Sequence record: GQ981382
DNA length: 64,000 nt
Origin: Shigella phage SP18
Direction: 5' to 3' (one strand)
In this document: positions 1 through 64,000 of the stretch, one piece after another
How the letters are laid out: each line of letters starts with the position of its first letter
How positions within the stretch are numbered: position 1 is the stretch's first letter
The notes under the pieces: model-generated
What the model was told of the DNA's origin: nothing
What the model saw: the letters and a program-made list of their open reading frames with translations, nothing else
The model's database searches: none
Made by a program: the position numbers and the translations under genes

Positions 1-164
1 CAAAGGTAACCGCTTCAAGGAACGTAGATTTACCCGCGCCATTCTTACCGGTGACCAGAGTTTTTTGGACTTTATCCAGTTCAACAGTAATCGGTTGAGC
101 ACCAACCGACATAATATTTTTATAGATAACTTTCTTAAGCTTAAAAGTCTTCATCGTAATAAGC
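1..164 (-). CDS. 46: Recombination endonuclease subunit gp46 (SbcC/Rad50-like ATPase), N-terminal fragment; gene continues past window start
   Basis: Minus-strand ATG at 164; translation MKTFKLKKVIYKNIMSVGAQPITVELDKVQKTLVTGKNGAGKSTFLEAV with Walker A GKNGAGKST, matches recalled T4 gp46 N-terminus. Confidence 0.9.
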
Positions 165-404
165 ATCCTTGATACATGATTCAGCCATATGGATTAATGT
201 CTCTGGAGTATCATCTTCCATTACATTAAAGCTAAATTCCACGGCCCAATCGGTGACTACATAGACTTTGATAAGTTGACCAGTTTCCCGGTCAGTGATA
301 GCTTCAAACCAATACTTAATAGTATTCGGTTGATTATCGTCGTCAACCACATCACATTCGCGGATATGCTCAAGCCCCGCTTCATTAAAATCATAAAGTC
401 TCAT
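141..404 (-). CDS. Hypothetical protein between 47 and 46 (46.1-like position)
   Basis: 87-aa ORF, co-directional, abuts gp47 stop and overlaps gp46 start. Confidence 0.5.
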   Translation of the reverse strand: MRLYDFNEAGLEHIRECDVVDDDNQPNTIKYWFEAITDRETGQLIKVYVVTDWAVEFSFNVMEDDTPETLIHMAESCIKDAYYDEDF

Positions 405-1447
405 GGTTGCACCTCAAGATATAATTTGTTGGCCAATGCTTTGAGAGCTTTTGATTCTTTCTCATTGGCGTCAGGTAATGCATCGATATATTCTGCCATC
501 ATATCTGTTAAGCGTTTTATGTCTAACTCTTCATCAGAGTCTGACGTATCAACACTGTTATCAACCTTATTGACAACACGCAATTCGTGCACACGCTTTT
601 CTAATTCAGATTCGAACTTGGTCAGGTCTTTATCGACTTTTTCTACAATAACACGGACCGATAAGTCTTTGAAGTCGTCGTAGTTAATAGTTTCGTTTGG
701 ATAGAAAATCTTCCGATGCCAGGTGGTTTCATTCGGAATAAATTTCATCTCTTCGGTTTCGGTATCAAATTCCCAGAACCCGCGTGGGTCGTTCTCATCA
801 CCTGCTGTTAATGTCCATGGTGTTCCTATGTACTTAACGTTTGCAGCTTCTGAAATGGTATGGAAGTGACCAGACCAAACTTGCTTGTACTTCTTAAGGA
901 AATCAGGCTCAAGTCCGTGGGATTTCAATCCTTTATAGAAATAAAACCCGGTTAATTCCCAGTGACCGATGCAATATTCAGCACCAGAAGTTTTGATATG
1001 TTGGTGAATGTCAGTTGCGTTCTCGTCACACATCCATGGAATCATATCAATCTGACAACCGTCAAAATCAACAGTCGTTGGCTTATCGTAGATTTTAACA
1101 TGGTCATACTTATTCAGGAGTTCAGTGATAGCATTAGGATGAATCTTATTCTTCAGATTCATGTCATGGTTCCCGACTATCGTGTGCATAGTAATTCCTG
1201 CTTCACGAAGGAGTTCCATAATCTCACGGCTGAATTCCATCGTCTTATGCGTTACGGCCTTACGGACGTCAAAAATATCGCCATATTGAATCCAGACTTT
1301 AATCCCATTCGCTTTGGAATATGCAATCGCCTGTAAAATACCATCGCGTTGAATGTTTTGAGCCCATGGGTCGTCAGCTTTGACACCTAAGTGCCAATCA
1401 CCTAAATTTAAAATTTTCATAAGCCAAGCACCGTTATCGCAATGCAA
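401..1447 (-). CDS. 47: Recombination endonuclease subunit gp47 (SbcD/Mre11-like phosphoesterase)
   Basis: 348-aa ORF; N-terminus LGDWHLG and GDIFD, internal GNHD metallophosphoesterase motifs; synteny with 46. Confidence 0.92.
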   Translation of the reverse strand: MHCDNGAWLMKILNLGDWHLGVKADDPWAQNIQRDGILQAIAYSKANGIKVWIQYGDIFDVRKAVTHKTMEFSREIMELLREAGITMHTIVGNHDMNLKNKIHPNAITELLNKYDHVKIYDKPTTVDFDGCQIDMIPWMCDENATDIHQHIKTSGAEYCIGHWELTGFYFYKGLKSHGLEPDFLKKYKQVWSGHFHTISEAANVKYIGTPWTLTAGDENDPRGFWEFDTETEEMKFIPNETTWHRKIFYPNETINYDDFKDLSVRVIVEKVDKDLTKFESELEKRVHELRVVNKVDNSVDTSDSDEELDIKRLTDMMAEYIDALPDANEKESKALKALANKLYLEVQP

Positions 1448-1603
1448 AATAAAATTATTGAAATGAACCCGTCAGGAGTGGAAAAGAATCCTATCCAACA
1501 AGCTCGTGTGAATGTATAGAATGCCATGAATAGCACGACATATCCTAAAAATAATTCCATATGTTCTCCTCAGTTGGTTCATTTTATCATCCCGAATATA
1601 AAG

Positions 1604-1628
1604 CAAAAAAGGAAGCACTAGGCTTCCT
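1604..1628 (-). terminator. Rho-independent terminator (minus sense)
   Basis: Hairpin ggaagc-actag-gcttcc; plus-strand A-run 1604-1610 gives U-run after stem in minus sense. Confidence 0.5.
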
Positions 1629-1791
1629 TTCCAATTAATACACCGTACAGAGGTTCGTGAGAAGACCTGAACTTGATAGGCTTATAGGTAATAGTACCTT
1701 CATTTTCTGCTTTAATGCGAGCGGCTTCAAATTGAAGTATCATCTCATTTTTGTCAGATTTAATCTTATCAAAATCCGTCGAATTCGTCAT
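1618..1791 (-). CDS. Small hypothetical protein (about 57 aa)
   Basis: Hand-translated minus ORF MTNSTDFDKIKSDKNEM... ending inside the terminator hairpin; below ORF-track size cutoff. Confidence 0.3.
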   Translation of the reverse strand: MTNSTDFDKIKSDKNEMILQFEAARIKAENEGTITYKPIKFRSSHEPLYGVLIGKEA

Positions 1792-1947
1792 TCATACAGC
1801 CTCTTAAAAATCAGGATGTTCGTCTTGAAATATATTACCCAATCGTTTTAATTCATCAGAAGTAAGAATATCTACATCATCAATAGCCATAATATGCCTC
1901 TTAAACTTTTTCGTATTCGTCTTTCATTAGCCAACCTGTCCATGTTA

Positions 1948-2148
1948 TCATCTCTGCCACCACTTCTTAAGTTGATGAGAATCAACCCAAACCTTGGCTA
2001 CAGGCTCAATCTTAAAAATACCATCAGAATATTGGCCCATCATTTTGTATTCGGTTTCGGTCTGCTTAATACAGATATTACCGTATGAGCGAAGTCTGAA
2101 AGCGGCTCCAATAAGAAGCCGTTTAAAAGGTTTATTTACTAATGCCAT
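1948..2148 (-). CDS. Hypothetical protein (66 aa)
   Basis: ORF track; co-directional with flanking genes. Confidence 0.3.
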   Translation of the reverse strand: MALVNKPFKRLLIGAAFRLRSYGNICIKQTETEYKMMGQYSDGIFKIEPVAKVWVDSHQLKKWWQR

Positions 2149-2443
2149 TTACGATTTCCCAAATTTGTTTGCGAGTAGAATCCCACATCAACTTAATCAG
2201 GTCTTCCGTAACGGGTTGGCGGTAAATCCCACGCAGTTTAACTAAAGCGTATTTGTATGCTTCAAAATTGTTTTCCAGCACTGCGCCTTGAGCATGCTTA
2301 TTCAGTCGTGCAATTTCACGAGCATTCTTTTTCAGAATCTTCGCTGCTTGACTGGTTGCTTCAAGTGCGTTCGCTTCTTCGAGACGTTCCTGTGCTTCTT
2401 CAATCTGCTTATCGGTCAGTTGAGAAATATCTGGAGCTTGCAT
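2132..2443 (-). CDS. Hypothetical protein (103 aa)
   Basis: ORF in the 47-55 interval where T4 carries a-gt; no recognisable motif. Confidence 0.5.
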   Translation of the reverse strand: MQAPDISQLTDKQIEEAQERLEEANALEATSQAAKILKKNAREIARLNKHAQGAVLENNFEAYKYALVKLRGIYRQPVTEDLIKLMWDSTRKQIWEIVNGISK

Positions 2444-2444
2444 A

Positions 2445-2696
2445 TTAATCCTTGGGAGTTAACTCAATTGTAAAATATAGATTAGCATTATCCACATGAT
2501 AACGGTAATCAACGTTATTATCCGGTGAAGTAAATTCCAGATTCCGGACGTTTAAAGGGTCGATATCAATTGGAAGACCTTTTATGTCTCGCAGATAAAG
2601 TTTAATGAAATATGGGAGCGCAGTAAAGTCTTCCTCGATTTTATCTAAAAAATCGGTAATATCAAATTGATGTTTCATATAAAAAATCCAAATCAC
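2445..2696 (-). CDS. Hypothetical protein (83 aa)
   Basis: ORF immediately downstream of gene 55. Confidence 0.5.
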
Positions 2697-3219
2697 CTTC
2701 TTTATCTTTGGCGCTCTTATCAGACCCTGGCGCTTTAACTAAAGAGGATTCGTACTGTGTCATTTTGTCATAGATGTCCTGGATAAATGTTTCATCAGCC
2801 AGAGCCACCATATCGTCATCACGTGAATCGTATACGTTATGGACGAAGTAGCTATATTTCTTTGCCATTTCTTTACGTTCTTTTTTGATACGCTGAACGA
2901 AAGCATTGAAGCAAGCCATTGTTATGTAAGCATGTGGATTATCGTATTTTGTTTCGTCGAAGTTGTGAAGACCTTTTATTGCGGCCTCAATTCCGTCTGC
3001 TATCATTTCTTGCTTCCAGGATTGGGTATATCCGGAGAAGTTGAAACGTTTGCTAAGACCTTCGGCTATAAGCATAATCGCCAGACCAATAACATCGTTC
3101 TGGCGAATAATTTTGTTCGGGTCGGTGTTCGCATTCAGCTTCTGTTTCCACTCCGAAATAGCTTTCAAAAGCTCTTTATTATTTACATAGTTATTCTTGG
3201 TTAATTTAATTTCGTTCAT
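2662..3219 (-). CDS. 55: Late-transcription sigma factor gp55
   Basis: 185 aa; [45 protein letters not shown] and [20 protein letters not shown] match recalled T4 gp55. Confidence 0.93.
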
Positions 3220-3267
3220 ATCGCCTCACTTAGTATATGAATATTATATCATCCTTAATACAAAGCA

Positions 3268-3534
3268 TTAGCGAAGTAAACAGTACGCCTGAAAGACCTT
3301 CTCCATAATTGCCTTAAATTCATGGATGTCAATATAAGGGATAACCTCGGCATCACTAATGAATTCCATCAGACGGTCATGCTCGTTGCGGTATTGTCCT
3401 TCATTCAACATGCCGATATGGGACTCCCACGAGCCATACCCTTCTACGTGTGGGAAGAATGTTATTTTCATGAATTCATCCACCCAAAACGTTCCCAGGT
3501 CCTGGATGGATATCATTGTATGATTGATGTGCAT
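3268..3534 (-). CDS. Hypothetical protein (88 aa)
   Basis: ORF track; tightly packed co-directional early array. Confidence 0.45.
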   Translation of the reverse strand: MHINHTMISIQDLGTFWVDEFMKITFFPHVEGYGSWESHIGMLNEGQYRNEHDRLMEFISDAEVIPYIDIHEFKAIMEKVFQAYCLLR

Positions 3535-3821
3535 CAGTACACCAATTGAGCAGCTTCTAAAACATCATCAAGCTTATCAAACTGGTCAATATAATCAATC
3601 CCACCAACTTCATCTTTAGCATACAACCAATATTGGTGGAATTCATATTCAATAATAAAGTGGTCACCTTCAATCTGGAGAACCCCATCACCATTAAATT
3701 GAACTGCATAACCCGTAAAGCGGACATCATTCAGGAGTTCTTCTTTCATAGTAATCATTTCCAAGTTTTTATCGTAATTAGAGAGTTTTATTTTAATCAT
3801 TAAGATAATCCTCAAATTCAT
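3534..3821 (-). CDS. Hypothetical protein (95 aa)
   Basis: ORF track; stop/start junction with neighbour. Confidence 0.45.
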   Translation of the reverse strand: MNLRIILMIKIKLSNYDKNLEMITMKEELLNDVRFTGYAVQFNGDGVLQIEGDHFIIEYEFHQYWLYAKDEVGGIDYIDQFDKLDDVLEAAQLVY

Positions 3822-4047
3822 TTAATGTCATACCTTCGTTCCATGCTGTTTTCAGGTGCGGCATTCTGTTATACGTCGGCTCCGAGCTTATAGGAAATAT
3901 CCTGAAATCGCGATTACTTCCACCAAGCATATTGGCAGCTTTTATAATAGTTTCACTTTTATTCATTATAGTTGTACGTTGAACACCATGAATAAATGGA
4001 CCTTTAAAAACAATTATGGCTGATACACCTTCTGGTAAATTATTCAT
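3793..4047 (-). CDS. Hypothetical protein (84 aa)
   Basis: ORF track. Confidence 0.45.
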   Translation of the reverse strand: MNNLPEGVSAIIVFKGPFIHGVQRTTIMNKSETIIKAANMLGGSNRDFRIFPISSEPTYNRMPHLKTAWNEGMTLNEFEDYLND

Positions 4048-4370
4048 TTCGCACCCTTAATAATTTTCAGGTCAACAAAACCTTTCTTGCGCTGGGAATT
4101 CATACGCTTGATAGCTTTATCAGAAACTTCTTTGTTTTCACGCGGAAGCGGCAGACCAAACGCTACTACATCAAATTCATTCAGGATATACTGGACAAGG
4201 CTTTCACGAATACGCGCTTTACCCATTGTCTGACCTTCTGCAATAATCAACTTCTGTACATCGCCTTCCCACTGGTCCAGAATCTCAGGGGTAACGAAAC
4301 CAGATTTCATCAGAGTGTTAACTTTAGCAAATGCGAAATTAGTGATGATGTTAGTGATAGATGCAGTCAT
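4044..4370 (-). CDS. Hypothetical protein (108 aa)
   Basis: ORF track; hairpin-promoter cassette immediately upstream. Confidence 0.5.
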   Translation of the reverse strand: MTASITNIITNFAFAKVNTLMKSGFVTPEILDQWEGDVQKLIIAEGQTMGKARIRESLVQYILNEFDVVAFGLPLPRENKEVSDKAIKRMNSQRKKGFVDLKIIKGAK

Positions 4371-4403
4371 GATATATTCCTCAGTCTCATTAAATTAAAA
4401 TTT

Positions 4404-4440
4404 TATTATCCTAGGGTCATTATACCATGACCCCGTTGGT
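4404..4440 (-). promoter_or_regulatory. Early-promoter/stem-loop cassette (PeSL-like)
   Basis: Inverted repeat gggtcat/atgaccc whose loop carries minus-sense TATAAT; sits upstream of the 4370 start. Confidence 0.4.
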
Positions 4441-4442
4441 TT

Positions 4443-4688
4443 TTACTGCGCTTTAGCGCCTTTCCAGCCTTCGTACATCATTGCAACGGATAAAAGCAAT
4501 GCGCCTTCGCATGCAGCATACTTATTATTCCAAAACCAGTTCAGAAAAACTTCATCCTCAATGCCAGAGTGTTTCATGTTCTGGAAAAATTTGGCACGTT
4601 CTTCTGCAATACGTTGTGACAATTTAGATTGTGGATTCATTTTAAATTTTCCAGTTACCGTTTTCATCAATAAATTCAATCCAGTCAT
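4443..4688 (-). CDS. Hypothetical protein (81 aa)
   Basis: ORF track. Confidence 0.45.
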   Translation of the reverse strand: MTGLNLLMKTVTGKFKMNPQSKLSQRIAEERAKFFQNMKHSGIEDEVFLNWFWNNKYAACEGALLLSVAMMYEGWKGAKAQ

Positions 4689-4866
4689 TTACTGACCACT
4701 TGGTTGTATCGCCTTTTGGAGCAGAATTTAAAGCGTATAATCCTTGTTTAAAAAGCATTCGTTTGATATTCATGTTTTCCTCAGCTGTAACGATAGCACT
4801 CGTTTGATTTACGTTTTGCAACACGGTGAGAAGTATTATAATCAAAATCATCCTCAACGTATACAT
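4642..4866 (-). CDS. Hypothetical small protein with hydrophobic N-terminus; start uncertain (overlaps upstream ORF)
   Basis: ORF track; N-terminal LRMILIIILLTVL; possible internal start near 4773. Confidence 0.35.
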   Translation of the reverse strand: MYTLRMILIIILLTVLQNVNQTSAIVTAEENMNIKRMLFKQGLYALNSAPKGDTTKWSVNDWIEFIDENGNWKI

Positions 4867-5074
4867 CTTTTTTCAACTGACGAACTTCTTTACGCAGTTG
4901 ACGATTCATCTCATTCTTGACTTCTGAATCAACGCCACGCATACGCTTCCATTTGTCTGAACGGAAGATATTTTCTTCAACTTGTTCCTGACTTACACCA
5001 TCAGGCGCCTGACGACGCCCTGAATAATAAAAATCTTTTACAGACAATTCTTTGCGACGAATAGTTTTACCCAT
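4781..5074 (-). CDS. Hypothetical basic protein (97 aa)
   Basis: ORF track; Lys/Arg-rich. Confidence 0.4.
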   Translation of the reverse strand: MGKTIRRKELSVKDFYYSGRRQAPDGVSQEQVEENIFRSDKWKRMRGVDSEVKNEMNRQLRKEVRQLKKDVYVEDDFDYNTSHRVAKRKSNECYRYS

Positions 5075-5076
5075 AG

Positions 5077-5331
5077 TTACCTCAGCAGTTTGTATCCAAT
5101 AAGCTTTTTAATGTACTGGATATCTTTGACATCCAAATCCAACTTAAGGTCTTTCAGACGGTCACCCAGGGTCAAAAAGGTTACATGTTTCCAATTCTTC
5201 ACTGAGCAACAATAAGTCTTAGGCCCATTTGCAATTTCAATATTTTTATCTGTGACGGTGATAAAAATCAAACGTTCATCATCAAGATTAAGGGTGGCGA
5301 CATTTTTCATTGAATGTAATTTCAGGCTCAT
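5077..5331 (-). CDS. Hypothetical protein (84 aa)
   Basis: ORF track. Confidence 0.45.
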   Translation of the reverse strand: MSLKLHSMKNVATLNLDDERLIFITVTDKNIEIANGPKTYCCSVKNWKHVTFLTLGDRLKDLKLDLDVKDIQYIKKLIGYKLLR

Positions 5332-5510
5332 AATTTAGGTCCTTTTGCAACTGTATTGAACAAGCTACGGTCACACACCATCAACGGAGCATCAGGCCAT
5401 TTCAAAGGACGATACCATACATCTTGGTCCGTCACTTTGGTTACTTGCACAGGATAGCCATTTACTGAATAATACTGGTCGGCTTTAATTTCTTTATCTT
5501 CAATAACCAT
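5328..5510 (-). CDS. Hypothetical small protein; ATG start at 5510 preferred over the TTG-initiated track start at 5588
   Basis: GAGGAAAACAAA-ATG ribosome site; the longer track ORF begins with TTG and runs through the upstream promoter cassette. Confidence 0.4.
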   Translation of the reverse strand: MVIEDKEIKADQYYSVNGYPVQVTKVTDQDVWYRPLKWPDAPLMVCDRSLFNTVAKGPKL

Positions 5511-5570
5511 TTTGTTTTCCTCATCAGTAGTTGATGGGATAATGATACACCGTTCAAAGGGGCTTGTACA
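5511..5570 (-). promoter_or_regulatory. Early-promoter/stem-loop cassette (PeSL-like) plus gggg/cccc hairpin
   Basis: Shared core ctcatcagtagttgatgggataat and hairpin aaaggggcttgtacacccctttt. Confidence 0.4.
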
Positions 5571-5577
5571 CCCCTTT

Positions 5578-5895
5578 TTAATCTTCAATTAAGTCCTGGT
5601 CATACCCCAGGGATATCAGTTTTGTTTTAAAGGCAGGAATATTTGTCATTTTTTCATCATTGACAAAAATCACTGGGTAACGAATGTTAAGGGTAGGATA
5701 TCCAGCACGCTTAGCCAAAGACACGATTAATGGCCTGTCATAAGCGATTTCAGAGCCTTGTTTGTTAAGGACTGAATAGAATGTATAAGGAAGGTTTAAG
5801 GAGCCCAGAAGGCTCCTGACGTGCATACAACCTGGGCATCGACCGACTTCTTCGGGGATACCATAGATTTCAATCTTAGTCGAGTTTTGGTCCAC
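5578..5895 (-). CDS. Glutaredoxin/thioredoxin-fold protein (NrdH-like)
   Basis: 105 aa; CPGC redox motif near N-terminus; lies just upstream of nrdG/nrdD as NrdH does in T4. Confidence 0.5.
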   Translation of the reverse strand: MDQNSTKIEIYGIPEEVGRCPGCMHVRSLLGSLNLPYTFYSVLNKQGSEIAYDRPLIVSLAKRAGYPTLNIRYPVIFVNDEKMTNIPAFKTKLISLGYDQDLIED

Positions 5896-6175
5896 AGGAA
5901 ATCACTCCTTGGTAGTTCCAGGTTTTAATAACTTCTTCATCGCTGGCAGTTGCGTACGGGACATAAACCTGAATAAGGAAACCCGTGTCATCGAAAGAGA
6001 AATAAACCGTCGGTTTGATTCCATGAATCTCAGACAATGCATAGATGTCTTTAAGGTCTTCTTCCTTACCGACAAAGAATTCCGGGTCCAGGTCACAGTC
6101 GTGGAAGTACCATTCATCACCGAACTTGTCCCATGCGGTCCAATTAGTAGCTACATATTCTTCAAAACGTTTCAT
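5876..6175 (-). CDS. Hypothetical protein (99 aa)
   Basis: ORF track. Confidence 0.45.
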   Translation of the reverse strand: MKRFEEYVATNWTAWDKFGDEWYFHDCDLDPEFFVGKEEDLKDIYALSEIHGIKPTVYFSFDDTGFLIQVYVPYATASDEEVIKTWNYQGVISCGPKLD

Positions 6176-6411
6176 TCTTTCACCTTCAGCATTTTTGCAA
6201 TGGTACTATGAATAGTCTGGATTCTTTTGTTGAATTCAGAGCTTTCGAGGCCAGGATTGGTGCTTAACCAACCGATAATAACAAACAGCAAACCAAACGG
6301 GATAGCCAGAATAAGCAGACAAACGATGAACAACACAAGCGTTATGTTTGCCAGAATATCTGCTGTAGCATTACGAAATTTATTCATATTTACCCTTAAT
6401 TGATTAACCAA
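6172..6411 (-). CDS. Small membrane protein (79 aa)
   Basis: Hydrophobic stretch LVLFIVCLLILAIPFGLLFVIIGWL. Confidence 0.45.
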   Translation of the reverse strand: MVNQLRVNMNKFRNATADILANITLVLFIVCLLILAIPFGLLFVIIGWLSTNPGLESSEFNKRIQTIHSTIAKMLKVKE

Positions 6412-6501
6412 GCATTGATAAACACTAAACTATACTGCGAATAAAATTCTGGACCAAAACGAAAAATCATATCATTTATAGTATCCATAATGTAATTCAA
6501 T

Positions 6502-6972
6502 TTAATCATGTTTCCACACCCCATCGGTATTTGACCAAAGTCGCTGATTATCTGACCCTCGCCACAGTTTTTTGGTCGGAAGATTTTTCTCATACTTCCC
6601 ATCAATAATAACATCAACATATTTAAGCATTTCTAGTTGTTTAATATCTTCAAACTTATATCCCGTCCACATCCAAATGCTTTTATTGGGATAAAGATTT
6701 TTAATAGTTTGAACCACAGAGTGAATAACATCTCGGTTATCAGGATAGAGAGGGTCTCCTCCGGTTATAGTTAATCCTTCTATATAATCATTATTCAAAC
6801 ATTCAATTAATTGTTCTAGTGTTTTACCAGTAAATGGAACACCATTTCTAGCATTCCATGTTGATTTATTATAACACCCTTCGCATTTATGCAAACAACC
6901 TGTAACGAAAAGAACGACCCTACAACCAGGGCCATTCACAAAATCACAAGGATAAATTCTATCATAATTCAT
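6502..6972 (-). CDS. nrdG: Anaerobic ribonucleotide reductase activating protein NrdG (radical SAM)
   Basis: 156 aa; CxxxCxxC-type cluster CLHKCEGCYN; directly downstream of nrdD. Confidence 0.88.
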   Translation of the reverse strand: MNYDRIYPCDFVNGPGCRVVLFVTGCLHKCEGCYNKSTWNARNGVPFTGKTLEQLIECLNNDYIEGLTITGGDPLYPDNRDVIHSVVQTIKNLYPNKSIWMWTGYKFEDIKQLEMLKYVDVIIDGKYEKNLPTKKLWRGSDNQRLWSNTDGVWKHD

Positions 6973-8786
6973 TGATGTTTAACCCTATGCATGATTTCTT
7001 TATTTTTGCCGAGATTAAATCCACGTTCGTTCGGATTCCCCAAATAGCCGCATGTTCTTCTTATTGTGTTCATCTTTTTAGGGTCAGTTTCTCCACAAAT
7101 AGAACAAACAAATCCGTTTTCAGTAGGAGTCATTTCATGGGTACTTCCACACGTAAAACATTTATCTACTGGCATATTAACACCAAAATAATCTAAATGT
7201 TGTGCAGCATAATCCCATACAGCCTCAAGACCTTTTAAGTTATTTTTCATATCAGGAAGTTCAACATAAGAAATGTGACCACCTGTTGCAATGAAATGAT
7301 ACGGTGCTTCGCGAGAAATCTTTTCAAACGGAGTAATATTTTCTTCTACTGAAACGTGGAAACTATTAGTGTACCAGCCTTTATCAGTAACATCTTTTAC
7401 ACTTCCATATTTTTCGGTATCAAGTTTACAGAAGCGATAGCACAGGTTTTCAGCAGGAGTAGAATACAAACTAAAAGCAAATCCGGTTCTTTCAGTCCAC
7501 TGCTTAAGACGAGCATTCATTTTAGTCAAAATTTCTTGTCCAATATCACGACCGACAAGAATATTCAATTCGTGAATACCAATGTATCCTAAGGACACTG
7601 AACTTCTACCGTTTTTAAATAACTCAATTATATCGTCATCGGGTTTAAGACGAACCCCGAATGCACCTTCTTGATAAAGAATAGGAGCAACAGTCGCTTT
7701 AACTCCTTTTAAGGAACTAATTCTACACATCAAAGCTTCAAAACATAAATCCATTCGCTCATTGAACAATTCAGTAAATTTCTGTTCATTGAACTGTGTT
7801 CCAATATAAGAATCTAATGCAATGCGAGGAAGATTCAGTGTTACAACACCAAGATTATTACGTCCATCAAGAATTTCATTACCAGTCGAATCTTTCCATA
7901 CGCCCAAGAAACTACGACAACCCATTGGAGAAACAGGAATAGATGAACCAGTGATAGCTTTGTTATTCTTAGCTGAAATGATATCAGGATACATTCTTTT
8001 GCTTGCACACTCTAAAGCAAGCTGCTTAATATCATAGTTTGGGTCGTCTTTATAAAGATTAACACCTTCTTCAACGAACATAACAAGTTTAGGGAAAATA
8101 GGAGTTATCCCATCACGACCAAGACCTTTAATACGATTTTTCAGAATTGCTTTCTGAATCATTCGTTCGGTCCAGTCAGTTCCGGTACCAAATGTAATTG
8201 TCACAAAAGGAGTCTGACCATTTGAGCTAAAGAGAGTATTTACTTCATATTCATAAGCTTGGAATGCATCGTATACGTCTTTTTCTGTTTTAGATTGGGC
8301 ATAATTCAACGCATCAGTGATTTGCCATTTTTCCGCGTCCTCAATATGTTTCGCATAGGTACGTTTAACATAAGGAGAAAGTACTTTATCTACATTCGCA
8401 AAAGTCGTTCCGCCATATTGATGGGAAGCAACCTGCGCAGTAATTTGTGCCATAATTGCAGTAGCAACACTGATTGATTTAGGAGTTTCAATCTGTGCAT
8501 TACCGAGTTTAAATCCGTTCTCAAGCATTCCTTTTAAATCTACTAAACAGCAATTAGTAAATGGAAGAGCAGGGGAATAATCAATATCATGGAAATGAAT
8601 AATTCCGCTTTCATGTGCTTTCATAATAAAAGACGCGACCATATTTTTGGCAATATGTTTAGATACAATACCAGCCATAAGGTCACGTTGAGTTGGAAAA
8701 ACACGAGAATCTTTATTAGCATTCTCGTTTAAAAGGTCTTTATTAGTTTTATGAATCAATCCTTCAATTTCGTTTTCAATTGTCAT
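6969..8786 (-). CDS. nrdD: Anaerobic ribonucleoside-triphosphate reductase NrdD (class III)
   Basis: 605 aa, uninterrupted; C-terminal zinc ribbon CFTCGS...CSICG and glycyl-radical region RTCGYLG. Confidence 0.93.
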   Translation of the reverse strand: MTIENEIEGLIHKTNKDLLNENANKDSRVFPTQRDLMAGIVSKHIAKNMVASFIMKAHESGIIHFHDIDYSPALPFTNCCLVDLKGMLENGFKLGNAQIETPKSISVATAIMAQITAQVASHQYGGTTFANVDKVLSPYVKRTYAKHIEDAEKWQITDALNYAQSKTEKDVYDAFQAYEYEVNTLFSSNGQTPFVTITFGTGTDWTERMIQKAILKNRIKGLGRDGITPIFPKLVMFVEEGVNLYKDDPNYDIKQLALECASKRMYPDIISAKNNKAITGSSIPVSPMGCRSFLGVWKDSTGNEILDGRNNLGVVTLNLPRIALDSYIGTQFNEQKFTELFNERMDLCFEALMCRISSLKGVKATVAPILYQEGAFGVRLKPDDDIIELFKNGRSSVSLGYIGIHELNILVGRDIGQEILTKMNARLKQWTERTGFAFSLYSTPAENLCYRFCKLDTEKYGSVKDVTDKGWYTNSFHVSVEENITPFEKISREAPYHFIATGGHISYVELPDMKNNLKGLEAVWDYAAQHLDYFGVNMPVDKCFTCGSTHEMTPTENGFVCSICGETDPKKMNTIRRTCGYLGNPNERGFNLGKNKEIMHRVKHQ

Positions 8787-9256
8787 TTTAAACTCTTTCT
8801 AAGCTGCTTCTTAAATGAAGCCATTAATTGTGTTTTGGTGTCAGATTCATTATAAGTCATACCATTCAAAAGCATTTCCCGAATCATTTCTTCTTTTCCC
8901 AGGCGACCGAACTCTTTGGCTTTGTCTGTTACAAAATTGGGGTGAATATTGTTTTCGGTATAATCAGATTTCAGATAGACAAGCAAACTCTCTAACCATT
9001 CCAGGTAGTCAACATCGCGACTTTTTAGACCCGAACGGCTGAACTTATGCTTCATTTGTCCTTCTGTTCCATTGCACAGATTGCATAGTAACCCGCGAAC
9101 CTTACCGGCTTTTGGTCCGTTCAATTCGTGGTCATGGTCAAGATGGTTGGCCTGAACATCAGAGTCCAAATCACGGTGGCAAATTGGACACTTACCAGCT
9201 TGTGCATCATAAAGTTTTTGTTTTTCTTCTTTGTATAATTTGCCAGTCAACAACAT
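8783..9256 (-). CDS. 49: Endonuclease VII (Holliday junction resolvase) gp49
   Basis: 157 aa; near-identical to recalled T4 endo VII (MLLTGKLYKEEKQK..., HLDHDHELNGPKAGKVRGLLCNLCN, C-terminal KKQLRKSLK). Confidence 0.93.
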   Translation of the reverse strand: MLLTGKLYKEEKQKLYDAQAGKCPICHRDLDSDVQANHLDHDHELNGPKAGKVRGLLCNLCNGTEGQMKHKFSRSGLKSRDVDYLEWLESLLVYLKSDYTENNIHPNFVTDKAKEFGRLGKEEMIREMLLNGMTYNESDTKTQLMASFKKQLRKSLK

Positions 9257-9386
9257 AATAAAACCCTTACCATTATTAGATAAGGGTATTTATTAATATC
9301 CTAATAGTTTAGCAGTGCAACTTAGCACTAACAACAATCCGAATAAAGCAACTCCGGCCCAAAATACCGTAATAAGAGCATCCATA

Positions 9387-9563
9387 TCAGACCCCGTAGA
9401 ACGAGCGATGCAAACGTTTAAATTGACGAATCATCTTTTTAGTAGGACGGGTATATAATCCTACACAGGTGGCCATAAACTGGTCAGTAGGGCTTCCTTT
9501 GATAAGAAGTTTCCAGACCTTGTCACCGTTTAACTTTTCGGTATAGACTAATGCAGTTTTCAT
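9387..9563 (-). CDS. Small hypothetical protein (about 58 aa)
   Basis: Hand-translated minus ORF MKTALVYTEKLNGDKVW...; TAATG overlap with upstream ORF; below track cutoff. Confidence 0.3.
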   Translation of the reverse strand: MKTALVYTEKLNGDKVWKLLIKGSPTDQFMATCVGLYTRPTKKMIRQFKRLHRSFYGV

Positions 9564-9832
9564 TAAACAATCCTAAAACAAGGATAATGGCATTCAACGT
9601 TACCATTATCAATTATCATATACTCAGTGATACAGGTCCATGACCCTTCAATTTCTATGGTATCAAAAAGGTATTCATCTGTTTCAACAACGTCCCAAAC
9701 ATTACATTCAACGTCAGGGTCAAAACGTTGTCTTAACGCATGGATAACATCACCATTTTTAAATCCTGCGTCTTGAAGCTCTTTCATAAAACCTGATTGA
9801 GCAGCATGAATATTAACAATTTCTAAAAACAT
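9563..9832 (-). CDS. Hypothetical protein (89 aa)
   Basis: ORF track. Confidence 0.45.
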   Translation of the reverse strand: MFLEIVNIHAAQSGFMKELQDAGFKNGDVIHALRQRFDPDVECNVWDVVETDEYLFDTIEIEGSWTCITEYMIIDNGNVECHYPCFRIV

Positions 9833-10122
9833 TAAAAGACCTCATCAGAAAAGCGGAGTTGGGCTTCAAGCCAATGAATGTAGTCAGCTGCAGCAAAAAT
9901 TAAAGCAGATTCTTCATCGGGTAACTTACGAGAATCTGACAATTCGTAAAGCGAATGCTCAATCAGACGGCCTTTATGGCGGCCAACTTCAATTTTGGTA
10001 CTCATATCCAAACCCCATATCGATTAAATCATTGTTTGAAGGTTCATTATAATCTATTTCGGAATCGTTGTAAACAGGTTCCTCTGGCTCGACAGTTTCC
10101 CATCGAGCGGTATACCATGGTT

Positions 10123-10443
10123 TTATAGCGTAATCCATTCTCTGATAGTTTGGGTTACGACACGTTCTTGGAGCTTAACCAGTTCAACAGTCGGGACCAT
10201 ATGGTCCCAGTCAGTATGATAAGAGCCGGTACGAGTTTCGTTTACAGCCACATGCACATTATGTTTTTTGCTGAAATAAATTGCCTGGCGATATTGGTAT
10301 TTGCCGGTTTGTGTCCATTCGCCTAATTCAACCGGAACCAGGTAGTCCGAAAATTCAAACTCGTATGATTCAGTAAACGCATCATGGTCTTCAATGATTT
10401 CGCTTAAAACAGCATCAACATCTAATTCATTTTCAATAGTCAT
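10123..10443 (-). CDS. Hypothetical acidic protein (106 aa)
   Basis: ORF track. Confidence 0.45.
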   Translation of the reverse strand: MTIENELDVDAVLSEIIEDHDAFTESYEFEFSDYLVPVELGEWTQTGKYQYRQAIYFSKKHNVHVAVNETRTGSYHTDWDHMVPTVELVKLQERVVTQTIREWITL

Positions 10444-10748
10444 TGGTCACTCCAATAGCTTGATACTTCAAAATCAGGCTCGCCGTTTTCCCAGTACCAA
10501 GGACCAACCGGATGCCAATCACCATGCTTATCTTCTTCATATTCTTCAGATTCAAGCCCAACGTATTGCCATTGGACTTCATAAGCAGTGCCGCCGATTA
10601 CAACAGTGTTCTCACCATATGGATTAGCCACAGCAAAGTCAATACCTTCTGCTTTAGCCAGCCAAACCATATATTCGTATAGCTTATATTCCAGGTCATC
10701 TTCGGTACCATCACCTAGAAAAATGGTTTGTTCGTTTAATTCAATCAT
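10440..10748 (-). CDS. Hypothetical acidic protein (102 aa)
   Basis: ORF track. Confidence 0.45.
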   Translation of the reverse strand: MIELNEQTIFLGDGTEDDLEYKLYEYMVWLAKAEGIDFAVANPYGENTVVIGGTAYEVQWQYVGLESEEYEEDKHGDWHPVGPWYWENGEPDFEVSSYWSDQ

Positions 10749-11081
10749 AATTCCACCATAAATTCAAATAGCTGGTCACGTACACAAGTATCAGTCCAAC
10801 CCCATTCGTTGGCTTCTTCTTTTAACCAATCCGGGAGATTTGCCAATACGGTTTCTTTACTAGGCGCAGGAGTATCAAACTCTCTTGCGCAGGTTTCATA
10901 AGCTTTATCAAATTCGGTCATTTAAAGTTCCAGAATGAAGCACCAACCAGAAATAAAGGCCAACAAATCATAGACGTCAGCCACCAGCAAAAGTCACCTG
11001 CACCGAAATCATCTAATTTAGCTAGGGTCTTAGCATAACCAATACCGATGATAAGATACAAAACACCCAACAATAATTCAA

Positions 11082-11345
11082 TCATTTAAAATAAGCTCGC
11101 AGTTGGTCGAAGCCACCAATATGACTTCCATCAGGGGCAAATACCTGTGGCATGGTCAAACCAATTTGAGATTCACGACCAAGCGCAACCAGGAGTTGAG
11201 CAATCTTCTCATCATCAAACACACCTTTTTCAGGCATAACGTTAATGAATTCGTAAGGTTGTTTTTTAACGTCAAGTAAACGTTTTGCATTGTCACAGAA
11301 AACGCAACGATGAATGTTTGAATCGTAGCCATATACTTTAAACAT
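11082..11345 (-). CDS. nrdC: Glutaredoxin/thioredoxin NrdC
   Basis: 87 aa; MFKVYGYDSNIHRCVFCDNAKRLL and C-terminal QVFAPDGSHIGGFDQLRAYFK nearly identical to recalled T4 NrdC; CVFC active site. Confidence 0.9.
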   Translation of the reverse strand: MFKVYGYDSNIHRCVFCDNAKRLLDVKKQPYEFINVMPEKGVFDDEKIAQLLVALGRESQIGLTMPQVFAPDGSHIGGFDQLRAYFK

Positions 11346-11346
11346 A

Positions 11347-11604
11347 TTATTCCTTAATTCCTAATACTTGTTTGAAGGTCTCAGTATAATCGGAGTATTG
11401 ACCGGTTTGTTCTTTATGTTTGACCATAATACCATAAACTTCTGAACGCATATTATTATATGAACGAGTTAAAGCAGATTTCAATACTGAATAACTATCC
11501 GGAAGTTTACCGTGTTCTTTATAATAGGCCAGAGTTAATTCACGGACCGCCTTATCAGCAGTCTCAAGATATTCTTTACGCTTTGCCATTTTCTTCTCGC
11601 TCAA
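11347..11604 (-). CDS. Hypothetical protein (85 aa)
   Basis: ORF track. Confidence 0.45.
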
Positions 11605-11869
11605 ATTTGTGTTTGCAATGTCTGCATTTATAACGAAGATTACTAGTCTGCCAATGGACTAACTGGACCTGTTCAGTTCCACATTCTGGACAGTTTGGAA
11701 CGCTCTTAGAAGCACGTTCCCGGCGGCGAACCATAGCCATTACCATATCCCAATCAGGAACCTGACTATAATCATCAGTCCAGTTTATAAGACCTTTATT
11801 AACCCCCGCTGCGGGGGTCCATTCTGGAAATGCAGTTTCTGCAATATCTTCAGCTAAACGTTGTTTCAT
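11576..11869 (-). CDS. Hypothetical zinc-ribbon protein (97 aa)
   Basis: CPEC...CRHC Cys4 motif. Confidence 0.45.
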
Positions 11870-12855
11870 TTCAGCAGCTCCAGAGCCTGTTCCAGTTTAT
11901 CCAGACGATTAGTTGATTCTTCCCAAAGTCGCTTGGCTTTGGTATAGTCTTCAGTTGCCTTTTTATTAACAGCAAGAGCTTCATTATACGCCGTTTCCAG
12001 GGCAACAATTTCAGGCGCTTTTTGTTTCACCGGCTCGTTGTTCAGATTATCAATCAGGTCTTCAAGGGTGGTTTCTTGTGGTGCATTCATAATTTCCTCA
12101 CTTTTCTTTTTATAAATTTCTGCAACAGTTGGTTGTTTTGCACATTTAACTTCGTGTAATGTCACCACAATTTTCCAACCTTTCCAACCATGAGCACTGG
12201 TGATAGGGTCTACTTTAATTTTTTCAACAGTGCGCATATAGTTAAGGGCACACTGCATCTGTGAAGTAAGCGTGCTCGCAGCATCAAGATACTTTTTGAC
12301 ATTTTCTGGAGTAGCTACTGGAGTAAAGAACTCATGCTTAACTGTAATAATTACCTGGTTTTCCCCAGACTCTTTAACCTTGACCATGTGCTCAGCCAAA
12401 TGGGAGATAGTGCGATAATCACCATCCATCAATTTTGTCGCTGATTTTATGATAGACATTTTGTTATCTCTGAATTCACGCGCCCAGCGATGGGCGAATT
12501 CAGAAACAGTATAGCCTTGTTTATCAAGGTAGTATTTTTCAACGTCACCAAACCAATGATAGCCAATTGTACCTTTGCCGCGGTTGGATTCAACACCAAA
12601 CTTATGAAGAAGGTCTTTATTAACCAGGTATGACAGGACTCGGGAACCTTTAAAAGTTTTCTTGATATCATCGTTACCTGCACGACTCGCAATAGTTGCA
12701 ATGTCTTTCTTGAAGCGACCAGATGCAACAATCGTCGAGTCAATCTGATTTAACCAGAAATTGATAATCGAAAGGATAGACAATTCACCTGTTAATGGTT
12801 TTACTTTTGCGTCGATAGTGGTGTTAAAGGCCTGGATATATTCGTTACGTGTCAT
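11866..12855 (-). CDS. Hypothetical protein (329 aa) with C-terminal coiled coil
   Basis: Long ORF; no recognisable catalytic motif; hairpin-promoter cassette upstream at 12861-12913. Confidence 0.55.
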   Translation of the reverse strand: MTRNEYIQAFNTTIDAKVKPLTGELSILSIINFWLNQIDSTIVASGRFKKDIATIASRAGNDDIKKTFKGSRVLSYLVNKDLLHKFGVESNRGKGTIGYHWFGDVEKYYLDKQGYTVSEFAHRWAREFRDNKMSIIKSATKLMDGDYRTISHLAEHMVKVKESGENQVIITVKHEFFTPVATPENVKKYLDAASTLTSQMQCALNYMRTVEKIKVDPITSAHGWKGWKIVVTLHEVKCAKQPTVAEIYKKKSEEIMNAPQETTLEDLIDNLNNEPVKQKAPEIVALETAYNEALAVNKKATEDYTKAKRLWEESTNRLDKLEQALELLK

Positions 12856-12913
12856 AGTGTTCTCCTCATAAAGTAGGAATTCATTATACTCCCTCCATCC
12901 TTGGAAGTAAACA

Positions 12914-13291
12914 TTATTTTAATGCTAAAATCGCCGCCTGCAATTTATTGCGTTGTGTTTCCATGTTCTTGATGCGATTCAGAACATCCTGGATACCCTT
13001 TTTCTCATCTTCAATCAGACCATTTAAGCGGTTGACTGATTCCTGGATAGCATCAGCATGATGTTTCTCAATAGGCTTCATTGATGGGTTAAAGATTCCA
13101 AGAGAGCTAGCCGGTTTGACTTTCCATTGGTACATATTTTTAACGTCCAGCGGTGAAATAGGCTGTGTTTTATATTGACCTGCAAATGCTGGACCATATG
13201 ATGCGGATGATGCGATAGGGGTACGTTCTGTCATTTCTGGTTCCTTTTTCTCCTGATAAGGAGCGTAAGACAAAAGATATTCTTTAGTCAA
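12914..13291 (-). CDS. Hypothetical protein (125 aa)
   Basis: ORF track. Confidence 0.45.
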   Translation of the reverse strand: MTKEYLLSYAPYQEKKEPEMTERTPIASSASYGPAFAGQYKTQPISPLDVKNMYQWKVKPASSLGIFNPSMKPIEKHHADAIQESVNRLNGLIEDEKKGIQDVLNRIKNMETQRNKLQAAILALK

Positions 13292-13305
13292 TTTAATATC
13301 AATGG

Positions 13306-13818
13306 TTATAGTTTTAAGGAATTTTCCGTTTGGTGGATATAATTTGTATCTTCTTCAAACGTGTATGCTTCAACAGCATGGCGCATATAAAACAGCGCAA
13401 TACCCATAACCTCTTTAAAGGTATCACAAAGAGCAACATCACCCTTGGTGGTTGGCTTGAACTTAATCTGCACACCATCATTCTTGATATTGATAATCAA
13501 GTTACTGGAGGTAAAATTATAGTTCTTGATGTTAACTGGAGCTTTACGAATACGAAGTCCAGCTGCCAGGATTTCCTTGATACTCTTACGAACTGTGACA
13601 CCAAACAAAAACGCAGGGCGGCGGCAGTAATCATTCAGAGAGTTAATTCTTACAATACGTTGACCATACCCCTGGGTGGCAGAACCAGATTTGATTTTGC
13701 CAAAGTTAACCAGAGAATTCATCGCAATAAGACGGGTTGCACGTCCTTCACGCTGTTCAAATCGAGAATATTCTTTACGTGTTTTAATGTTCATATCAGA
13801 GTCCAAATAATTTTTCAT
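13306..13818 (-). CDS. Hypothetical protein (170 aa)
   Basis: ORF track. Confidence 0.5.
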   Translation of the reverse strand: MKNYLDSDMNIKTRKEYSRFEQREGRATRLIAMNSLVNFGKIKSGSATQGYGQRIVRINSLNDYCRRPAFLFGVTVRKSIKEILAAGLRIRKAPVNIKNYNFTSSNLIINIKNDGVQIKFKPTTKGDVALCDTFKEVMGIALFYMRHAVEAYTFEEDTNYIHQTENSLKL

Positions 13819-14011
13819 AGAGTTTAGCGATAGGCCACAGAATTAGCATACATAACCAGGCAAAGCAAAATACTGGCCATACAAATGTAATGAATACCGC
13901 ATCATAGCTTGATTCAATTTTAACCGGGTTCCATGCGCCTGTTTTATGCGCAATCAAAGCAGTAATAAATCCTATCACAAGATAAGCAAGAATAAAACCA
14001 ATAATTTCCAT
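13796..14011 (-). CDS. Small membrane protein (71 aa, two hydrophobic helices)
   Basis: IIGFILAYLVIGFITALIA and WPVFCFAWLCMLILWPIA segments. Confidence 0.45.
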   Translation of the reverse strand: MEIIGFILAYLVIGFITALIAHKTGAWNPVKIESSYDAVFITFVWPVFCFAWLCMLILWPIAKLYEKLFGL

Positions 14012-14013
14012 AA

Positions 14014-14859
14014 TTAATCCTTAAGAAGATTTAGGATATCGATATATTTCTGACGTTCAGCCTTGGCTTTAGCATTCAGACCGGAGAGTCGGAAAATCTC
14101 ATCATCTTGTTGTTGAATTGTAACATTCAAGCAAGTAAGCAAATTGCTAAAATACTCAATCTGGACTTGATGCTTCTCATTGCTTCGCACTGGAACAGGT
14201 TCCATTTTAGGAGCTTGTTCTGAAGAGTCTTCAGCCAGGTCTTTAATTTTATAAAGTTTAATACGCTGACCTGCTCCAGTTTCGGCATCACCAAAACTAA
14301 GAACACCGTGCTGTTCTAATTCAGACAAGGCCAATCGGAGATGGAACTTCCAGTTGTCGTATTGACATCCACTGTAATGGGAAATGGTATACTCATTTTC
14401 ATTTCTGGGGTGGTTAACAATACTAAAGATAATCCAATCACCCGAACCATTGGTCTTAAAGGTCATTTGTTTATCTTGACCTTTTGCAAGGCGAGCACCA
14501 AGAGCCAGTAAACGTCGTTGGTTGGCATGAAGGTCTTTAACCACTTCATCAAACGTCATGGTGCTAATCGCACGACCATAAAGGTCGTAACCTTTGTTAT
14601 AATTTTTAAGAATAATTCTGGCATTAGCACGAGACAACATACCTGTTTTACGAAGAGTTTTCATGACTCGGTCTTCTAACGTAAACGAACCTTTAGTCTT
14701 GTCAAAGATTTTAGTGAAGTCATTTTTAACAGTACAAACATTGAACTTGTCCCACATCATATATAGAACCTTTTCAACCACATCTTTAGTGCTTGGAATA
14801 CTGTTAAATTTAACAACTTTTTTAACTTCAGAACGAATTTCATTAATTGCTTGTGACAT
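14014..14859 (-). CDS. Hypothetical protein (281 aa)
   Basis: ORF track. Confidence 0.55.
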   Translation of the reverse strand: MSQAINEIRSEVKKVVKFNSIPSTKDVVEKVLYMMWDKFNVCTVKNDFTKIFDKTKGSFTLEDRVMKTLRKTGMLSRANARIILKNYNKGYDLYGRAISTMTFDEVVKDLHANQRRLLALGARLAKGQDKQMTFKTNGSGDWIIFSIVNHPRNENEYTISHYSGCQYDNWKFHLRLALSELEQHGVLSFGDAETGAGQRIKLYKIKDLAEDSSEQAPKMEPVPVRSNEKHQVQIEYFSNLLTCLNVTIQQQDDEIFRLSGLNAKAKAERQKYIDILNLLKD

Positions 14860-14922
14860 AATAATTTCCTCAATAGATTAATCAAAGGTCAGAACCATTA
14901 TACCATCCTTGGTATAAAGCGT

Positions 14923-15447
14923 TTATGCGAGAACCGTCTTTAAACGCTCTTCAAACTTCTGAAGGAGTACCTGGCGCTCTGCTCTTTGTTTGGTATAGGT
15001 TTCAATACGCTCTGAAGTGAGATTGTATTGTTCATTAACTGATTCCCTCATGAATTCAGGAATCTCTTTACACGCCTTGATTTCATTGAACTTATCAAGC
15101 ACCGCTTGTTGTTCAGCAATCAGACCATCATAATATTGGATATCTGATTTGATGTTTTGTACATCAGATTCAGTAGGCATATTTTTCTTTGCTCTTGTCG
15201 CTTGATATTCTGCATTAGTCTCTCTTGACCAGAACAAAGAACGGTTTTTGTTGGTGTTTTTATACACATCAACAATACCAACTGAATCAACAGTCACAAT
15301 CCAGTTCCAGGCGTTTTTATAAGTCTGACCACCTGATACTGTAATCTCACCTGCACAAGCAACATCATTAAAGAACTTACTTTGTGCTTCTGATTTAAAA
15401 TTACCATTATTGTAATTAATCAGATTAAAGATTGATTTGGCTTCCAT
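14923..15447 (-). CDS. Hypothetical protein (174 aa)
   Basis: ORF track; promoter cassette directly upstream. Confidence 0.5.
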   Translation of the reverse strand: MEAKSIFNLINYNNGNFKSEAQSKFFNDVACAGEITVSGGQTYKNAWNWIVTVDSVGIVDVYKNTNKNRSLFWSRETNAEYQATRAKKNMPTESDVQNIKSDIQYYDGLIAEQQAVLDKFNEIKACKEIPEFMRESVNEQYNLTSERIETYTKQRAERQVLLQKFEERLKTVLA

Positions 15448-15515
15448 TTTATTCTCCAGTATTTGGTAACTCAGTATGGGAACATTATACGTTTATCCCC
15501 ATACTATGTACACAT
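15448..15515 (-). promoter_or_regulatory. Early-promoter/stem-loop cassette (PeSL-like)
   Basis: tttattctcc...ggtaactcagtatgggaacattatacg...ccccatactatgtacac; near-identical copy at 16021-16092. Confidence 0.5.
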
Positions 15516-15818
15516 TTAATTAAAAGTTCTTTCAGTATTTTCACCGCTGAACCAGACGCTCTTAACGGCTTGCTGTGCGCGATGGAGCTGCTCTGCCATA
15601 TAAACACCAAGGGCCTCAGCTTTACGCGTCCTGTGGGCTTCTGCGGCGACCATTTGCAGCTTATCCATCATGATAAGAGCTTTACATTTCTCCTTCAGAG
15701 CATATCGCTTCTTCTCTTCTGGAGTTTTGACCATTCCTCTTAACTTGTGCATTTTCAGCTTAAAATGGTCAGCAGATTTCAGACATGCCTCAATCATGTC
15801 AAGTTCATACTTTTTCAT
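15516..15818 (-). CDS. Hypothetical protein (100 aa)
   Basis: ORF track. Confidence 0.45.
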   Translation of the reverse strand: MKKYELDMIEACLKSADHFKLKMHKLRGMVKTPEEKKRYALKEKCKALIMMDKLQMVAAEAHRTRKAEALGVYMAEQLHRAQQAVKSVWFSGENTERTFN

Positions 15819-15824
15819 AATTCC

Positions 15825-16019
15825 TCACTTGCGACGACGTTTTGGTAATGGCATTGCTTTACCTGCAGGGGTCAAAGTCACACGCAAAGCATTACCAATA
15901 CCAAGGGATGCTTTAACCAGACCTTTGGCTTTTAACTCACCAAATGCTTGACGTTGTTCAGGGTCACGAGTGTTAACCATCAGACCTTTTTCACCAGCAG
16001 CTTTGATTAATTCTAACAT
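15825..16019 (-). CDS. Hypothetical basic protein (64 aa)
   Basis: ORF track; promoter cassette directly upstream. Confidence 0.4.
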   Translation of the reverse strand: MLELIKAAGEKGLMVNTRDPEQRQAFGELKAKGLVKASLGIGNALRVTLTPAGKAMPLPKRRRK

Positions 16020-16020
16020 T

Positions 16021-16092
16021 TTATTCTCCGTTTGTTTATTTGGTAACTCAGTATGGGAACATTATACGTCTATCCCCATACTATGTACACTA
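16021..16092 (-). promoter_or_regulatory. Early-promoter/stem-loop cassette (PeSL-like)
   Basis: Repeat of the 15448-15515 element with minus-sense TATAAT in the hairpin loop and GGAGAATAAA before the ATG. Confidence 0.5.
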
Positions 16093-16320
16093 CTTTATAT
16101 AATTTTTAATATCAATCCTGCCCTGGTAGTGCTTGGCAGTTTCCTTCATCTTTTCTATGTCGATACCAACAATCACCTCACATGATTGACTTCCATGATG
16201 GCGTTTAAAATGTTCAATCGCTTCTTCTCGCGTTTGTTTGGATACGCGAGGTCTCATATGATTCATAATGGCTCCTTAGTAAAAATTCATTATGCATCAA
16301 CAGAGACAAGTTTGTACACC

Positions 16321-16350
16321 TTTAAAATAAAAAGGACCCCGAGGGGTCCT
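16321..16350 (-). terminator. Rho-independent terminator (minus sense)
   Basis: Hairpin aggacccc-gag-gggtcct followed in minus sense by a U-rich run. Confidence 0.55.
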
Positions 16351-16592
16351 TAGATTGCACTCCAAAAATTATGGAATCTTATAGTATTGATAGCCCAGTT
16401 AACAAACCTGCGAGTTTGCTTGGAAGTTGGTTTACATGTGTACTTGATATTGACCCGACGCCCAGTTTCCCGACAGACCGCTTCGAGATACCAGCGCCGA
16501 CCTTTATTGGGTCTTCCATATGATAAGAAGACCTTGATTTCCTGGTTATCGATAATAGGAATTGTGGTTGTCAAGATATACCTCTTCAACAA
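16350..16592 (-). CDS. Hypothetical basic protein (80 aa)
   Basis: ORF track; overlaps the 3' end of the nucleotidyltransferase ORF. Confidence 0.35.
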   Translation of the reverse strand: MLKRYILTTTIPIIDNQEIKVFLSYGRPNKGRRWYLEAVCRETGRRVNIKYTCKPTSKQTRRFVNWAINTIRFHNFWSAI

Positions 16593-17556
16593 ACTTGTCC
16601 CAGAACTTCATGTCCACCTTCTCAGGCATACCATTCTTAGCGGCCCAGATAGCATTAGTTTCGACTTCATCAACGATAGCTTCAAGTTCGGCCTGCACAT
16701 CTTTAAAAGCATGAAGCCCTTGTTTGATTTCAAGGATAAATGGTGCTGTACGTAAAGGATATTGGAGGTCGCCAGTCATATAGATTTCCTTCAACTGGTA
16801 TCCAGCCCGATAAGCATGGCTCAGAGCTTTCCAGTCGATACCTTCATTAGCTTCAGCCTTACGAGCGCGCTCGCCATATTCCGCATCGAGCTTATTCAGA
16901 GATTGCTTGAGCTCGATTAAAGACAAGGTGGTTTGGTACTTACGTCCAAGAACAGTATAGAACGTTTGAGGACCAGTTTTCTCGTGGTTATGGAATACCC
17001 ATTCACAAAACTCGTTTTCAGGGAGTCTGTGTTTGATATCTTCTACCTTAGTTCGACGTTGCTTAGTCGAACCGTCTTCTTGATAATCGACCCACTGTTC
17101 AGGAATCTGGTTAACGATTGCCAGTACACCACGTAGAGCGGCCAGTCGAGAACCTTTAACACCATATTTGGAAGCTTGCTTACGGACATACCCCAAATAG
17201 GCTTTCATGTTGGTTGTATAGAACCGCGAACGGTTATCCTGAATAAACTTCCATACATCTGGTAAATCGGATTTGACAACCAGGTCAGCCGGTGTGTGAA
17301 TCATGTCCAGGGCAACGGTTTCGCCATCGGCTGCCAGTTTAAAGAAATATTTCAGACTATAAAGTTCATGGTCAACATCATCTTTTGTATTTTTGGTAGC
17401 CGTGTTATTCGTGTTCAGGTTTGTATGGTTCATCGCGGTTCCGAGCAGGATATCTCGCGGATGAGGAACGAAGATTTCTTTAAAATCAACATCAGATTCC
17501 GGAGTACTTGTTCCATAAAGGTGGGAGCCAAAATATCCCTTCATAACAGTTCTCAT
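16546..17556 (-). CDS. Putative nucleotidyltransferase (Pol-beta-like fold)
   Basis: N-terminal GS-x10-DVD motif (YFGSHLYGTSTPESDVDF) and downstream acidic VALDMIH; start set at the MRTVMKGYF Met to avoid overlap. Confidence 0.55.
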   Translation of the reverse strand: MRTVMKGYFGSHLYGTSTPESDVDFKEIFVPHPRDILLGTAMNHTNLNTNNTATKNTKDDVDHELYSLKYFFKLAADGETVALDMIHTPADLVVKSDLPDVWKFIQDNRSRFYTTNMKAYLGYVRKQASKYGVKGSRLAALRGVLAIVNQIPEQWVDYQEDGSTKQRRTKVEDIKHRLPENEFCEWVFHNHEKTGPQTFYTVLGRKYQTTLSLIELKQSLNKLDAEYGERARKAEANEGIDWKALSHAYRAGYQLKEIYMTGDLQYPLRTAPFILEIKQGLHAFKDVQAELEAIVDEVETNAIWAAKNGMPEKVDMKFWDKFVEEVYLDNHNSYYR

Positions 17557-18005
17557 TTTTTGTCCTCGAAGTGGATTACAGGGCACATCTTAGATTTACG
17601 AGCTTTAATGTATTGAATAACGATGTTTTCTTTAGTTTCCTTTCCTTCACGTTTGGCTAGAATACGTTGCCATTCCTTTTCTTCTTTACGTAAATCATAC
17701 CAGGACCATAAATTCATTAGACCATACATTAAACCAAATGCTACCGCCAGAATAAGAGCCAGTGTAGCTAGTCCTAAAATAAACCCTAAACCTAAACCAA
17801 CCGGGGTACTTAATACAAAGAAATGCTCTAATACACCAGCCCCCGCGACAGTGAATCCAAAAACCACACTACCGATAAAAATGGCACAAACAAAACAGGC
17901 CCAAACCATTTTCCAAAAGTAAGCACACAATGAGTGTGGACGAGAATGGCGGTCATAAAATTTATCGTGGAAACGAGCATGCCAAGAGTTTGCATTGATA
18001 ATCAT
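17553..18005 (-). CDS. Multi-pass membrane protein (150 aa)
   Basis: Three or more hydrophobic helices; C-terminal basic tail. Confidence 0.5.
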   Translation of the reverse strand: MIINANSWHARFHDKFYDRHSRPHSLCAYFWKMVWACFVCAIFIGSVVFGFTVAGAGVLEHFFVLSTPVGLGLGFILGLATLALILAVAFGLMYGLMNLWSWYDLRKEEKEWQRILAKREGKETKENIVIQYIKARKSKMCPVIHFEDKK

Positions 18006-18015
18006 AATATTTTCC

Positions 18016-18576
18016 TTAAGAGTTCATAGTTGGGATAACCGAGTTCAGATAAGAGACTAAAACTTTTAGCTCGTCTTTAGTAAATACAACTTCACTTTCA
18101 CCGTCATGTCTTTGGACAATGGACAACAAGTCACGGCCGTTATGTTGATACACAGTCAGTTCAGTATTATAATCTAATTCCTCTTCATCGCCTTCAAACG
18201 TTTCGCTAGATCGAATCAGTGCGTCTTGACCAGGGACTTTCCATTCAACTTCTGGCTTGCATTCTTCCTGGAACAGTTTGAAAATACAATCAAAGAATTT
18301 ATCAGAATCGCTGATGCTCAGACATTTTTCATCTGTTTCAATATTAAACCCAGCGTCGTGCTTATAAATGCGAGCACATACATCGTCGGTAATATCAAAT
18401 ACACCACTAAAACTACCGTTAAGATATTCATCTTTATCCAAAACCATTAAATCATAAAGTGGTTTAATATCAGCGATAGTCAGTACGATTTTATCGTCTT
18501 CTTGACAAAGCTCAATTGCGTTATTAACTACTTCAGCGGTCAGTTCGCCAAACAATTCAGTTGTTTCAATAATCAT
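18016..18576 (-). CDS. Hypothetical acidic protein (186 aa)
   Basis: ORF track. Confidence 0.5.
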   Translation of the reverse strand: MIIETTELFGELTAEVVNNAIELCQEDDKIVLTIADIKPLYDLMVLDKDEYLNGSFSGVFDITDDVCARIYKHDAGFNIETDEKCLSISDSDKFFDCIFKLFQEECKPEVEWKVPGQDALIRSSETFEGDEEELDYNTELTVYQHNGRDLLSIVQRHDGESEVVFTKDELKVLVSYLNSVIPTMNS

Positions 18577-18586
18577 TTTCTGTTCC

Positions 18587-18877
18587 TCAACGGTTATGTT
18601 TTAAAATACTATAAAGCGCTTCTACTTGGCTTGCATCCAGGTAAATAACATCATCATCTTGCTCAATGGAAATCCCGCCAGTATTACCTTTAACAAAATT
18701 ACATTCGCACACTTCAACTGGGCGGTATACGTCACCAACTGGATGCTCAGGCTCCAGAACAATCACACCATTTTCAGAATTACCACTTGGGTCATATAAC
18801 ATTACAGTTTCCTCGCTAACCATGAAAAGAATAAACCAATTAAAACAGGCCCTACAGCCATTGTTAACCAAGCCCAA
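18587..18877 (-). CDS. Hypothetical protein (96 aa)
   Basis: ORF track. Confidence 0.45.
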   Translation of the reverse strand: MGLVNNGCRACFNWFILFMVSEETVMLYDPSGNSENGVIVLEPEHPVGDVYRPVEVCECNFVKGNTGGISIEQDDDVIYLDASQVEALYSILKHNR

Positions 18878-18893
18878 GGTTCAAGATAGTAAA

Positions 18894-19151
18894 TCATCTC
18901 ATGCTCCTGTGCCAGCAATTTCGTGGCTCACGTTTAAAAATTTTGTCGTGCATTGATTGACAACCAACACAATATATCACACCTTTAATCGCTTGTCTCC
19001 GCGCTTCAGGAATTTTTTCGTCGCAGTCAAAACAGAATTCAGCAGACTCCCTTTCAACTGCAACTTGCGCTCTCGCATGGGTGATAGCGGCTTGGACAAC
19101 CGCTTCCATCTCTAACTGTTCAGCACCATCTTTTGCAAATCCAACAGCCAT
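18894..19151 (-). CDS. Zinc-finger protein, DksA/TraR-like C4 type
   Basis: CFDC-x17-CVGC arrangement. Confidence 0.45.
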   Translation of the reverse strand: MAVGFAKDGAEQLEMEAVVQAAITHARAQVAVERESAEFCFDCDEKIPEARRQAIKGVIYCVGCQSMHDKIFKREPRNCWHRSMR

Positions 19152-19333
19152 TATTCTTTCAACTCATTCAGATACTCAACCAAGGCTGCTTTAGAGTTAG
19201 CCAAATCTCGTTTACACTGTTCTATTCCAGAATATGAATAACCTTCACAATATTCAACAGCCAGGTCATTGGATGCATTTTCAATGTGCCAGGCGAGTTT
19301 GATAATTTTTTCAATCTGTTCAGTAGTTAACAT
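19151..19333 (-). CDS. Hypothetical protein (60 aa)
   Basis: ORF track. Confidence 0.4.
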   Translation of the reverse strand: MLTTEQIEKIIKLAWHIENASNDLAVEYCEGYSYSGIEQCKRDLANSKAALVEYLNELKE

Positions 19334-19337
19334 AATA

Positions 19338-19574
19338 TCACCAGTATTTTTTGATGGTAGAAATTAATTCTTGGACTTGAGTGTTCTTCAGCTTGCACCC
19401 ACAACCTTTTAAGGTGTCTTTAAGGAGCCATGGTTCCTTGAGCTCGTCCTTTTCCAGGCGGATTCTATATCCTCTGTAATCAGCAAATATGCTTCCGTCA
19501 TCAAATATCTTAATTTCAAGAATATGATTATTGGTTTCATATTCCAATGAAACCATGGTATTTGTAAGTTTCAT
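19338..19574 (-). CDS. Hypothetical protein (78 aa)
   Basis: ORF track. Confidence 0.4.
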   Translation of the reverse strand: MKLTNTMVSLEYETNNHILEIKIFDDGSIFADYRGYRIRLEKDELKEPWLLKDTLKGCGCKLKNTQVQELISTIKKYW

Positions 19575-19777
19575 TATTCCACCACATATGATAATGAGAA
19601 AATTGCTGATGAAAGATGGGTAGCATCTTCTTCACACAGTTCAAATGGAGCTTTCTGTAAGAGTTCAACCACTTCTTCATCAGTGGCACTGTCCATAAAG
19701 ATTGCATAATCATTAAGATAGATAACAACCTCATCACCAGTATTAACTGCATCAATCTTGATATTTTTAATTCTCAT
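19574..19777 (-). CDS. Hypothetical acidic protein (67 aa)
   Basis: ORF track; ATG at 19777 preceded by GAGGAGAACAC and a promoter cassette at 19781-19810. Confidence 0.45.
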   Translation of the reverse strand: MRIKNIKIDAVNTGDEVVIYLNDYAIFMDSATDEEVVELLQKAPFELCEEDATHLSSAIFSLSYVVE

Positions 19778-19839
19778 TGTGTTCTCCTCAGTAGTTGATG
19801 GGATAATAGTACACCCTTTTTATGGTGTTGTAAACCCCC

Positions 19840-19872
19840 TAAATGAAAAAAGGTCCACCCGAAGGCAGACCT
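19840..19872 (-). terminator. Hairpin terminator, possibly bidirectional
   Basis: aaaaaaggtccacccgaaggcagaccttttg; A-run on one side and T-run on the other. Confidence 0.4.
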
Positions 19873-19878
19873 TTTGAA

Positions 19879-20262
19879 TTACTCTAATGTTAACAGATAC
19901 TTAGTCTGAAAGAAAACTCCAACGATATCGTCCAGGGTCGATTGAATAGCCTTGGGTACAACTTTATAGACTCTTTCCGAGCTTTTAATCATTTCATCTA
20001 AAAACAAAATTGTATCTTTCGGCAAGTCCGAGGCGGACGGTAATGCAGCTTTGTATTGTTTCCCGCTGTAACCTAACCATTGCTCACTGAACTGGTCGAG
20101 TGGACCTTGGATTTCTGTGAAGTAGAAATCATAAGCTTTATGGCGGGCGTAACTTTTGGTTTCAAGATGGGCGGACTTAAAATAAGCCAAAGAGACTAAC
20201 AACCACCCAATATATGAATCCACCTCAGACCCACGACCCGTTACGAAATCATCAAATTTCAT
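19879..20262 (-). CDS. Hypothetical protein (rI.-1 position)
   Basis: 127-aa ORF directly downstream of the rI-like gene. Confidence 0.45.
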   Translation of the reverse strand: MKFDDFVTGRGSEVDSYIGWLLVSLAYFKSAHLETKSYARHKAYDFYFTEIQGPLDQFSEQWLGYSGKQYKAALPSASDLPKDTILFLDEMIKSSERVYKVVPKAIQSTLDDIVGVFFQTKYLLTLE

Positions 20263-20545
20263 CTTCCAATTTTACCTTCATTAATTTAGCGTACTCTCTC
20301 GCCGCAGCTTTACCATCGCTTTTGCAGGTAATTTCAGTTTCGCATTGGCTTTTGTTGTTCCATTCAGTCTTGATAAACGCCCAGAACTGTTCGGATTGGT
20401 GTACGCTTGGTTCTTTGAATTGCGAATAAATCTTCATCGCACTATCTGCATATTGGGTAAACTTCCCATCTGTTGCAGAGGACAGATTTGGACCTAAACA
20501 GCCCAGGATTATTAGACTTAATGAAAGTCCTCGAATAAGGTCCAT
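20252..20545 (-). CDS. rI: Lysis inhibition regulator RI-like membrane protein
   Basis: 97 aa; N-terminal signal anchor; HQSEQFWAFIKTEW...CETEITC...AREYAKLMKVKLEDEI resembles recalled T4 RI; adjacent to tk as in T4. Confidence 0.65.
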   Translation of the reverse strand: MDLIRGLSLSLIILGCLGPNLSSATDGKFTQYADSAMKIYSQFKEPSVHQSEQFWAFIKTEWNNKSQCETEITCKSDGKAAAREYAKLMKVKLEDEI

Positions 20546-20617
20546 AAGGACTCCTATTGTTGGTCATGATTACGCTTTGCAGCCTTAACATAGCGGAATA
20601 CTAGTTAGTAACTGTAT

Positions 20618-20893
20618 TTATAGACGTTTAAAATTAAAGCAGTACTCTGAAAATAAACCTGCAAAATTACGTTCAACCCAGACCCGTTGTTTTGGACTGG
20701 TGACCGTTGACAAATAGTATGCTTGTTGCAGGCTTATTCCGTTTTTATTGGGGCACTCTTTGTTGAACGAGTGATAGGTACTTGCAACGATTTCGACTTC
20801 GCGCTCATACCTTTCCTGGTCCTGTTGCATAGGAACAAAAACCAAAACCAGGAATATCAAAATAGAGATATACGTCCAAACCTTGTATACCAT
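20618..20893 (-). CDS. Small membrane protein (rI.1 position)
   Basis: 91 aa; N-terminal hydrophobic helix; between tk and rI. Confidence 0.45.
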   Translation of the reverse strand: MVYKVWTYISILIFLVLVFVPMQQDQERYEREVEIVASTYHSFNKECPNKNGISLQQAYYLSTVTSPKQRVWVERNFAGLFSEYCFNFKRL

Positions 20894-20900
20894 GTGAACC

Positions 20901-21473
20901 TCAGCTTGTTAATTCGAGCCAATGTTTTCTGCACAAAGATACGTACGATTCATTCCCACCGACCAATACTTGCTCGCCGTCCTTTACAGCAGCACCGTCG
21001 ATTACTCGAGCGGTCATGGTTGCTTTCCGGCCGCAATGGCAGACGCCCTTTAATTCAACCAGTTTATCCGAAATAGCCAGAAGTCTGGCCGAACCGGGAA
21101 ATAATTGACCCCGAAAATCTGTTCTTAACCCGTAACACATAACGGGGATATTGTAATTATCAACCACTTGAGCTAACTGGTCAATTTGCTCTGGTAACAA
21201 AAATTGAGCTTCATCGACCAGGACACAATGGATATCCTTTTGAGACTCGGCCCATTTATAGAATTCAAACAGGTTCATGTCGGCCGTTACCAGGTTTGCT
21301 TCCTGGCTAATACCGATGCGTGATTTAATTTCGCCTTCCGAGTCCCGATTATCAATAACAGGTTTTAGCAAAAGCACACTCATTCCACGCTCTTTATAGG
21401 AATAAGCTGCAGTCAGCAATGAAGCTGTTTTGCCTGCATTCATTGCTGCGTAATGATAAATTAAACTCGCCAT
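20901..21473 (-). CDS. tk: Thymidine kinase
   Basis: 190 aa; P-loop NAGKTASLL, VDEAQFL and C-terminal CxxC zinc motif CHCGRKAT. Confidence 0.92.
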   Translation of the reverse strand: MASLIYHYAAMNAGKTASLLTAAYSYKERGMSVLLLKPVIDNRDSEGEIKSRIGISQEANLVTADMNLFEFYKWAESQKDIHCVLVDEAQFLLPEQIDQLAQVVDNYNIPVMCYGLRTDFRGQLFPGSARLLAISDKLVELKGVCHCGRKATMTARVIDGAAVKDGEQVLVGGNESYVSLCRKHWLELTS

Positions 21474-21482
21474 ATCACCTTC

Positions 21483-21668
21483 TTAAAGCGTATTCACATA
21501 AGCTATTAATTCGTTTTCTTTCGCATCAAATCGATTAGCAAATTCTTCCTGATGTTCGGCATCTATTGGACCGTATTCATCATAAAAGGCGTTTGCTTCT
21601 GTATGCTCATCCAAAAGCTCATGGATAAGCTCAAATAATCTACTTTTCTGACTAATGCTTAAACTCAT
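21483..21668 (-). CDS. Hypothetical acidic protein (61 aa)
   Basis: ORF track. Confidence 0.4.
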   Translation of the reverse strand: MSLSISQKSRLFELIHELLDEHTEANAFYDEYGPIDAEHQEEFANRFDAKENELIAYVNTL

Positions 21669-21892
21669 TTCGGTTCCCCATATCGCACAAATTTAGGATG
21701 TTCGCAATAACCAGAATGAAAACCTTCACCCTTATGATTGGAACACCCTTTATTGGAACAGTACCACCAGTAATCATATTCGCAATTCATTTCATCGTTG
21801 CATAAAGCTGCGATTACTGGCCATTCACATTTTTCACATTTGGCCGTTTTAAGAATTCGGGCTTGGCTCATAACCATTGCACCTTTAAGCAA
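21665..21892 (-). CDS. Cys-rich putative zinc-binding protein (75 aa)
   Basis: CEKCEW...CNDEMNCEYDYWWYCSNKGCSNHKGEGFHSGYCEH. Confidence 0.4.
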   Translation of the reverse strand: MLKGAMVMSQARILKTAKCEKCEWPVIAALCNDEMNCEYDYWWYCSNKGCSNHKGEGFHSGYCEHPKFVRYGEPK

Positions 21893-22080
21893 TATTCTTC
21901 TACGTGCTGTTTACGTTTATTTTTATCTATAAAAGTATATTCAACATATTCACCGATATACCATTTATCAGTGTTGTGTTGACTTTTTATAGGACATTTG
22001 GTTACTCGAGTTTCGGTCCAGCGTCGAATAATTTCCGCTTTGTTTTTAGGGTCAAACGGATGTGGGTAATGTGCTTTCAT
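21868..22080 (-). CDS. Hypothetical protein (70 aa)
   Basis: ORF track. Confidence 0.4.
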   Translation of the reverse strand: MKAHYPHPFDPKNKAEIIRRWTETRVTKCPIKSQHNTDKWYIGEYVEYTFIDKNKRKQHVEEYCLKVQWL

Positions 22081-22531
22081 AATCCACCACTATTAAATCA
22101 ATGTCAGGAGTAAACATATCAATTAATTGAGATACCTTATCCCAATCACCACCAGCAATACCACAACCAATACGTGGAATATAAATTACCGGTTTAAACA
22201 AAAGGGTTTCTGCTTGTAGATTTAATTCTATCATACAATTTACTAAAGCGCCATAATCAAGATTAGGGCCTGGTTCGTATTGCGTATACAAGTTATAGCA
22301 CATGCCAAAACCTGTAGGCTTATGTTTAAAAACAATAGACATATCGCCTAATTTATCACGAGAACCGTATTCAGTAGTGGTTTTATCTATTTCTAAAACT
22401 TTTGGATAAGCCTTCGCCAACTGTCCAGCTACACCGGAACCCATTGTATGAAAGCAGTTGCAACCATGTGCAATAATATTGCCTTGAAGAAAGAGGGCGA
22501 CGATATCGCCCTTAATATACTGGGTAATCAT
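22052..22531 (-). CDS. Macro-domain protein (ADP-ribose binding/processing)
   Basis: 159 aa; Gly-rich nucleotide-binding signature HGCNCFHTMGSGVAGQLA and GCGIAGGDW typical of macro domains. Confidence 0.6.
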   Translation of the reverse strand: MITQYIKGDIVALFLQGNIIAHGCNCFHTMGSGVAGQLAKAYPKVLEIDKTTTEYGSRDKLGDMSIVFKHKPTGFGMCYNLYTQYEPGPNLDYGALVNCMIELNLQAETLLFKPVIYIPRIGCGIAGGDWDKVSQLIDMFTPDIDLIVVDYESTLPTSV

Positions 22532-22887
22532 TTAGAGTTCAATCCTCTATTATATGAATCCACTAACCTGTCAACCATACTGGTGCAGGCCGCCTTGTAT
22601 TTTGCACTTGATAGAATGCAATCCATTTCAAATAATTTCTTTTCATATTTGTTGGATAATACATTCTTTTTCAAAAGCGTATGTTCAACATCATTTTGAC
22701 CATCTTTATAGGCTGCGGTGAGCTTGGCACTGAACTGGATTATACAATCCACATTGCTTGCTGCGCAATAATCTTTAGCCGTCCTCGTTGCATATTCTAT
22801 GATGCTGTTGTTGTCGTCGCTCTGTACTGAAGCTATTCCTCCCATGCTGAATACTAACCCTATGACTAAAGTGATAACTCTTACCAT
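22528..22887 (-). CDS. Secreted/periplasmic hypothetical protein (119 aa)
   Basis: N-terminal signal-like VITLVIGLVFSMGGIASV. Confidence 0.45.
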   Translation of the reverse strand: MVRVITLVIGLVFSMGGIASVQSDDNNSIIEYATRTAKDYCAASNVDCIIQFSAKLTAAYKDGQNDVEHTLLKKNVLSNKYEKKLFEMDCILSSAKYKAACTSMVDRLVDSYNRGLNSK

Positions 22888-22889
22888 TT

Positions 22890-23432
22890 TTAATCCACCG
22901 TTTTTAATAGGCCTCGTGATTTTAAGTAGTTAGCTTTTTCTAGGACCTGTGAAGCATACTTATTACCAGCTTTCACATTCCATCCTGCGTTATATGATGA
23001 TAGCGTTTTTCTTATATCCCCCTTATGAATATTCAACCAGTATGAAAGCTCAATATAAGCCCAGCGTGCACTGTTCTCTCTCTTGCTTATCATCTTGATT
23101 ATTTCTTTATCTGTCATTGTCCACCCAACCTGTTTCACTCGTTCGCGTACGGTTGGAAGATAATTTTGGAATATACCATATGCATGATGCTTATCTTTAT
23201 TTAATCCAGTATTAACCCCAGCAGAACTTTCCTGCCAGGTTAAACCAGCCATGATATATCCCAAACCATTACGTTGGTGTGGATTTTCTTTGTACTTGCC
23301 ATTTTTCTGGAACTGTTCTCCAAACGCATAAGCATATTGAAGGTTCTCCATTTGTTCATTACTGAAAGTAGGCTCTACGCTATGGGCAGACATACTAACT
23401 GTCAATAGTAAGGTGGCGATTACTTTTTTCAT
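22890..23432 (-). CDS. Secreted lytic-transglycosylase-like (SLT-domain) protein
   Basis: Signal peptide MKKVIATLLLTVSMSAHS; SLT-like motifs ES, GIFQ and YNAG. Confidence 0.45.
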   Translation of the reverse strand: MKKVIATLLLTVSMSAHSVEPTFSNEQMENLQYAYAFGEQFQKNGKYKENPHQRNGLGYIMAGLTWQESSAGVNTGLNKDKHHAYGIFQNYLPTVRERVKQVGWTMTDKEIIKMISKRENSARWAYIELSYWLNIHKGDIRKTLSSYNAGWNVKAGNKYASQVLEKANYLKSRGLLKTVD

Positions 23433-23442
23433 GAATTCCCCA

Positions 23443-23901
23443 TTAGATATAAATCACTTTTGTGCTAATTTTTCCTTCCAGACGATTAGAGTTAACAAAC
23501 GCCATACGACAACACATGGTTGGAGACTTCCCAGGAATAGCTGGATTAACTGTCATTCCTAACCATAGGTTCTTGTCTGTGATTTCCAGACGAAGTGGAC
23601 GGTAGTTCACATTCGGGTCAATTTGTGCTTCAACTTCCGGGAGTGGTTTCATCTCCAGGAATTCAACGATTTCTTTTACATGTGGTGTGATTTTTCCAAA
23701 CAAGTCAAAAACATATTGTTCATCAATTTCACGTTGGATTGCACGGTCCAATAGGTGTGGACTGTACTTAATGAAGAATACTTCAAGGCCTGCTTCTTTA
23801 CAAGCCTTGTTGATAGCATTATTAATTTTGAGGAACTCCGTTTCAAAAATGCGACGAAGTTTATTGCGGCGAATGTAAACACTTGAATCGATAGTAGTCA
23901 T
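23443..23901 (-). CDS. regB: RegB site-specific endoribonuclease
   Basis: From internal Met: MTTIDSSVYIRRNKLRRIFETEF...YSPHLLDRAIQREIDEQYVFDLF...RLEITDKNLWLG...CCRMA matches recalled T4 RegB; GGAG ribosome site before ATG 23901. Confidence 0.85.
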   Translation of the reverse strand: MTTIDSSVYIRRNKLRRIFETEFLKINNAINKACKEAGLEVFFIKYSPHLLDRAIQREIDEQYVFDLFGKITPHVKEIVEFLEMKPLPEVEAQIDPNVNYRPLRLEITDKNLWLGMTVNPAIPGKSPTMCCRMAFVNSNRLEGKISTKVIYI

Positions 23902-23950
23902 GATTATCTCCTTTTGTTTGATGGGATAATCATAACTCATTTCAATCTGC
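23902..23950 (-). promoter_or_regulatory. Early-promoter cassette (PeSL-like) upstream of regB
   Basis: gtttgatgggataatcat...cttgtacactac shared core. Confidence 0.4.
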
Positions 23951-23957
23951 TTGTACA

Positions 23958-24537
<580 letters not shown>

Positions 24538-24541
<4 letters not shown>

Positions 24542-24771
24542 TTCACTTCCTCGCCAGTTGCGATATCATATTCTACCAAACGAAGGCCTTCAGTCCAACC
24601 TTGCACGGAGATATAGGTAGACGGGTAAATCATTTCTTTACCATTCCACCGACCGCCATCCCAGACTTCCAGAAAGTCTTGTTCACCTGGTCCATTAAAC
24701 CATTCAACAAATCTTTTCAGAGCTTCATCAGAGCCTTCAATTGTCAATTTAGACATATTTTTTCCAGTCAC
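24538..24771 (-). CDS. Hypothetical protein (77 aa)
   Basis: ORF track. Confidence 0.45.
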
Positions 24772-25045
24772 TAATTAATCGCACATCCTGGTCATAGGTC
24801 AGGAGGCTACGAGTGATAATACCCTTACACGGTCCAGAAATAAATTCCAGAGTAAAGTAAGGAACCTGTTTCATTAATCGGATACTTGGAGCATGACATC
24901 TAAAACGAGAGCCCTTAAAGGGCCCTGACATGAATACATATTCTAATGGATAGAAATAAGCATATTCAAAATTTGTAGTAAGGTCCTCTCTTCGGACCTT
25001 ACGTGAGAAATAACAGAACTCAAAAAGTTCTTCATCAGTCATCAT
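24749..25045 (-). CDS. Hypothetical protein (98 aa)
   Basis: ORF track. Confidence 0.45.
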   Translation of the reverse strand: MMTDEELFEFCYFSRKVRREDLTTNFEYAYFYPLEYVFMSGPFKGSRFRCHAPSIRLMKQVPYFTLEFISGPCKGIITRSLLTYDQDVRLISDWKKYV

Positions 25046-25569
25046 TGCATTCCTATCACAAAGAACAGTGGCAGAGGTTTAGAACCTTGGCACATAAATT
25101 TATTCATCATTGTCTGATAAGCTTCATAGAACTTATCCATCGCTGGTAGGCGAATAGGCTCTTCAATAATAATCAATAATCGGGTAACAGACAGTCCACG
25201 ATATTTGTGAAAATGATCTTCATCTAAAAATGAACGAACAGTATCATATACAACAAAACCAGGTCGTTCAACATTAAGATGTGGCTGTGCTTTAGAAACC
25301 CGCTTTATTATATCACAGATTTCTCGTGAGCGATGCGAAGAACTCGACATAACAATCACATCATTACCTTTGGAAACCCAATCCGCAGCAAACTGTGCAA
25401 TGGCACTTGTTTTACCTGTTTGTCGCCCACCGTCAAGTCTCAGAGTGCCAAACTCTTGCATTCTTGAAGCGGGTTCATACCAGGTGTATTGGTCTGAATC
25501 TAAACGTTCAATGGCGCGTTCAGCGAAGGCGTGCATTAAGGTTAGATAAATGGGAGTTAAAAATTTCAT
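25042..25569 (-). CDS. Small P-loop NTPase-like protein (175 aa)
   Basis: Walker A-like GGRQTGKTS, hydrophobic-stretch-plus-acidic LLIIIEEP resembling Walker B. Confidence 0.45.
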   Translation of the reverse strand: MKFLTPIYLTLMHAFAERAIERLDSDQYTWYEPASRMQEFGTLRLDGGRQTGKTSAIAQFAADWVSKGNDVIVMSSSSHRSREICDIIKRVSKAQPHLNVERPGFVVYDTVRSFLDEDHFHKYRGLSVTRLLIIIEEPIRLPAMDKFYEAYQTMMNKFMCQGSKPLPLFFVIGMQ

Positions 25570-25730
25570 AATTGTCTCTTAGTTGGTGGGGCCGTTCCTT
25601 GGCACATAATTCATCCATGTATCCGTATGTAAACCCTTTACCGCACTTGGGCTCGACCTTATTACAGGTAGGGAAAGGTCCATCACTCAGAGGACGCGAC
25701 GTTCATGAGGAGAGGGCCGGCTTGCCTTTA

Positions 25731-26030
25731 TTAGAAAGAACCAGAGCCTTTAATTGTGTTCTGGCGACCTTTATTTTCTAATTCAGAATGGTCAATTTCA
25801 TATGCTTGTGCTACACCAAAAGCCTTTTTAACTTTAGCTAAAGAACCTTTAGATGTAACAATATTAAAAGTATTACCTTTGGTAAAATCAACCAAATCCA
25901 CTTGTACACCTTGTTTACCGAGGCTTGCGACAATAGCATCAACATATTGTTGGTCTAAATTGCCCTGGACTCCAATTTGGAATGCTTTAGGAGCTTTAGC
26001 TTCTGTGATAAATTCTTGATAAGTTTTCAT
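25731..26030 (-). CDS. Internal-protein-like capsid-targeted protein (MKTYQEFITE N-terminus)
   Basis: N-terminus MKTYQEFITEAK matches the T4 IPI/IPII/IPIII capsid targeting sequence with a protease-type ITE site. Confidence 0.7.
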   Translation of the reverse strand: MKTYQEFITEAKAPKAFQIGVQGNLDQQYVDAIVASLGKQGVQVDLVDFTKGNTFNIVTSKGSLAKVKKAFGVAQAYEIDHSELENKGRQNTIKGSGSF

Positions 26031-26038
26031 TTATTCTC

Positions 26039-26078
26039 TCCAAGTTGATGGGATAATTATGCACTATCCCATCAAAAA
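26039..26078 (-). promoter_or_regulatory. Early-promoter/stem-loop cassette (PeSL-like)
   Basis: 9-bp inverted repeat gatgggata/tatcccatc with minus-sense TATAAT-like loop. Confidence 0.45.
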
Positions 26079-26086
26079 GTAAACAG

Positions 26087-26350
26087 TTATGCTTTACCGC
26101 CAGAAACAATACCAAAGGTCTCAAAGTCCCATTCAATATCGTCAACATCAACTTTCTTACCAGCAACCACGAATGCGATTTCGCGACGTTTTGCATAGGT
26201 GACAATTTCTTTACCGTCACCACCAAAGAAAGAATAACCATTGCGCTTCATGGTGCCAAAGTCTTCAGCATCACCAGCAAACGCGCGGACTTTAAAGGAA
26301 CCGGCAGGAGCTTTAGTAGATTCAGTAATAAATTCTTGATAAGTTTTCAT
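26087..26350 (-). CDS. Internal-protein-like capsid-targeted protein
   Basis: N-terminus MKTYQEFITESTKA. Confidence 0.7.
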   Translation of the reverse strand: MKTYQEFITESTKAPAGSFKVRAFAGDAEDFGTMKRNGYSFFGGDGKEIVTYAKRREIAFVVAGKKVDVDDIEWDFETFGIVSGGKA

Positions 26351-26363
26351 AATGTCTCTTTAA

Positions 26364-26678
26364 TTACTCTTTAGGGAAATCGCGCAAAAACGCATCATAA
26401 AGTTTATTACCAATGCGACGGAATGCTTTTGCCGCATGAACGTTATCCGGATTTGCAATTTTAATTTGCATTACATGACTACCGGCCCATGATTTGGCTT
26501 CATCATAATAGCCTTTAATTTCTTTAATAGTCTTACGTTTTCCGCCAGGACCATCAACAGTAATTTTCCACGAACCGGTGCTTGTTTCACTTGGTGGGGT
26601 TAATTGTTCAATCCAGACATAACCGCCTTCAACACGTTTTTGGGTAGATTCAGTAATAAATTCTTGATAAGTTTTCAT
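26364..26678 (-). CDS. Internal-protein-like capsid-targeted protein
   Basis: Start moved to internal Met giving MKTYQEFITESTQ; conserved leader DNA cagtaataaattcttgataagttttcat. Confidence 0.65.
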   Translation of the reverse strand: MKTYQEFITESTQKRVEGGYVWIEQLTPPSETSTGSWKITVDGPGGKRKTIKEIKGYYDEAKSWAGSHVMQIKIANPDNVHAAKAFRRIGNKLYDAFLRDFPKE

Positions 26679-26726
26679 TTTATATTCCATTGTTTGGTTG
26701 ATAAAATCATTATACAACCTTTTTAG

Positions 26727-27143
26727 TTAAGCGTACACAGCTTTCCCATAGTATTTGTACCAGGTAGGCTTTTGAGAAATTTTCTCATTCAGTCTGGCTT
26801 GACTGATTTTAATTGACCAGATTGATGGTTGATAATCATTCTTCCATTCATCAGGAATATCATTTAAATCTTGGGTAGAAATATCTTTTATGTTAAACCC
26901 TCGCTTTAAACATTCCGCAATAAGTTCTTGATGACGGTTTTTAAGGAACAAAAGTTTATCATAAAAGAAGGTGACATGACCAGTCCCTAGAAGAAAAGAT
27001 GATGGGATTTTAAAGTCAGAAACCTTTTTACCATTTTGTACATGCTTACGAACAGCACCAAAAACGCGAGGAAGCTCACGATATTCAGCCATAAGATGTT
27101 GGTCAGCAAGTTCAGATACCAGAGTTAAATTAATGCGAGTCAT
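26727..27143 (-). CDS. denV: Endonuclease V (pyrimidine-dimer DNA glycosylase) DenV
   Basis: 138 aa; [35 protein letters not shown]...[13 protein letters not shown] nearly identical to recalled T4 DenV. Confidence 0.93.
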
Positions 27144-27150
27144 GTTTGTT

Positions 27151-27198
27151 CTCCGTAGTTGATAGGGTCATTATAACCCTACCATTTGGAGATGTACA
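27151..27198 (-). promoter_or_regulatory. Early-promoter/stem-loop cassette (PeSL-like) upstream of denV
   Basis: gtagttgatagggtcattataaccct...gatgtacactaat. Confidence 0.4.
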
Positions 27199-27687
27199 CT
27201 AATATGCGTCAAAAGTTCCAGTACGGAAAGTTTCGATAACTCGTTTGGCTCGGTTCGGAGTCTGGACTTTATACCATCTCGAGTCGGCCAGTTCCTTAGC
27301 GGCGGCTTCCCATGATTTAGCCTTCAGCAATCGCATACCCTTAGGAAAACCAGCAACACCAGCAACACCCATCTGGAATACCATATTAATGAGCGCACAC
27401 CGACGGACTTCATCCAGTACATCATAAACAGGTTTTAAGACAGGATGCCTCAAGATTCCAGCTTTAGCCTTTTCGACCGAACGGTTAAACAGTGTTTCAG
27501 CTTCGTGCTGGGTTATACGGCCATTACAGACACGACCCATGAGCTTGTCGAGCTCGGCACGAGCAACATCTTTTGATGGGTTCTTAGTTATCAGTTGCCC
27601 GATACCAATGGTCCAAAAGCCTTCGGTATCTTTATACAAATCCAACTTACAACCTTCATCTATGCGTAACATTTCGAATATATTCAT
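27199..27687 (-). CDS. e: Endolysin (T4 lysozyme e)
   Basis: 162 aa; [58 protein letters not shown] match recalled T4 lysozyme. Confidence 0.93.
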
Positions 27688-27713
27688 AATACCCCCTTAT
27701 ATAGGGGTATTTA

Positions 27714-28172
27714 TTATCCGAAAATTTGAGTCAGTACCTTATACATCGATTTGCCCATCACGTACTGCCATTGGCTCGGTTTAATCAGAGCAAACGCATC
27801 AAACTCTGGGACCGAACTGCCATCCGGGAAGGTATGATAGGCAGAGCATTTACTATGTCTGAACTGCTCATGCTCGACCGGAACCGTGTACAAAAACAGG
27901 TGAAGGTTTTTATTATCTGAATAACGGAACTCACCGAGGTCTTTTAAGAATGCTGGGTCATATTGGGTAAACCCGGTTTCTTCTTCGGTTTCACGGATAG
28001 CAGCTTCAATCGGGGATTCATCAGCTTCAACATGACCCTTAGGGATGTCCCATTTGTGCGCAGGCATACCTGGTTTACGAGAACCGGTCACACGACCCAT
28101 GAATAACTCTTTATCTTCAGTCATGAAAATAATGCCAGCAGATAATTCTTTCACCTTGTTTTTCTTACTCAT
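27714..28172 (-). CDS. nudE: Nudix hydrolase NudE
   Basis: Nudix box GHVEADESPIEAAIRETEEETG; position next to e as in T4. Confidence 0.85.
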   Translation of the reverse strand: MSKKNKVKELSAGIIFMTEDKELFMGRVTGSRKPGMPAHKWDIPKGHVEADESPIEAAIRETEEETGFTQYDPAFLKDLGEFRYSDNKNLHLFLYTVPVEHEQFRHSKCSAYHTFPDGSSVPEFDAFALIKPSQWQYVMGKSMYKVLTQIFG

Positions 28173-28401
28173 CGTCTCGTTTCCATGATTGGTTAAAAAT
28201 ATCGCTCATTAAAAATTCAAGTCTATTTTCCAATGAAGGGCTTTCACTATCAGAAACTTGAATCATATAATCAGAAATAGGTCGGAACATATCCAAGTCG
28301 CTTTCTAAATCTTCTTTGATTTTCTCTTCTGATGTTCCGGTGTCATAGGAATACAGATAAGAATCACACGACTCAGATTTAATATAAATTGCAATACTCA
28401 T
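28165..28401 (-). CDS. Hypothetical acidic protein (78 aa)
   Basis: ORF track. Confidence 0.45.
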   Translation of the reverse strand: MSIAIYIKSESCDSYLYSYDTGTSEEKIKEDLESDLDMFRPISDYMIQVSDSESPSLENRLEFLMSDIFNQSWKRDDE

Positions 28402-28982
28402 TTACGGCATTCCTCAATAAAAGAATTTAATGTATTTTTCTTAGCGATATCGTCGTATACCTTTTTAACTTTAGAAATACGAAAAGGTACTTCAATAGTC
28501 ATAGTCCATAAAAATGATGCAATAAGTCCAACAGCAGCAGAAGAAATGCACGCGCCCATTACAGCCACAGGCGCTTCATTTTTACCTGTCAGGAAAAACC
28601 ACAGGATTGGTAAAAATAAGATTCCAGACCAAGCATAAAACCTGGAACAAATTAACTTATCAAATTCATCTTTCCAGGTACGAAATCCATATTTCTTGCT
28701 ATAAGAAATTAATGGGTCGGGCGTCTGTTCTTTGAGTGGTTCTGGTTGATACCCATTAATGATGTATCCCATTTTATATTCCTTAATTAAAAGCTCTTTC
28801 ACATGACGATTGCATCGCGACCAATCAACATTTTCCACCTTGATTCCTTCATCACCATCATCAAGGTTCGCCCAATATTTTTTGGTAATCATAAATTCAT
28901 CTCTTGATACAATTATACCTGCATTTTCTGCCCGACGGATGAAGTTTACATCAACACCCATACAACCAGGTTCATACAGCAT
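28398..28982 (-). CDS. Membrane protein with C-terminal FIEEC motif (194 aa)
   Basis: Two hydrophobic helices; C-terminal NSFIEECRK shared with other ORFs in the window. Confidence 0.5.
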   Translation of the reverse strand: MLYEPGCMGVDVNFIRRAENAGIIVSRDEFMITKKYWANLDDGDEGIKVENVDWSRCNRHVKELLIKEYKMGYIINGYQPEPLKEQTPDPLISYSKKYGFRTWKDEFDKLICSRFYAWSGILFLPILWFFLTGKNEAPVAVMGACISSAAVGLIASFLWTMTIEVPFRISKVKKVYDDIAKKNTLNSFIEECRK

Positions 28983-29667
28983 TACCAGCCCTCCATAGGA
29001 AATTCCAGATATACTTGAGCATTAACGCGGATTTCATTGGTGATTTTATTAACGCGGTCAGTTTTACGAGATACACGACCAAACCAGCGCCAACCATTAC
29101 CAACTGTTTTTGTTCCAGTATGCCAGGTCTGCCAGTTGAATTCACACAACGTGCGGTCAGGAGCTTCTTGAACTAAAAGTTCACCCGCCTTGATTTTTTC
29201 CAGAACTTCCTGGTGCCACTGGCGATAGATAAGTTCGCCATCAGGAATCTGACTGAATTCTGAAGTTCCCAGAGCAAAATGAGTAGGGCAAACAGAAGCG
29301 TTAACCAGACCCAGGATGTGTTCAGAATGGTAACGAGGGTTATCATAATCAGGTTGTCCTGCTGTAATAAAATGTTGTCCTGCTGGAATATCTGGACGTG
29401 GTACATCATCATGGTGATACCCAGGGATAGCAGGATACCAACCAGGCATCAACATATGGACGCGAGAGTCAAATACAACATCACGATTGGTCCAGTCCAG
29501 TGGTAATGCAGCAATAAAGCTACGGGTAATTAAACCGCCTTTATCCCAGGCAAAACTTAAATCACAATTAAAGAACATCGGTTCATTTTTGATTTCGTCA
29601 TTACTGACATATTGAGCAAATTGACCAACTTCACGCATTTGACTATTAAAAGTTTTTGAGCTATTCA
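28982..29667 (-). CDS. Hypothetical protein (about 228 aa from internal Met)
   Basis: Track ORF 28982-29806 trimmed to the MNSSKTF Met so it does not overlap the upstream ORF. Confidence 0.5.
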
Positions 29668-29678
29668 TGATATTTTCC

Positions 29679-29903
29679 TCAGTATTCTTCATCATATTCA
29701 AAGTCTTCATCAAACTCGGGTTCCAGAGAAATTTCTTCTTCTGGGTGGAATTCACAAGGGAAATATTCCACTTCACCACAATCGGCGTCATAGGACTGGA
29801 AATCAATTTGGATTACGGTTTCGGATACAACAATAACTTCAGCAACCAAGTCACCTGCAATTTCCATTCCAACTTTAACATCTTTAGCTTTGATAGTATT
29901 CAT
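29679..29903 (-). CDS. Hypothetical acidic protein
   Basis: Start set at MNTIKAKDV Met preceded by GGAGAATAAA; promoter cassette upstream. Confidence 0.45.
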   Translation of the reverse strand: MNTIKAKDVKVGMEIAGDLVAEVIVVSETVIQIDFQSYDADCGEVEYFPCEFHPEEEISLEPEFDEDFEYDEEY

Positions 29904-29968
29904 TTTATTCTCCAATTTGGTAACTCAGTATGGAATCATTATGCACTGACTCCATACTGATGTACACA
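29904..29968 (-). promoter_or_regulatory. Early-promoter/stem-loop cassette (PeSL-like)
   Basis: ttttattctcc...ggtaactcagtatggaatcattatgcac...gatgtacacac. Confidence 0.45.
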
Positions 29969-29969
29969 C

Positions 29970-30929
29970 TTATTTTGTGAAAGGACGAATTAAATGTTGG
30001 TTAGCCTTAAAGCGTTTAACATAGTCTTCGCGCCCCAGGGTGTTGTACATATTAACCACTTCCTGGTAATGTTCCCAGGCATACTCACGGAACCATCCAG
30101 ACGTAATGGAGGTGCAGACTTTTTCCAGCGCAATATGGAAGCTCACAGATGGAGAGATATTGAACTCATTAGGAACCTGCGAACGCTCCAGAGCGAGCAC
30201 ACATGCTTCTTCATAAACCCCTGCCAGTTTAATAACATCAGGGAGCGCTTCAAATTTTTCACGCGAGGTCATGACTTCTGAATCATCCTTCATATAGAAC
30301 TTATATGCAGGCTTATCAGCAAGCGCCACGGCCTCGTGGATGGAGTCATGGTCAAGGGTATAGATTGTATCATTAAAGAAAGTTTTCTTGCCCACGTCTA
30401 GTTTAGGGTGACTGTATGACAGTGTTTCTGTCTGACGATGCAGCATGATTTTCTGCAGTTCATCATTAAGAACAATACCCTTATTGCGAAGGTAATTAAT
30501 ATGACTCATGGTCTTCAGGAAGAATGGATTGTTCTTCAGGTAACGATGAGACAATTTGATTGCCAAACAAATATCAGGGGTCGCCCAGTAAAAACCAGAT
30601 AGACGGTCTCTCTGAATATTTGCCTTCGCATATTTGAGCAGACGATAACTGGAGGTAAAATCTTCGTCTTGAAGCTCATCAGTCAACTCACGAACACTTG
30701 TCAGTGCGCGGACGATGTACGCTTCAAAATAGGTTTCTTTACCATTGTGCATACATTTAAAAGCTTGAACATCTGGGTTATCCACATGCACGTGCTGCCC
30801 CATCATCTGGGTTTTAAAACTGTTCCAAGAACCCTGGTCAGCGATAAAGTCCCAATCAGAGTTTTCAATTTTCTGACTTTCAATCAGACCAGCGTTATGT
30901 AATGCACGAGAACCAATAACTAACATCAT
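29970..30929 (-). CDS. Hypothetical protein (319 aa), possible nucleotidyltransferase-like N-terminus
   Basis: N-terminal VIGSRAL...SDWDF loosely resembles GS...DxD; otherwise unrecognised. Confidence 0.5.
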   Translation of the reverse strand: MMLVIGSRALHNAGLIESQKIENSDWDFIADQGSWNSFKTQMMGQHVHVDNPDVQAFKCMHNGKETYFEAYIVRALTSVRELTDELQDEDFTSSYRLLKYAKANIQRDRLSGFYWATPDICLAIKLSHRYLKNNPFFLKTMSHINYLRNKGIVLNDELQKIMLHRQTETLSYSHPKLDVGKKTFFNDTIYTLDHDSIHEAVALADKPAYKFYMKDDSEVMTSREKFEALPDVIKLAGVYEEACVLALERSQVPNEFNISPSVSFHIALEKVCTSITSGWFREYAWEHYQEVVNMYNTLGREDYVKRFKANQHLIRPFTK

Positions 30930-30942
30930 AATATTTTCCTCA

Positions 30943-31110
30943 TTAGTAAAGACGAGTTACTTCATATTTTCCAAGTGCCGATTTTTTCGCTTCAATTCGT
31001 GAGGCAGCAAGATTGGCGGCCTCTAGTGAAGAAAATTGAACCACTTGAGAAGTATTCTGTCTTACTCCGCCTTGCGGGTGAGTGACAAAAACAATAAGAA
31101 CATTATACAT
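30943..31110 (-). CDS. Small hypothetical protein (about 55 aa)
   Basis: Hand-translated MYNVLIVFVTHPQGG...; coordinates approximate. Confidence 0.3.
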   Translation of the reverse strand: MYNVLIVFVTHPQGGVRQNTSQVVQFSSLEAANLAASRIEAKKSALGKYEVTRLY

Positions 31111-31120
31111 AATATTTTCC

Positions 31121-31321
31121 TCAAATAATACCGTATGCGTAAATATCTTTTTTAATGCAGGAAACTACTTCTTCCAGAGAATCACAAACACGTTCTGTGA
31201 CGCCTGCGTAATCACCACTGATGGTTACTTTAATGCCATCAGAAACTTCCTGGAGATTAACCTCCAGTTGGTTGACTTTGGCTTCGTTCAGAACTTTGAT
31301 TAATTCGTTTGCGATAGACAT
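31121..31321 (-). CDS. Hypothetical protein (66 aa)
   Basis: ORF track. Confidence 0.4.
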   Translation of the reverse strand: MSIANELIKVLNEAKVNQLEVNLQEVSDGIKVTISGDYAGVTERVCDSLEEVVSCIKKDIYAYGII

Positions 31322-31385
31322 TTTTATTCTCCTGTTCTGATAACGTGATTGTCATCAGTTGATAGGAGTATAGTAACACAGTTTT

Positions 31386-31730
31386 TTAGACTTGTATACT
31401 GCTTCTACAATATTCTAAAAATAATTTATCGTTGTCTACCTTATCCCAACGACGACAAGATGGATTCCAGACCAGAGCGTTGTCACCACAACCATTGAGT
31501 TTAAAATGGTCGTAGTACATAACTATATGCCTGGTTTCGTCACTGGAGAACCCCGGTATAGGTTCTCCGTGGGTGTGATACCTATGATGATGCATTGAGA
31601 GGTCGCATTTGTAAAACATCTCACGTTTACCGCGAACGAACAAGAAAGCTTGCCCATTCATATAGAATTCTTTATCTGTTTTCAAAAGATATTTGAATAC
31701 CGAATCTTTATGCATAATTCCTCCTACCAC
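31386..31730 (-). CDS. Hypothetical His/Cys-containing protein (114 aa)
   Basis: ORF track. Confidence 0.45.
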   Translation of the reverse strand: MVGGIMHKDSVFKYLLKTDKEFYMNGQAFLFVRGKREMFYKCDLSMHHHRYHTHGEPIPGFSSDETRHIVMYYDHFKLNGCGDNALVWNPSCRRWDKVDNDKLFLEYCRSSIQV

Positions 31731-31745
31731 ATCCTTGTGATTAAA

Positions 31746-31973
31746 TTATTTTCCTAACGAAATGCGAGTAGGTTTTTTACCGAAATATTCTTCATAGGAA
31801 CCATCTAAACGACCCGCTTTAGACCGACAATACGAATCATACTTTTTGTAATAAGTCAACTCGGTATTGTAACGTGGATGTCTATCAGCCATAATAATAC
31901 TTAACGGCCAACCTTTGGCGTAATCACGAAGACCATTTATTTTACGAATATATCTTTTCTTTAATTTTAACAT
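31746..31973 (-). CDS. Hypothetical basic protein (75 aa)
   Basis: ORF track. Confidence 0.4.
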   Translation of the reverse strand: MLKLKKRYIRKINGLRDYAKGWPLSIIMADRHPRYNTELTYYKKYDSYCRSKAGRLDGSYEEYFGKKPTRISLGK

Positions 31974-32200
31974 GAACTTGGGTACCAGATTTTACCATCG
32001 GCACTAGCAACGAAGGTGCGACCAGCTTCTTCCCCATAACAAGAGCTGTTCAACCAGTCTTCAAGACGGACTTCGCCGTCATAATCATCAAGCTCAACAC
32101 CAAAATCTTGAGCAGAAGCCATATCTTTTACTTTCTTATACAGTGCAGCCAGTTCAAGGGCGGCTTTTTCTAATTCAGCACGTTCAACAGCAGTAGTCAT
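31967..32200 (-). CDS. Small paralog family member, C-terminal ...WYPSSC
   Basis: 77 aa; ends GKIWYPSSC; one of five tandem paralogs. Confidence 0.5.
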   Translation of the reverse strand: MTTAVERAELEKAALELAALYKKVKDMASAQDFGVELDDYDGEVRLEDWLNSSCYGEEAGRTFVASADGKIWYPSSC

Positions 32201-32209
32201 TTTATCACC

Positions 32210-32437
32210 TTAGCAAGACATAGAGGAGTTAAACCAGAAACCTTTACCATCTGGGATACCGTAATCACCACGAATCCAGTCATACTCTTCGTATTCTGGA
32301 CAACCCGCAGGAATATATCGTTGAAGACTGTCAGCATACACATGAAAGTATTCACCAGTTTTATCGGCCAGTTGTTCACCTTCACAGATTAGTGCACGGA
32401 TTTGGTCTTCAATTTCTTTAACAGTTTTAGCAGTCAT
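32210..32437 (-). CDS. Small paralog family member, C-terminal ...FWFNSSMSC
   Basis: 75 aa; ends GKGFWFNSSMSC. Confidence 0.5.
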   Translation of the reverse strand: MTAKTVKEIEDQIRALICEGEQLADKTGEYFHVYADSLQRYIPAGCPEYEEYDWIRGDYGIPDGKGFWFNSSMSC

Positions 32438-32446
32438 TTTATTTCC

Positions 32447-32644
32447 TTAGCATTCATAAGAGGAGGACACCCAGGAGCCACCCGTAATTGTAATACAGCC
32501 ATTGTAAATCGTGATATGACGGTCCAGATGGTTTTCACCTTCGATATAGATGTCGGCTTCTTCACGTTCTTCTTTACAAATCTGGATAACGTTTTCAATA
32601 GCTGCCGCGGCAGTACGGATTGCACAATCTAATTCACGAGACAT
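32447..32644 (-). CDS. Small paralog family member, C-terminal ...WVSSSYEC
   Basis: 65 aa; ends GGSWVSSSYEC. Confidence 0.5.
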   Translation of the reverse strand: MSRELDCAIRTAAAAIENVIQICKEEREEADIYIEGENHLDRHITIYNGCITITGGSWVSSSYEC

Positions 32645-32653
32645 AATAATTCC

Positions 32654-32935
32654 TTAACATTCAGAAGAGGAGGACACCCAACCACCTTTTTCCAGGTCAG
32701 TTGTATAGTCATGAGTATTAACAATAGCCCATTCAGGATGACCATGTTCTTCCCAATGGGCAAGGTCTGCTTTCAGGGCGCCAGGAGAATAATAGTCACC
32801 GCCCATACCGCGAGCAGGGTATATATTAAAATGAGTCTCATATTTGTCTGCAATTTCCTCGGCACGACGAATAGCTTTATGGATGTCATTTACTGCGTTA
32901 GCCAGTTCTTTATTTTTACGGTAATCATTCATCAT
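32654..32935 (-). CDS. Small paralog family member, C-terminal ...WVSSSSEC
   Basis: 93 aa; ends KGGWVSSSSEC. Confidence 0.5.
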   Translation of the reverse strand: MMNDYRKNKELANAVNDIHKAIRRAEEIADKYETHFNIYPARGMGGDYYSPGALKADLAHWEEHGHPEWAIVNTHDYTTDLEKGGWVSSSSEC

Positions 32936-32944
32936 AACGTTTCC

Positions 32945-33235
32945 TTAGCACATTGCCGAAGAGGAGACCCAAGCACCAACTGTAACGACACCGTTTTCAA
33001 CTTCACCGCCGTTGTTTTCAATTTCATTTTTAAACCACTGGGAGCATTCATAACCGACAGGATAATATGTACGGCCCGAACCATAATCACCGGTACCAAA
33101 TTGGATACCATATTCATCTGCGATTTCTTCACAGTGTTTTTCAATTTCAGAGGTCTTATTTAGAAGAGAATAGATAGCTTTTTCTGCAGATTTCTCATCA
33201 TAATACTTGGGGATAGCAATTTCAATTTTATTCAT
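32945..33235 (-). CDS. Small paralog family member, C-terminal ...WVSSSAMC
   Basis: 96 aa; ends VGAWVSSSAMC. Confidence 0.5.
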   Translation of the reverse strand: MNKIEIAIPKYYDEKSAEKAIYSLLNKTSEIEKHCEEIADEYGIQFGTGDYGSGRTYYPVGYECSQWFKNEIENNGGEVENGVVTVGAWVSSSAMC

Positions 33236-33585
33236 GATTTACATTCCTTAATAAAGGTTTCAAGTTCATTGCGTTTTGTTTTGTCTAGGAACTTATTATA
33301 CTCAGCCATTGCTGAAGCATATCTCTTCCGACTAGGAGCATTCACGGCATTTGTGTGACAGATATCATACACAACAGGGATAAAATAAGACACAACAGCC
33401 GGAGCGATTATCATAAAGAAGCCCATCTCAATAGGCATCACTCCCTCGATTGCAGCCATAACCGTGGTCATTACCAGACCAACCAGGCCGCCAAGCATGG
33501 CGGTGACAATCCCTAATAATAAATTGGCACCAATATCATATTCAGCCAATTGATAAACATGTGATGCAAGACTAGGCCGTTCCAT
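33232..33585 (-). CDS. Membrane protein with C-terminal FIKEC motif
   Basis: Start moved to the MERPSLASHV Met; hydrophobic helices; C-terminal ETFIKECKS. Confidence 0.45.
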   Translation of the reverse strand: MERPSLASHVYQLAEYDIGANLLLGIVTAMLGGLVGLVMTTVMAAIEGVMPIEMGFFMIIAPAVVSYFIPVVYDICHTNAVNAPSRKRYASAMAEYNKFLDKTKRNELETFIKECKS

Positions 33586-33967
33586 TACGAACCTCCTTAA
33601 TAAATTCTTCGGCGCATTTAATTTTGTGCTCTTCTTGTAGGGAAACACATTTTTGTTCCCACTCTTTAACTCGTCCACGATATCCTTTATTCATATGATT
33701 TTGATGCCACACATTTATCAATATCATACACAGGACCGTAATAAAAGGAGCTGCAATTACTAGCGTCCAGGCGACTCCAACACTAATGATATTCATATCC
33801 CCACAAAGCACCATCATTATAACCCCAACGATGCACATGGACAGAGCCCCAAATGGAGGCATAAGGTCTTTATCAATCTTGTCCGCGTACACAAATTTTT
33901 CTGGTTTACTTGGCAGATATAACGTTCGCATTTTGAACCCCTTTAGCATATTCACGACATTCAGCAA
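33572..33967 (-). CDS. Membrane protein (131 aa; start uncertain)
   Basis: Two hydrophobic helices; C-terminal EEFIKEV. Confidence 0.45.
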   Translation of the reverse strand: MLNVVNMLKGFKMRTLYLPSKPEKFVYADKIDKDLMPPFGALSMCIVGVIMMVLCGDMNIISVGVAWTLVIAAPFITVLCMILINVWHQNHMNKGYRGRVKEWEQKCVSLQEEHKIKCAEEFIKEVRNGTA

Positions 33968-34460
33968 TAAAACGATTAAGCTTACGTTTCCGTTTACGAC
34001 TCTCTAATGTGTACTCAGCCGCCAAATCAAGAAGCTCATCTTTATCATAATTTTTAATATCAGTATAAGTTGGACGACGGTCAACCATTCCAAAGTGGTC
34101 ACCATTTTCTAACATCAAATAACATACCAAATGGTCATCATCATCCGCATTAATAAGTTGTTTATAATCGCTAGGGTCGTTTAAAGCATATACTGAATAA
34201 CTCAGCCCAGCGAATTCCACTCGTTGAATACCCAGATTTACGTCAATAATTTCCAGGGCATCTGTGAAAGAAAGGTCTTCAGCTAAAGCAAAAATAAAAG
34301 GCAATTTTGTAGTATCACCGCGGCTAGTTGTTCTTCTTAAGAAATCATTGGAATAACCCAAGTCACCGCGGATTCTATAAAGAACTGTGTTAGTTTCAGT
34401 GGCAAGACCACTACCGCCAAACCAGTCTACATTTGATAGAAGGTCAGTATATAAGCTCAT
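33906..34460 (-). CDS. Hypothetical protein with C-terminal FIAEC motif
   Basis: Start at the MSLYTDLL Met (ATG 34460); C-terminal RKRKRKLNRFIAECRE. Confidence 0.5.
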   Translation of the reverse strand: MSLYTDLLSNVDWFGGSGLATETNTVLYRIRGDLGYSNDFLRRTTSRGDTTKLPFIFALAEDLSFTDALEIIDVNLGIQRVEFAGLSYSVYALNDPSDYKQLINADDDDHLVCYLMLENGDHFGMVDRRPTYTDIKNYDKDELLDLAAEYTLESRKRKRKLNRFIAECREYAKGVQNANVISAK

Positions 34461-34503
34461 AATATTCTCCTCTCCCAATTAGGGGGCAAAGCCCCCTTTT
34501 ATC

Positions 34504-35097
34504 TTACTTAAGCGAATTGATATATTCTTCAATGTCAGCGGACGTGGTATCCACACCAACCTGTGGGCCTTTGAAGGTTTCAACACGCATCAGAGTGTCT
34601 TCAATATCAATCTTAGTCAATGCAGCGATTTCAACAACATCATCTGCGGTTGCAATACCCAGTGCAGACACCTTACGGGTTTCGCGGATGTATTCCAGTT
34701 TAACAGCTAGTTCCTGACGAGAGTCATCCAGCTCTTTAACTTTCAATTTAATTTCATTACGCATTTCAACATAATCATCTGCCTTCTTACGAAGTTGTTT
34801 AGCAGTGCGACGATACAGGAGACCCAGTTTAGCATGGACCTGGACATCTGCACCATCAGCAATCAGTTTTCGGATTTCACGCTCTTTTGAAGCGGCGAGC
34901 TGGTCTTTTTCATTCGCTAACTCGCGGATGCGTTTTTCTTCATTAACAGACTTAACGTGGGCAGTCTGGAGCTCAGTAATCTTATCAATCAGGGTAGAAG
35001 CAGCTTTAGTATATTGGTCTTCAATAGACAGGTTTTGCGCCATTGCAGTACCCAGTTTGGAGCGGATGAATTCAACAAGTTTCTTTAAAGTATTCAT
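34504..35097 (-). CDS. Coiled-coil protein (197 aa)
   Basis: Heptad-rich, Glu/Lys/Arg-rich sequence throughout. Confidence 0.5.
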
Positions 35098-35169
35098 GGT
35101 ATTTCCTTCAGTTAGTTAATGTTTTATTATCCCGGGAACATACTATCATGTTCCCGTTAAAGCACTAAT

Positions 35170-35475
35170 TTAGATTTTGTTTTCCTGCACACCATAATAA
35201 AGTTCATCAGACACAATATCCAGGATGCGGCGAACATATTCATCATGGTATTGACAGTCAAAATCAAATGTAACAGTAGTTTCCGCTTCACGAGTGAATT
35301 TAACTTGCACATTCAGGTGATTAACAACGTTAGTTAATTTATCAGTAAAGAACTCTTTTGCTACCGCCTGTTGGACTTGCACTTTGAACTTGGTGTTACG
35401 AATCATATTTTCAGCAGATGCGAAATTACCAGTTTTATCAAAGTCAACAAGCGCCATGTTGATGATGAATTTCAT
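35170..35475 (-). CDS. Hypothetical protein (101 aa)
   Basis: ORF track; ATG at 35475 after GGAGAATAAA. Confidence 0.5.
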   Translation of the reverse strand: MKFIINMALVDFDKTGNFASAENMIRNTKFKVQVQQAVAKEFFTDKLTNVVNHLNVQVKFTREAETTVTFDFDCQYHDEYVRRILDIVSDELYYGVQENKI

Positions 35476-35556
35476 TTTATTCTCCAGTGTTTTATTGTGT
35501 AACTCAGTATGGAATCATTATGCCTTAAAGCAGGGGGCTTGTATACCCCCTTTTTG
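35476..35556 (-). promoter_or_regulatory. Early-promoter/stem-loop cassette (PeSL-like) with gggg/cccc hairpin
   Basis: ttttattctcc...gtaactcagtatggaatcattatgcc...cagggggcttgtataccccctttttg. Confidence 0.45.
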
Positions 35557-35558
35557 AA

Positions 35559-36002
35559 TTAAATTTCAAATTCTTTGCGGAAGTTGGAAGCATAAGACTG
35601 AACTGATGCTTTGTTGAATCCAAACTCACGCACAATCATATCAATAACAGCCCTACGAGCGGCACCATTAGACATATTGACAGTTTTGAACATATCATAG
35701 CATAAATCTTTGTTGCTCATACCGGAGCGTTTAGGTGTCTTACGTTCAGTTTTTGGTTCAGTCTTAGGAGTAGGTTTAACTTCTGGTTTAACCTGTCCAT
35801 CATTCAGACCTTTAAAAATTTTACCTGCCAGAGTTGCCAGTTTAGCAGCTTCGCCACGAGTGATACCAAATACTGCCGGGTTAAATGAAATACCTTCAGC
35901 TGTCAGACGTTTAAAGAACATACGTGCGGCGGATTGTGCTTCAGCTTCAGAAGAGTTGTTTAATGCCAGTTTAACATACTTAACCAGTTTTGAAGTTTTC
36001 AT
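35559..36002 (-). CDS. Hypothetical protein, paralog A with conserved C-terminal domain (...AARRAVIDMIV...VQSYASNFRK)
   Basis: Start at the MKTSKLVKY Met; C-terminal 50 aa closely similar to the 36086-36511 product. Confidence 0.55.
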   Translation of the reverse strand: MKTSKLVKYVKLALNNSSEAEAQSAARMFFKRLTAEGISFNPAVFGITRGEAAKLATLAGKIFKGLNDGQVKPEVKPTPKTEPKTERKTPKRSGMSNKDLCYDMFKTVNMSNGAARRAVIDMIVREFGFNKASVQSYASNFRKEFEI

Positions 36003-36060
36003 TTTATTATCCCGTTTGTTTATTTGGTAACTCAATATGGGATAATTATACACTATCCCA
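36003..36060 (-). promoter_or_regulatory. Early-promoter/stem-loop cassette (PeSL-like)
   Basis: ttttattatcccgtttgtttatttggtaactcaatatgggataattatacactatccc. Confidence 0.45.
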
Positions 36061-36085
36061 CCTGGAAGTAAAACACTTTTCTCAA

Positions 36086-36511
36086 TTATTTTTGAGCTTT
36101 GCGGAAGTTGGATGCATATGACTGAACAACAGTCTTTTTGATATCATGGGTGGTAACCAGAACATCAATCAGAGCGCGACGAGCTGCATTATCATTCATA
36201 TCAATTTCTGAAAATGCCTGGAAGCAAATGTCACGAGCGTTACCAGATTTGGACTGGATTTTTTCTTCTTTAACTTCTTCAATTGGGAATTCAATCATTT
36301 CAGCTTGGATTAATTCAATGATAGATTCTTTTGACTGTTTGGTGTTTACCTTCAGTTCAGAATTAAGGGACTTGGCGATGGCAACAATCTGGGTTGAAGT
36401 CAGATGAATAAGTGCATCTTCACGAATGCAGATTTCACATACTTCGTCAGCAACCATTTTGTTGGTGATGCGGGTAACAGAGAATGCAGAGGTCAGGGTC
36501 AGGAAGTTCAT
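36086..36511 (-). CDS. Hypothetical protein, paralog B with conserved C-terminal domain (...AARRALIDVLV...VQSYASNFRK)
   Basis: Start at the MNFLTLTSAF Met; shared C-terminal domain with paralog A. Confidence 0.55.
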   Translation of the reverse strand: MNFLTLTSAFSVTRITNKMVADEVCEICIREDALIHLTSTQIVAIAKSLNSELKVNTKQSKESIIELIQAEMIEFPIEEVKEEKIQSKSGNARDICFQAFSEIDMNDNAARRALIDVLVTTHDIKKTVVQSYASNFRKAQK

Positions 36512-36600
36512 TTTATTTCTCCAAAGTTTTGTTTGATTCAGTGTGTAACTCAGTATGGAATCATTATGCACCCGGTCAATTCGGATGTACACTACTTTTT
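36512..36600 (-). promoter_or_regulatory. Early-promoter/stem-loop cassette (PeSL-like)
   Basis: ttttatttctcc...gtgtaactcagtatggaatcattatgcac...gatgtacactac. Confidence 0.45.
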
Positions 36601-36628
36601 GAAGAAAATTTCAAATTTATTCGGGGTA

Positions 36629-36659
36629 TAAAAAAAGCCCCAACCTTTCGGAAGGGGCT
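36629..36659 (-). terminator. Rho-independent terminator (minus sense) ending the tRNA/ncRNA region
   Basis: Hairpin gcccc-aacctttcggaa-ggggc; plus-strand A7 gives U-run in minus sense. Confidence 0.55.
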
Positions 36660-36665
36660 ATACCT

Positions 36666-36960
36666 TGTCGGGGTTCCACCTGCAAGGCAAGTGTTTGTAC
36701 GAAACGCCGGGATTCGAACCCGGTTATTAAGCAGTTGACGCTACTCAATATTTTTAAAAGGCCATATCTCGACCATATCCGAACGTTCCGTCAAAAACGC
36801 TACTCGGCTTACGGCAAAGATATTTCCTCGAATCGATAATTCGGTGCGCCGTTTCAGCTGTGAGATAAGGGACTTTAAGAGGTCAACTCATGTACGCCTT
36901 AAAGTCGGGTCTTATTCAGGGAACTTCAGTCCGACGACTTACCGGTAGCGACCCGGTTTC
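36666..36960 (-). ncRNA. Structured non-coding region with tRNA-like T-arm; candidate stable RNA(s) (T4 rnaC/rnaD-like position)
   Basis: About 290 nt without an ORF next to the tRNA cluster; minus-sense CCGGG-TTCGAAT-CCCGG T-arm at 36700-36724 but no canonical cloverleaf found by eye. Confidence 0.3.
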
Positions 36961-37200
36961 TCATTCAATTGTAATAGCTAATTTGACTTTAACAACCTTA
37001 TAATTGGAATCAAGGTCATTGAATTCCATAAAATTTGTTGCTAATCTGCGAGTCGGGAAACTTAGATATTTATTATGCTCAGGTGGAGCAGTTAATGCAA
37101 ACCATGGGACTTGTTTATCATTTTCATCAAACTCATCAAAGCTATAAACCAGCTCGTTGCTGGTTATATCCATAACTGCATATGATTCACTAATAACCAT
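36961..37200 (-). CDS. Hypothetical protein (79 aa)
   Basis: ORF track; between tRNA-Arg and the non-coding region. Confidence 0.4.
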   Translation of the reverse strand: MVISESYAVMDITSNELVYSFDEFDENDKQVPWFALTAPPEHNKYLSFPTRRLATNFMEFNDLDSNYKVVKVKLAITIE

Positions 37201-37214
37201 AATATCCTCAGTAA

Positions 37215-37290
37215 TTGGTCGAGACAGTAGGGATCGAACCTACGACCTAGGACTTAGAAGGTCCTTGCTCTTCCTTCTGAGCTATGCCTC
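37215..37290 (-). tRNA. tRNA-Arg (anticodon UCU)
   Basis: Minus-sense cloverleaf CGAGGCA...CTTCTAA...GTAGGTTCGATCCCTAC...TGTCTCGACCA; anticodon loop CU-UCU-AA. Confidence 0.8.
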
Positions 37291-37295
37291 GTAAT

Positions 37296-37369
37296 TTGCG
37301 GACACACATGGATTCGAACCATGGACCAATTGATTAACAGTCAACTGCTCTACCACTGAGCTATGCATC
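37296..37369 (-). tRNA. tRNA-Asn (anticodon GUU)
   Basis: Minus-sense GGATGCATAGCTCAGTGGTAGAGC...CTGTTAA...CATGGTTCGAATCCATG; anticodon GTT. Confidence 0.75.
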
Positions 37370-37373
37370 CAAA

Positions 37374-37448
37374 TTGGTGGCCCTTGCTGGTTTCGATCCA
37401 GCTACCTATCAGTTATGAGCTGACAGCTCTCCCATTGAGCTAAAGGGC
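37374..37448 (-). tRNA. tRNA with CAU anticodon (Met or lysidine-modified Ile)
   Basis: Minus-sense GGCCCTTTAGCTCAATGGGAGAGC...CTCATAA...GCTGGATCGAAACCAGC AAGGGCC ACCA; T-loop reads AUCGAAA. Confidence 0.75.
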
Positions 37449-37542
37449 CAATTCTATTATGAAAGGCTCTTTGAGGGAAGAACCTTTGGTAATAGAGGGT
37501 ACTTATTAATAATAACACATAACTCTTAAAGCATATTACTTG

Positions 37543-37944
37543 TTAACCTTCATCAACAATAGTATGTGTATTGGCATTGACAATCTGCCACCAGTCAAAA
37601 CGGTTGGAACCATAACAAGGCTTCTTCTCGTTTTCTTTAATGATAACGCGCAGTTCATCTTCAGTCGCAGCCTTTGCGATTAAGTCAGCATAACCGCCAC
37701 GAGGATAATAGCTATCACCCGCGAACAAAAGGAAATTTACCTTCCCAGAAGGGATATAGGCTTCCTTTGGATACTTGTTTCCTGCATGGTCTACCACTTC
37801 AATATAACGATAAGGAATATCAGTATTTTCAATCCATTGCCACGCCGCGGCAGGAGAATCAAAAGCATCTACACCTAAACGGTTATCTTCATCTTTAGAC
37901 GGGTTATTTTCATAATCCGCATATACATAATATTCAACGTTCAT
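37543..37944 (-). CDS. Hypothetical protein (133 aa)
   Basis: ORF track. Confidence 0.5.
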   Translation of the reverse strand: MNVEYYVYADYENNPSKDEDNRLGVDAFDSPAAAWQWIENTDIPYRYIEVVDHAGNKYPKEAYIPSGKVNFLLFAGDSYYPRGGYADLIAKAATEDELRVIIKENEKKPCYGSNRFDWWQIVNANTHTIVDEG

Positions 37945-38140
37945 TATTCACCTTTAGAGATTTTATCCATAACGAAAGAGATTGAACCAATTAAAAATGC
38001 AACTACTAAAGAGATTATATTCTCAGAAGTTGAAAGCATATTCAACATAAAGCCAGCAAACATGCTAAAACCAAAAAGCGGTAACAGCAACAAGGGCAGT
38101 AACATTTCTAATTAATTCGCAACGTTTCATTTTATTCTCC

Positions 38141-38187
38141 TCAGTAGTTGATGGGATAATCATACTACAGTTATCCCATCACGTACA
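38141..38187 (-). promoter_or_regulatory. Early-promoter/stem-loop cassette (PeSL-like)
   Basis: ctcctcagtagttgatgggataatcatactacagttatcccatcacgtacact; 10-bp inverted repeat. Confidence 0.45.
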
Positions 38188-38466
38188 CTAAATTTTTGTA
38201 TATTGTCCAGCTTTAACTTTTTTCAGTTCACGAGGGCTTACCGCGTAAGTGAATGGAGCATTCCAGGAAGAACTGACTTTGTAACCTTTAGTCAACATCA
38301 TTGCTGAAACTTTCTTGTTATCAGGACCGTTTTCGCCTTTAACAAGAAACAACTCAAATGCGCCACCATCAACCGGTTTGGCCTTAACCATCAGATATCC
38401 TTTCAGGTCTTCCAGCATATCCGGGTGACTAATTGATTCGTTAATAAATTCTTGATAAGTTTTCAT
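38188..38466 (-). CDS. Internal-protein-like capsid-targeted protein
   Basis: N-terminus MKTYQEFINES. Confidence 0.7.
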   Translation of the reverse strand: MKTYQEFINESISHPDMLEDLKGYLMVKAKPVDGGAFELFLVKGENGPDNKKVSAMMLTKGYKVSSSWNAPFTYAVSPRELKKVKAGQYTKI

Positions 38467-38470
38467 TAGT

Positions 38471-38520
38471 AGCTCCAGTAGTTGATGGGATAATTATACT
38501 GCAACTATCCCATCACGTAC
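38471..38520 (-). promoter_or_regulatory. Early-promoter/stem-loop cassette (PeSL-like)
   Basis: agtagttgatgggataattatactgcaactatcccatcacgtacat. Confidence 0.45.
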
Positions 38521-38529
38521 ATTACATTT

Positions 38530-38812
38530 TTACATTTTTGAACCACGAATTACACCATAAGCGGCGAAGTCGTCAGAAATATCTTTAGGAGAGTTCTTAC
38601 CAGTTTCAATGAAGGCAATGCTTGACTTCTGACTAAAAGAGGTAATTTTGTTATAGTTGGAGTCAAGGAAGGTATAACCATTTTTACGCAGCTGGTCAAA
38701 GTCTTCAGCGTCGCCTTTACCTTTGAAGTCAACCCATTTGTAGGTGTTTTTCTTCTGAAGACCCAGAGGCCAGGTAATTGTTTTCTACCAAAAATTCATG
38801 AAAAGTTTGCAT
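38530..38812 (-). pseudogene. Internal-protein-like gene interrupted by a +1 frame change at an A5 run
   Basis: N-terminal frame MQTFHEFLVENNYLASGSSEEKHLQMG stops; the adjacent frame continues ...WVDFKGKGDAEDFDQLRKNGY...IAFIETGKN... paralogous to the 26087-26350 product; removing one A restores a 93-aa ORF. Confidence 0.5.
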
Positions 38813-38820
38813 TTGAAATC

Positions 38821-39093
38821 CTATTTTAGATAAATTGCGTATTTTTTATAACCAGCCGTCTCATGACGGAGACCCTTGTCATTGGCAAAACGCTCAATGT
38901 TATTAATTTGGTTCTGGTCAAGTTCTGAAATGTCAAACGCGAAAAAGTTGCGTTTGTTACCAATTGTTATATGGTCAGTCAAGTCAATGCTATACAAGTG
39001 ATTGATATTGTCAATCATAGCTTTGACTGCTTTACTAATTTTTACTTCTTCGTTCAGTTGGGACTCGTTGAAAAATTCATTGAAAGTTTTCAT
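38821..39093 (-). CDS. Internal-protein-like capsid-targeted protein
   Basis: N-terminus MKTFNEFFNES; late-promoter motif TATAAATA 11 nt upstream. Confidence 0.65.
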   Translation of the reverse strand: MKTFNEFFNESQLNEEVKISKAVKAMIDNINHLYSIDLTDHITIGNKRNFFAFDISELDQNQINNIERFANDKGLRHETAGYKKYAIYLK

Positions 39094-39101
39094 AAGAAAC
39101 C

Positions 39102-39434
39102 TTATTTATAAAGTTTTGCCAGTTCTTTACGTCCACGAGCAGACATAATAAATTGTTCATCGCCAATTTTAAAATAAGCCATACCACCGTCAACAGCGAT
39201 ACCAATTTCTTTAGTACCTTCTTTGCCTTTCCACTTGCCACCAGATTTCAGGACAGCTTCAACTGCAGCTTTGGAATATTTGGACGTTTGAAAACGTTCA
39301 TTACCAATCTGAAAGAAAACACCATCTGCATTTTTGGTTAAACCAAATTTCAGAGAGCCTTCACTATCATCAATTGATTTGGTCTCATTGATGGCGGATT
39401 CGGCTAAAAACTCGTTGTAAGTTTTGACGCTCAT
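39102..39434 (-). CDS. Internal-protein-like capsid-targeted protein
   Basis: Start at internal Met giving MSVKTYNEFLAES. Confidence 0.6.
   Translation of the reverse strand: MSVKTYNEFLAESAINETKSIDDSEGSLKFGLTKNADGVFFQIGNERFQTSKYSKAAVEAVLKSGGKWKGKEGTKEIGIAVDGGMAYFKIGDEQFIMSARGRKELAKLYK
39103..39110 (-). promoter_or_regulatory. T4-type late promoter TATAAATA (minus sense)
   Basis: Plus-strand tatttata is TATAAATA in minus sense, upstream of ATG 39093. Confidence 0.5.
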
Positions 39435-39494
39435 TTTAACTCCGTTTGTTCGTTGGTGTAGGAACATATTACTGCACCTACACTCATTTGTACA

Positions 39495-40182
<688 letters not shown>

Positions 40183-40183
<1 letters not shown>

Positions 40184-40860
40184 TATATTACCTTATTAAT
40201 TTTATCAAAAAGTTCATCGAGTGTGCCATCGTTTTTAATAACAATGTCACTAGCTAGTGGTGGAAGTCCAGCTTCCGTAATGTGTGTATCAGTAGAATGA
40301 TTTGCTTCATCGCGTTCTACAAAGATTATTGTAGCACCCATCGCCCGAAGCGAATCAAGTTCGTTCTTTTGGCGAACATCTGGGACAACGTAATATTTAT
40401 ATCCAGAATAGAGGTTGTCAAGATAGTTGCATGCAAAAGTTTTAATCCAAAACATGCTGTCGAACTCTGTACAAACGATGTCAGTTCCAAGGGTCTGCAT
40501 GAAACGTCTAACTGTCCAGGGCTCAACATTATTTAGTGTGTGAAATTCAATAATTTTACGAACCATATCTGGATTCGGAAGGTCAAGATTGTATTGTTGT
40601 TTCAACCATTCAAGAGCATCAACCAGAAGAATATAAGCTTCGGTGTTGTTCATTATCAAGGTTTTTTCACGGTCATAACCTTGTCCATCAAAATTTTCCA
40701 GGGTCAAATTGTGTGGCAGGTCTTGACGAATCCACGCGTTATAAAGCGCTTCTTTAATCGGACCTGCAAGCTGCCACTTTGTTCCATTTTGACTAATAAC
40801 ATAATCAGCAGTCGTATCTTTACCACTGCGTTTTTTACCCACAATCGCAATTAATTTCAT
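40183..40860 (-). CDS. 1: Deoxynucleoside monophosphate kinase gp1
   Basis: 225 aa; P-loop GKKRSGKDTTADY, QLAGPIKEAL, DTHITEAGLP match recalled T4 gp1. Confidence 0.9.
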
Positions 40861-41457
40861 ACGTTTCTCATAGATGGATGCATTGACTTAGACCTGATTT
40901 CCTGTTGCATTGCTGCATTACTATCAATCTGTGGTCTACCTTCTATTATTATACCATCAATTTCTACAGCAAAAGACTTAAAGTTGAAAGTTGCTGTTGC
41001 GTTGATAGCGGGGTCAGAATCTTCTTTATATGAATACTGAATCTCTGACAGGTCGGACGGCCATGCTCCATAGTAATGGATTGACATGACAATTTTGTCC
41101 TTGTTGTTATCTAAGATATGAAGCGTAACCGCTTCAGGACGACCCTTTGGATGCCATGCTTTTGATTCGTGTGTGATGTAGTTGTTGAGCGAGAGCATCC
41201 ATTTATAGATATCAAGCCATGCTCTTAAGTCTTTGTCGCACAGAAAGTTAACAATCAACGGGTCGAATTCTATTGTACTACCAGGAAGACTGGAGCGATT
41301 TATACCTTGTGTTCCCCCAGGGACATCCGTCACAGGAATGTGAACTCCTGGAAGGGTAACGTCTTGAACGTTGAGTTTAAAGGTCTGTGTGAGGTTTGAA
41401 TCGCTTACCTCTAATATAAAGTTAGTCGTGTTAGTTTGATTATATAAACCTGACATA
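40857..41457 (-). CDS. 3: Tail completion/sheath stabiliser gp3
   Basis: Position between genes 1 and 2; start set at the MSGLYNQTNTTNF Met (track ORF has an unlikely 59-aa extension). Confidence 0.7.
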
Positions 41458-41541
41458 GTGCACCTTGTTTGCTTTAAAACAATCAGTGTTATAATGGTTC
41501 TAGACCTTTTGTCCTTACCAATAACACTGACCGATAATAGA

Positions 41542-42375
41542 TTATGAATTTCTCCAAACTTTTTGTGCAGAGAATTTTTTGCCTTTGCTGTAAAAAGCTT
41601 GCAACGGAAGCATAACAACGTTTGCCCAGTCACTGGGCTTGATTTCAGTGATAGTACCTTTTATATTGCCAGGTATATATGCTTTAATCATCTGGTCAGC
41701 CCCTTTAAATCCCTTCACCTTTGACCAATCAATTTTCAGATGAGTCTTGTTCGTAATCGTAGGAGTATTAGCATATTGCTTAAGAAGTTCCTCAAGGAAC
41801 TCTTGACGCGCCTTCGGCGGAATATAGTGCAAGTTCAAACCATACATCAAATTGTGCTTACCTAGCCCAAGATAAATGATTAACGGATATTTGTCCCAGT
41901 ACGGAAGAGTATCCTTATGCTTTGCATCATAGATATAAGCATAAATTTTACCCGGTTGAGGTTTAGCCGTTACGTGGCCACGAACTGATTTCTTAATTGT
42001 CTCAGCGAACCATCTGGCAGATTTGGTGTTGCTTGCTGCACCTTCGTTAGCAATCTTATCTCTTATGCTCTTTCTAAAGCTATTCACCATTATCAGCTGG
42101 CGTTCAGCCTTCGTAAGTTTACCAGCAGGTTTCTTTTTGAGTTTGGATACTTTATAAGCAGTCTGAATTCTCGAATTGTATCTTGACATGCTTTTGGTAA
42201 AGGTCGAATAGTTGATTCCTTTCTCTTCAGCAAACTTCTTCGAAGTCATTCCCTTTTCTTTTGCTGTATAAAATTCAACCCCTATCTCAACCCATTGTTG
42301 TTCGGATTTACTGGGTTTTGGACCTGGTTTATCTGCAGATTCATTGATAAATGTAAAAATACTCATCCTTTCCAT
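41542..42375 (-). CDS. 2: DNA end protector protein gp2
   Basis: 277-aa basic protein; synteny 4-2-3 as in T4. Confidence 0.75.
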
Positions 42376-42812
42376 CCTAATTTTTTCAGTGAGTTTTCAG
42401 TGATTATCCTGAACGTTATACCCATCTTATCCGCGGTAGCTTGTGCAGCTTTCCATTTGTCAGAGTTAACGCTCCAGGTGTACATTTCGTTAATAAATCT
42501 CTTTTTACTCGCAGTGGTATTATTGGCCGGTTTGGTTGGGGGTCTTGTTTCTTTTAATGGCTTAACTTCGAAAAAGAACTGCTGTCCTGTATCGAACTTA
42601 ACCCAGAAATCCATATAATATCTGCGCTTTTTACCTTCAGCATTGCAGAAGTATGGAATAATCACAGTCTCAGAGCCCCATTGAACAACGTTCGGATGGT
42701 TGTCGAGCCATCTCATCAACCAAGCCTCCCAGCTTGACCGGTATTGTATTTTCTTCCAGTCGCCCTTATATTTTTCTATGTTGGTGGGCTTGAATTTCCC
42801 GGAGTATGCCAT
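42363..42812 (-). CDS. 4: Head completion protein gp4
   Basis: 149 aa; synteny; late promoter and GGAGG immediately upstream. Confidence 0.8.
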
Positions 42813-42840
42813 ATAGCCTCCTAATAAATATTGATATACT

Positions 42841-42848
42841 TATTTATA
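42841..42848 (-). promoter_or_regulatory. T4-type late promoter TATAAATA (minus sense) for gene 4
   Basis: Minus-sense TATAAATA-AGTATATCAATATTTATTA-GGAGG-CTAT-ATG. Confidence 0.6.
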
Positions 42849-42852
42849 AATG
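42845..42852 (+). promoter_or_regulatory. Late-promoter-like TATAAATG (plus sense) for gene 53
   Basis: tatttataaatGGAGGctttATG; 7 of 8 match to TATAAATA. Confidence 0.45.
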
Positions 42853-42860
42853 GAGGCTTT

Positions 42861-43463
42861 ATGCTTTTTTCATTTTTTAACCCTATTGATTATGATGCGA
42901 AAACAATCAGAAAAAACTCGGCATCATTGACGAAAGAAGATGTCTTAAGCATTCCAATGACTGACATCTTCAGAAACTACCGCGCTTATTTCGATAAGGT
43001 CGCTGCTAATTATACACCCAAAACCTATTACATTGCAGGAGCTCCGAGACCCGAAGAATTGGCATATCAGCTCTATGGTAACACACAACTCTATTGGGTT
43101 CTCCTGATGATTAATGACATCTATGACCCTTATTATGGTTGGCTTGGTTCTCAGGAATCATCCTATCAGGCATCTATTCAGAAATATTCGAATGTCGGTG
43201 GTAACCAGGTCCTTTATCATGTGAATGAAGATGGTGAGAAGTTCTGGAACCTTGTATCTTATCCTGATAATCCATACACCTGGTACGATAAAGGTGATAA
43301 GAACAAATTATACCCGCAGTATGAAGGTCCATTAGCTGCAGTGGATATCTATGAAGATGCTATCCGTAAAAATGAATACAAACGCGAAATAAAAATAATT
43401 GACCCGGAAGACATTGAGTCATTTATTTCCGCGCTTATCCGTGAAATGGAGAAGGCTTTATGA
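42861..43463 (+). CDS. 53: Baseplate wedge protein gp53
   Basis: MLFSFFNPIDYDAKTI...MTDIFRNYRAYF...GNTQLYWVLLMINDIYDPYYGW matches recalled T4 gp53; ATG at 42861 rather than the TTG at 42831. Confidence 0.88.
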   Translation: MLFSFFNPIDYDAKTIRKNSASLTKEDVLSIPMTDIFRNYRAYFDKVAANYTPKTYYIAGAPRPEELAYQLYGNTQLYWVLLMINDIYDPYYGWLGSQESSYQASIQKYSNVGGNQVLYHVNEDGEKFWNLVSYPDNPYTWYDKGDKNKLYPQYEGPLAAVDIYEDAIRKNEYKREIKIIDPEDIESFISALIREMEKAL

Positions 43464-45247
43464 TTAATATGTCAGATAATGTAAGTTGGTTCGTCGGGGT
43501 TGTCGAAGACCGAATGGACCCACTTCAGCAAGGTCGTGTGCGTGTTCGTGTATGGGGTATGCATCCATATGAGAAAGCACAAGGGCCTGTTAAAGGTATC
43601 AGAACCGAAGACCTTCCTTGGATGTCTGTATTGATGCCGACATCATCTGCATCAGTTTCTGGGATTCAAACTGCCATGACTGGTATGGTCCCAGGTACTC
43701 AAGTATATGGTCACTTTTTAGACAAGTGGAAGCTCAACGGTCTTGTTATTGGTACGTATGGTTCAGCCTCAAGACAAAAGGCAAATCCTAACGAAGGCTT
43801 CTCTGACCCTACAGGACAATACCCGCTTTATGTTGGTAATGATGCTGCAGCGCTTAACCGTGGCGGTGAAGTCGGTTATGATGCAACTTCGAACGTAATT
43901 CAGGATGCGAACCTTGACCTTGGTATTAACCCAGATGGTCTTGATTTGAGCCAGGTTAAGCCTGATGATAATCCTAATTTCACAATTGAAAATATGCTCC
44001 ACCGTGATGAAGGTCTTCGACTGAAGGTATATTGGGACACCGAAGGTTATCCTACTATAGGCATAGGACACTTAATTGCACCACAACCTATTAGAGATAT
44101 GAATCAGATAAACAAAATATTATCTAATCAAATAGGCCGTGAAGTTAAAGGTAACCCTGGTGCAATATCAATGGACGAGGCTTCTAAGTTATTCCAAGAA
44201 GACCTTAAAAAAGTCCAAAACGATATAGGTAGGCATAGTGTTGTGGGTCCGGTTTATAATAAAGAAAACCGTTCGAGACAAATGGCTCTTGAAAACATGG
44301 CTTTCCAAATGGGATTAGGTGGATTGGCTAAATTCCGTGGAATGCTTAGCGCAATGTTAGTAGGTGATTATAAAAAAGCATTTGAGGAAGCTCGTAATTC
44401 AGTATGGTTTAACCAAACTAAAGGACGTGCATCAAGGGTATCAATGATTATCCTTACCGGTAATATGGAATCATATGGTATTATGGCTCCTAAAGAAAGG
44501 TCATTTAAAGGGCGTTCATATAGGATGATTCAAACCTTTGCAGCCCCTGCAAATTCTGACCCAGCCGACCCATGGACTCCAGAAGATACACGGATTCTAT
44601 TTAAAGAGCCAGAATCAAGTTACAAGGGCGAATATCCTTACGTGCAGACAATGCAAACTGAAGGCGGTCATATTCAGGAATTCGATAACACCCCTGGACA
44701 AGAACGTTATCGACTGATTCACCCAACCGGTTCCTACGAGGAAGTTGCACCAGATGGTCGTAAGACTTCGAAGACAGTGGCCGATGGTTATTATATGACC
44801 CAGGGTGATTCGAGTACTTACGTTGGTGGTAATAATAAAGTCAACGTTGGCGGTGATGAAACCTATTATAATATGGCTAATGTTCGTCGTCAGACCGATG
44901 GAAACGAAAGCATTCATATTCGTGGGAATGAAACCAAAACTGTAGAAGGTAATGGAACTTTGCTTGTTAAAGGAAATGTTAAAATAGTTATTATGGGTAC
45001 TGCTGATATAACTGTTGAACAAGAAGCATATATTACGGTTGAAAAAGATACAACAGTTAATGTCAACCAGAATGCAGATATAAGTGTTAAACAAAAGGCC
45101 ACAATCAATGCTCAAAATATGGATGTAAATGTCGAACAAGATTTAAATTTTGCAGCGACGAACATTAATTTAAACGCATCAAATACTGTGCATATGGATG
45201 GTGGTTCATTAGCTAAAGTATCTGGTGGCAACGTACAGGTCGGTTAA
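43460..45247 (+). CDS. 5: Baseplate hub subunit and tail lysozyme gp5
   Basis: 595 aa; N-terminal VGVVEDRMDPLQQGRVRVRVWGMHPYEKAQGP, lysozyme domain DEGLRLKVYWDTEGYPTIGIGHLI, C-terminal repetitive beta-helix region. Confidence 0.93.
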   Translation: MINMSDNVSWFVGVVEDRMDPLQQGRVRVRVWGMHPYEKAQGPVKGIRTEDLPWMSVLMPTSSASVSGIQTAMTGMVPGTQVYGHFLDKWKLNGLVIGTYGSASRQKANPNEGFSDPTGQYPLYVGNDAAALNRGGEVGYDATSNVIQDANLDLGINPDGLDLSQVKPDDNPNFTIENMLHRDEGLRLKVYWDTEGYPTIGIGHLIAPQPIRDMNQINKILSNQIGREVKGNPGAISMDEASKLFQEDLKKVQNDIGRHSVVGPVYNKENRSRQMALENMAFQMGLGGLAKFRGMLSAMLVGDYKKAFEEARNSVWFNQTKGRASRVSMIILTGNMESYGIMAPKERSFKGRSYRMIQTFAAPANSDPADPWTPEDTRILFKEPESSYKGEYPYVQTMQTEGGHIQEFDNTPGQERYRLIHPTGSYEEVAPDGRKTSKTVADGYYMTQGDSSTYVGGNNKVNVGGDETYYNMANVRRQTDGNESIHIRGNETKTVEGNGTLLVKGNVKIVIMGTADITVEQEAYITVEKDTTVNVNQNADISVKQKATINAQNMDVNVEQDLNFAATNINLNASNTVHMDGGSLAKVSGGNVQVG

Positions 45248-45248
45248 T

Positions 45249-47312
45249 ATGAATTACTACGATAAAGTTGATGAAGTGGTAGGGACTGTAACAAGTCCCT
45301 GTGATGACGCAGTAGGACCCGGTGAATATCGCCGGGTTAAATGGGAATTATATAACCCAACAGGTGCTTTTATTCAACCTGGGAATGGCGTTGAATGGGA
45401 TACCGAGATTATTCCACTAGCTACACATTTATACACACAAAATCCATTTGGTAATAAGTCCGAAACTTTTCCTGCACCTCCGCCGCCGGAAGATGGAACA
45501 AGTCAAGGTATCTGGTGTGCTAAACTCGGAATATTCTTTATTACGCAATTGGATTTAGAAAATTATGTAGAATCGATTGGTGCAACTCTTTTGTCCGGTA
45601 ATGATTGGTACGGTGCTGATTTATCAAAATCCGTATTGTATAAAACATCTATTGAATATGATATGTATCGCATCGAAAACTGTGGCGGTGTATGGACGTC
45701 ACAAGGCCCTAGAATGGACCCCAGGACGATGATTGCAGTTACGGCTGATTATCATATGTATGTCAACTTTAACGGCCTTGGTGACTCCCGCAGGGCTTAT
45801 TTGAAGTACTATGAGACAAAACCTTGTACTTATGTTGGACTGGTATTAAATCTAGATGTTGATATGAGTATCCCAGGAACTCCGATTCCGGGACCGGTAT
45901 CCATTGGGTCTTTACCGCCAGAAATAACCGGGCGAGCCAGGGCAATAAGCTGTGTTCCTTTTACAGCGGAATTCCCTTACAACGGATTGACCAATGCGAT
46001 TATGGCTTCATGGAATACATCTAGGAATTCATTCAAATTATATTGGGATATGCTCCCTGGATGGCCATCATCTGGTGGAACCGATTGGGAAAAATTCTTC
46101 GATTCTGGTTATAGTAAGCTATCGGTCGCAATGGAAGAGCTAGGCAACTCAGCTGTTGCTATGTGTCAATATGTTCAGCAAATGGCTTTTCTTGCATTTA
46201 AAGATGCCATATCACAGGTCTTGAATATTGTTGGCGGTGGGTGGGACTTACTTAAAAGCTTTTTACCCTCGATTACTATTATGGGCATGACTATTGACCT
46301 GGAAGACCTCTGCACTTCAGGTGATGGTGTACAGAAATTAAAAGAAGCATGGAAAAACTTTAATTTAGAAGAAACCATCCAATCGATTTATTCTGCCATT
46401 GGGTCGGCATACGATTATTCGGTTGAACGCGTCAAGATGTATTCGCGTGACCTTATTGATGCAATTACAGACTTGTATGACTGGGCCTGGTCTCAATTGC
46501 TTATGGCTGGTGTTGCATTATCAAAACTGTGTGTAGACCTCGCTCAAATATGGAGTATGCCTCCTATAGTTCCGAACCCAGTTTGGAGCGTTATTACTGC
46601 GGTCAAGGAAATGATGAAGCAAGTTAAACCACTGGACATGATAATGAGCGGTAACTTTCCAGGATTCACAGCATCAGATGTTTATCAAATGGTTATGGAA
46701 AAGGTAGACCAGAAAATAGACGAAGCTTATGCAATGATTGAGGCTCTTAAAACCAAGGCACTCAATCTGTGGAATGAGATTAAGCTCAAAAAGCAAGAAG
46801 TACAAAAACAAGCTATTGAATTTAAACAATATCTTTCAGGAATGTACGAAAAAGTTACAGACGAGCTAACTGCTCAGAAGGAAGCCGCATTATCACAAGC
46901 TGAAGCTGCACTTGAACTTTTAAAGAATAAATATAATCAGATTAAGAACTCTATTACCGAAAGTCAAACCTCTGTTTCTGATGTATTAGATATGGCTTTA
47001 GAAGAATTCAAAAAACTTCCTATTGTGGCTCAAATGGAAGAACTTCTCGGTATGCTCGGAGCTACTGTAGATGATATCATGGTTATATACGAGAACTCAG
47101 TAACTAAAGCAAAATCTTTATATCACGAATTTACTGATGGTTCCAGGTCAATGAAAGACTTGTGCAAATCAATGTATAACCAAATATCAACATTATCCTT
47201 AAGTAAGGTGGTACAATGGATTAATAAGATGCTGGGAATATTCGGTTTAACGATTGCATTTCCATCCCTTTCCATTTGCATACCTTGTTTAGAATCTCCT
47301 ACTAGGAATTAA
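45249..47312 (+). CDS. Large hypothetical protein (687 aa) in the gene 5 to gene 6 interval; coiled-coil and C-terminal hydrophobic segment
   Basis: Single uninterrupted ORF from ATG 45249 (MNYYDKVDEV) to 1 nt before gene 6; no PAAR-like Gly-rich repeats recognised. Confidence 0.7.
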   Translation: MNYYDKVDEVVGTVTSPCDDAVGPGEYRRVKWELYNPTGAFIQPGNGVEWDTEIIPLATHLYTQNPFGNKSETFPAPPPPEDGTSQGIWCAKLGIFFITQLDLENYVESIGATLLSGNDWYGADLSKSVLYKTSIEYDMYRIENCGGVWTSQGPRMDPRTMIAVTADYHMYVNFNGLGDSRRAYLKYYETKPCTYVGLVLNLDVDMSIPGTPIPGPVSIGSLPPEITGRARAISCVPFTAEFPYNGLTNAIMASWNTSRNSFKLYWDMLPGWPSSGGTDWEKFFDSGYSKLSVAMEELGNSAVAMCQYVQQMAFLAFKDAISQVLNIVGGGWDLLKSFLPSITIMGMTIDLEDLCTSGDGVQKLKEAWKNFNLEETIQSIYSAIGSAYDYSVERVKMYSRDLIDAITDLYDWAWSQLLMAGVALSKLCVDLAQIWSMPPIVPNPVWSVITAVKEMMKQVKPLDMIMSGNFPGFTASDVYQMVMEKVDQKIDEAYAMIEALKTKALNLWNEIKLKKQEVQKQAIEFKQYLSGMYEKVTDELTAQKEAALSQAEAALELLKNKYNQIKNSITESQTSVSDVLDMALEEFKKLPIVAQMEELLGMLGATVDDIMVIYENSVTKAKSLYHEFTDGSRSMKDLCKSMYNQISTLSLSKVVQWINKMLGIFGLTIAFPSLSICIPCLESPTRN

Positions 47313-47313
47313 A

Positions 47314-49272
47314 ATGGCTACTCCTACGAATTACCAATTAACAAGAACCGTTAACGCAATCCCAAAAGTATTTGTGGGAGCTACGTTTGAAGAAATTAAA
47401 AAGAACATCATTGACTGGTTATCAAGCCAGGATGAATTTAAGGATTATGATTTCGTAGGTTCGCGAATGAATATCCTGATTGATATGCTTGCATACAATA
47501 CATTGTATATGCAACAGTTTGCTAACACGGCAGTTTACGAATCATTTATCGGAACTGCAAACCTAAGGTCTTCGGTTGTTCAAGCTGCACAGGATAATGG
47601 TTATCTTCCATCTTCGCGTTCGGCCGCAAAGACTTCGGTTATGCTGACATGTTCTCACGCTCTCCAACCATCGAATATTGAAATCCCGCGTGGGACTAAG
47701 TTCCTGGCTTATGCTCGTGATACATCAGCTGACCCTTATATGTTTGTCACAACGGATAATGTAATCGCGGTAAAAGACATTAACAACCAATATCTGCCGA
47801 TTGTATCCCTTGCACAAGGTCGTATTATTCGTACTGAACTTTTGTATGACCCGAAACAACCTATTCTTATTCGTGACCCGGATATTGACCGAAAAGAAGT
47901 TAAGCTTTTTGTGAACGGTATCGAGTGGACTGACTGGACAAACAAATCAATGGTTCATGCTGGCTCAACGTCCACCATTTTCTATATGCGTGAAACTGTT
48001 GATGGTAATACCGAATTCTTCTTCGGTGAAGGTGAATCGACCAAATCTGTTGCCGGTGGCGTATTGGAAGCCAACTATATTGGTGGATTGAAACCCGTAC
48101 AGGATTCGACAATTGTTATCGAATATCTTCGCACATCAGGGGCCGATGCAAATGGTGCAGTTGATTTCAGCTATGCAGACTCCTTGACTTATATCACTGT
48201 TGACAAGATTACAGAAAACTACAATAACGATAAAGATTACGTTGGAGCTGATGGCGGTGGTGACCCGGAAGATATTGAACGAATCCGTGAACTGGCTGTA
48301 GTTAAACGTGAAGCGCAGATGCGTGCTGTCACCGGGACCGATTATGATACATTCGTATCAGAAAGATTCGGCTCAATCGTACAAGCCGTACAGACGTTTA
48401 CAGACCCAAATAAACCTGGATATGCGTTTATATCAGTTAAACCTAAATCGGGCTTGTATCTCACCGCAGTGCAGCGTGAGGACATCAAAAACTACCTTAG
48501 TGAGTTCAACGTATCGACAATTACACCATCAGTTATTTCTCCTGATTATTTGTTCCTTAAACACAATATCAAAGTGTCTTATGCGCTGAATAAATTACAG
48601 GAATCTGAACAGTGGTTGCAAGCACAAATCATTAACCAGATTGACCGCTATTATATTGATGAAGTTGAATTGTTTAACCACAGTTTTGCTAAATCGAAAC
48701 TGCTCACTTATGTAGATAATACCGACCATAGTATTTTGGGTTCGTCTGCAACGGTGACAATGGTTCGCGAGGTCTTGAACTTCTTTAAGACTCCAGAATC
48801 CGGCATTAAATATTATAATCAATATACTAATAGGTCGGTGGAATCAAGCGAATTTGAATTCGTTCCAACAAACCAAAGCGATACCGTTACCTCATATAAC
48901 GTCCGTATTGTAGCGACTGACCGCAACTCATCTGGTGATGGTAAAATGGTCATTGGTCCGTTCCGTCCAGGTGATGTTCAGCTTAATGCGAATATTCAAC
49001 CTTACACAGGTAATGACTTTAATAAGATGGTTGCACCAGCTGACCAGACTCAATACTTTGTAATCGGTGAAATCGATTATTGGTCTGATTATATCTTCTG
49101 GGACATTGCCGCGATTGGTTTGACTTCGGACCGTTTTGAAGTGCAATCAATCGAACTGTATGCGGGTCCAGACCAGGACAACATCTACACAAAAGACGGT
49201 TCGCTTATCGTATTCGAAAATGACCTTCGTCCACAGTATACGACTATTAATTTAGAACCAATTACATTATAA
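47314..49272 (+). CDS. 6: Baseplate wedge protein gp6
   Basis: 652 aa; long collinear match to recalled T4 gp6 (NYQLTRT, GADGGGDPEDIERIREL, PGYAFI, LIVFENDLRPQY). Confidence 0.93.
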   Translation: MATPTNYQLTRTVNAIPKVFVGATFEEIKKNIIDWLSSQDEFKDYDFVGSRMNILIDMLAYNTLYMQQFANTAVYESFIGTANLRSSVVQAAQDNGYLPSSRSAAKTSVMLTCSHALQPSNIEIPRGTKFLAYARDTSADPYMFVTTDNVIAVKDINNQYLPIVSLAQGRIIRTELLYDPKQPILIRDPDIDRKEVKLFVNGIEWTDWTNKSMVHAGSTSTIFYMRETVDGNTEFFFGEGESTKSVAGGVLEANYIGGLKPVQDSTIVIEYLRTSGADANGAVDFSYADSLTYITVDKITENYNNDKDYVGADGGGDPEDIERIRELAVVKREAQMRAVTGTDYDTFVSERFGSIVQAVQTFTDPNKPGYAFISVKPKSGLYLTAVQREDIKNYLSEFNVSTITPSVISPDYLFLKHNIKVSYALNKLQESEQWLQAQIINQIDRYYIDEVELFNHSFAKSKLLTYVDNTDHSILGSSATVTMVREVLNFFKTPESGIKYYNQYTNRSVESSEFEFVPTNQSDTVTSYNVRIVATDRNSSGDGKMVIGPFRPGDVQLNANIQPYTGNDFNKMVAPADQTQYFVIGEIDYWSDYIFWDIAAIGLTSDRFEVQSIELYAGPDQDNIYTKDGSLIVFENDLRPQYTTINLEPITL

Positions 49273-49288
49273 GCCTCTTCGGAGGCTT
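49271..49288 (+). other. UUCG-tetraloop hairpin between genes 6 and 7
   Basis: aagcctc-ttcg-gaggctt; no T-run follows. Confidence 0.35.
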
Positions 49289-49300
49289 TAAGGAATCTTA

Positions 49301-52300
49301 ATGACTGTTAAAGCCCCTTCTGTTACTAGCTTGCGGATTGATAAACTATCTGCTAACCAGGTTAGTATTAAATGGGATGATGTAGGCTCCAACTTTTACT
49401 ATTTTGTGGAGATTGCCCAAATCACAGAAAATGGAGTACGCATCCCAACTAGAGATTTAATTTGGCGCGACCTTGGTTATACCGCAGACAATGAATGGTT
49501 CGAGCAGGAATATATTCGTCCGTTGACAAGTTATCAGATGCGTGTGTCTGTTGCGGCAATGGGCTTCGAACGGTCTGATTGGGAATATACCGAGGAATTT
49601 GAAACCTTTGCAACGAACGCATATACTTTTGAACATATGCGCGAATTTAGTTTGGCCAATAAATTCATTGAAGAAAAATTCACCAATAAAAATCAGAGCT
49701 ATATCAACTTTAACAATGATATTATTATGGCTTCATTGATGTCCGAAGACTTTACATGGACTTCTGCTTATTCTCATTTGTCTTCAATTTCGAACTATGT
49801 TTTGCAAGAAGACCAATATCATGAAATCCAGGGACCGATTCAAGCAGTTTGTGTTGACCAAAACCGTACGATGCTTGCTGAACTTGGTGGCGTGCTTTAT
49901 CTGTTCGAACGCTTTCAGCCGATGGTTAAAGTCTCCAATGACAAAGGTCAGAACTGGTATTATATAAGACTCTTTAATGAGCGTATCGGTAACCCTGTGT
50001 CAAGGACTGTATATTATCAGACTGATACCACAACTTACGTTCTGGGCTATGACCGCATATTCTATGGTCGCCAATCAAGCGATATAAGATGGTCTGCGGA
50101 TGATGTTCGATTCAGTTCTGAAGACATTACATTTGCTAAAGTCGGTTCAGATATTAACCTTGGATTTGATATTGAAATCTTCGGGAACTATGCAAGACTT
50201 CCGGCCTATATTTCACAAATAGCTGAAGCTATCACGGTTTCGGATGAATTCATTTATGTTGCGGCGCGCGGTCGTGTATATAAAGCAAAAACCTCTGATG
50301 CACCGATTGATACAACTCCAGGGTCTCCGACCTTCGGTGAAAAACTATTTGAAACTGGTTACAGTACAATTACGACAAACCCTAAAGCAGTTTGTTATAA
50401 AATGGATTCAGTTCAAGGTCATACGTTTGCATTAATTACGGGTGAAGTTAAAGAAGAAAGACAAGACCCAACTAAACCTGAAAACGTTGTTGACTCTCTG
50501 GATAAAGGCGTTTATAAATTAGACCCCGATACTGATACATGGACGAGAGTTTTTGGCAATACAGAAGAAGAACGTCGTCGAATCGAACATGGTTATGCGA
50601 GCATGTCAACTGATGGCATCGAAGTGTTCTTTAGCTCCAGTAACTTCAAATATTCGGTTGAGCCTGATACTGAACTACCTCTTAAATATCCTGATGAAGT
50701 TAATGAAGCAGTCAAATACGTTTACGATGAGCAATGGATACATGATAAGCATTACCTGATGATGAGCTTCAGAGCTGGCGAAGATTCTGGCTTCGAAGAG
50801 TTCAAACCAGGCCGTATGACTTACTATGCAGAGCCGTTCTTTAACTGGTCAAGACGTGACGATACTCGTTGTTGGATTACGACTTCAGACCGAGCAATGG
50901 TTGTCTATAACGATATTCTTTATCAGTACATCATCGATACATTTGGTGGAACTTCCCCGGAACGTATCGTGCATGAATATTGGAACAAAGGTCGAGTAAC
51001 GATTACTGCACCTAACATCGAATTCAACGGCTTTAAAAAATATGCGTCCGGGATTATGCTTCATAAAAATACCGGGGAATTAATTGGCTATTTTGAATTT
51101 GACTATCGCGTGCGTGATGAAGTGCGTATCATCTGGAAGCCAAAAGAAATTATGCTTATGGCTGAACTACAAAATCAGGAACATGATATTCCGTGGACTC
51201 CGGAAAATGAGAATAAGGAAAAAGACCCGGACTTGCAACCACTGTTAACGAAGATGATTCCAGATAGTTATCTTTTACAGGATAGTAAATTTGAAAAATT
51301 CTGTGAATACTATTTGCAGTTCATCAGTGATGGTTCCGGTACATATTATAACAACCTGTTGAATCTTATTCGTAATCAATATCCGCGCGAGGAAGATGCA
51401 TGGGAATATCTCTGGAGCGAAATGTACAAACGCAACATTTACCTCTCCAAGGAAAAACGTGACGAAGCTGTTCGATTCTTCCAGGCCCGACAGTCTGATT
51501 TTTGGGCAACAAAAGGTACAGAAGCGTCTTATAAATTCCTGTTCAAATTACTGTATAATGAAGATGTTGAAATTGACATCGAATCCAAGAACGGAACCGA
51601 GTATGATATCGTAGTTGAATCTGATAATATCAGTGAAGACATTGTAGGCCAAACCATTTATACCGCAACTGGGCGCAGTAATGTGACTTATATGGAGCGC
51701 GATTATAAAGATGGTAAATTAAGATGGCGTATTACTATTCATAACCTCCTGGGACGTTTTATTGTTGGACAAGAAATTAAATCAGAAAGAACCTCATTCG
51801 AGGGGATGATTGTACAAGGTGTTCGTGGTAAAGAGTTGTTGAGTAACAACATCGATTATATTAACCGTAATCGCTCTTATTACGTAATGACAATTAAGTC
51901 AAACCTTCCGACCTCCCGTTATCGTAATGACGTTTTGAGATTCGTTCACCCGGTTGGATTTGGATTCATCGGTATCACGTTGCTGACAATGTTTGTTAAC
52001 GTTGGTTTGACTCTTAAACATACCGAGACAATCATTAATAAATTAAGTAACTATAGATGGTCTTCTGGTATTCCATCAGAATGGAATGACCGAGTTGCGG
52101 TGATTGGTGTTGATGGCACTATTGAGAAAAACCCTATCACAGGTGAAGCAATATATAACATCGCTCCTAATGCTGGCCAGCCTTTCCCGTTACCAGCCGA
52201 TTATGACGCCGAGAACGATTTCTCTATGTTCTATGGATTGTTACCGTCACAACGTCGTGGAAAATATAGTCCACTGTTTGACCAGTCAGCTGTTACATTC

Positions 52301-52396
52301 TCGAACTGGAGAGCATTAGTTGACCAACGTCTTAAAGATGATATTGGTAATCCAAGAGACCCGGTTAATCCTACACAGGTAAATGTAAATGAATAA
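49301..52396 (+). CDS. 7: Baseplate wedge protein gp7
   Basis: 1031 aa (T4 gp7 is about 1032 aa); synteny 6-7-8. Confidence 0.9.
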   Translation: MTVKAPSVTSLRIDKLSANQVSIKWDDVGSNFYYFVEIAQITENGVRIPTRDLIWRDLGYTADNEWFEQEYIRPLTSYQMRVSVAAMGFERSDWEYTEEFETFATNAYTFEHMREFSLANKFIEEKFTNKNQSYINFNNDIIMASLMSEDFTWTSAYSHLSSISNYVLQEDQYHEIQGPIQAVCVDQNRTMLAELGGVLYLFERFQPMVKVSNDKGQNWYYIRLFNERIGNPVSRTVYYQTDTTTYVLGYDRIFYGRQSSDIRWSADDVRFSSEDITFAKVGSDINLGFDIEIFGNYARLPAYISQIAEAITVSDEFIYVAARGRVYKAKTSDAPIDTTPGSPTFGEKLFETGYSTITTNPKAVCYKMDSVQGHTFALITGEVKEERQDPTKPENVVDSLDKGVYKLDPDTDTWTRVFGNTEEERRRIEHGYASMSTDGIEVFFSSSNFKYSVEPDTELPLKYPDEVNEAVKYVYDEQWIHDKHYLMMSFRAGEDSGFEEFKPGRMTYYAEPFFNWSRRDDTRCWITTSDRAMVVYNDILYQYIIDTFGGTSPERIVHEYWNKGRVTITAPNIEFNGFKKYASGIMLHKNTGELIGYFEFDYRVRDEVRIIWKPKEIMLMAELQNQEHDIPWTPENENKEKDPDLQPLLTKMIPDSYLLQDSKFEKFCEYYLQFISDGSGTYYNNLLNLIRNQYPREEDAWEYLWSEMYKRNIYLSKEKRDEAVRFFQARQSDFWATKGTEASYKFLFKLLYNEDVEIDIESKNGTEYDIVVESDNISEDIVGQTIYTATGRSNVTYMERDYKDGKLRWRITIHNLLGRFIVGQEIKSERTSFEGMIVQGVRGKELLSNNIDYINRNRSYYVMTIKSNLPTSRYRNDVLRFVHPVGFGFIGITLLTMFVNVGLTLKHTETIINKLSNYRWSSGIPSEWNDRVAVIGVDGTIEKNPITGEAIYNIAPNAGQPFPLPADYDAENDFSMFYGLLPSQRRGKYSPLFDQSAVTFSNWRALVDQRLKDDIGNPRDPVNPTQVNVNE

Positions 52397-53393
52397 CTCT
52401 ACCGTAGTTTACCGTTCGATTGTTACATCAAAATTCAGAACGGAAAAAATGTATAACTTCTACAGCGTCATCGGAGATGGCGCCAATGAAAATACAATGT
52501 ATGTCACGTTCGGTCGTGCAGAACCATGGGCTGCAAACGAGAACGACCCGGGCTTTGCTCCACCTTATCCGGTTGATGATGCCCAAGGTGTTGAAGATGT
52601 TTGGACTAATATGATGGGTGCAGTCAAGGTGTATAAATCCATGCTTGACTGCGTGGTTCCTCGTAAGGATTGGGGTGATGTTCGTTATCCTAACCCGCTG
52701 AACTTTCAGATTGGCGAAATCGTCGTAAGTAATACCGCACCATATAACCGAACTGATGTTGGTAAAGGTTGGATGGTTTATCGTTGTGTGGATGTTCCTG
52801 AATCTGGGACCTGTTCGATTTATTCCATCACTAATAAGCAAGAATGTCTTAAGCTTGGTGGTAAATGGACTTCAGACTATGCTTCCAGCCGAGCACCATC
52901 AGGGACTGGTGATACTGAAGGACGTGTTGATATGGGTGATGGTTATCTCTGGGAATATCTCTATGAGATTCCACCTGACGTATCCATTAACCGTTGTACA
53001 AACGAATATATCGTTGTCCCATGGCCAGAAGAAATTGCAGAAGACCCTGAACGTTGGGGATACAAAGATAACCTGACATGGCAGCAAGATGATTATGGTT
53101 TAATCTATCGTATCAAGGGAAATACAATTCGATTCAAGGCTTTCATGGATTCGATTTATTTCCCTCAGTTCAGTCTTCCAGGTAACAAAGGTTTTAGACA
53201 AATTTCAATTGTCGCTAACCCTCTGGAAATTAAAGCTGCTCCTAATGACCCGAATATCAAAGCAACAAAAGAATATTACGATGCTATTGATTTGAGTCGA
53301 CATTCTGGTGAAATGATTTACATGGAAAACAGACCACCTGTTTATCGTGCGATGGACCAAACCGAAGAAGTAAATATTATTTTTGAATTCTAA
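52389..53393 (+). CDS. 8: Baseplate wedge protein gp8
   Basis: 334 aa; N-terminus VVYRSIVTSKFRTEKMYNFY...FGRAEPW...GFAPPYP matches recalled T4 gp8. Confidence 0.92.
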   Translation: MNNSTVVYRSIVTSKFRTEKMYNFYSVIGDGANENTMYVTFGRAEPWAANENDPGFAPPYPVDDAQGVEDVWTNMMGAVKVYKSMLDCVVPRKDWGDVRYPNPLNFQIGEIVVSNTAPYNRTDVGKGWMVYRCVDVPESGTCSIYSITNKQECLKLGGKWTSDYASSRAPSGTGDTEGRVDMGDGYLWEYLYEIPPDVSINRCTNEYIVVPWPEEIAEDPERWGYKDNLTWQQDDYGLIYRIKGNTIRFKAFMDSIYFPQFSLPGNKGFRQISIVANPLEIKAAPNDPNIKATKEYYDAIDLSRHSGEMIYMENRPPVYRAMDQTEEVNIIFEF

Positions 53394-53396
53394 CTA

Positions 53397-53420
53397 GGGA
53401 CCTTCGGGTCCCTTTTTATT
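53397..53420 (+). terminator. Rho-independent terminator
   Basis: gggacc-ttcg-ggtccc followed by ttttta. Confidence 0.65.
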
Positions 53421-53422
53421 TT

Positions 53423-53430
53423 ATAAATAT
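53423..53430 (+). promoter_or_regulatory. T4-type late promoter TATAAATA upstream of gene 9
   Basis: tataaata followed by GAGG ribosome site and ATG 53457. Confidence 0.65.
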
Positions 53431-53456
53431 AGCTATATCAATAATGAGGCTTACCT

Positions 53457-54326
53457 ATGATTAATCAAACCCCAAAACTTTTAATAGATGTCGGCGAAAT
53501 TGGTAACGCCAGCACCGGCGATATCTTATATGATGGTGGTCGTAAAATTAACGAAGATTTTAATAACGTCTATAATACCTTCGGTGACCAACGTCTTTAT
53601 TCAATCGATAACGGCCAGAACTCTCAGGTCTTGCATGCTACAGGTTATTATCAAAAAGCAACAAACATAATCGAATGGAACACTCCTGTTGCGCTTGGTT
53701 CTCTCCGCGATGTCGATACCTCCAAGGGTGTTGTTACTGCCAGGATTGCCCGCGGTAAAATGGGTGAAGGTATTATCTTCATTAACTCTAACGGGACTTT
53801 ATCACCAACTCAATCTCTGGAAATCGAACTTCAAGGCACAGATACTTTCGTTTCGGCTCCGACCAACAAAATTCGCTTCACAAGCCCTTATACAAAGATT
53901 ACTCTTTGGTGTATCGATGACGCAAACGGCGTTGGCACCTGGGATTATTCAATCGAAAATATGTTTGGTGTAAAACATATTCCTTTGGACCGAACTTATA
54001 ATATCGGTCTGAACGCAAGAGATATTCCGATTGCATTGCGCGGTGATTTCAAAACAATGAAACTTTTGTTAACCGCTATATCTACTGATGAAACTAAATA
54101 CAAAGCATCAGAGGTCATGCTCTTTGTAGACACTCAAGCTAACCAAGTGTATAGCACAGAATACGGTGTATTGCGTCGTGGTCACGTGGATGACGATGAT
54201 GAGTTATATACCATTAACTTTAAAATAGGCGCTGACAACTTCGTTACGGCGACCGTAAGCGCACCAGTCTCCATGAAGCTCGCCATTAAGGTAGCCGAGA
54301 CACAAACCATTGGGGTAGCAATCTAA
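53457..54326 (+). CDS. 9: Baseplate wedge / long-tail-fibre socket protein gp9
   Basis: 289 aa; GEIGNASTGDIL, HATGYYQK, YSIENMFG, VSAPVSMKLAIKV resemble recalled T4 gp9. Confidence 0.9.
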   Translation: MINQTPKLLIDVGEIGNASTGDILYDGGRKINEDFNNVYNTFGDQRLYSIDNGQNSQVLHATGYYQKATNIIEWNTPVALGSLRDVDTSKGVVTARIARGKMGEGIIFINSNGTLSPTQSLEIELQGTDTFVSAPTNKIRFTSPYTKITLWCIDDANGVGTWDYSIENMFGVKHIPLDRTYNIGLNARDIPIALRGDFKTMKLLLTAISTDETKYKASEVMLFVDTQANQVYSTEYGVLRRGHVDDDDELYTINFKIGADNFVTATVSAPVSMKLAIKVAETQTIGVAI

Positions 54327-56136
54327 TGAAACAAAATTTAAAAATAGGCGTGATGGTCGATGATGGTACCGGCGATTATCTTCGTCTCGGCGGCCAAAAA
54401 TTAATAATAACTTTGATGACCTTTACTACCAGCTCGGTGATGGAGAAAATCCTCATGCTGCTGGTGCATGGAAAACATGGTCAGTAGCCGACGGTACAAC
54501 TCTGGAAGCCGTTATGGGTCGTAGCTATGCAGTGAATACCTCAAATGGTATGATTACTGTTAAGCTTCCTAAAGGAACTCCGTCTGAATATAATTACGTT
54601 ATTCGTTTGCGTGATGTGTTTGCAACTTGGCAAGTCTCCCCGGTGACGATTGTTCCGGCTGTTGGCGACACAATGAAAGGTTCTCCTGACCCTGTTGTTA
54701 TCCGTCGTAACCTGGCAGATATCGAACTGGTTTATTGCTCTCCTGGCCGTTGGGAATATATTGACAACAAACAGATTGACAAGATTTCGAATAACGACGT
54801 GGCAACTGTTGAGACCCAGCAATTCATCGCAACAGAAGGTCAAACGGACTTCCTGGATGTGTTTAATGGTCGTCCTTATAACATTGCAAGTCTCGAAGTT
54901 AAACATCGTGGTAACGACCTGTTTTATGGCAAAGATGATATTTTCGACCCGGTGAATGCTGAATTCGGTTCGCCTGGTGCAGCGCCTGGTGAAATTGTAA
55001 CCCTTGACGGTCGCAATATTCGTTTACGTATGCCTTGTGCAGCTGGTGACACGGTTATTGTCAGAACATTCAACGATGGTATTGCTCAGTATCGTAGTTC
55101 TTATAACCGTCGAGATGTTCAAATCCGTGATTCGAAATTTACTCTTGAAACCCCGGTCGAAGGCTCTTTGGTTGTAGCTGATTTATCTACTAAACACACA
55201 TTTATGGTTACTGAACTTGCGGTATCTCCTAGCAGTCCAATTAACCCGAATGCATGTGAAGTTTATATCAACAGCATATTACAGCACGAAGCAGGAACTG
55301 CAAACTATCCAGCTTATACATGCGAAGGTGCTAATGGTGACACTGCAGAAGAGTGTACAGATAATGGTGGTCAATGGGCTAAATCAAAAGAAGACTATAT
55401 AACAACCTTTGATGAAGACAACCGTATTGAATCTTTTGAGTTTGCTCGCACATTTGAAGATGGTGATATTCTGTCTATCGTTTGGTATAATAACGATATT
55501 GGCACCACAATGACTCTTGATGAAATTACAGATGAAACAAATAACATCTATGTTTCCCAGGGTCCAGAAGTTTCAATCACCGGTGATATAAGAATTACGG
55601 ATTACGATAATCCATTTGCTCCTAACCTGGAACCGGTTGACCCGAGCGAAATTAAACCATCTGCTGTTTCGATTCTCTTTAATATGTTCCATCCAATTGG
55701 CACAATTTACGAGAATACGACTAACCCAAATAACCCTGCGACATATATGGGTATGGGAACATGGAAGCGACTTGAAGAGCGTGTTTTGATTGGTTGGTCT
55801 GCTGACCCAGCCTCAAACTTCCATACAAACAATAACGACCTGGATTCTTCTGGTGTTCCGCAGGCAACCGCAGGGGGTACTGGTGGTAATGTACAAATTC
55901 ACATTAAACCAACCAATATTCCTAAAATTCAGACCGATGAAAAAGTATTGGTAGCTGATGCAACTGGCCCAATTATTGTTGGTGGTTGCCTGATTGACCC
56001 GGATGCACAAGGTCCTGCTTATACAAACTATCGCGAAGATTATGCGACTATTAATGAAGCTCTTGACCCACTGGCACAGCCAATAGATACGCTTCCTCCA
56101 TATTTGATTGTTTACCGTTGGGTAAGGATTGCATAA
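54326..56136 (+). CDS. 10: Baseplate wedge protein gp10; reading frame interrupted at an A5 run near 54393-54397
   Basis: Frame from ATG 54326 gives MKQNLKIGVMVDDGTGDYLRLGG then stops at 54485; the adjacent frame continues NNNFDDLYYQLGDGENPHAAGAWK...YLIVYRWVRIA collinear with recalled T4 gp10; one extra A would restore a 603-aa ORF. Confidence 0.85.
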
Positions 56137-56801
56137 TGACTACGTTGACAAATAAAAAGGCGAGTGTAATATCTCGCCATGCTGGTTACCTCCAGTTTGA
56201 TTATACCACTACCGATTCCACTGCTGTAGCGGGTAACCGCTATATCGGTGGTCCATCTGCTAACCAGACAAATGACGGTGTATTCTATCCGACAGTCCAG
56301 AGCGCAATTGATGATATTGCATTTCGTGCAGAACTTCCTGTCGGGTCGATAATTACTCGTCATGAGAATACTGCTCCTGGATTTATTAGTCAGTCAGATA
56401 AGATTAAGTTCACCGGGTCTATTTCTGGCGAAAACCTTGGCGAAACGGTTCTTATTAAAGTATTCGGTTTCCCGGTAGAAGTTATTGTCGGTGACTCGAG
56501 CGTGCTGGTTGCATCGAAAGTCAATGACGTTCTTTTGACTGCAATTTCACAGGGAATGATTATTTCTGCGACTGCTATCGATGCACTGGACCAGTCTATA
56601 TTAAATATTACATATAACGACTATCAGAATCACATCTTTGCTCCCATGACTCAATATGGTTGTGTTATGGAACAAACTATTGTTCAACAACCACGTGCCG
56701 GGTATGGGCAATGGGAATATCTTGGTTTACAAGATGTAACATTGCAAGGCGGTTCGGTTAATGGTCCAACATCTCTTTACTACTATAAGCGAGTCTACTA
56801 A
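56136..56801 (+). CDS. 11: Baseplate wedge protein gp11
   Basis: From ATG 56136 (TAATG overlap with gene 10): KASVISR, ITYNDYQNHI, PRAGYGQWEYLG resemble recalled T4 gp11. Confidence 0.88.
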   Translation: MTTLTNKKASVISRHAGYLQFDYTTTDSTAVAGNRYIGGPSANQTNDGVFYPTVQSAIDDIAFRAELPVGSIITRHENTAPGFISQSDKIKFTGSISGENLGETVLIKVFGFPVEVIVGDSSVLVASKVNDVLLTAISQGMIISATAIDALDQSILNITYNDYQNHIFAPMTQYGCVMEQTIVQQPRAGYGQWEYLGLQDVTLQGGSVNGPTSLYYYKRVY

Positions 56802-58333
56802 TGACAACGACTAACACGCTAAAACATATTAGCGATAAATCCGAATATAAAACATTTGACCCGGTGGGAACTTCATTTCCTCCGTCGGTAACAAATGTTC
56901 AGGAAGCATTGGGAGCTTTGGCTCCTATTGCTATTGATGGATTTATCCCAGAATCTACGGTTGCAGTACCAGGTATTATTCGCCTGGCGACCGAACAAGA
57001 AGTTATTGATGGCATAGGCAATAACACTGCGGTAACCCCCGAAACTCTTAAAGCTCGTTTGAATATTCCAACTCAGGCCACAGAGACTGTTGTCGGAATT
57101 ACCCGTTACGCAACCGATGTAGAAGCTATTGATGGCACAGTAACCGATGCAGCTATTGTCCCATCAAGTCTTAAAGCTTCTATTGATAATACATTTAATA
57201 CCCGCACTTCTACAGAAGACCGTAATGGTGTAATTAAGATTTCGACTCAAGCCGCTGCTCTGGCAGGAACAGATGATACAACGGCAATGACTCCTTTGAA
57301 GGTTTCATTGGCCATCGGTGCAGCAACTGCAGCTCTTCCAACTTATAGCACAGCAACAACCACTGTACAGGGGATTGTTAAAATTGCAACCCCAGCCGAG
57401 GTTCAAGCCGGTGCAATGAATAACGGTGTGGCAGTTTCTCCACTTGGACTTATTTCATTGACTGCAAATGCCTCTCGCAGAGGGTTGGTCCAATTGGCTT
57501 CCAGTGCTGAAGCAATTACAGGTACGGATGCAACAAAAGCAATTACCCCACAAGCTCTTCAGGCAAAAACTGGTAATACCGGACGACTTGGTATTGTCAA
57601 ACTGACAACTACCGTTGGTTCAGGGGATGGTAACACTGCTCTTGCATATAATGCAAACGTAATTTCAACCACTGGTGGTACAATTACTGGAACTCTTAAC
57701 GTCAACGGAACTTTACGTAGAAATGGCCAGGACGTTGTAACCCGCAATGAAATTAAAGATGATGTTCCAATCGGAACTATTATTATGTGGGGTGGACAGA
57801 CAGGAAATATTCCTTCTGGTTGGGAAATTTGTGACGGTGGTAATGTCGGTGATGCTGGTTTCCGAAATGTCGTTGGTAGTAAATGGGGCGCAACTGGTAA
57901 TAAGCCAGATTTTCGTGGATTATTCCCTCGCGGTTCCAATAGCTCTAACGATGGCGCTATGAAGGAATGGGAAACAAACATTAATATAAGAAACGCCAAG
58001 GGAAATGATTCCAAACAAAAACCTAAATTGGGTCAAGGTGTTGGTTCATATGGCCATGGTACAGTGCAGGCACAACAACTCCGTTTCCACAAGCACGCAG
58101 GTGGGTTTGGTGAATTTTCTGATGACGGCTCTTTTGGTAATAGCATACGTTCTAATTTTGTAGGGACTAGCAAAAAAATAGACTGGGATAACCGCTCATA
58201 TTATACCAACGAGGGATATGAAATAGATGGTAATAATCGCACCCCTAAAAGTACATTAAACAGCGAAGGTCTGATAGGTAATGAAAGCCGCCCATGGTCC
58301 ATGTCCATTCTTTTTATTATTAAGGTCAGATAA
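56801..58333 (+). CDS. 12: Short tail fibre protein gp12
   Basis: 510 aa; KTFDPVGTSFPP, IRLATEQEVIDG, GVIKISTQAAALAGTDDTTAMTPLK, QQLRFHKHAGGFGEF, NESRPWSMSILFIIKVR match recalled T4 gp12. Confidence 0.93.
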   Translation: MTTTNTLKHISDKSEYKTFDPVGTSFPPSVTNVQEALGALAPIAIDGFIPESTVAVPGIIRLATEQEVIDGIGNNTAVTPETLKARLNIPTQATETVVGITRYATDVEAIDGTVTDAAIVPSSLKASIDNTFNTRTSTEDRNGVIKISTQAAALAGTDDTTAMTPLKVSLAIGAATAALPTYSTATTTVQGIVKIATPAEVQAGAMNNGVAVSPLGLISLTANASRRGLVQLASSAEAITGTDATKAITPQALQAKTGNTGRLGIVKLTTTVGSGDGNTALAYNANVISTTGGTITGTLNVNGTLRRNGQDVVTRNEIKDDVPIGTIIMWGGQTGNIPSGWEICDGGNVGDAGFRNVVGSKWGATGNKPDFRGLFPRGSNSSNDGAMKEWETNINIRNAKGNDSKQKPKLGQGVGSYGHGTVQAQQLRFHKHAGGFGEFSDDGSFGNSIRSNFVGTSKKIDWDNRSYYTNEGYEIDGNNRTPKSTLNSEGLIGNESRPWSMSILFIIKVR

Positions 58334-58342
58334 GGAATAAAA

Positions 58343-59920
58343 ATGATTAACAAATTAGAATTAGCGAATCTTCCGTTTGTCGATGGTGTACCAGAAGCTG
58401 ACCAGAAACGAATTGAATGGATTCGCAATGGTGATTGCTTAACTGCAGCCACTACCAAATATGGGCACGATGGTGCCCTTAACGCCGCAGCTTTTGGCGT
58501 ACAGACCAACGTTGAAACTCTGGAAAAGAATGACACAACCACTAAGGACAAAGTAAACGAAATTGTCGATAGTGTTAACCAGATTAAAGAAGCTCTGGAT
58601 ATTTCCACTGATGCAAGCGTTATCCAACAGATTGAAACCAACCGTCTTAATATTGTAAGTCTCCAGACGGGTTTAGCCGAAACTGATATTGCTTTACTTG
58701 ATACCAGCACAAATCTCGGTGAATTACAGGAAGATGTTGGTTATTATAACCCACTGGAAGATGGACCATATTTGACCGTTCGTGCTAATATTAACCGTAT
58801 TAAGCATGAAATGGGCCATTATGCAAACCAAGATATCAATGGTGACCCATTGCCTGAAGGCGAAACTAATGATGCCACCGGGATGAAACGTATTATCATC
58901 GATAACAGTACAGCAATTGCAACTACGCAACGTCGTCTTACTATTCTCGAGGAAAATTACAATGATTCTGATGTAGGTGGGCTCACGATTAAATTAAATG
59001 AGATACGCGAAGAATTAGGTCCGCGTACAGAAGGTATTGGTAAATCTCCTGTTTATACTCGTTTAACTGCAGTCGAAGCTAAAGCCGGAACTAATGAAAC
59101 TGATATAGGGAATATCAAAACCGCAATTGGTTTTGGCCAAGGTCAAAGTATCGCAAACCGTGTCGGGACTCTGGAAACCAAGGCAACAAATTTAGAAAAT
59201 ACCACTTCTGGTATGAATACAAGATTGTCGAAAGTTGAAACAGATATTGGTACTGATGCCGAACCGACTTCCATTAATGGTCGTCTAAAAACGTTGCGTG
59301 ATGACATGACAGGTGTTCGTGTTGTTATCGGGGAAAATACAAGCAGTGGTTTACAGGGACAAGTTGTTGCCCTTAACGTTGCAGTAGGTATTAGTGATAG
59401 CCCGGCACCGACTTCCTTAATTCCTCGTATGCGTGAAGTCGAAACTTCTAGTCGTGCGAACGCTGCAGCTATTCAGGATATTCAGGCTGAAATCGGTAAC
59501 AATCAGTCAGGCATCAAAGGTTCTATCCTGACTATTAAATCACAAATCGATGGGACCAACCCAAACGGTTCGACTGTTGCTGAAAAAGGTATTCTCCCGA
59601 CTGTTGAAGGTCTGGTCAATGAAATGCTGACTAAGCTCAGTGATGCACCATCTGATACGAAGATTTACGGTCGCCAAGACGGTGCTTGGGCCGAAATCGT
59701 TGGTGGTGATATTCCTGCTCTAGTATCACGTGTGGATGGTATCGAATCGCGCACCAGTGGAGCCGAGATACTGATAACTGAACTTGAAGGTAAAGTATCA
59801 GCCTTAGAAACAGAGCTCGCCAAAAGGCCTCCTGTCGCTCCTACGACTGACGGACTTCCTTATGTGCTCGTTGATAATGCATGGGTTCCTTTGTCGACAT
59901 TCGTGACTGTTGGACCATAA
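58343..59920 (+). CDS. wac: Fibritin (whisker protein) wac
   Basis: 525 aa; N-terminal LANLPFVDGVPEADQKRIEWIRNG; GENTSSGL, IQAEIGNNQSGIKG; C-terminal foldon-like YVLVDNAWVPLSTF. Confidence 0.9.
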   Translation: MINKLELANLPFVDGVPEADQKRIEWIRNGDCLTAATTKYGHDGALNAAAFGVQTNVETLEKNDTTTKDKVNEIVDSVNQIKEALDISTDASVIQQIETNRLNIVSLQTGLAETDIALLDTSTNLGELQEDVGYYNPLEDGPYLTVRANINRIKHEMGHYANQDINGDPLPEGETNDATGMKRIIIDNSTAIATTQRRLTILEENYNDSDVGGLTIKLNEIREELGPRTEGIGKSPVYTRLTAVEAKAGTNETDIGNIKTAIGFGQGQSIANRVGTLETKATNLENTTSGMNTRLSKVETDIGTDAEPTSINGRLKTLRDDMTGVRVVIGENTSSGLQGQVVALNVAVGISDSPAPTSLIPRMREVETSSRANAAAIQDIQAEIGNNQSGIKGSILTIKSQIDGTNPNGSTVAEKGILPTVEGLVNEMLTKLSDAPSDTKIYGRQDGAWAEIVGGDIPALVSRVDGIESRTSGAEILITELEGKVSALETELAKRPPVAPTTDGLPYVLVDNAWVPLSTFVTVGP

Positions 59921-59924
59921 CAAA

Positions 59925-59945
59925 AGGGCTTCGGCCCTTTTTTCG
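59925..59945 (+). terminator. Rho-independent terminator
   Basis: agggc-ttcg-gccct followed by ttttt. Confidence 0.65.
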
Positions 59946-59953
59946 TATAAATA
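59946..59953 (+). promoter_or_regulatory. T4-type late promoter TATAAATA upstream of gene 13
   Basis: tataaata then AAGAGG and ATG 59972. Confidence 0.65.
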
Positions 59954-59971
59954 CAGTAAAGAGGAAAACAT

Positions 59972-60910
59972 ATGGCAACTGAATCATACAACCCGAAACA
60001 ATTAAAAGATGCAATCCTTCGTCGTCTTGGTGCTCCAATCACGAATATCGAAGTTACGACCGAACAGGTTTATGATTGTATCCAGCGCGCATTAGAATTA
60101 TATGGCGAATATCATTATAATGGCTATAACAAAGGTTATCAGGCTTTTTATATCGGTCATGATGAAGTTTCACAACAGAAATTCCGTGATGGTGTTTTCG
60201 ATTTAAAAGGTCGTAATATTTTTGCAGTAACGCAGATTATTCGTACTAACGTCGGTTCATTAACTTCGATGGATGGTCAAGCAACATATCCATGGTTCAC
60301 AGATTTCGTTCTGGGGCTGGCTGGTATTAATGGTGGAATGGGTAGTTCGTGTAATAGTTTTGGTCCAAATGCTTTTGGGGCAGACCTTGGTTATTTTACA
60401 CAGCTTATGCAATATCGTTCGATGATGCAAGACCTGATGGTTCCACTTCCAGATTACTGGTATAATGACGATACGGAACAACTTAAAATTATGGGCAACT
60501 TCCGTCAGGGAGATGTTATTGTAATTGAAGTTTACACCAAATCCTTTAATGGTGTTGATGCAATGGCCAGCAATACTGCGGGTTACGGTTATGCTTCTGG
60601 TGATTGTTCAAATCCATGGAATGCTGGTGCACAGTGGGATAACCCTGCACGCAGAATAAGCGGTATGAGAGCCGGTGAGGACTTCGGACTTCAAGATGGC
60701 GCATACAACAACCGTTGGGTGAAAGACTATGCCACGGCACTCGTTAAGGAAGTTAACGGCAACGTATTGGCTAAACACCAGGGAATGATGATGCCAGGTG
60801 GTGTCACAGTTGATGGTGTCCGTTTAATCGAAGAAGCTCGCATGGAAAAAGAACGTCTTCGCGAAGAACTTGACCTGCTGGATGCACCGGCTGGAATACT
60901 AATTGGGTGA
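59972..60910 (+). CDS. 13: Neck protein gp13
   Basis: 312 aa; synteny wac-13-14. Confidence 0.85.
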
Positions 60911-60913
60911 TTA

Positions 60914-61549
60914 ATGACTACATACTATAGACTTTATGTATCAACATTTGAAACATCTAATGGGATAATGGTATATGGCGGTAAACGCCATTCACATTAT
61001 GAAGATTCTAAAGCGGATAGTTATTTCGGTTCTGGTACTATTGTCAAGCGAGCTAAACAAAAATACGGAAGGAAATGTTTAGTCGACATTACATGGTCTA
61101 AACCTTTTGAATCGCCTGCTCTATTAAAAGAAGCCGAAGCCTTACTAGTCAGTGAGCTTTTAGAAAGTTTCGATAATTGTGCAAATTTACATCCAACAGG
61201 GGGAGGTGGACCAGAAGGTTATAGTTGTCCAGAAGATTCCCCTGCCTTTGGTAAAAAGAGAACAGCAGAATCAAGAAAACGAATGTCAGACGCAGCAAAA
61301 CAAAGGGAATGGTCAGAAGAAGGATTAAAACGTCGTAAAGAATCAACAGCTCGAATGTGGATTGATTTTAAGGACAGACATCCAGATTTTTCTGATGATA
61401 AAAATCCGGCCGCGCGTAAAATTATTACCGGCGACCTAGAATTTTGTACCGGAAGAAAATGTGCAGAATATTATTCGATAACACCGGCGACGGTCATTTA
61501 CAGATGTAAAAGTACAGCCGAAAAATGGAAATTATGGAATTATGCGTAA
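60914..61549 (+). CDS. Putative GIY-YIG homing endonuclease (Seg-like), free-standing between genes 13 and 14
   Basis: 211 aa; N-terminal YYRLYV...GIMVYGGKR...YFGSG...E-rich helix...N fits GIY-YIG spacing; basic repeats [33 protein letters not shown] resemble NUMOD3-type DNA-binding modules. Confidence 0.6.
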
Positions 61550-62330
61550 TTCTTATGATGCAAGCTTATTCGCTCGGCTCGAAGATGGAACCGGGTATGA
61601 CAATACAAACTCGTCAGAGATACTCAACCAATATGTAAACTTTATGCATCATGAAAATACCCAGACTTTAGCAGATGCTATTGTTGCTGAAAGTATTCAG
61701 ATGCGCGGAATGTCTCTCTATTATATCCCAAGACAATTCGTTAAACCAGATTTGTTATTCGGTGAAGACCTCCAGAGTAAATTTGATAAAGCATGGAAAT
61801 TTGCTGGTTATCTGGATACGTTCGATGCTTATCAGGGTGATGGTTCTATCTTTAGTAAATGGGGTATGTCTGTGAACGATGAAATCACAATATCGATTAA
61901 CCCTAATCTGTTTAAACACCAATGCAATGGAACTGAACCTATTGCCGGGGATTTGATTTATTTCCCTCTTGATAACAGCCTGTTCGAGATAACCTGGGTG
62001 CAACCTTATGACCCGTTCTATCAGGTAGGTCAAAACGCCATTCGTAAAATAACTGCGAGCAAATACATTTACTCCGGGGAAGAGCTTAAACCTGAATTAC
62101 AACGAAATGAAGGTATTAATATTTCAGAATTCAGTGAGCTCGATTTGCAACCAATCCACAATATCGATGGCCTTACAGATATCAGCGATATCCCTTATGC
62201 AGAATCCGATGAGATTAACGCAGAAGCGGCTGAATATGTTAAACCATATTTTGTGCAGAACGGTCGTGGACTTGAGTCTCCTCCTAAGGCAAAACAGGAT
62301 AGCTTTGACGATAGTTTCTTTGACGAATAA
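61542..62330 (+). CDS. 14: Neck protein gp14
   Basis: 262 aa; synteny; start overlaps the endonuclease gene end. Confidence 0.85.
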
Positions 62331-62344
62331 ATACATTTATTAAT

Positions 62345-62361
62345 GCGCCCGAACTGGGCGC
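62345..62361 (+). other. Hairpin between genes 14 and 15
   Basis: gcgccc-gaact-gggcgc directly followed by GGAGG of gene 15. Confidence 0.35.
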
Positions 62362-62373
62362 CTGGAGGTTACT

Positions 62374-63249
62374 TTGTTTGGGCATTTTTATAATTCGTCT
62401 CTGCGTCGCTATATCGTTTTAATGGGCGATTTATTTTCCCATGTACAAGTGGCCAGAACCAGAGAAGACACTGGACTTAAATATATTAAGGTCCCTATTT
62501 CTTATGCGTCAAAAGAAAAATTCATGATGCAGCTTGGAAAATGGACCGCTATTCAGAATACACCGACTCCTGACATGTCGCCACAAGAACGTGCTGCTCA
62601 GAAGGCTAAAATCGAGACCGTATTGCCCCGTATGAACCTACATATGGTTGACTTGATGTATAACGGACAATATAAAACGGCTCTCCAGAATCACACACAG
62701 GCGCGATTTGCTAATAACGACCCTCGCAAGCAGATATCTCAATATTCTCCTGTGCCGGTCAAAATGATTTTCGAGCTTGGAATATATACAAGGCATCAAG
62801 ATGATATGTTCCAGATTATCGAACAAATCATGCCTTACTTCCAGCCACACTTTAATACAACCATCACCGAACTTTATACGAATGAAATTACGTTCGAACG
62901 TGATATAAGAATTGTATTGCAGTCCATAGCAATGGATGAGCAAATTGAAGGTGATGCAATGACTCGTCGTAGACTCGAATGGTCCATTATGTTCGAAGTT
63001 AACGGTTGGTTATATCCACCGGTCAAGGAAGTAGCCGGGGAAATCCGTACTATCTATCTTGACTTCTTTGCAAATTCCAGAGAGCTTGCACCGGAAGGTA
63101 ATTTCGAATCTGTTGACTCGGAAGCCGTTCCACGAGACGTCGACCAAGAAGACTGGCAAGGCGAATCTGTTCAAACCTATTCGCAGGATATTCCTGTACC
63201 GGTTGACCCAGCACCTCCAGCTCCAAGAAAAAATAGGGTACCATTATGA
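62374..63249 (+). CDS. 15: Tail sheath stabiliser / tail completion protein gp15 (apparent TTG start)
   Basis: [21 protein letters not shown]...[11 protein letters not shown]...[16 protein letters not shown] matches recalled T4 gp15; first codon TTG 5 nt after GGAGG; no in-frame ATG upstream. Confidence 0.88.
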
Positions 63250-63737
63250 GTGAACTTGATATTAACAAATTGATGGATATAACAGACCTTCCCGGGATTG
63301 CCGGGGAGGAAGTTACTGCATACGAACCATTAGTATTAAAAGAAGTCGAAAGTAATCCAAATAACCGTACTCCAGACCTCGAGGACGACTATTCTGTTGT
63401 TCGTAAAAACTTACACTTCCAACAACAGATGTTGATGGATGCGGGTAAGATATTCCTTGAAGCAGCTAAGAATGCCGAATCACCGCGGCATATGGAAGTC
63501 TTTGCAACTCTTATGGGGCAAATGACTACCACGAACAAAGAGCTGTTAAAACTTCATAAAGAAATGAAAGAAATCACCGCTGAACAAATCGGCACAAAAG
63601 GTGGTGCACCATCACAGACAAATATTGAAAATGCAACTATTTTCATGGGGTCTCCTGCTGATTTGATGGATGAGGTTGGTGACTCATACGAAGCTCAGGA
63701 AAGACAAGAGAAAATAATTAATGGAACAGCCGGTTAA
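63246..63737 (+). CDS. 16: Terminase small subunit gp16
   Basis: 163 aa; [45 protein letters not shown] match recalled T4 gp16. Confidence 0.93.
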
Positions 63738-64000
63738 CGTATTAAGCGACGACCATCCGCTGAATATAGGCGATAACATTGCAATCCGTCCTCCCGGTTC
63801 ATTGGAGACAAAAGTTGAGGACGGAATACACTGGATTAAATCGCAGTGGGATGGTAAGTGGTATCCGGAGAAGTTTGATGAATATCTTAAAATTAATAAA
63901 ATTGTAAAAATTCCATCGAACGCGGATAAGCCAGAATTATTTCAAACCTTTAAAGATAAGAATAACCCACGCACCCGTTATAATGCGTTTCCTAACCTGA
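63721..64000 (+). CDS. 17: Terminase large subunit gp17, N-terminal fragment (continues beyond window)
   Basis: [15 protein letters not shown]...[20 protein letters not shown]...KIVKIP...[14 protein letters not shown] matches recalled T4 gp17 N-terminus. Confidence 0.92.

Follow-up and report, generated by a model that had tools for sequence, protein, structure and literature searches.

A probable hypervariable internal-protein locus between 57B and tRNA.4 in a VR7-like T-even phage

The T-even phages carry genes for small internal proteins (Ips) at ip loci, taken here as the region between 57B and tRNA.4 or the e/denV region. Ip4 to Ip10 and further members from T2, T6, RB and K3 phages were reportedly described by Repoila and colleagues in 1994. 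Diverse Ips have only an amino-terminal capsid-targeting sequence (CTS) in common (PMC3012670). It is similar to MKTYQEFIAE, and residue 4, an aromatic one, and residue 7, a Phe, are critical for targeting (PMC9026906). The prohead protease gp21 cleaves after Glu, for example in ITE, LTE and LIE (PMC5694885). In T4, the GmrSD that is blocked is a different one for each of Ip1, Ip2 and Ip3 (PMC12373910; Silas et al. 2025), and the proteins of the two loci are, according to these authors, likely all aimed at different GmrSD variants (PMC12373910). The two loci have come to be regarded as a hotspot of anti-defence genes and, since the three T4 proteins each disable a different GmrSD, an uncharacterised Ip is a candidate for inhibiting some unknown variant of a defence. 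The early-promoter elements called PeSLs (promoter-early stem-loops) mediate modular shuffling (PMC2839356, PMC4122927; Arbiol 2010, Comeau 2014); reporter fusions were made with RB49 and phi1 elements only (PMC2839356).

We analysed a stretch of 64,000 nucleotides, the window, which is from a VR7-like T-even phage (Gaprivervirus). Positions 38188-39434 probably represent its hypervariable ipI locus with four Ip-class genes, of which three are intact (g1, ip9 and g4) and g3 is inactivated in this isolate. Such a locus is ordinary for the phage group and already known; since the locus, the tag and the flanking PeSLs are all established, the picture is unchanged by the finding. Small additions may be the relatives of the ip9 payload that lack a CTS in siphoviruses and the Whirly/PUR-like fold predicted for g1. 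Three intact candidates for an inhibitor are offered by the window.

Gene content and borders of the locus

The locus is located on the minus strand and is flanked by 57B/Acb1 and tRNA.4. T4 has the single gene ipI in this slot, whereas the window has four genes; the synteny with T4 confirmed the correspondence proposed in an earlier sequence-only reading. The genes had also been placed upstream of 57B, which is true in plus-strand coordinates only; by transcription they are downstream of it. The order of the elements is PeSL-1, g1-ip9-g3, PeSL-2, g4, PeSL-3 and tRNA.4. In the following lines a slash marks the predicted cleavage point.

39495..39950, minus strand: 57B/Acb1, anti-CBASS phosphodiesterase (Pfam PF23474 Acb1, E 1.3e-59), annotated 57B in VR7
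39102-39434, minus strand: g1, 110 aa, VR7ORF156c family (phrog_3966, 7e-34), CTS-type N-terminus MSVKTYNEFLAE/S
38821-39093, minus strand: g2, which is ip9, 90 aa (phrog_7673 'internal head protein', 1.7e-56), CTS-type N-terminus MKTFNEFFNE/S
38530-38812, minus strand: g3 pseudogene, VR7ORF154c family, 99 aa if intact (intact form phrog_2667 'internal head protein', 2e-21), CTS-type N-terminus MQTFHEFLVE
38188-38466, minus strand: g4, 92 aa, VR7ORF153c family (phrog_15565, 1.4e-46), CTS-type N-terminus MKTYQEFINE/S
37944..38130, minus strand: tRNA.4 homologue, right border, broken by an additional T within a T-run near 38077

57B/Acb1, listed for context only, forms the conserved border of the ip locus on the left. 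A search of Rfam near the locus showed three tRNAs and nothing else.

Four genes were found, as had been read from the sequence, but the common start MKT(Y/F)(Q/N)EF did not apply to g1, which begins MSVKTYNEF with an offset of 2, nor to g3, which begins MQTFHEF. Their assignment to the internal-protein type was upheld by the ipI position and by the GenBank and PHROG labels 'internal head protein' for g2 and g3. The genes resemble the described T-even Ips in the slot from 57B to tRNA.4, the CTS with a Glu site, the small size, the unrelated payloads and the strain polymorphism; g2 is ip9 itself, and g3 has the Ip label in PHROG. They differ in that no record examined annotates g1 or g4 as an Ip and that the tag of g1 is offset by two residues. 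In these records g1 and g4 are labelled hypothetical proteins only, with g1 as 'profilin' in one record.

The gene content of the locus varies among VR7, VR20, VR26, RZ, EAWsc9, phage 212 and the present window. ip6 is carried by VR7, VR20 and VR26 (Gaprivervirus), ip5 replaces g3 in VR26 and RZ, and RZ and EAWsc9 have further combinations. In other genera the same Ip families occupy the other ip locus. g2 is annotated as ip9 in VR7 and VR20 and has RB15 Ip9 among its homologues. g4 is confined to the VR7 lineage: all of the 16 phage records that were found to have it are VR7-like, and only one other cluster at 90% identity was present among 5.8 billion proteins.

For g1, a longer start as in VR7 (ATG 39467, 121 aa) was considered and rejected, since it lacks an SD and is located in the loop of the PeSL, in overlap with the -10 box. 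The ATG at 39434 has a GGAG at the right distance.

Tags, payloads and predicted packaging

Each of the four products would consist of a CTS of 10-12 residues ending in x-E and an unrelated payload of about 80-100 residues. CTS-type N-termini occur seven times in the window, all within the two ip clusters, whereas 200 resampled sequences had 0.015 on average. The aromatic residue at position 4 and the Phe at position 7 are present in all four tags, when g1 is counted relative to Lys3. The tag ends with (L/I)xE in g1 (LAE12), g3 (LVE10, with LAE16 in addition in the intact form) and g4 (INE10), and with F-N-E10 in ip9, where Phe instead of Leu/Ile is at P3. Since VR7 ip9 has in addition a Leu at CTS position 7, the processing or targeting of ip9 may differ. 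After cleavage at these sites, mature g1 is predicted to have 98 aa with a pI of 9.3 and mature g4 82 aa with a pI of 9.5. Sequence comparison showed that the payloads are unrelated to one another except for the CTS, so that the earlier description of distinct payloads was borne out.

Pfam gave no match for the four proteins beyond one that was sub-threshold, and phmmer against the PDB sequences returned only 8eoz_B and 8gz7_B at chance level and no internal-protein chain. The proteins belong to the PHROG families 3966, 7673, 2667 and 15565. Judged by the PDB search and the PHROG families, none of the four appears homologous to T4 Ip1. A role of these proteins against type IV restriction is therefore an extrapolation.

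The structure model of the g1 payload predicts two units of four strands and a helix in a Whirly/PUR-like fold with moderate confidence, the pLDDT being 75.7 as compared to 52-65 for the other four models. An internal sequence repeat in g1 supports a duplication. The two predicted beta4-alpha repeats would be the likeness to the Whirly/PUR-repeat proteins (MRP1/MRP2, Pur-alpha, plant Whirly and SsgB), but the sequence identity of g1 to these fold matches is only 4-13% and there is no Pfam match. The ip9 payload was modelled as a small alpha/beta protein. In divergent ip9 relatives the tag is retained with the payload down to 35-38% identity, and ip9-type payloads without a CTS exist in siphoviruses of the Guernseyvirinae and Seuratvirus, which indicates that the payload can function without packaging. 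One homologue without the CTS is WKW35203 of the Kagunavirus phage CR01. That g1 is injected and binds single-stranded nucleic acid as a Whirly/PUR-like protein, or that the ip9 payload was converted by tag grafting, are readings that we take together and regard as doubtful. If the first were true, g1 would be an internal protein that acts on DNA or RNA instead of binding a restriction enzyme. If the second were true, an expressed early accessory protein would be made pre-packaged and co-injected by means of a grafted 10-residue tag, and this would open a route toward the target of the payload.

By analogy to T4, transcription of the genes from the PeSL promoters would begin as soon as infection starts, and their proteins would build up until head assembly. 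The CTS would then bind to the scaffolding core of the prohead and gp21 would cleave after the Glu of (L/I)-x-E. The mature payloads of 9-11 kDa would stay with the packaged DNA and be injected into the next host, where they would act at time zero, most likely by inhibiting particular modification-dependent restriction enzymes (type IV, GmrSD family) or other defences of the first line. Through short homologies provided by the PeSLs and by the nearly identical CTS-coding DNA, a genome could acquire or lose cassettes, and these could move from one ip locus to the other.

Judged by their tags, g1, ip9 and g4 are likely to be packaged. In the open-access literature, no virion proteomics or injection report and no paper describing any of the four proteins was found. 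The opposite reading is that no packaging takes place for at least some of the four, which would be ordinary early accessory proteins with a tag sequence that persists mainly as a recombination linker or a relic. The CTS-less homologues of the ip9 payload in unrelated phages, the early promoters on the genes and the hypothetical annotation of g1 and g4 are in line with this, as are the deviations from the canonical tag: the two-residue offset in g1, the F at P3 in ip9 and the Q at position 2 in g3. However, in seven genes and many genera the changes in the tag are synonymous and conservative, so that it is kept as a protein sequence, and the divergent ip9 relatives keep it even though their payloads have drifted. 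All four tags retain the critical targeting residues and have the x-E site at the expected distance. We therefore consider the unpackaged reading very improbable.

PeSL elements and the late-promoter box

Three hairpin elements were found in the locus by a custom hairpin scan and by reading of the sequence.

39435..39494, minus strand: PeSL-1, with TGTACA 39494-39489, a 17-nt spacer and TAATAT 39471-39466
39483-39456, minus strand: stem-loop of PeSL-1, with the SD GGAG at 39443-39440; fold -14.8 kcal/mol, z -3.5
38467..38529, minus strand: PeSL-2, with TGTACG 38521-38516, a 17-nt spacer and TATAAT 38498-38493
38515-38483, minus strand: stem-loop of PeSL-2, with the SD GGAG at 38476-38473; fold -18.3 kcal/mol, z -4.5
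38131..38187, minus strand: PeSL-3, family D3, with TGTACG 38187-38182, a 17-nt spacer and TATGAT 38164-38159
38181-38149, minus strand: stem-loop of PeSL-3; fold -15.9 kcal/mol; PeSL-3 is 86% identical to PeSL-2

The three have z values of -3.3 to -4.5, hairpins of -14.8 to -18.3 kcal/mol and the geometry T(G/T)TAC-N17-TAnnAT, and are located 5' of g1, g4 and tRNA.4. The same kind of element flanks T4 ipI. By their sequence they are PeSLs of the published kind (PMC2839356, PMC4122927) and would act as early promoters. As in the T4-type PeSLs, a sigma-70-like early promoter overlaps a stem-loop in the space from a stop codon to the following SD-ATG, and the elements flank variable genes. Indels at PeSLs have likewise been published, and here the ip6 cassette of VR7 and VR20 is located between the equivalents of PeSL-2 and PeSL-3 and is absent from the window. 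The -35 differs, being TGTAC(A/G) in the window and reported as TTTACW in the T4/PST pair. The stem TGATGGGATA/TATCCCATCA is lineage-specific here and is not followed by a U-tract, which makes terminator activity uncertain. A generic scan for sigma-70 promoters and terminators did not flag the PeSL promoters or the hairpins; the promoters were missed because their -35 differs from TTGACA. Early-promoter hairpin cassettes had been ascribed to the genes other than ip9, and this applies to g1 and g4 but not to g2 and g3, which follow gaps of 8 nt and have no cassette of their own.

A possible late promoter was noted at the junction of g1 and ip9.

39103-39110, minus strand: TATAAATA box, formed by the g1 codons TAT AAA and the TA of the stop, 9 nt 5' of the ip9 ATG

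The motif had been described as perfect and 11 nt before the ATG; the exact box is there, but the distance is 9 nt. It could be a working gp55-dependent late promoter that expresses ip9 for packaging in a locus that is deliberately dual-timed. As in the T4 late promoters, which have TATAAATA and depend on gp55, gp33 and gp45, an exact 8-bp box is on the coding strand, here at a gene junction, and it is conserved in VR7, VR20, phage 212, RZ and EAWsc9. The chance to find a box within about 30 nt 5' of any of the four genes is about 0.005 as estimated from the window-wide rate. However, the window has no excess of the motif, with 6 found and 5.65 expected. The relatives with the box are 95-98% identical, so its conservation says little, and it is limited to the VR7 lineage. 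In other genera the g1 homologues end with ...FK and not with ...YK, so the box is probably absent there, as judged from the protein. The ip9 of IME08 follows GAATAAAA-ATG and that of F27 has its own PeSL, and neither has the box.

The position of the box also differs from that of known late promoters, since it lies within the end of a coding sequence and is too near to the ATG for the transcript to contain a ribosome-binding site. Between box and ATG, the window's three clear intergenic late promoters have 18, 27 and 28 nt, each with a downstream SD. Since a late transcript begins downstream of the box at a distance of about one helical turn (PMC2988020), a gap of 9 nt would result in a leader of about 3-4 nt without an SD. 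The AAGG ribosome-binding site of ip9 overlaps the box. A dedicated late promoter is also not needed for the dual timing that had been suggested, because T4 ipI-III are classed as early RNA and late protein (PMC9697503 supplements) and the T4 Ip proteins accumulate late from early RNA. The box at the g1/ip9 junction is therefore most likely a by-product of the carboxy-terminal codons of g1 and not an ip9 promoter. Late expression of ip9 from it, as the sequence-only reading had it, is unlikely.

Inactivation of g3 and paralogy between the clusters

The frameshift noticed in g3 was confirmed: in comparison with VR7, VR20 and phage 212, 17 bp are deleted. The deletion occurred between ACCTGGC repeats, of which one copy is left at 38769-38775. 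Only a peptide of 27 aa (38729-38812) remains to be encoded, and a start codon is lacking in the payload frame. Alternatively, the frameshifts in g3 and tRNA.4 could be errors of sequencing or assembly, and the real phage would have four intact ip genes. This would fit with the absence of the deletion from all 7 phage records that were aligned over the site and from VR7 and VR20, and with the second frame-breaking indel, the +1 T in tRNA.4, being only about 700 nt away. Against it, the lost 17 nt are exactly one 7-nt repeat copy and the 10 nt between the copies, a signature of slippage or microhomology that is atypical of a base-calling error. The two are also the only uncompensated frame-breaking indels over 4.4 kb compared with phage 212, and both are in dispensable genes. 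An error thus appears the less probable explanation, though with an appreciable chance of being right. Inactivated as we read it here, g3 is a natural knockout that could help to explain host-range differences among VR7-like therapeutic phages.

A second paralogy between the clusters was considered for g1 and the gene at 26364-26678, which each match phrog_3966 over the full length. It was rejected because BLASTP and hhalign found the 11-residue tag as the only part in common. The proposed paralogy of g3 to the protein of 26087-26350 was confirmed: intact g3 shows 31% identity (E 2e-16) with the core GDAEDF, (R/K)(K/R)NGY, IAF and GK. It had been concluded that payload modules were exchanged between the two clusters. 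Ip families do occur in either ip locus depending on the genus, but the 31% identity of this pair points to an old paralogy and not to a recent exchange.

Four small genes in the ipI locus

A megablast search with 37500-40900 matched 624 phage records, the best being Escherichia phage 212 (97.6%), with the VR7/VR20 group (genus Gaprivervirus, Tevenvirinae) next, at about 95%. The minus-strand order is gene 1, 57A, 57B, four small genes (g1 to g4), tRNA.4, tRNA.3 and three tRNAs. In T4 the single ipI gene fills the slot between 57B and trna.4, whereas four small genes are found here, and the cluster is therefore in the classical ipI locus.

Genes of the locus
40183-40860, minus, gene 1, dNMP kinase
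39950-40183, minus, 57A
39495-39950, minus, 57B
39102-39434, minus, g1, 110 aa, N-terminus MSVKTYNEFLAES...
38821-39093, minus, g2 (ip9), 90 aa, N-terminus MKTFNEFFNES...
38530-38812, minus, g3, N-terminus MQTFHEFLVEN...
38188-38466, minus, g4, 92 aa, N-terminus MKTYQEFINES...

Within the genus the locus differs cassette by cassette: ip6 is added in VR7 and VR20, both ip5 and ip6 occur in VR26, and other combinations are found in RZ and EAWsc9. 57B is Acb1, the anti-CBASS phosphodiesterase (Pfam Acb1, 1.3e-59), still labelled 'RNA ligase' in RefSeq; a known anti-defence gene thus directly adjoins the ip cassettes. Downstream of the tRNAs, about 330 nt (~36630-36960, minus) contain no ORF and gave no match in Rfam at E up to 0.01. 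This stretch has a tRNA-like T-arm motif (GGTTCGAATCCCGG), terminates in a GC hairpin with a T-run and may be the counterpart of the small stable RNAs of the T4 tRNA region.

The sequence-only reading was largely correct, and its core interpretation of internal-protein genes, early-promoter cassettes and a frameshifted paralogue holds. The internal-protein assignment is borne out by the ipI-locus position, the N-terminal capsid-targeting tags and the PHROG annotation 'internal head protein' for g2 (phrog_7673, 1.7e-56; RB15 Ip9 among the homologues) and for intact g3 (phrog_2667). For g1 (phrog_3966) and g4 (phrog_15565) the annotations give no more than 'hypothetical protein'. The proposed start MKT(Y/F)(Q/N)EF was exact in g2 and g4; in g1 the motif begins only with residue 4, and the second residue of g3 is Gln. 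Across the 64 kb, a regular expression for the tag matched seven ORFs, every one of them minus-strand: g1-g4 and three at 25731-26678. In 200 first-order Markov resamples the mean was 0.015.

In T4 IPIII, the first ~10 residues are enough for packaging, with positions 4 and 7 key in targeting and 8 and 10 in processing (PMC9026906), and gp21 cleaves after Glu in ITE, LTE and LIE (PMC5694885). Here the ip9 site F-N-E departs from the canonical tag and the g1 tag is shifted by two residues. By analogy, the tag would direct the four products to the prohead core, gp21 would trim them to 82-98 residues (computed pI 9.3, about 6.3, 8.8 and 9.5), and injection would follow; packaging and all later steps are what we infer. 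The T-even Ips are a diverse set with the targeting sequence as their sole common part (PMC3012670). In T4, each of Ip1, Ip2 and Ip3 has its own GmrSD type IV restriction enzyme as the target it inhibits; the proteins of both Ip loci were proposed to be likely all aimed at different GmrSD-system variants (PMC12373910). The findings on the cluster repeat what is known of T-even phages; deposited records of VR7 and its relatives already contain these genes.

Early cassettes and the box before ip9

The reading of the hairpins as early-promoter cassettes is supported by a layout shared by three PeSL elements, located 5' of g1, g4 and tRNA.4: stop codon, TGTAC(A/G), 17 nt, a -10 box (TAATAT, TATAAT or TATGAT) within a 7-11 bp stem-loop, CAAC, SD and ATG. 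The two downstream cassettes are 86% identical across 63 nt. As RNA, the hairpins reach -14.8 to -18.3 kcal/mol (z -3.3 to -4.5). Two such cassettes likewise flank T4 ipI. No own cassette was found for g2 and g3, which start 8 nt past the preceding stop codon, so that g1-ip9-g3 looks like a single early operon. In the VR7 and VR26 records g1 starts at an upstream ATG (NC_014792 VR7_gp156; 366 nt, 121 aa). In the added stretch (39434-39467, minus) this ATG falls within the PeSL loop, where it overlaps the -10 box, and no SD precedes it. ATG 39434, the 333-nt start of the VR20 and phage 212 records, has GGAG upstream and is the better call.

A dedicated late promoter for ip9 was the sole distinctive claim of the sequence-only reading and is its weakest part. 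TATAAATA is indeed present at 39103-39110 (minus), and is conserved in VR7, VR20, 212, RZ and EAWsc9, the close relatives that were compared. The box, however, is formed by the final g1 codons, TAT AAA TA(A), is 9 nt from the ip9 ATG and is overlapped by the AAGG ribosome-binding site; the motif is not enriched in the window (6 copies, 5.65 expected). In T4, late transcription begins roughly one helical turn past the box (PMC2988020), so a transcript from the box at 39103-39110 would have a leader of ~3-4 nt. At the window's three convincing intergenic late promoters (53422+, 59946+, 42848-) the gaps are 27, 18 and 28 nt, each with the SD downstream of the box. In other genera the g1 homologues end in ...FK, and judged from these protein ends the box is probably not encoded; none was found before ip9 in IME08 and F27. 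T4 ipI, ipII and ipIII belong to the class of early RNA and late protein (PMC9697503 supplements), so a protein can be available late without a dedicated late promoter. That this box works as a late promoter for ip9 is thus improbable. Gene 1 also contains TATAAATA, at 40394-40401 (minus), conserved in the genus (VR7, VR20, phage 212) and found within gene 1 of T4, at a different position, and of F27. This copy may serve 57A as a late promoter, and late read-through from it could enter the ip genes.

The g3 lesion and movement between the ip loci

Alignment with VR7, VR20 and phage 212 confirmed the proposed frameshift: g3 lacks 17 nt (ACCTGGC[A/G]GAAGCAAAA). Of two copies of a 7-nt direct repeat, one is gone together with the 10 nt that separate them. 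What remains is a 27-aa peptide and a payload frame without a start codon; g3 is a pseudogene in the window. All seven database phages aligning across the site did so in two pieces, 108 nt for the 91-nt query, and hence none has the deletion. About 700 nt away, the tRNA.4 homologue (37944-38130, minus) has an extra T in a T-run near 38077 against the same three phages and is split into two ORFs of 32 and 53 aa. These two indels are the only uncompensated frame-breaking ones across the 4.4 kb aligned to phage 212. The g3 loss may be an assembly error, but the direct-repeat signature favours a genuine deletion. Against phage 212 and VR20, a +1 and a -1 indel separated by 12 nt (41586-41598, minus) were seen just upstream of gene 3, probably near the gene 2 end; as a compensated frameshift the pair would alter a few residues.

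Payload exchange between the two clusters had also been proposed. Intact g3 of phage 212 matched the 26087-26350 protein over the whole payload (31% identity, E 2e-16), which points to a paralogy that is real but old. Movement between the loci is supported by gene arrangements in other phages: Citrobacter phage Merlin carries a member of the g1 family between endolysin and denV, the g3/26087 family directly follows denV in Tequatrovirus phage 132, and the 25731-26030 gene resembles F27_0148 (48% identity, E 3e-27), which adjoins 57B in Mosigvirus F27. Kinship of g1 with 26364-26678 was rejected, the common part being the tag alone, though both match phrog_3966. 'ip7' of Escherichia phage OLB35 (77 aa) looks chimeric: by eye its N-terminal part is like the 25731-26030/F27_0148 family, and the last 36 residues match ip9 at 78-80% identity. 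This suggests recombination inside payloads too, besides cassette borders.

Payload families

Two modest leads are left: siphovirus relatives of ip9 that have no tag, and the predicted Whirly/PUR-like fold of g1. Among 5.8 billion proteins g4 had a single further cluster at 90% identity, and the 16 phage records in which it occurs are all VR7-like. Clustered at 50% identity, the ip9 family forms just 8 groups, with divergent tagged forms (MKFNEFLTEA..., MKSFKEYLTES..., MKTFQEFLNEA...) and untagged forms of 66-72 aa in Guernseyvirinae and Seuratvirus phages. In Escherichia phage CR01 (Guernseyvirinae) the homologue (WKW35203, L005:2507-2725; 72 aa, 50% identity) has no tag and lies beside a helicase module. 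Seuratvirus ECP2304 has an unannotated ORF (L008 about 1983-2270) homologous to the ip9 payload at 41% identity, also untagged. The g1 model, a tag helix followed by two beta4-alpha repeats, was predicted with pLDDT 75.7, the other four models being weaker; a BFVD model made independently for the PEi26 orthologue agrees with it, and the predicted fold offers a lead towards nucleic-acid binding.

Follow-up and report, generated by a model that had tools for sequence, protein, structure and literature searches.

The internal proteins (IPs) of T-even phages are a diverse group of injected anti-defence proteins that have only a capsid-targeting sequence (CTS) in common, with IPI*, which targets GmrSD, as the worked example (PMC3012670). 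Their propeptides comprise 10-19 residues and are cleaved at an L/I-x-E motif; positions 4 and 7 are important for targeting, positions 8 and 10 for processing (PMC9026906). On standard laboratory hosts, T4 can dispense with its internal-protein genes (PMC9026906). Here we analyse a disrupted gene of this type in the window, the 64,000-nt stretch of the Shigella phage SP18 record GQ981382. The preliminary description had presented this gene as an internal-protein-like paralogue interrupted by a frame change in a run of five A residues (A5).

The internal-protein locus and its gene family

The locus is the IP region of a VR7-like member of the genus Gaprivervirus, a T4-like coliphage, and the closest records, those of CJ20 and phage 212, are 96-97% identical to the window over 20 kb. 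On the minus strand, the genes are arranged in the order Trna.3/Trna.4 homologues, a 92-aa ORF, the broken gene, Ip9, a 121-aa ORF, 57B, 57A and gene 1, the last encoding dNMP kinase. The broken gene lies within a polymorphic array of IP cassettes located between Trna.4 and the 57B, 57A and gene 1 block. The features of the region, together with a paralogue found elsewhere in the window, are as follows.

38188..38466, minus strand: 92-aa ORF bearing a CTS, neighbour of the broken gene
38530..38812, minus strand: disrupted internal-protein gene, 283 nt, compared with 300 nt for the 99-aa orthologue (VR7 gp154, 'internal head protein')
38821..39093, minus strand: Ip9 (PHROG 7673), neighbour of the broken gene
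39103..39110, minus strand: match to the T4 consensus for late promoters, TATAAATA, located 10 nt before the start of Ip9
39495..39950, minus strand: 57B homologue (Pfam PF23474, Acb1, E 1e-59)
38476..38538 and 38142..38204: 63-nt intergenic linker from the repeat search, containing a hairpin with 16-18-nt arms (GATGGGATA...TATCCCATC) and flanking IP cassettes
26093..26350, minus strand: intact 85-aa paralogue, MKTYQEFITE..., a few hundred bases from a denV (endonuclease V) homologue

The entire cassette is missing in four contigs that carry an identical neighbouring gene (TH55, MN01, SRR25010926 and SRR21291484), and this absence from close relatives shows the gene to be accessory. Contigs with identical neighbours also vary in the cassettes that they contain, which include 99-aa, 80-aa Ip5-like, 92-aa, 84-aa and 73-77-aa Ip6-like forms. 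The CTS-coding 5' ends of the neighbouring IP genes constitute a DNA repeat family (D1; 38444..38480, 38790..38826 and 39071..39107). Together with the intergenic linkers, these common 5' ends could allow cassettes to recombine with one another, and such exchange would be consistent with the pattern of presence and absence. From its position, TATAAATA is a putative promoter for the run comprising Ip9, the broken IP gene and the 92-aa gene; the count of this motif in the window does not exceed chance, and a scan of the locus for sigma-70 promoters and terminators likewise gave chance-level results. The 57B homologue is labelled 'RNA ligase' in many phage records, yet it matches Acb1, an anti-CBASS cyclic-nucleotide phosphodiesterase, and hence a known counter-defence gene is situated directly beside the IP array.

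The intact form of the broken gene encodes a protein that matches PHROG 2667, 'internal head protein', in a profile search (E 2e-21, residues 1-97), and the annotation of the VR7 orthologue names an internal head protein resembling RB69 ORF125c. Its N terminus, MQTFHEFLVE, fits the T4 CTS of about 10 residues (MKTYQEFIAE-like) and keeps the aromatic residues at positions 4 and 7, while the homologues P0003 and P0004 and the window paralogue all begin with MKTYQEFI.E. The L/I-x-E motif of the gp21 prohead protease is present as L8-V9-E10, with a second instance, L14-A15-E16, in the intact orthologue. The paralogy to another internal protein that had been proposed from the window is confirmed by the gene at 26093..26350, which is 31% identical by tblastn (E 4e-13). 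Across 21 distinct intact alleles, dN/dS is 0.064 (mean dN 0.019, mean dS 0.298), which indicates that the intact gene is functional and encodes a protein under strong purifying selection.

Structural searches with the intact protein added little to this assignment. A Pfam search returned nothing above threshold, and the sequence-profile search of the PDB gave only non-significant matches, repeatedly to the IF3 C-terminal domain (E 0.2-0.5). The AlphaFold2 model, built on a 5-sequence alignment, has a low-confidence pLDDT of 60, and a Foldseek comparison of this model with the PDB produced no match with E <= 0.001. On the sequence evidence, this is an accessory gene for an internal protein of the T4 type, and by analogy with T4 IPI* the role of the intact protein is probably counter-defence.

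The broken gene and its intact relatives

The ATG at 38812 on the minus strand opens a 27-codon ORF, MQTFHEFLVENNYLASGSSEEKHLQMG, as had been described, and this ORF ends at a TGA stop at 38729..38731. The remainder of the gene is in the +1 frame and stays open as far as a TAA at 38530..38532. The parts of the disrupted gene are listed below.

38729..38812, minus strand: residual 27-codon ORF, of which residues 1-15 are authentic (the CTS MQTFHEFLVE plus NNYLA), followed by 12 out-of-frame residues and the TGA
38533..38775, minus strand: +1-frame remainder, 81 codons corresponding to intact residues 19-99, all of them, from TWPLG to SKM, matched by tblastn
38769..38775, minus strand: deletion junction, a single surviving ACCTGGC, 18 nt upstream of the A run, placed by alignment with relatives
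38747..38751, minus strand: A5 run within GAAGAAAAACACC, of wild-type length; read in the intact frame, it lies within the Lys-Lys-Asn codons AAG AAA AAC
38524..38539, minus strand: 8-nt tandem duplication across the stop codon, reading AAAAATGT twice on the coding strand and leaving the protein unaffected

The 0 and +1 frames overlap by about 45 nt (38729..38775), and the A5 run lies inside this overlap. The earlier reading had the two frames meeting at GAAGAAAAACACC, with the second continuing for about 65 codons. The second frame is indeed open, but its meeting point and its length both have to be revised: when the intact protein is used as a tblastn query, the +1-frame match begins at T19 of TWPLGLQKKNTYKW... 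(38775), upstream of the A run, and extends for 81 codons, at 99% identity to the intact orthologue P0001. The ORF list of the window holds no entry for this +1-frame remainder. Independent translation of the 81 codons was considered and rejected, as they lack an ATG, GTG or TTG start that would leave at least 20 aa. The AAAAATGT duplication is common to phages 212, P479 and DCP80 and is not found in PSD2001, CJ20 or VR7; it serves as a lineage marker.

The region was first aligned with phage 212, PSD2001 and VR7, and the comparison was then widened to 29 independent records, comprising 18 GenBank Gapriverviruses and 11 metagenome or Logan contigs. In all 29 relatives the gene is a single uninterrupted 99-aa ORF, MQTFHEFLVENNYLAEAKTWPLGLQKKNTYKWVDF...RGSKM. 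Each relative aligned contains 17 nt, ACCTGGC-RGAAGCAAAA, that the window does not: the relatives read AATT-ACCTGGC-RGAAGCAAAA-ACCTGGC-CTCTGG, whereas the window reads AATT-ACCTGGC-CTCTGG. The two ACCTGGC copies form 7-nt direct repeats separated by N10, both of them perfect in 24 of the 29 relatives, and the 17-nt length of the deletion equals the spacing (period) of the repeats, with one copy kept. By contrast with the 17 nt, the A run does not distinguish the window from its relatives, as GAAGAAAAACAC, which includes the A5 run and encodes Lys-Lys-Asn, is present in every one of the intact orthologues (29/29).

Outside the deletion, the window copy shows no substitution relative to PSD2001, which indicates that the deletion is very recent, and it differs by one substitution from each of phage 212, TH54 and one Logan contig. 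Among the roughly 30 records, only the window carries the deleted allele. The deletion junction had no match in IMG/VR viral contigs and none in JGI metagenome contigs, and among contigs with identical neighbouring proteins the gene is either intact or absent with its whole cassette, the deletion occurring in none. Confinement of the allele to one record is consistent both with a recent mutation private to this phage and with an artefact.

The DCP80 record (PQ671644.1) is 100% identical to the window over 186 nt downstream in the gene, and at about 1687..1760 it has a run of N exactly over the deletion site, joined to unrelated sequence near rnlA. This record, 141 kb in length, is evidently a scaffold with gaps. 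As a candidate sister record of the deletion DCP80 is uninformative, the N run covering the site.

Indel accuracy of the assembly and alternative readings

About 70 CJ20 coding sequences were compared with the window, and the indels were polarised against three relatives. Indels specific to the window comprise the 17-nt deletion, a few differences in length that keep the frame, and the following four one-base homopolymer changes.

36630..36636, intergenic: A7, compared with A6 in relatives; no coding effect
38073..38077, Trna.4 homologue: T5 on the coding strand, compared with T4 in relatives; splits a conserved 61-aa ORF
53413..53417, intergenic: T5, compared with T6 in relatives; no coding effect
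54396..54400, gene 10 (baseplate): A5 (CCAAAAATT), compared with A6 in relatives; breaks the gene up, leaving a 53-aa and a 540-aa ORF

Gene 10 (baseplate wedge/tail pin; 54326..56136, plus strand) is frameshifted after codon 25, at a run that is A6 in CJ20, VR25, VR20 and VR26. In T4, gene 10 is essential. A viable phage cannot do without gp10, and thus the one-base homopolymer changes, that in gene 10 included, are almost certainly sequencing errors. The Trna.4 homologue (37944..38163, minus strand), a 61-aa membrane protein that in relatives belongs to Pfam Phage_T4_Y07D, is split into 32-aa and 53-aa ORFs at a run that is T4 in phage 212, PSD2001, VR7 and DCP80. This site is about 450 nt from the broken IP gene, and the break is a probable second homopolymer error. 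The breaks in gene 10 and Trna.4 lower the trust that can be placed in any indel of this record, and they call for caution before biological conclusions are drawn from small indels in this genome. In the phage 212 record (PQ765507.1), the structural genes gp53, gp6, gp7, gp8, gp10, gp11, gp12 and terminase appear only as 'misc_feature: similar to ...', which suggests that this record, too, contains frame-breaking errors.

These errors bear most directly on the possibility that the 17-nt deletion is itself artefactual, produced in vitro by polymerase slippage between the repeats or by a mis-polished long-read consensus, and that the gene is truly intact. We regard this as unlikely, while giving it more weight than any other alternative. 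That four window-specific homopolymer indels exist, two of them breaking conserved ORFs (gene 10 and Trna.4), points to an error-prone assembly, and the restriction of the deleted allele to a single record among about 30 is in keeping with an artefact. However, all of the demonstrable errors are 1-nt homopolymer changes, whereas the loss of 17 nt with ends in exact 7-nt repeats is the classic footprint of slippage in vivo and differs in class from them. In addition, about 65 other coding sequences common to the window and CJ20 are intact and in a single frame.

There is also a slim chance that the deletion is both real and selected, the loss having provided escape from a host defence that senses the protein or is set off by it, or having removed a cost on the propagation host. 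In that event, the direct-repeat pair, which is kept in most relatives, would represent a hotspot acting as a recurrent off-switch for the cassette.

Two further readings concern the A run. According to the first, the gene is functionally split, with +1 ribosomal frameshifting or transcriptional slippage on the A run joining the two frames, perhaps beside a short peptide. The presence of the A5 run inside the 0/+1 overlap of about 45 nt is compatible with this arrangement, but we find it hardly credible. The two-frame architecture occurs in none of the 29 relatives, so nothing could have evolved to need such joining, and the overlap was made by the deletion itself. Moreover, bacterial transcriptional slippage has been described on runs of about 9 A/T, and a run of only five A residues is far shorter than those on which bacterial RNA polymerase slips (PMC5009743). 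Inspection of the sequence around the 0-frame stop, GGT TGA C, revealed neither a prfB-like +1 shift site nor an upstream Shine-Dalgarno stimulator, and a product whose frames were joined beyond the junction, on its downstream side, would be devoid of the invariant residues. A -1 frameshift was also considered and rejected, the -1 frame being a non-homologous chance ORF.

The second, in which a 93-aa gene is interrupted by one extra A in GAAGAAAAACACC, whether genuinely inserted or miscalled, has a negligible probability: taking out one A does restore a continuous frame of 93 codons, as had been noted, and homopolymer miscalls do occur elsewhere in the assembly, but A5 is the length of the run in all 29 intact orthologues, the intact protein has 99 residues rather than 93, the +1-frame homology sets in 18 nt before the run, and the 93-aa product carries ASGSSEE in place of the conserved AEAKTWPLGLQKK and loses the family-invariant residues P21, G23 and K26. 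The idea of a homopolymer error is reasonable for the assembly in general, yet the A5 run at 38747..38751 is correct, and the proposed check for reads with four A residues is directed at the wrong site.

A probable recent pseudogene and its comparison with known systems

The explanation that we consider probable is that the gene is a very recent pseudogene, created by a genuine 17-bp deletion between direct repeats through a slipped-strand or microhomology-mediated event. Deletions that end in short direct repeats, one copy of which is kept, are the footprint of slipped-strand mispairing and microhomology-mediated deletion. The recent pseudogenisation that had been listed among the earlier options is therefore the best supported of them, although the lesion is a 17-bp deletion between direct repeats and involves no additional A.

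In the proposed course of events, the intact protein would be made late and taken into the prohead core by means of its 10-residue N-terminal CTS. The prohead protease would then trim it after L-x-E, and injection together with the DNA would presumably follow. Slipped-strand mispairing or a microhomology-mediated event, which we infer took place in the phage and not in the course of sequencing, would have removed the 17 bp between the ACCTGGC repeats, leaving one copy and shifting the frame after codon 15. Translation would consequently yield only a 27-residue peptide, consisting of the targeting sequence, the first cleavage site and a nonsense tail, with the 81 downstream codons silent. This peptide may still be packaged and cleaved to a 17-residue remnant. 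The dispensability of IP genes on laboratory hosts makes such a loss tolerable (PMC9026906).

On this reading, the case is an unexceptional one, a single inactivated copy of a variable accessory gene at a locus of T4-like phages that is well known to be hyperplastic. The biological weight of the finding is small, and a genuine deletion would supply a minor instance of IP cassette loss. In practice, the finding is of use for annotation and quality control, in that the gene is best recorded as a pseudogene by 17-bp deletion and the A run should not be edited as a 'repair'.

Comparison with genes that employ programmed +1 frameshifting (prfB) or slippage (dnaX and IS-element genes) reveals a likeness that is superficial, limited to overlapping frames and an A run. 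In contrast to these types, the arrangement in the window is not conserved, it has neither an adequate slippery sequence nor a stimulator, and its run is of wild-type length.

The likeness to T4 internal proteins is more substantial. As in T4, the gene is small, encodes an N-terminal CTS and an L/I-x-E site, and is part of a tandem IP cassette array whose members are set apart by conserved hairpin linkers and vary in presence among close relatives. That the window gene is dispensable is suggested by this presence/absence variation together with T4 genetics (PMC9026906, PMC3012670). Unlike T4 IPI*, with its target GmrSD, the window family has a mature part without detectable similarity to that protein, and the window copy is inactivated.

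The direct orthologues of the broken gene are the VR7 gp154 or RB69 ORF125c-like 'internal head proteins' of PHROG 2667, which occupy the same genomic position and are 94-100% identical to the window at the protein level over residues 19-99. Compared with these VR7 gp154-type orthologues, all 29 of which are intact, the window copy has lost 17 nt, which puts it out of frame after codon 15. The lesion itself resembles direct-repeat deletions of the slipped-strand type, in that its length equals the repeat period, its ends lie in perfect 7-nt repeats and one repeat copy is retained. The rII deletions of T4 are a classic example of deletion between short direct repeats.

Follow-up and report, generated by a model that had tools for sequence, protein, structure and literature searches.

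A candidate non-PAAR spike-tip gene exchanged together with the distal end of gp5 in Shigella phage SP18 and other T4-type phages

The stretch of Shigella phage SP18 DNA analysed here (64,000 nucleotides of sequence record GQ981382, hereafter the window) carries a baseplate gene cluster in the order gp53, gp5, ORF687, gp6 and gp7, in which gp53, gp5, gp6 and gp7 were confirmed with Pfam and PHROGs; all features given below are on the plus strand. Gene 5 spans 43460-45247 and encodes a gp5 of 595 aa, and gene 6 spans 47314-49272. In the ORF listing, the longest open reading frame in the gap between them is 45225-47312 with a GTG start. The ATG at 45249 yields a product of 687 aa, and this start is backed by 41 homologues, all of which begin MNY or MDY. 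The gene, ORF687 (45249-47312), encodes a protein of 76.7 kDa with a pI of 4.7, an orthologue of RB43 orf205w (phrog_5296) and a putative non-PAAR spike tip. One nucleotide separates the gene 5 stop from the ORF687 ATG (junction 45245-45251, with TAA at 45245-45247, the 1-nt spacer and ATG at 45249), and likewise the ORF687 stop from the gene 6 ATG. An earlier note on this DNA had described a single 687-aa ORF filling the interval with 1-nt spacers, and both the ORF listing and the sequence confirm it. An SD-like AGGT is supplied by the final gp5 codons (GTA CAG GTC GGT), which suggests that ORF687 is translationally coupled to gene 5. The gene lies inside the late baseplate/structural gene cluster, and the junction with gene 5 is equally tight in distant members of the family from metagenomic loci L011 and L012.

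In T4 the interval between genes 5 and 6 holds 5.1, segC, 5.3 and 5.4, the last encoding the PAAR protein; Taylor et al. 2016 reportedly found the C-terminal end of T4 gp5 to be most distal in the virion and gp5.4 to dock there. The earlier note was right to place several small genes including 5.4 in this interval, and wrong to map repEA and repEB to it: both lie antisense within gene 5, outside the interval, and have products of 45-50 aa. Its alternative that ORF687 corresponds to these replication-origin-associated genes is rejected on location. ORF687 was also rejected as a counterpart of T4 5.1, 5.3 or 5.4, with no similarity by BLAST or hhalign: T4 5.1 and 5.3 gave only noise against the window by BLAST, and hhalign of the ORF687 family gave probabilities of 0.09% against a gp5.4 alignment and 0.4% against gp5.1. 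A Pfam scan of ORF687 at E<=1 returned no PAAR family (PF05488). The protein does not have the small conical beta-structure fold of PAAR proteins and, containing only 3 His, lacks their His3Cys apex metal site; at the only His-rich columns of the family alignment (64% and 79% His) ORF687 has Ser and Tyr, and the conserved residues are Cys (C18, C193, C235, C677).

A PAAR gene was also sought elsewhere, with the complete genomes of CJ20 (169,884 bp, reassembled from pieces) and Bp7 as proxies for the genome parts beyond the window. T4 gp5.4 had no tblastn match in the window; gp5.4 of T4, UP19 and NHEP11 had none at E<=1 in Bp7 and the window, and only noise (E >= 0.5) in complete CJ20. A gp5.4 HMM run on six-frame translations of the window, Bp7 and CJ20 likewise gave only noise. 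As a positive control, an HMM trained solely on distant homologues from Acinetobacter, Vibrio, Campylobacter, Rhizobium and Aeromonas phages recovers T4 and UP19 gp5.4 at E ~1e-33. CJ20 gave one borderline hit to the PAAR HMM (E 0.0027 for the whole sequence, 4.1 for the best domain); it maps to the gene annotated as long-tail-fibre hinge and was dismissed as noise. The absence of a recognisable PAAR gene is thus borne out in the window, Bp7 and CJ20 by tblastn and by the controlled HMM, and neither the window nor the two proxies combine a known T4 gene in the interval with a PAAR gene elsewhere.

ORF687 matches phrog_5296 ('unknown function' in PHROGs) over aa 1-682 with E=0, and RB43 orf205w, at the same genomic position, is 42.9% identical to it over 99% of the length. 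Pfam gave nothing above threshold for ORF687 and NCBIfam gave nothing, a PDB sequence search returned nothing significant, and a BFVD fold search returned only two significant matches, presumably family members. By tblastn the family was found at ~99% coverage in 214 phage records, which include Klebsiella Slopekvirus, RB43 and Lw1 (Pseudotevenvirus) and a few E. coli and Salmonella Tevenvirinae, with Cronobacter, Citrobacter, Enterobacter, Proteus, Providencia and Morganella among the further hosts. Full-length relatives formed 62 clusters among 5.8 billion proteins, nearly all of 665-700 aa. A profile search of 1.84 billion representative proteins gave 21 hits, namely 8 full-length relatives, 5 fragments and 8 weak coiled-coil matches. 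By these searches the family is narrow and without detectable outside relatives. The gene stands directly downstream of gene 5 in the window, Bp7, RB43, SG1, CJ20, GuL6 and metagenomic loci L011 and L012; in L011 it is followed by gp25 instead of gp6, which places the conserved linkage with gene 5. An N-terminally truncated homologue in phT4A, considered as a domain swap, was dismissed since its record is a 'partial genome'. Some depositors annotate homologues as 'tape measure' or 'baseplate hub structural protein'.

The AF2 model of ORF687, built on a 42-sequence alignment, is compact and confident (mean pLDDT 85.8, pTM 0.77). Invariant residues are most concentrated in the N-terminal alpha/beta domain (aa 1-~270, 45249-46058): aa 1-212 account for 27 of the 50 invariant columns, among them C18, C193 and the motifs NDWYGADLSK and ENxGG. 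This domain matched no known fold. A weaker linker at aa ~270-293 connects it to an all-helical region (aa ~294-664, 46128-47240) with predicted helices at 294-328, 398-435, 475-529, 538-575, 579-602 and 631-664. This region holds a conserved hydrophobic helix (413-435), a PPxVPNPxW turn and an SGNFPGFTA motif, together with a long helical hairpin (475-575) and the C-terminal helix 631-664. The long coiled-coil segment noticed earlier at about residues 500-600 is real and corresponds to the helices 475-529, 538-575 and 579-602. The C-terminus, which had been called membrane-like, does carry a hydrophobic segment, LGIFGLTIAFPSLSICIPCL (aa 662-682, 47232-47294; Kyte-Doolittle 1.87 over aa 662-681), but AF2 predicts there a beta-strand (673-682) packed on strand 234-241 rather than a free transmembrane helix. 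When aa 1-280 were modelled alone, pLDDT was >90 for residues 20-200 and strand 234-241 was lost, which suggests that this strand pairs with the hydrophobic C-terminal one. Each of the two strands carries a near-invariant Cys (C235 and C677). Conservation in the family alignment is strong along the whole length of the protein.

The gp5 C-terminus is divergent in phages of the ORF687 type, forming a longer beta-helix that ends GGxVxVG. In the window this variant distal end of gene 5 lies at 44900-45247 (gp5 aa ~481-595, ending VSGGNVQVG at the stop), as delimited by sliding identity against 212, UP19, SG1 and T4; RB43 gp5 ends ITGGTVQVG and PAAR-type gp5 ends DGSRIDIG. UP19, a Dhakavirus with 5.1 and 5.4, has a gp5 93-100% identical to that of the window over aa 1-~500 and 13-47% identical over the last ~90 aa. 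SG1 is a Tequatrovirus with an ORF687 homologue: its gp5 is ~100% identical to that of T4 over aa 1-~500 and 10-50% over the last ~90 aa, and against the window the pattern is reversed, with 21-90% over aa 1-~500 and 87-97% over the last ~90 aa. At the DNA level SG1 and T4 share 96.8% identity up to gp5 codon ~502 and 95.3% again from 10 nt before gene 6. On either side of the interval phage 212 matches the window at 96-100% identity, with gene 5 at 100% for ~1.3 kb, and carries a 5.1-like gene and a PAAR gene where the window has ORF687; similarity between the two decays over 44900-45020 and returns at 47303. The right edge of the exchanged segment lies at 47303-47389: similarity to PAAR-type relatives resumes at the gene 6 RBS (47303; gene 6 ATG at 47314), and the near-identical block shared with Bp7 runs on to about 47390. 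Both types also occur within Dhakavirus, with PAAR in UP19 and ORF687 in Bp7. The comparisons of UP19 with Bp7, SG1 with T4 and the window with 212 agree that 5.4 is always replaced by ORF687 and not supplemented by it. As read from the alignments, the exchanged units are gp5 aa ~481/520-595 plus ORF687 on the one side and the gp5 end plus 5.1 and 5.4 on the other. Krischvirus MIZ6 also has a 5.1-like gene and PAAR, which makes the PAAR cassette the widespread form.

The linkage extends across the family. A search with the window-type 89-aa gp5 end returned exactly 214 records, whose breakdown by organism and host equals that of the ORF687 records, a co-occurrence of identical totals and category breakdowns and not a record-by-record match. 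The most divergent members, P0062 (31% identity) and P0065, follow a gp5-like gene ending FTGGTV[SV]VG, of the same signature class as the window and RB43 ends. Together these sequence comparisons show that ORF687 and the final ~75-95 residues of gp5, which form the distal trimeric beta-helix end, are inherited and laterally exchanged as a unit.

The copy in the window was acquired recently. The window and Bp7 (Dhakavirus) are 99-100% identical over 44990-47390 and 65-80% identical in both flanks; a cassette this similar between backbones otherwise so different points to recent transfer. The window backbone is that of a Gaprivervirus, like those of CJ20 and phage 212, and only the cassette is Bp7-like; CJ20 is 97% identical to the window over 40950-51320. 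A cassette of 99.1-99.3% identity was found in only eight phages (10 records), namely E33, WG01, CJ20, PSD2002, FB, LHE83, Bp7 and fDHCT2. The 5' portion of gene 5 is shared, at a DNA identity of >=80%, by 88 records, of which only these ten carry the ORF687 cassette. By these counts and identities the cassette is a minority allele that has recently been exchanged between genera. Annotated homing endonuclease genes are present in or beside the swapped region, segC in T4 and one in the gene 4/53 gap of MIZ6, and phage 212 has an uncharacterised inserted ORF in or beside it.

One published study bears on this family. Mattenberger, Leiman, Belin et al. (bioRxiv 2025, revised March 2026; PMC12407873) reported that RB43, RB16 and Lw1 are without gene 5.4 and that the 5.1-5.4 locus of the RB43 group is filled by orf205w, a protein of ~690 aa with residues 1-220 mixed alpha/beta and the rest helical. 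The same work describes the C-terminal end of gp5 as the most distal point of the T4 virion and the docking site of gp5.4 (PMC12407873). In a 17.7 A cryo-EM map the RB43 spike tip bears a mass larger than gp5.4, into which a low-confidence AlphaFold model of orf205w 'can fit'; the mass is described only as 'possibly encoded by orf205w', orf205w is proposed as a unique non-PAAR spike tip, and co-expression of orf205w with a gp5 beta-helix fragment failed (PMC12407873). Orthology and identical position make ORF687 a member of this recently proposed, still unproven class. The two proteins are alike in their place after gene 5, their size and their N-terminal alpha/beta plus helical architecture, and the two phages share the gp5 end signature GGxVQVG and the absence of gene 5.4. 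They differ in setting: orf205w belongs to a Pseudotevenvirus and the preprint covers the RB43 group only (PMC12407873), whereas the window copy sits in a Tevenvirinae (Gaprivervirus) backbone as a laterally acquired allele alternating with the PAAR cassette. Function is putative in both. The gp5 tip plus ORF687 cassette is new evidence from the present comparison, beyond the RB43 preprint.

Our literature search found no paper mentioning the family other than PMC12407873, and no virion proteomics covering any of its members. In the MP1 virion dataset neither gp5 nor its neighbour was detected, and the Klebsiella/Slopekvirus papers searched held no virion MS. The ValerieMcCarty phages are PAAR-type Jiaodavirus.

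A gene that accompanies one form of the gp5 end, alternates with the PAAR cassette and is co-transferred with that end most simply encodes a protein that binds it. This cassette linkage and the RB43 map together lead us to regard ORF687 as probably the protein that tips the central baseplate spike, an alternative to PAAR. Among the roles raised in the earlier note, a tail-tip or membrane-penetration protein replacing PAAR is therefore the best supported, by RB43 orthology, gp5-tip linkage and alternation with 5.1 and 5.4. ORF687 would sit on the flat terminus of the gp5 beta-helix that matches it, docking most likely via the highly conserved N-terminal alpha/beta domain and possibly also via the C-terminal hydrophobic strand, and would lead the virion into the outer membrane when the sheath contracts. 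That the AF2 monomer is compact and confident suggests a single copy per spike, as with PAAR. Once the spike has entered the periplasm, the ~400-residue helical part might, speculatively, act on the envelope, for example on the inner membrane. Nearly identical phages carry one cassette or the other, so the type of tip is probably adaptive and related to the host envelope. A counter-point is that a protein of 77 kDa would make an oddly shaped cap for piercing a membrane.

A bolder version of the spike-tip reading, which we consider unlikely though worth stating, divides the protein in two. The N-terminal ~270 aa would be a new capping adaptor, with a fold not in the PDB, and the helical ~400 aa a deployable membrane-active cargo that the contracting tail delivers into the periplasm, where it would open or organise an inner-membrane conduit for DNA. 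This speculation draws on architecture only and centres on the conserved hydrophobic helix-turn at aa 413-446 and the hydrophobic C-terminus. In concept it resembles the 'specialised' PAAR proteins of the T6SS, in which a capping module likewise carries a large extra domain through the envelope on the tip. Unlike in those, the capping module of ORF687 is non-PAAR, and nothing recognisable as a toxin or an enzyme lies in the helical extension. If true, it would be a phage counterpart of T6SS tip-borne effectors, a plug-in 'warhead' swapped with the matching needle end. With T4 gp5.4 (the PAAR-repeat spike tip, PDB 4KU0) ORF687 shares its genomic slot. Spikes of the P2 gpV type represent another solution for capping and sharpening without a separate PAAR protein, a fused iron-binding apex; there the apex lies within the spike polypeptide and carries HxH motifs, whereas the window gp5 is without such a motif and has a separate 77-kDa partner.

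A strict linkage to the gp5 C-terminus would be equally expected of a cognate folding factor, and ORF687 could instead be a non-structural chaperone or assembly factor dedicated to the variant gp5 beta-helix end, which is 15 residues longer. In that case the longer helix itself, or some other protein, would account for the additional density at the RB43 tip. That no virion proteomics supporting incorporation turned up in the literature searched, and that orf205w co-expression with a gp5 fragment failed (PMC12407873), both fit such a role. It would, however, leave the phage without any tip protein, as PAAR was not found in the window, Bp7 or CJ20, and the RB43 map has tip mass exceeding gp5.4 (PMC12407873). 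A protein of 687 aa, conserved throughout, is also large for a segment of ~90 residues, and we hold a chaperone role to be quite improbable.

Still less probable, in our estimate, is that ORF687 travels inside the virion, in the lumen of the hub or tube, and is ejected into the periplasm or inner membrane as a tape-measure-like or pore-forming protein. Its long helical architecture with hydrophobic segments would suit this role, certain depositors' annotation of homologues as tape measure agrees with it, and there are weak matches to tape-measure PHROGs (phrog_305, E 1.5e-4; phrog_8462, E 5e-3). These matches are confined to coiled-coil sequence, however, and the co-variation with the distal gp5 end points away from the tube lumen. 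Like ORF687, the gp29-type tape measures of T4 are long, helical and rich in coiled coil, but there is no significant homology and ORF687 differs in its genomic context and gp5-tip linkage. Both proxies have a bona fide gp29 (EpBp7_0211 in Bp7, CJ20_134 in CJ20), and identity with a gp29-type tape measure was rejected. That ORF687 is a hitch-hiking accessory gene (moron), serving for example superinfection exclusion or host takeover, can be nearly dismissed: segC, the MIZ6 homing endonuclease gene and the inserted ORF of phage 212 do mark an insertion hot spot in a recombination-prone slot, but such a gene would hardly match the gp5 tip in record number and breakdown, keep its place behind the same gp5 end signature in the most divergent members, sit in a late structural cluster with a 1-nt stop/start junction, and always substitute for 5.4 and never add to it.

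The passage of contractile-tail phages through the outer membrane, and the subsequent entry of their genome across the inner one, are poorly understood. If ORF687 is the spike tip, T4-type phages have two unrelated ways of tipping the spike. The ORF687 gene is exchanged in cartridge fashion with the needle end that fits it, in at least three genera of Tevenvirinae and several further genera of Straboviridae. Judging by the cassette boundaries, biochemical reconstitution of a complex will probably need the matching ~90-residue gp5 C-terminus. Among the carriers are many phages considered for therapy against Klebsiella, Enterobacter, Cronobacter and avian or porcine E. coli, and their records at present label the gene 'hypothetical' or, mistakenly, 'tape measure'. 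Near-isogenic pairs (the window or CJ20 versus 212, and SG1 versus T4) differ essentially only in the tip cassette, so that the contribution of the tip to host range and penetration becomes testable.

The start of the 687-aa ORF lying between genes 5 and 6 (45249-47312, plus strand; ORF687) was placed from the family alignment, which favours the ATG at 45249 (687 aa) over the GTG at 45225. In the annotation of phage CJ20 (locus L019, 4276-6363) the gene begins at the upstream GTG, giving a product of 695 aa and an overlap with the end of gene 5. The listed start of gp53, a TTG at 42831, is probably placed too far upstream, since the Pfam gp53 match begins only at residue 11 (ATG at approximately 42861). 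A minus-strand match to the T4 late-promoter consensus, TATAAATA, is found at 42841-42848, within the gap separating the divergent genes 4 and 53. No exact copy was found on the plus strand between 42.8 and 47.4 kb of the window, and on this basis ORF687 seems to lack a dedicated late promoter.

In a locus from JGI metagenome 3300076144 (L012), the gene for a short gp5-like protein (389 aa; 219-1388) is directly followed by that for P0065, a divergent ORF687 family member of 743 aa. The OB domain is the sole domain marked by Pfam in this gp5-like protein, from which the lysozyme domain is apparently missing, and it ends in ...FTGGTVVVG*, which belongs to the signature class shared by ORF687-linked gp5 proteins. 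The phT4A homologue (L007, NC_055712.1, 3846-5473) lacks the N-terminal ~192 residues, probably because of an assembly gap and not a natural truncation, as the record is a 'partial genome'.

Identity between the window (1-64000) and CJ20 ranges from ~90% to 98% depending on the block, for instance 89.6% at 11841-16102 and 97.7% at 1942-9563; judged from this block-wise spread, the backbone is itself mosaic. The gap between genes 4 and 53 contains a ~738-bp insertion in phage 212 (L018, 4647-5384), with a 236-aa hypothetical ORF on the minus strand, which is absent from the window (42812-42844). The same gap in Krischvirus MIZ6 (L025, 2184-2879) holds an annotated homing endonuclease, and segC lies within the T4 5.1-5.4 cassette. 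Given these elements in or near the swapped region, mobile endonuclease genes may flank and promote cassette exchange.

A gp5.1-like gene (~165-190 aa) stands beside 5.4 in all five PAAR-type cassettes examined (T4, UP19, NHEP11, phage 212 and MIZ6; loci L003, L008, L009, L018 and L025), and both genes are lost together in the ORF687 cassette. Because the two are kept and lost together, gp5.1 too may have a functional link with the spike tip.

Follow-up and report, generated by a model that had tools for sequence, protein, structure and literature searches.

Gene 10 and its reading frame in the SP18 record

The DNA analysed here is a 64,000-nucleotide stretch (hereafter the window) of the 170,605-bp genome of Shigella phage SP18 (GQ981382). 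Gene 9, encoding the 289-aa baseplate connector of the long tail fibres, occupies positions 53457-54326 of the plus strand, and its TAA stop codon (54324-54326) overlaps the ATG of gene 10 (54326-54328) in a TAATG junction. Gene 10 itself is flanked by genes 9 and 11 within the cluster of baseplate wedge genes. Translation from this ATG gives a 53-aa open reading frame (54326-54487, plus strand), annotated as hypothetical protein SP18gp170, of which only codons 1-25 (54326-54400) represent the genuine N-terminus of gp10, MKQNLKIGVMVDDGTGDYLRLGGQK. The zero frame then continues as LIITLMTF..., and the last 28 codons of the 53-aa frame are out of frame up to the TAG/TGA at 54485-54487.

The frame breaks at a run of five A residues at 54396-54400 (plus strand). 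A position ruler and pattern search gave its context as CC-AAAAA-TT, with the codon CAA at 54395-54397 and AAA at 54398-54400. The remainder of gene 10, 578 codons (26-603) and the stop codon, sits on the plus strand in the -1 frame at 54400-56136 and begins with ATT (Ile26). The frame of 54325 translates as ...PKINNNFDDLYYQLGDGENPHAAGAWKTW... and ...PKINNNFDDLYYQLGDGENPHAAGAWK..., is free of stop codons as far as 56136 and runs on into the 540-aa reading frame (54514-56136, plus strand) annotated as gp10. This shorter frame starts at Met64, the ATG at 54514 being the first canonical start in the -1 frame, and is without the first 63 residues of the protein (PF07880 profile positions 1-75). 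Since the frame break is read directly from the sequence, chance is not at issue, and the break is really present in the deposited record.

The initial annotation had reported a gene 10 broken at an A5 run, the TAATG overlap with gene 9, a stop at 54485 and a remainder of about 580 residues displaced by one base, all of which agreed with the sequence and the list of open reading frames. Two of its details needed correction: the run had been placed at 54393-54397, 3 nt too far to the left, and 23 rather than 25 gp10 residues had been counted ahead of the break.

The products of the 53-aa frame, the 540-aa frame, gene 9 and gene 12 matched SP18 proteins ADO19510.1, ADO19511.1, ADO19509.1 and ADO19513.1 exactly. 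The SP18 record annotates the break as two genes, one for the hypothetical protein SP18gp170 and one for a 540-aa "baseplate wedge subunit and tail pin." Among about 15 billion proteins, the 53-aa product clustered with no other. Of the 15 members listed for the gp10 cluster at 90% identity, 13 were 603 aa long; SP18 has 540 aa and P896 has 594 aa, the P896 gene starting right at the end of its record.

Properties of the repaired gp10

Insertion of a single A restored a 603-aa protein that differed from the gp10 of VR20, CJ20, VR25 and VR7 at 7-13 of 603 positions, which bears out the earlier proposal that one extra A would restore gp10. The gp10 of CJ20, which agrees with the repaired SP18 protein at each of the first 63 residues, aligned end to end with T4 gp10 (residues 1-603 against 1-602, E about 1e-220). 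The repaired reading frame contained all four Pfam domains of gp10 (PF07880, PF23618, PF22670, and PF21939), and the deposited frames held mere fragments of PF07880. The match to PF07880 scored 137.5 bits (profile positions 1-174) in the repaired protein and 66.9 bits (positions 76-174) when translation began at Met64, and the 53-aa frame covered profile positions 1-25 only. The repaired SP18 product thus resembles T4 gp10, the baseplate wedge subunit and tail pin (PDB 2FL8, 5IV5, 5HX2), over its full length, and gene 10 is likewise flanked by genes 9 and 11 in T4; unlike in T4, the SP18 frame as deposited breaks after codon 25. Codon 556 of gp10 (window positions ~55990-55992) was Gln in the 11 relatives checked.

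[quoted passage not shown] Given ordered assembly and fibre attachment, a phage with a null or N-terminally truncated gp10 would not be expected to propagate. The view of the initial annotation that a true gene 10 null is unlikely in a viable phage therefore stands.

The same site in related phages

A megablast search returned 11 records with 95-99% identity, and every full-length match was one base longer than the SP18 segment (1002 vs. 1001). Further relatives came from a pattern built on upstream sequence, which recovered VR20 only, and from a protein search (six viral loci and one metagenome locus). Alignment of the site revealed six A residues in phage 212, VR20, VR7, TH54 and VR25, and in two contigs with 73% protein identity (CAA AAA ATA). 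The run was also A6 in 12 distinct Logan metagenome contigs whose gp9 is identical to that of SP18 and in which a 603-aa gp10 was called. These contigs are of the Illumina era; ten belonged to a first set, and L029 and L030 were added from a second set of four, whose other two members duplicate contigs of the first set. All relatives examined (five isolate genomes, two distant contigs, and 12 metagenome contigs) thus had A6 and an intact 603-aa gp10. A pattern scan of IMG/VR for the A5 version of the site gave 0 matches.

The 5' segment of gene 10 is identical to that of phage 212 save for the missing A. One metagenome contig (L018) matched the window over 6.87 kb at 99.67% identity, with two gaps only, both of them in homopolymers. 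Contig L029 has the particular gene order of SP18 and was collinear with the window over 20.5 kb at 97.5% identity; the sole 1-bp gap between them was the A run of gene 10. In distant T4-like phages the codons at the site are AAA AAA ATC, TTA AAA TTA or CAA AAG ATT. The run itself differs among T4-like phages (AAAAAAA, TTAAAATTA, CAAAAGATT) and the amino acids are kept; conservation of the amino acids and not of the run indicates that the A run is a by-product of codon choice and carries no signal.

The comparisons also brought out differences in gene content. Between gp5 (595 aa) and gp6, the window contains a plus-strand reading frame of 695 aa (45225-47312) that belongs to phrog_5296, of unknown function, with no solid Pfam domain. 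In its place, gp5.1 and the PAAR protein gp5.4 are present in VR20, phage 212 and most metagenome relatives, and contig L029 has the same 695-aa exchange as SP18. About 660 bp between genes 13 and 14 (60892-61552) are missing in VR20, and the corresponding interval of L029 holds a 211-aa reading frame without a Pfam match; the insert between genes 13 and 14 is possibly of a mobile or homing type.

Other private indels in the window

Frame splits were sought throughout the window by tblastn with the open reading frames of VR20, TH54 and phage 212. Four annotated genes were split, namely gp10, an NrdC.5-like gene, a homologue of Trna.4 and a VR7_gp154-like gene. The NrdC.5-like gene (minus strand, about 13818-12917), which encodes 306 aa in VR20, lies in two frames in the window, and the change is at a run of four T at 13322-13325 where VR20, TH54 and phage 212 have five; this split is probably another homopolymer error. 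The 61-aa Trna.4 homologue (minus strand, 38130-37947) is split at a run of five A (38073-38077) where the three relatives have four. The changes in gp10, NrdC.5-like and Trna.4 were private to the window, and the three genes were intact in all three relatives. Two further genes of the window have probably been split in the same way as gene 10. The initial annotation had called the gene 10 break the second change of frame at an A5 run in the window. There is indeed another such change, with the A5 read on the plus strand at 38073-38077, and this site may be the one it had in mind; the count is extended by a third homopolymer change, in the T run at 13322-13325.

VR20 and phage 212 showed 0 frame splits against each other. 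In the record of phage 212 (PQ765507.1), most minus-strand structural genes are labelled as misc_feature "similar to ..." and not as CDS. These labels were considered as possible frameshifts and rejected on the same count of 0 against VR20; they are a quirk of annotation.

The number of private 1-bp indels was compared in a four-way screen that counted positions where all three other genomes agree. Five were found in the SP18 window, together with 223 private substitutions. Phage 212, the closest relative, had one private indel with 227 private substitutions, VR20 one with 548 and TH54 four with 797. Gap placement and a mismatch nearby hid the gene 10 and NrdC.5 sites from the screen; both were confirmed by hand, and the resulting total of at least seven in the window is a lower bound. 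Six of the seven fall in A/T runs 4-7 long, insertions as well as deletions are represented, and four are intergenic (53406-53417, 9260, 35556, and 36630). The rate amounts to about 0.011% of bases and about three genes in 64 kb of DNA with 40% GC. Between genes 8 and 9 the length of the T run varies in nature, two of ten metagenome contigs having T5, and not every private indel need therefore be an error.

The fourth split gene has a lesion of another kind. A private 17-bp deletion between GCCAGGT direct repeats (near 38776) truncates the VR7_gp154-like gene, and its appearance suggests either a true deletion mediated by the repeats or a collapse in the assembly. If genuine, it means that the SP18 stock may carry some real lesions. 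An 8-bp tandem duplication, ACATTTTT, is common to SP18 and phage 212; the deletion and the duplication lie at ~38766-38780 and 38524-38539.

Origin of the frame break

The one-base difference, its uniqueness to the SP18 record, the sequencing chemistry of that record and its excess of private homopolymer changes are established here. The chemistry is known from the passage of a review (PMC3694061), citing Kim et al. 2010 (J Microbiol 48:213), according to which the SP18 genome was obtained by pyrosequencing. Other papers in which SP18 is mentioned are silent on gene 10. Consensus errors in 454 data affect 0.03-0.04% of bases; homopolymers account for more than 97% of them and A/T runs for more than 95%, and about 60% fall in runs of at least 5 (PMC1564139). 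Homopolymer errors are found in 2.1-2.8% of genes, more in low-GC DNA (PMC3277595). The difference between A5 and A6 is itself a change of one base inside an A/T homopolymer of five or more, and the pattern and rate of indels in the window match these published errors. SP18 is like other cases of 454 homopolymer error in having a ±1 change in an A/T run of about 5-6 that is private to one pyrosequenced record, companion ±1 changes in further A/T runs, an artificial frameshift and a split gene call. We observed no respect in which it differs, the SP18 case being known here from the consensus sequence.

These comparisons suggest, with a probability that we put at roughly 0.9, that the gene 10 break is a homopolymer undercall in a pyrosequencing assembly and that no biological frameshift is involved. 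The 454-type chemistry would have miscounted the length of the run and the consensus would have dropped one A. The phage itself would have A6 at 54396-54400 (GGC CAA AAA ATT) and make a normal 603-aa gp10 without recoding. Loss of the A would then have led the annotators to call a 53-aa "hypothetical protein" and a truncated 540-aa "gp10." The initial annotation had considered an assembly error hiding a true A6, and the presence of A6 throughout the related genomes points the same way.

A genuine biological origin, through non-templated insertion of A or through frameshifting, had also been put forward there. It is not supported, given A6 in all relatives, a record that the cited passage describes as pyrosequenced, the absence of a recoding signal at the site and the other private ±1 homopolymer changes by which the same record breaks conserved genes. 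In its most plausible form, the sequenced stock would have undergone a real deletion from A6 to A5 and would obtain gp10 by unprogrammed -1 slippage of tRNA-Lys on A_AAA, by slippage of RNA polymerase or from A6 revertants in a mixed population. In T4-type phages, frameshift mutation has natural hotspots at runs of A (Streisinger-type slippage). Within the run, tRNA-Lys finds a perfect match one base back, so that CAA AAA U would be decoded as CA AAA AUU, and the -1 product would be exactly GGQKINNN..., with the junction-spanning peptide LGGQKINNNFDDLYYQLGDGENPHAAGAWK; the window also has at least one genuine-looking lesion, the 17-bp repeat-mediated deletion. Such a deletion is nevertheless improbable. 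Wedge assembly stalls without a component and each tail takes 18 copies of gp10 (PMC3004832), so with slippage of about one percent the phage would presumably make very little gp10 and its burst size would collapse, and the stock should then quickly be taken over by A6 revertants. The 5' segment of the gene, matching phage 212 as it does, has undergone no decay. The site has no full X_XXY_YYZ heptamer, and the upstream CAA would have to re-pair on CCA. Efficient transcriptional slippage is known from runs longer than A5, and recoding by this route typically from runs of 8 or more A/T that are conserved out of frame; no A run in the window exceeds 7 and this one has 5, and the relatives are in frame with A6. 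That SP18 is truly A5 and survives because tRNA-Lys (or RNA polymerase) makes unprogrammed -1 slips at CAA AAA U is a very improbable version of this account.

Two other explanations take the deposited sequence as correct, and both were rejected. According to one, no frameshift is needed, since gp10 starts at the ATG at 54514 (Met64) and the 540-aa protein is functional. This is the start annotated in the SP18 record, the first canonical one in the frame, with a weak GGAAG 5 nt upstream. The missing 63 residues, however, show high conservation with T4 gp10 and do not vary among the close relatives, and their loss removes PF07880 positions 1-75, lowers the match from 137.5 to 66.9 bits and cuts into the domain to which the short tail fibre attaches (PMC3004832). 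Codons 26-63 are open and intact in the -1 frame with 0 private substitutions, as expected only if they are translated, and relatives that make the 603-aa protein have Met64 in an unchanged context. The domain truncation and the conservation of residues 1-63 make initiation at Met64, which the initial annotation had allowed for, more doubtful still than survival by slippage. The remaining explanation, a programmed and selected -1 recoding site in gene 10, seems to us the least credible of all and is in effect refuted by the comparison with relatives. The 73 nt from 54398 to 54470 do fold, with a hairpin at 54427-54466 (z = -3.5 vs. shuffles), but this hairpin, the only notable one downstream, starts 26 nt past the run. 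Stimulators of frameshifting usually lie about 5-9 nt downstream. Nor is the hairpin conserved: among eight aligned homologues the consensus fold was -2.49 kcal/mol with a covariation penalty. No slippery heptamer of the form X_XXY_YYZ was found at GGC CAA AAA U, where the AAA tRNA alone re-pairs and CAA/CCA leaves a mismatch, and an Rfam search at the gene 10 site gave no match. The break is missing from every relative examined, and the run varies among T4-like phages while the residues it encodes do not. With programmed -1 frameshifting as in Escherichia coli dnaX (A_AAA_AAG) and the phage tail chaperones G/GT, SP18 shares an A-rich site at which tRNA-Lys can slip; unlike these systems, it has neither a full heptamer nor a conserved, properly spaced stimulator, the break is not conserved, and the 53-aa zero-frame product has no plausible function. 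From the comparison as a whole, we infer that the one-base difference arose in the sequencing and not in the phage.

Significance

If the A5 run were real, SP18 would obtain an essential baseplate protein present in 18 copies from leaky frameshifting at a short run of A, and it would be unusual for an essential structural gene to be sustained by unprogrammed frameshifting in this way. With a homopolymer undercall as the preferred reading, the main value of the finding lies in curation. Through GQ981382 and its counterpart NC_014595, the truncated 540-aa "gp10" spreads into RefSeq and UniProt, and the spurious 53-aa "hypothetical protein SP18gp170" is propagated likewise. SP18 is the type genome of Gaprivervirus, and these sites should be repaired before the genome enters pangenome, core-gene or pseudogene counts.

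Follow-up and report, generated by a model that had tools for sequence, protein, structure and literature searches.

In phage T4 the neck genes 13 and 14 are adjacent (94553/94555), and in the DNA of Shigella phage SP18 analysed here (GQ981382; a stretch of 64,000 nt, hereafter the window) an ORF of 211 codons stands between them. The locus raises the question of what this ORF encodes, how it came to this junction, and how an essential neck gene is still expressed behind it. A sequence-only reading had taken the ORF for a free-standing GIY-YIG-like homing endonuclease gene (HEG), and this identity is supported by our results, as the protein falls in PHROG family 314, 'homing endonuclease' (E 1.8e-29), and has profile homology to the T4 endonucleases SegF and SegA. 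Our preferred reading, to which we give a probability of about 0.8, is that the ORF would encode an active free-standing homing endonuclease of the T4 Seg type inserted between genes 13 and 14.

The inserted gene and its domains

The ORF listing places the ATG-started HEG at 60914..61549 on the plus strand, with a gp13-like gene on its 5' side and a gp14-like gene on its 3' side. Gene 13, for the neck or head-tail adaptor protein, occupies 59972..60910 (+; PHROG 211, head-tail adaptor Ad2, E 6.7e-42; 96% DNA identity to annotated gp13 genes), and gene 14, for neck or head closure, occupies 61542..62330 (+; Pfam T4_neck-protein, E 2.4e-101). The left junction reads TGA-TTA-ATG, in which 3 nt separate the last base of the gene 13 stop (60910) from the first base of the HEG's ATG (60914); at the right junction, ATGCGTAA, the HEG overlaps gene 14 by 8 nt. 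The layout first proposed, namely the 211-aa ORF, its tight ends and the adjacency of the two neck genes in T4, is confirmed throughout. The window phage is a Gaprivervirus (the VR7 group of T4-like coliphages), the last 25 kb being 96-97% identical to CJ20, VR20 and phage 212. This is no chance ORF, given nine database homologues at E <= 6e-59 and a dN/dS of 0.05 (dS 0.33, dN 0.017) against the VR26 copy; moreover none of the six Gaprivervirus copies has a broken frame, and the protein is under strong purifying selection.

The N-terminal half carries the predicted GIY-YIG nuclease domain (aa 1-98, 60914..61207, +), as indicated by profile comparisons and the alignment of homologues. The motif string quoted in the sequence-only reading, YYRLYV..VYGGKR..YFGSG..E..N, is found in the protein, and its key residues are invariant among distant homologues (Y21, G23, Y37, G39, G41, E75 and N91 in a 54-sequence alignment). 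In the profile built from this distant-homologue sample, the motif residues Y8 (60935-60937), Y21 (60974-60976), E75 (61136-61138) and N91 (61184-61186; all on the plus strand) align with Y6, Y17, E75 and N90 of I-TevI. The position corresponding to I-TevI Arg27 falls within an unalignable loop of the HEG protein, and R25 is conserved only within the close family.

A profile check had been proposed for the GIY-YIG and NUMOD modules, and its outcome is divided. Scanned alone, the HEG protein matches neither PF01541 GIY-YIG nor PF19835 SegE_GIY-YIG in Pfam at E<=1, and no GIY-YIG model in NCBIfam, where TIGR01453 'group I intron endonuclease' is weakly matched by the C-terminal half (E 0.0024, 17.9 bits vs cut-off 56). 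Among PDB sequences phmmer with the HEG protein finds nothing and the 54-sequence profile finds 1ln0 only at E 0.38; a plain Foldseek search with the first whole-protein model gives no GIY-YIG match, and the homologues from Aeromonas phage 25 and an Enterobacter phage, annotated 'GIY-YIG' and tried as Pfam bridges, have no Pfam match either. This Pfam miss is ascribed to a divergent branch, as T4 SegF, an accepted member, also goes unmatched by Pfam GIY-YIG while SegA is matched. Family profiles, on the other hand, are positive: with a profile of nine close homologues, hhalign finds T4 SegF (residues 2-102, about 35% identity, E 2.8e-15) and SegA (E 6.9e-9), and single-sequence BLASTP retrieves SegF (4e-12, 33% over 129 aa), SegE (5e-7), SegA (6e-7) and SegD (1e-6), so that the homology to characterised Seg proteins is significant by both methods. 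An exhaustive profile search collects 7069 relatives at E <= 0.001; in a sample of about 53-54 distant homologues PF19835 SegE_GIY-YIG is matched by 10, PF01541 GIY-YIG by 4, NUMOD3 by 23 and I-TevI_DNA-bd by 8, and the profile from this sample reaches SegF, SegA, SegD and SegE at 6e-43 to 4e-33 and I-TevI at 6e-12. With the three-stranded sheet and flanking helices of the GIY-YIG fold, the nuclease domain is, judged by these comparisons, of the Seg type and specifically of the SegF type.

Behind the nuclease domain lies a NUMOD3-like basic linker segment (aa 109-125, 61238..61288, +), which Pfam scores at E 0.01 and 16.2 bits, below the cut-off of 20.4, while two homologues reach the cut-off with 20.7 bits. 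Of the basic repeats claimed earlier, one weak segment is thus retained, and the curated threshold is missed by the HEG protein itself. The C-terminal part (aa 156-208, 61379..61537, +) is a predicted helix-turn-helix DNA-binding domain of I-TevI type. The HEG protein alone has no match to PF20987 I-TevI_DNA-bd at E<=1 in Pfam; eight of eight homologues do match this model (E 1.6e-10 to 4e-4, a single one exceeding Pfam's cut-off), the I-TevI DNA-binding domain 1i3j is hit by the family profile over residues 146-207 (E 1.8e-5), and 1i3j is the top Foldseek match of the first structural model (probability 0.90). The layout is thus nuclease, basic linker and helix-turn-helix, like that of I-TevI. 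Since GIY-YIG and I-TevI-type modules are used in engineered nucleases, a new specificity would be of some practical value.

T4 SegF, a free-standing GIY-YIG homing endonuclease that lies between genes 56 and soc and has its target in gene 56, is the best-matching characterised protein, and shares with the HEG protein the pattern F/Y-Y-R-x-Y ... Y-x-G-K-H-x-S ... D-x-Y-x-G-S-G ... K-Y-G ... W-S-K ... E ... C-x-N. It differs in a C-terminal half without the I-TevI-type helix-turn-helix, in its genomic site and in its target gene. I-TevI is the intron-encoded GIY-YIG endonuclease of the T4 td intron, whereas the HEG is free-standing; moreover the HEG linker is without the zinc-finger cysteine pairs of I-TevI (by inspection and alignment, no paired CxxC/CxC between residues 95 and 155), and the loop between strand 2 and helix 1 carries the Seg-type insertion K-R-H-S ... 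D-S-Y-F-G-S-G. The T4 proteins SegA, SegD and SegE have nuclease domains homologous to that of the HEG (E 1e-33 to 1e-41 by the profile of about 54 sequences), and SegA has NUMOD3-type linkers, but their pairwise identity is 26-38% over 79-123 aa, and their insertion sites and C-terminal modules are others. The HEG is therefore an uncharacterised relative of the T4 Seg endonucleases, of a well-known kind. None of T4's 15 endonuclease genes is at the 13/14 junction (PMC2988022), and a literature search gave no description of an endonuclease gene at this place; the classic T4 set thus gains an uncharacterised SegF-related family with a defined genomic address. GenBank labels the gene 'homing endonuclease' or 'putative endonuclease'; the VR26 record (KP007362, our locus L013) annotates it from an internal ATG (8993-9574, 'similar to SegC'), where the full 211-codon ORF at 8939-9574 is intact and overlaps the gene 13 stop.

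Carriage at the junction and the donor-type tract

Counting Gaprivervirus records at least 90% identical over the 13-14 region, the HEG is present in 5 of 26 sequenced phages, namely P8, RZ, pEC-M719-6WT.2 (M719), TH40 and VR26 (7 records), while genes 13 and 14 abut in the other 21 (24 records). Several T4-like lineages outside this genus have homologues at the junction as well, 48-60% identical: they are present in 13 of about 150 close records in the F2 group, 3 of about 58 in Krischvirus and 16 of about 112 in the Slopekvirus type. In five further lineages from sequencing-run assemblies a homologue lies between gp13 and gp14 every time, and an IMG/VR scan for additional carriers gave 3 loci among the matches listed. 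Such sporadic presence at one fixed site among close relatives is typical of homing genes, and the comparison with insert-free relatives, together with the short donor-type tract described below, bears out the proposed mobility. As the element is carried by some readily grown coliphages and absent in close relatives, both marker exclusion and the cleavage site are directly testable.

In Krischvirus KFS-EC (Escherichia virus KFS-EC, NC_055757) the 13/14 gap is occupied by a different GIY-YIG endonuclease gene of 271 aa (L022:1287-2102; a related IMG/VR copy is at L076:727-1302). It shares with the HEG the junction and the three-module layout (SegE_GIY-YIG, NUMOD3, I-TevI_DNA-bd), but the closely related L076 copy is only about 31% identical to the HEG protein; unlike the HEG, the KFS-EC gene has a start of its own and is confined to the intergenic spacer, and the native gene 14 start is intact. 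Since gene 14 of KFS-EC is RB49-like to about +66 and G5211-like thereafter, the junction resembles a hotspot at which one endonuclease gene takes the place of another.

The transfer itself can be traced in the window, 12 kb of which was aligned with five carriers and four non-carriers. Between gene 8 and wac, VR20 and CJ20 share 96-99% identity with the window and the carriers only 50-85%; in about 60880-61700 the identities are reversed, with 99-100% to P8, RZ, M719 and TH40 and 81-91% to VR20. In a tract of about 835 bp (60875..61709, +), every informative site matches P8/RZ/M719/TH40 and not the VR20-like backbone. On the left, positions 60283-60829 are almost all recipient-type, with the last such site at 60829; on the right, the first non-donor site is 61748 and the first recipient-type site 61829. 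The tract thus comprises the HEG with short flanks of co-conversion, about 25-40 bp on the left and about 165 bp on the right, a pattern as expected for homing into a VR20-like genome, and the window offers a clean natural example with a donor tract in an otherwise different backbone. Because the copy is nearly identical to that of M719 (two synonymous changes) in this backbone, the comparison indicates that the HEG was recently copied in from another phage. The shorter left and longer right flank suggests a break on the right-hand side of the insertion point, within gene 14.

A left HEG-linked patch, in which the last 7 codons of gene 13 and the spacer are recoded (60890..60913, +), gives the gp13 end ..PAGILIG in place of ..PTPILVG, and VR26 is without it. 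This end (60890-60910 in window-type carriers) is nearer to the ..PAGILVG of the F2 group than to the Gaprivervirus ..PTPILVG, which hints that the element and its left flank may have come from another T4-like genus.

Elsewhere in the window, the region 57300-58300, covering the 3' part of a gp12-like short-tail-fibre gene and the start of wac, is 64-77% identical to VR20 and CJ20; VR7 and VR25 are 92-98% identical to the window up to about 57900, and all four fall to 81-86% at about 58050-58200. By these identities it is a separate recombination mosaic in a host-recognition gene.

The start of gene 14 and expression of the insert

How gene 14 is started behind the insert is best seen in VR26. 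The first four HEG codons in the window are ATGACTACATAC (60914..60925, +; M-T-T-Y); VR26 reads ATGGCTACATAT, the very 12 nt with which gene 14 opens (codons 1-4, M-A-T-Y) in VR7 and CJ20, both insert-free, and the TAATG that overlaps the gene 13 stop is kept. VR26 follows the insert-free sequence exactly through these 12 nt and then continues as endonuclease (M-A-T-Y-Y-R-L-Y...). On this identity, the HEG is judged to sit on the original start and ribosome-binding site of gene 14, and would be translated from them. At the other end, the ATG of gene 14 lies inside the last HEG codons (AAT TAT GCG TAA), 5 nt before the HEG stop codon, and homology to insert-free gene 14 resumes at TATGAY, after new ATGCGTAATTCT within the last HEG codons. 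The N-terminus of gp14 is thereby MRNSYD in the window as against MATYD in insert-free relatives, and the rewritten residues precede the N-terminal loop, which in T4 gp14 comprises residues 5-37 (PMC12929587).

The same arrangement is found in the F2 group when F2 is compared with its true insert-free relatives F27 and NRG-P0074, T4 being a misleading matched pair for F2. The taxonomy line of F2 (L003, MN864145) reads Tequatrovirus, and its nearest insert-free relatives in the 13-14 region, F27, NRG-P0074 and mar005P1, are labelled Mosigvirus. The Krischvirus and Slopekvirus-type versions of the HEG start in the short 13-14 spacer. The tight overlaps had been taken as a sign of recent insertion; this part of the sequence-only reading is not upheld, as the overlaps are an old, conserved feature of the element.

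In the window phage no good Shine-Dalgarno sequence of its own is seen at the gene 14 restart, which suggests termination-reinitiation coupling: gene 14 would be re-initiated from the ATG embedded in the last HEG codons, and its translation would be coupled to that of the HEG. A wider proposal is that the element took over the start of an essential neck gene, that gp14 output depends on HEG translation, and that the junction is a multi-genus hotspot where at least two distant GIY-YIG endonucleases compete; this we hold tentatively, with odds somewhat below even. If true, the takeover makes the element hard to lose and ties nuclease synthesis to late expression. It would illustrate a harmless route for a selfish gene into an essential structural operon.

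As for transcription, an exact match to the T4-type late-promoter consensus, TATAAATA, lies 19 nt upstream of gene 13 (59946..59953, +); six matches in the window are about the chance number, and it is the position that distinguishes this one, the likely promoter of a 13-HEG-14 transcript. A consensus scan found no late-promoter motif within the HEG ORF, the nearest being that at 59946, and a scan for sigma-70 promoters and terminators gave no more sites than shuffled sequence. The HEG is probably without its own promoter and transcribed late together with genes 13 and 14, which fits the promoter-less cassettes described for several T4 endonuclease genes; SegF, like the HEG, is a free-standing cassette of this kind in an existing operon (PMC2988022).

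At the HEG start, a predicted RNA hairpin (60903-60960) pairs the Shine-Dalgarno sequence and ATG with downstream sequence at -17.5 kcal/mol; it is marginal and unconvincing (z -2.3, with 3 of 200 shuffles as stable), and so is a hairpin at the gene 14 start (z -0.6). Hairpins that sequester the start site are known for other T4 endonuclease genes.

Recoded patches in gene 14 and rival explanations

In four phage groups, carriage of the HEG is linked to recoded patches within the first 48-111 nt of gene 14. In Gaprivervirus the patch spans +4..+87; its codons 6-30 (61557..61631, +) hold 12 fixed differences between six HEG-carrying and four HEG-less Gapriverviruses, and we consider it a candidate recognition or cleavage region. 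In the Slopekvirus pair the patch (+5..+86) holds 30 mismatches over its 82 nt; the 660 nt of the gene that follow have 12, and gene 13 with the spacer has 4 in 936 nt. The patch is +4..+66 or +4..+111 in Krischvirus and +4..+48 or +4..+63 in the F2 group, so that its end varies by group (+48/63, +86, +87, up to +111). Since such a patch is present in each group and gene 13 is not consistently altered in carriers, the predicted target is placed around the start of gene 14 in insert-free DNA, most likely at about -30..+90. The site may straddle the insertion point, in which case the insert splits it; or it may lie tens of bp downstream, by analogy with other free-standing endonucleases of T4, whose cleavage sites are some distance from the genes that encode them (PMC2988022). 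When a carrier and a HEG-less relative infect the same cell, the enzyme, with its SegF-like GIY-YIG nuclease, basic NUMOD3-like linker and I-TevI-like helix-turn-helix, would then cleave the 13/14 region of the insert-free genome, the first 90 bp or so of gene 14 being the most likely place, and repair from the HEG-carrying genome would copy in the gene with short flanks.

Other explanations of the locus have to be weighed against this. The HEG could be a domesticated or inactive remnant, kept for the start and coupling of gene 14, or a pure DNA-binding protein as in the repressor role of I-TevI. With the gene 14 ATG inside the ORF and no good Shine-Dalgarno sequence, selection would act against an exact deletion of the ORF, a review of T4 elements remarks that embedded host signals favour the retention of endonuclease genes (PMC2988022), and the Pfam GIY-YIG model is unmatched. 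However, the low dN/dS over the whole ORF means that the protein sequence is constrained beyond the reading frame, none of the 54 distant homologues departs from Y21, E75 or N91, and a near-identical copy in an otherwise VR20-like backbone points to recent transfer; we therefore regard a remnant as unlikely. It is very unlikely, in our judgement, that the HEG was a passive passenger on a tract gained by ordinary homologous recombination between co-infecting Gapriverviruses, even though T4-like phages recombine so freely that a short mosaic tract alone is no proof of endonuclease-driven transfer, and the same 12 kb holds other mosaic segments (e.g. at 57300-57700, from VR20-like to VR7-like) as signs of frequent general recombination. 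Against a passenger stand the size of the donor tract, which is short and centred on the ORF in a background otherwise unlike the donors, the sporadic occurrence of related genes at exactly this junction in at least four further phage groups, and the highly divergent gene 14 patch linked to the HEG in each group, of which the Slopekvirus pair is the plainest case.

[quoted passage not shown] The weak TIGR01453 match and the annotation of the G5211 homologue as 'putative group I intron endonuclease' would favour it, but no Rfam family is matched in 59800-62500 at E<=1, which excludes a group I intron here, and the ORF fills the insert from 3 nt after the gene 13 stop into gene 14, leaving no room for an intron and no split host gene. 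The HEG is free-standing, outside any intron or intein. Seen as an active Seg-type homing endonuclease, it holds nothing surprising to the specialist, and the most noteworthy points are the start-codon takeover and the clean co-conversion tract.

A more exact marker of the cleavage or immunity site was sought in the N-P-Y codons of gp14 (about +85). The right patch of the window ends in the Q codon of N-Q-Y where HEG-less relatives have N-P-Y, and in both Gaprivervirus and the Slopekvirus group the patch ends exactly at these codons; carriers have NQY, NKY or NPW, and 41 HEG-less IMG/VR loci have only NPY or NPF. The candidate was rejected as a marker, as the HEG-less relatives of the F2 group already have NKY and the patch there ends at +48/63; it is further weakened by one carrier lineage that keeps NPY and another with NPF. 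We retain the codon change as a weak lead. In Escherichia phage vB_EcoM_005 (L024:2120-3000, in a 155 kb record), gene 14, which there follows a homologue of the HEG, is interrupted by 14 inserted nt after about +94, and a segment further along is replaced; the first break falls at the codons N-P-F-V-N, and the disruption is probably an assembly artefact.
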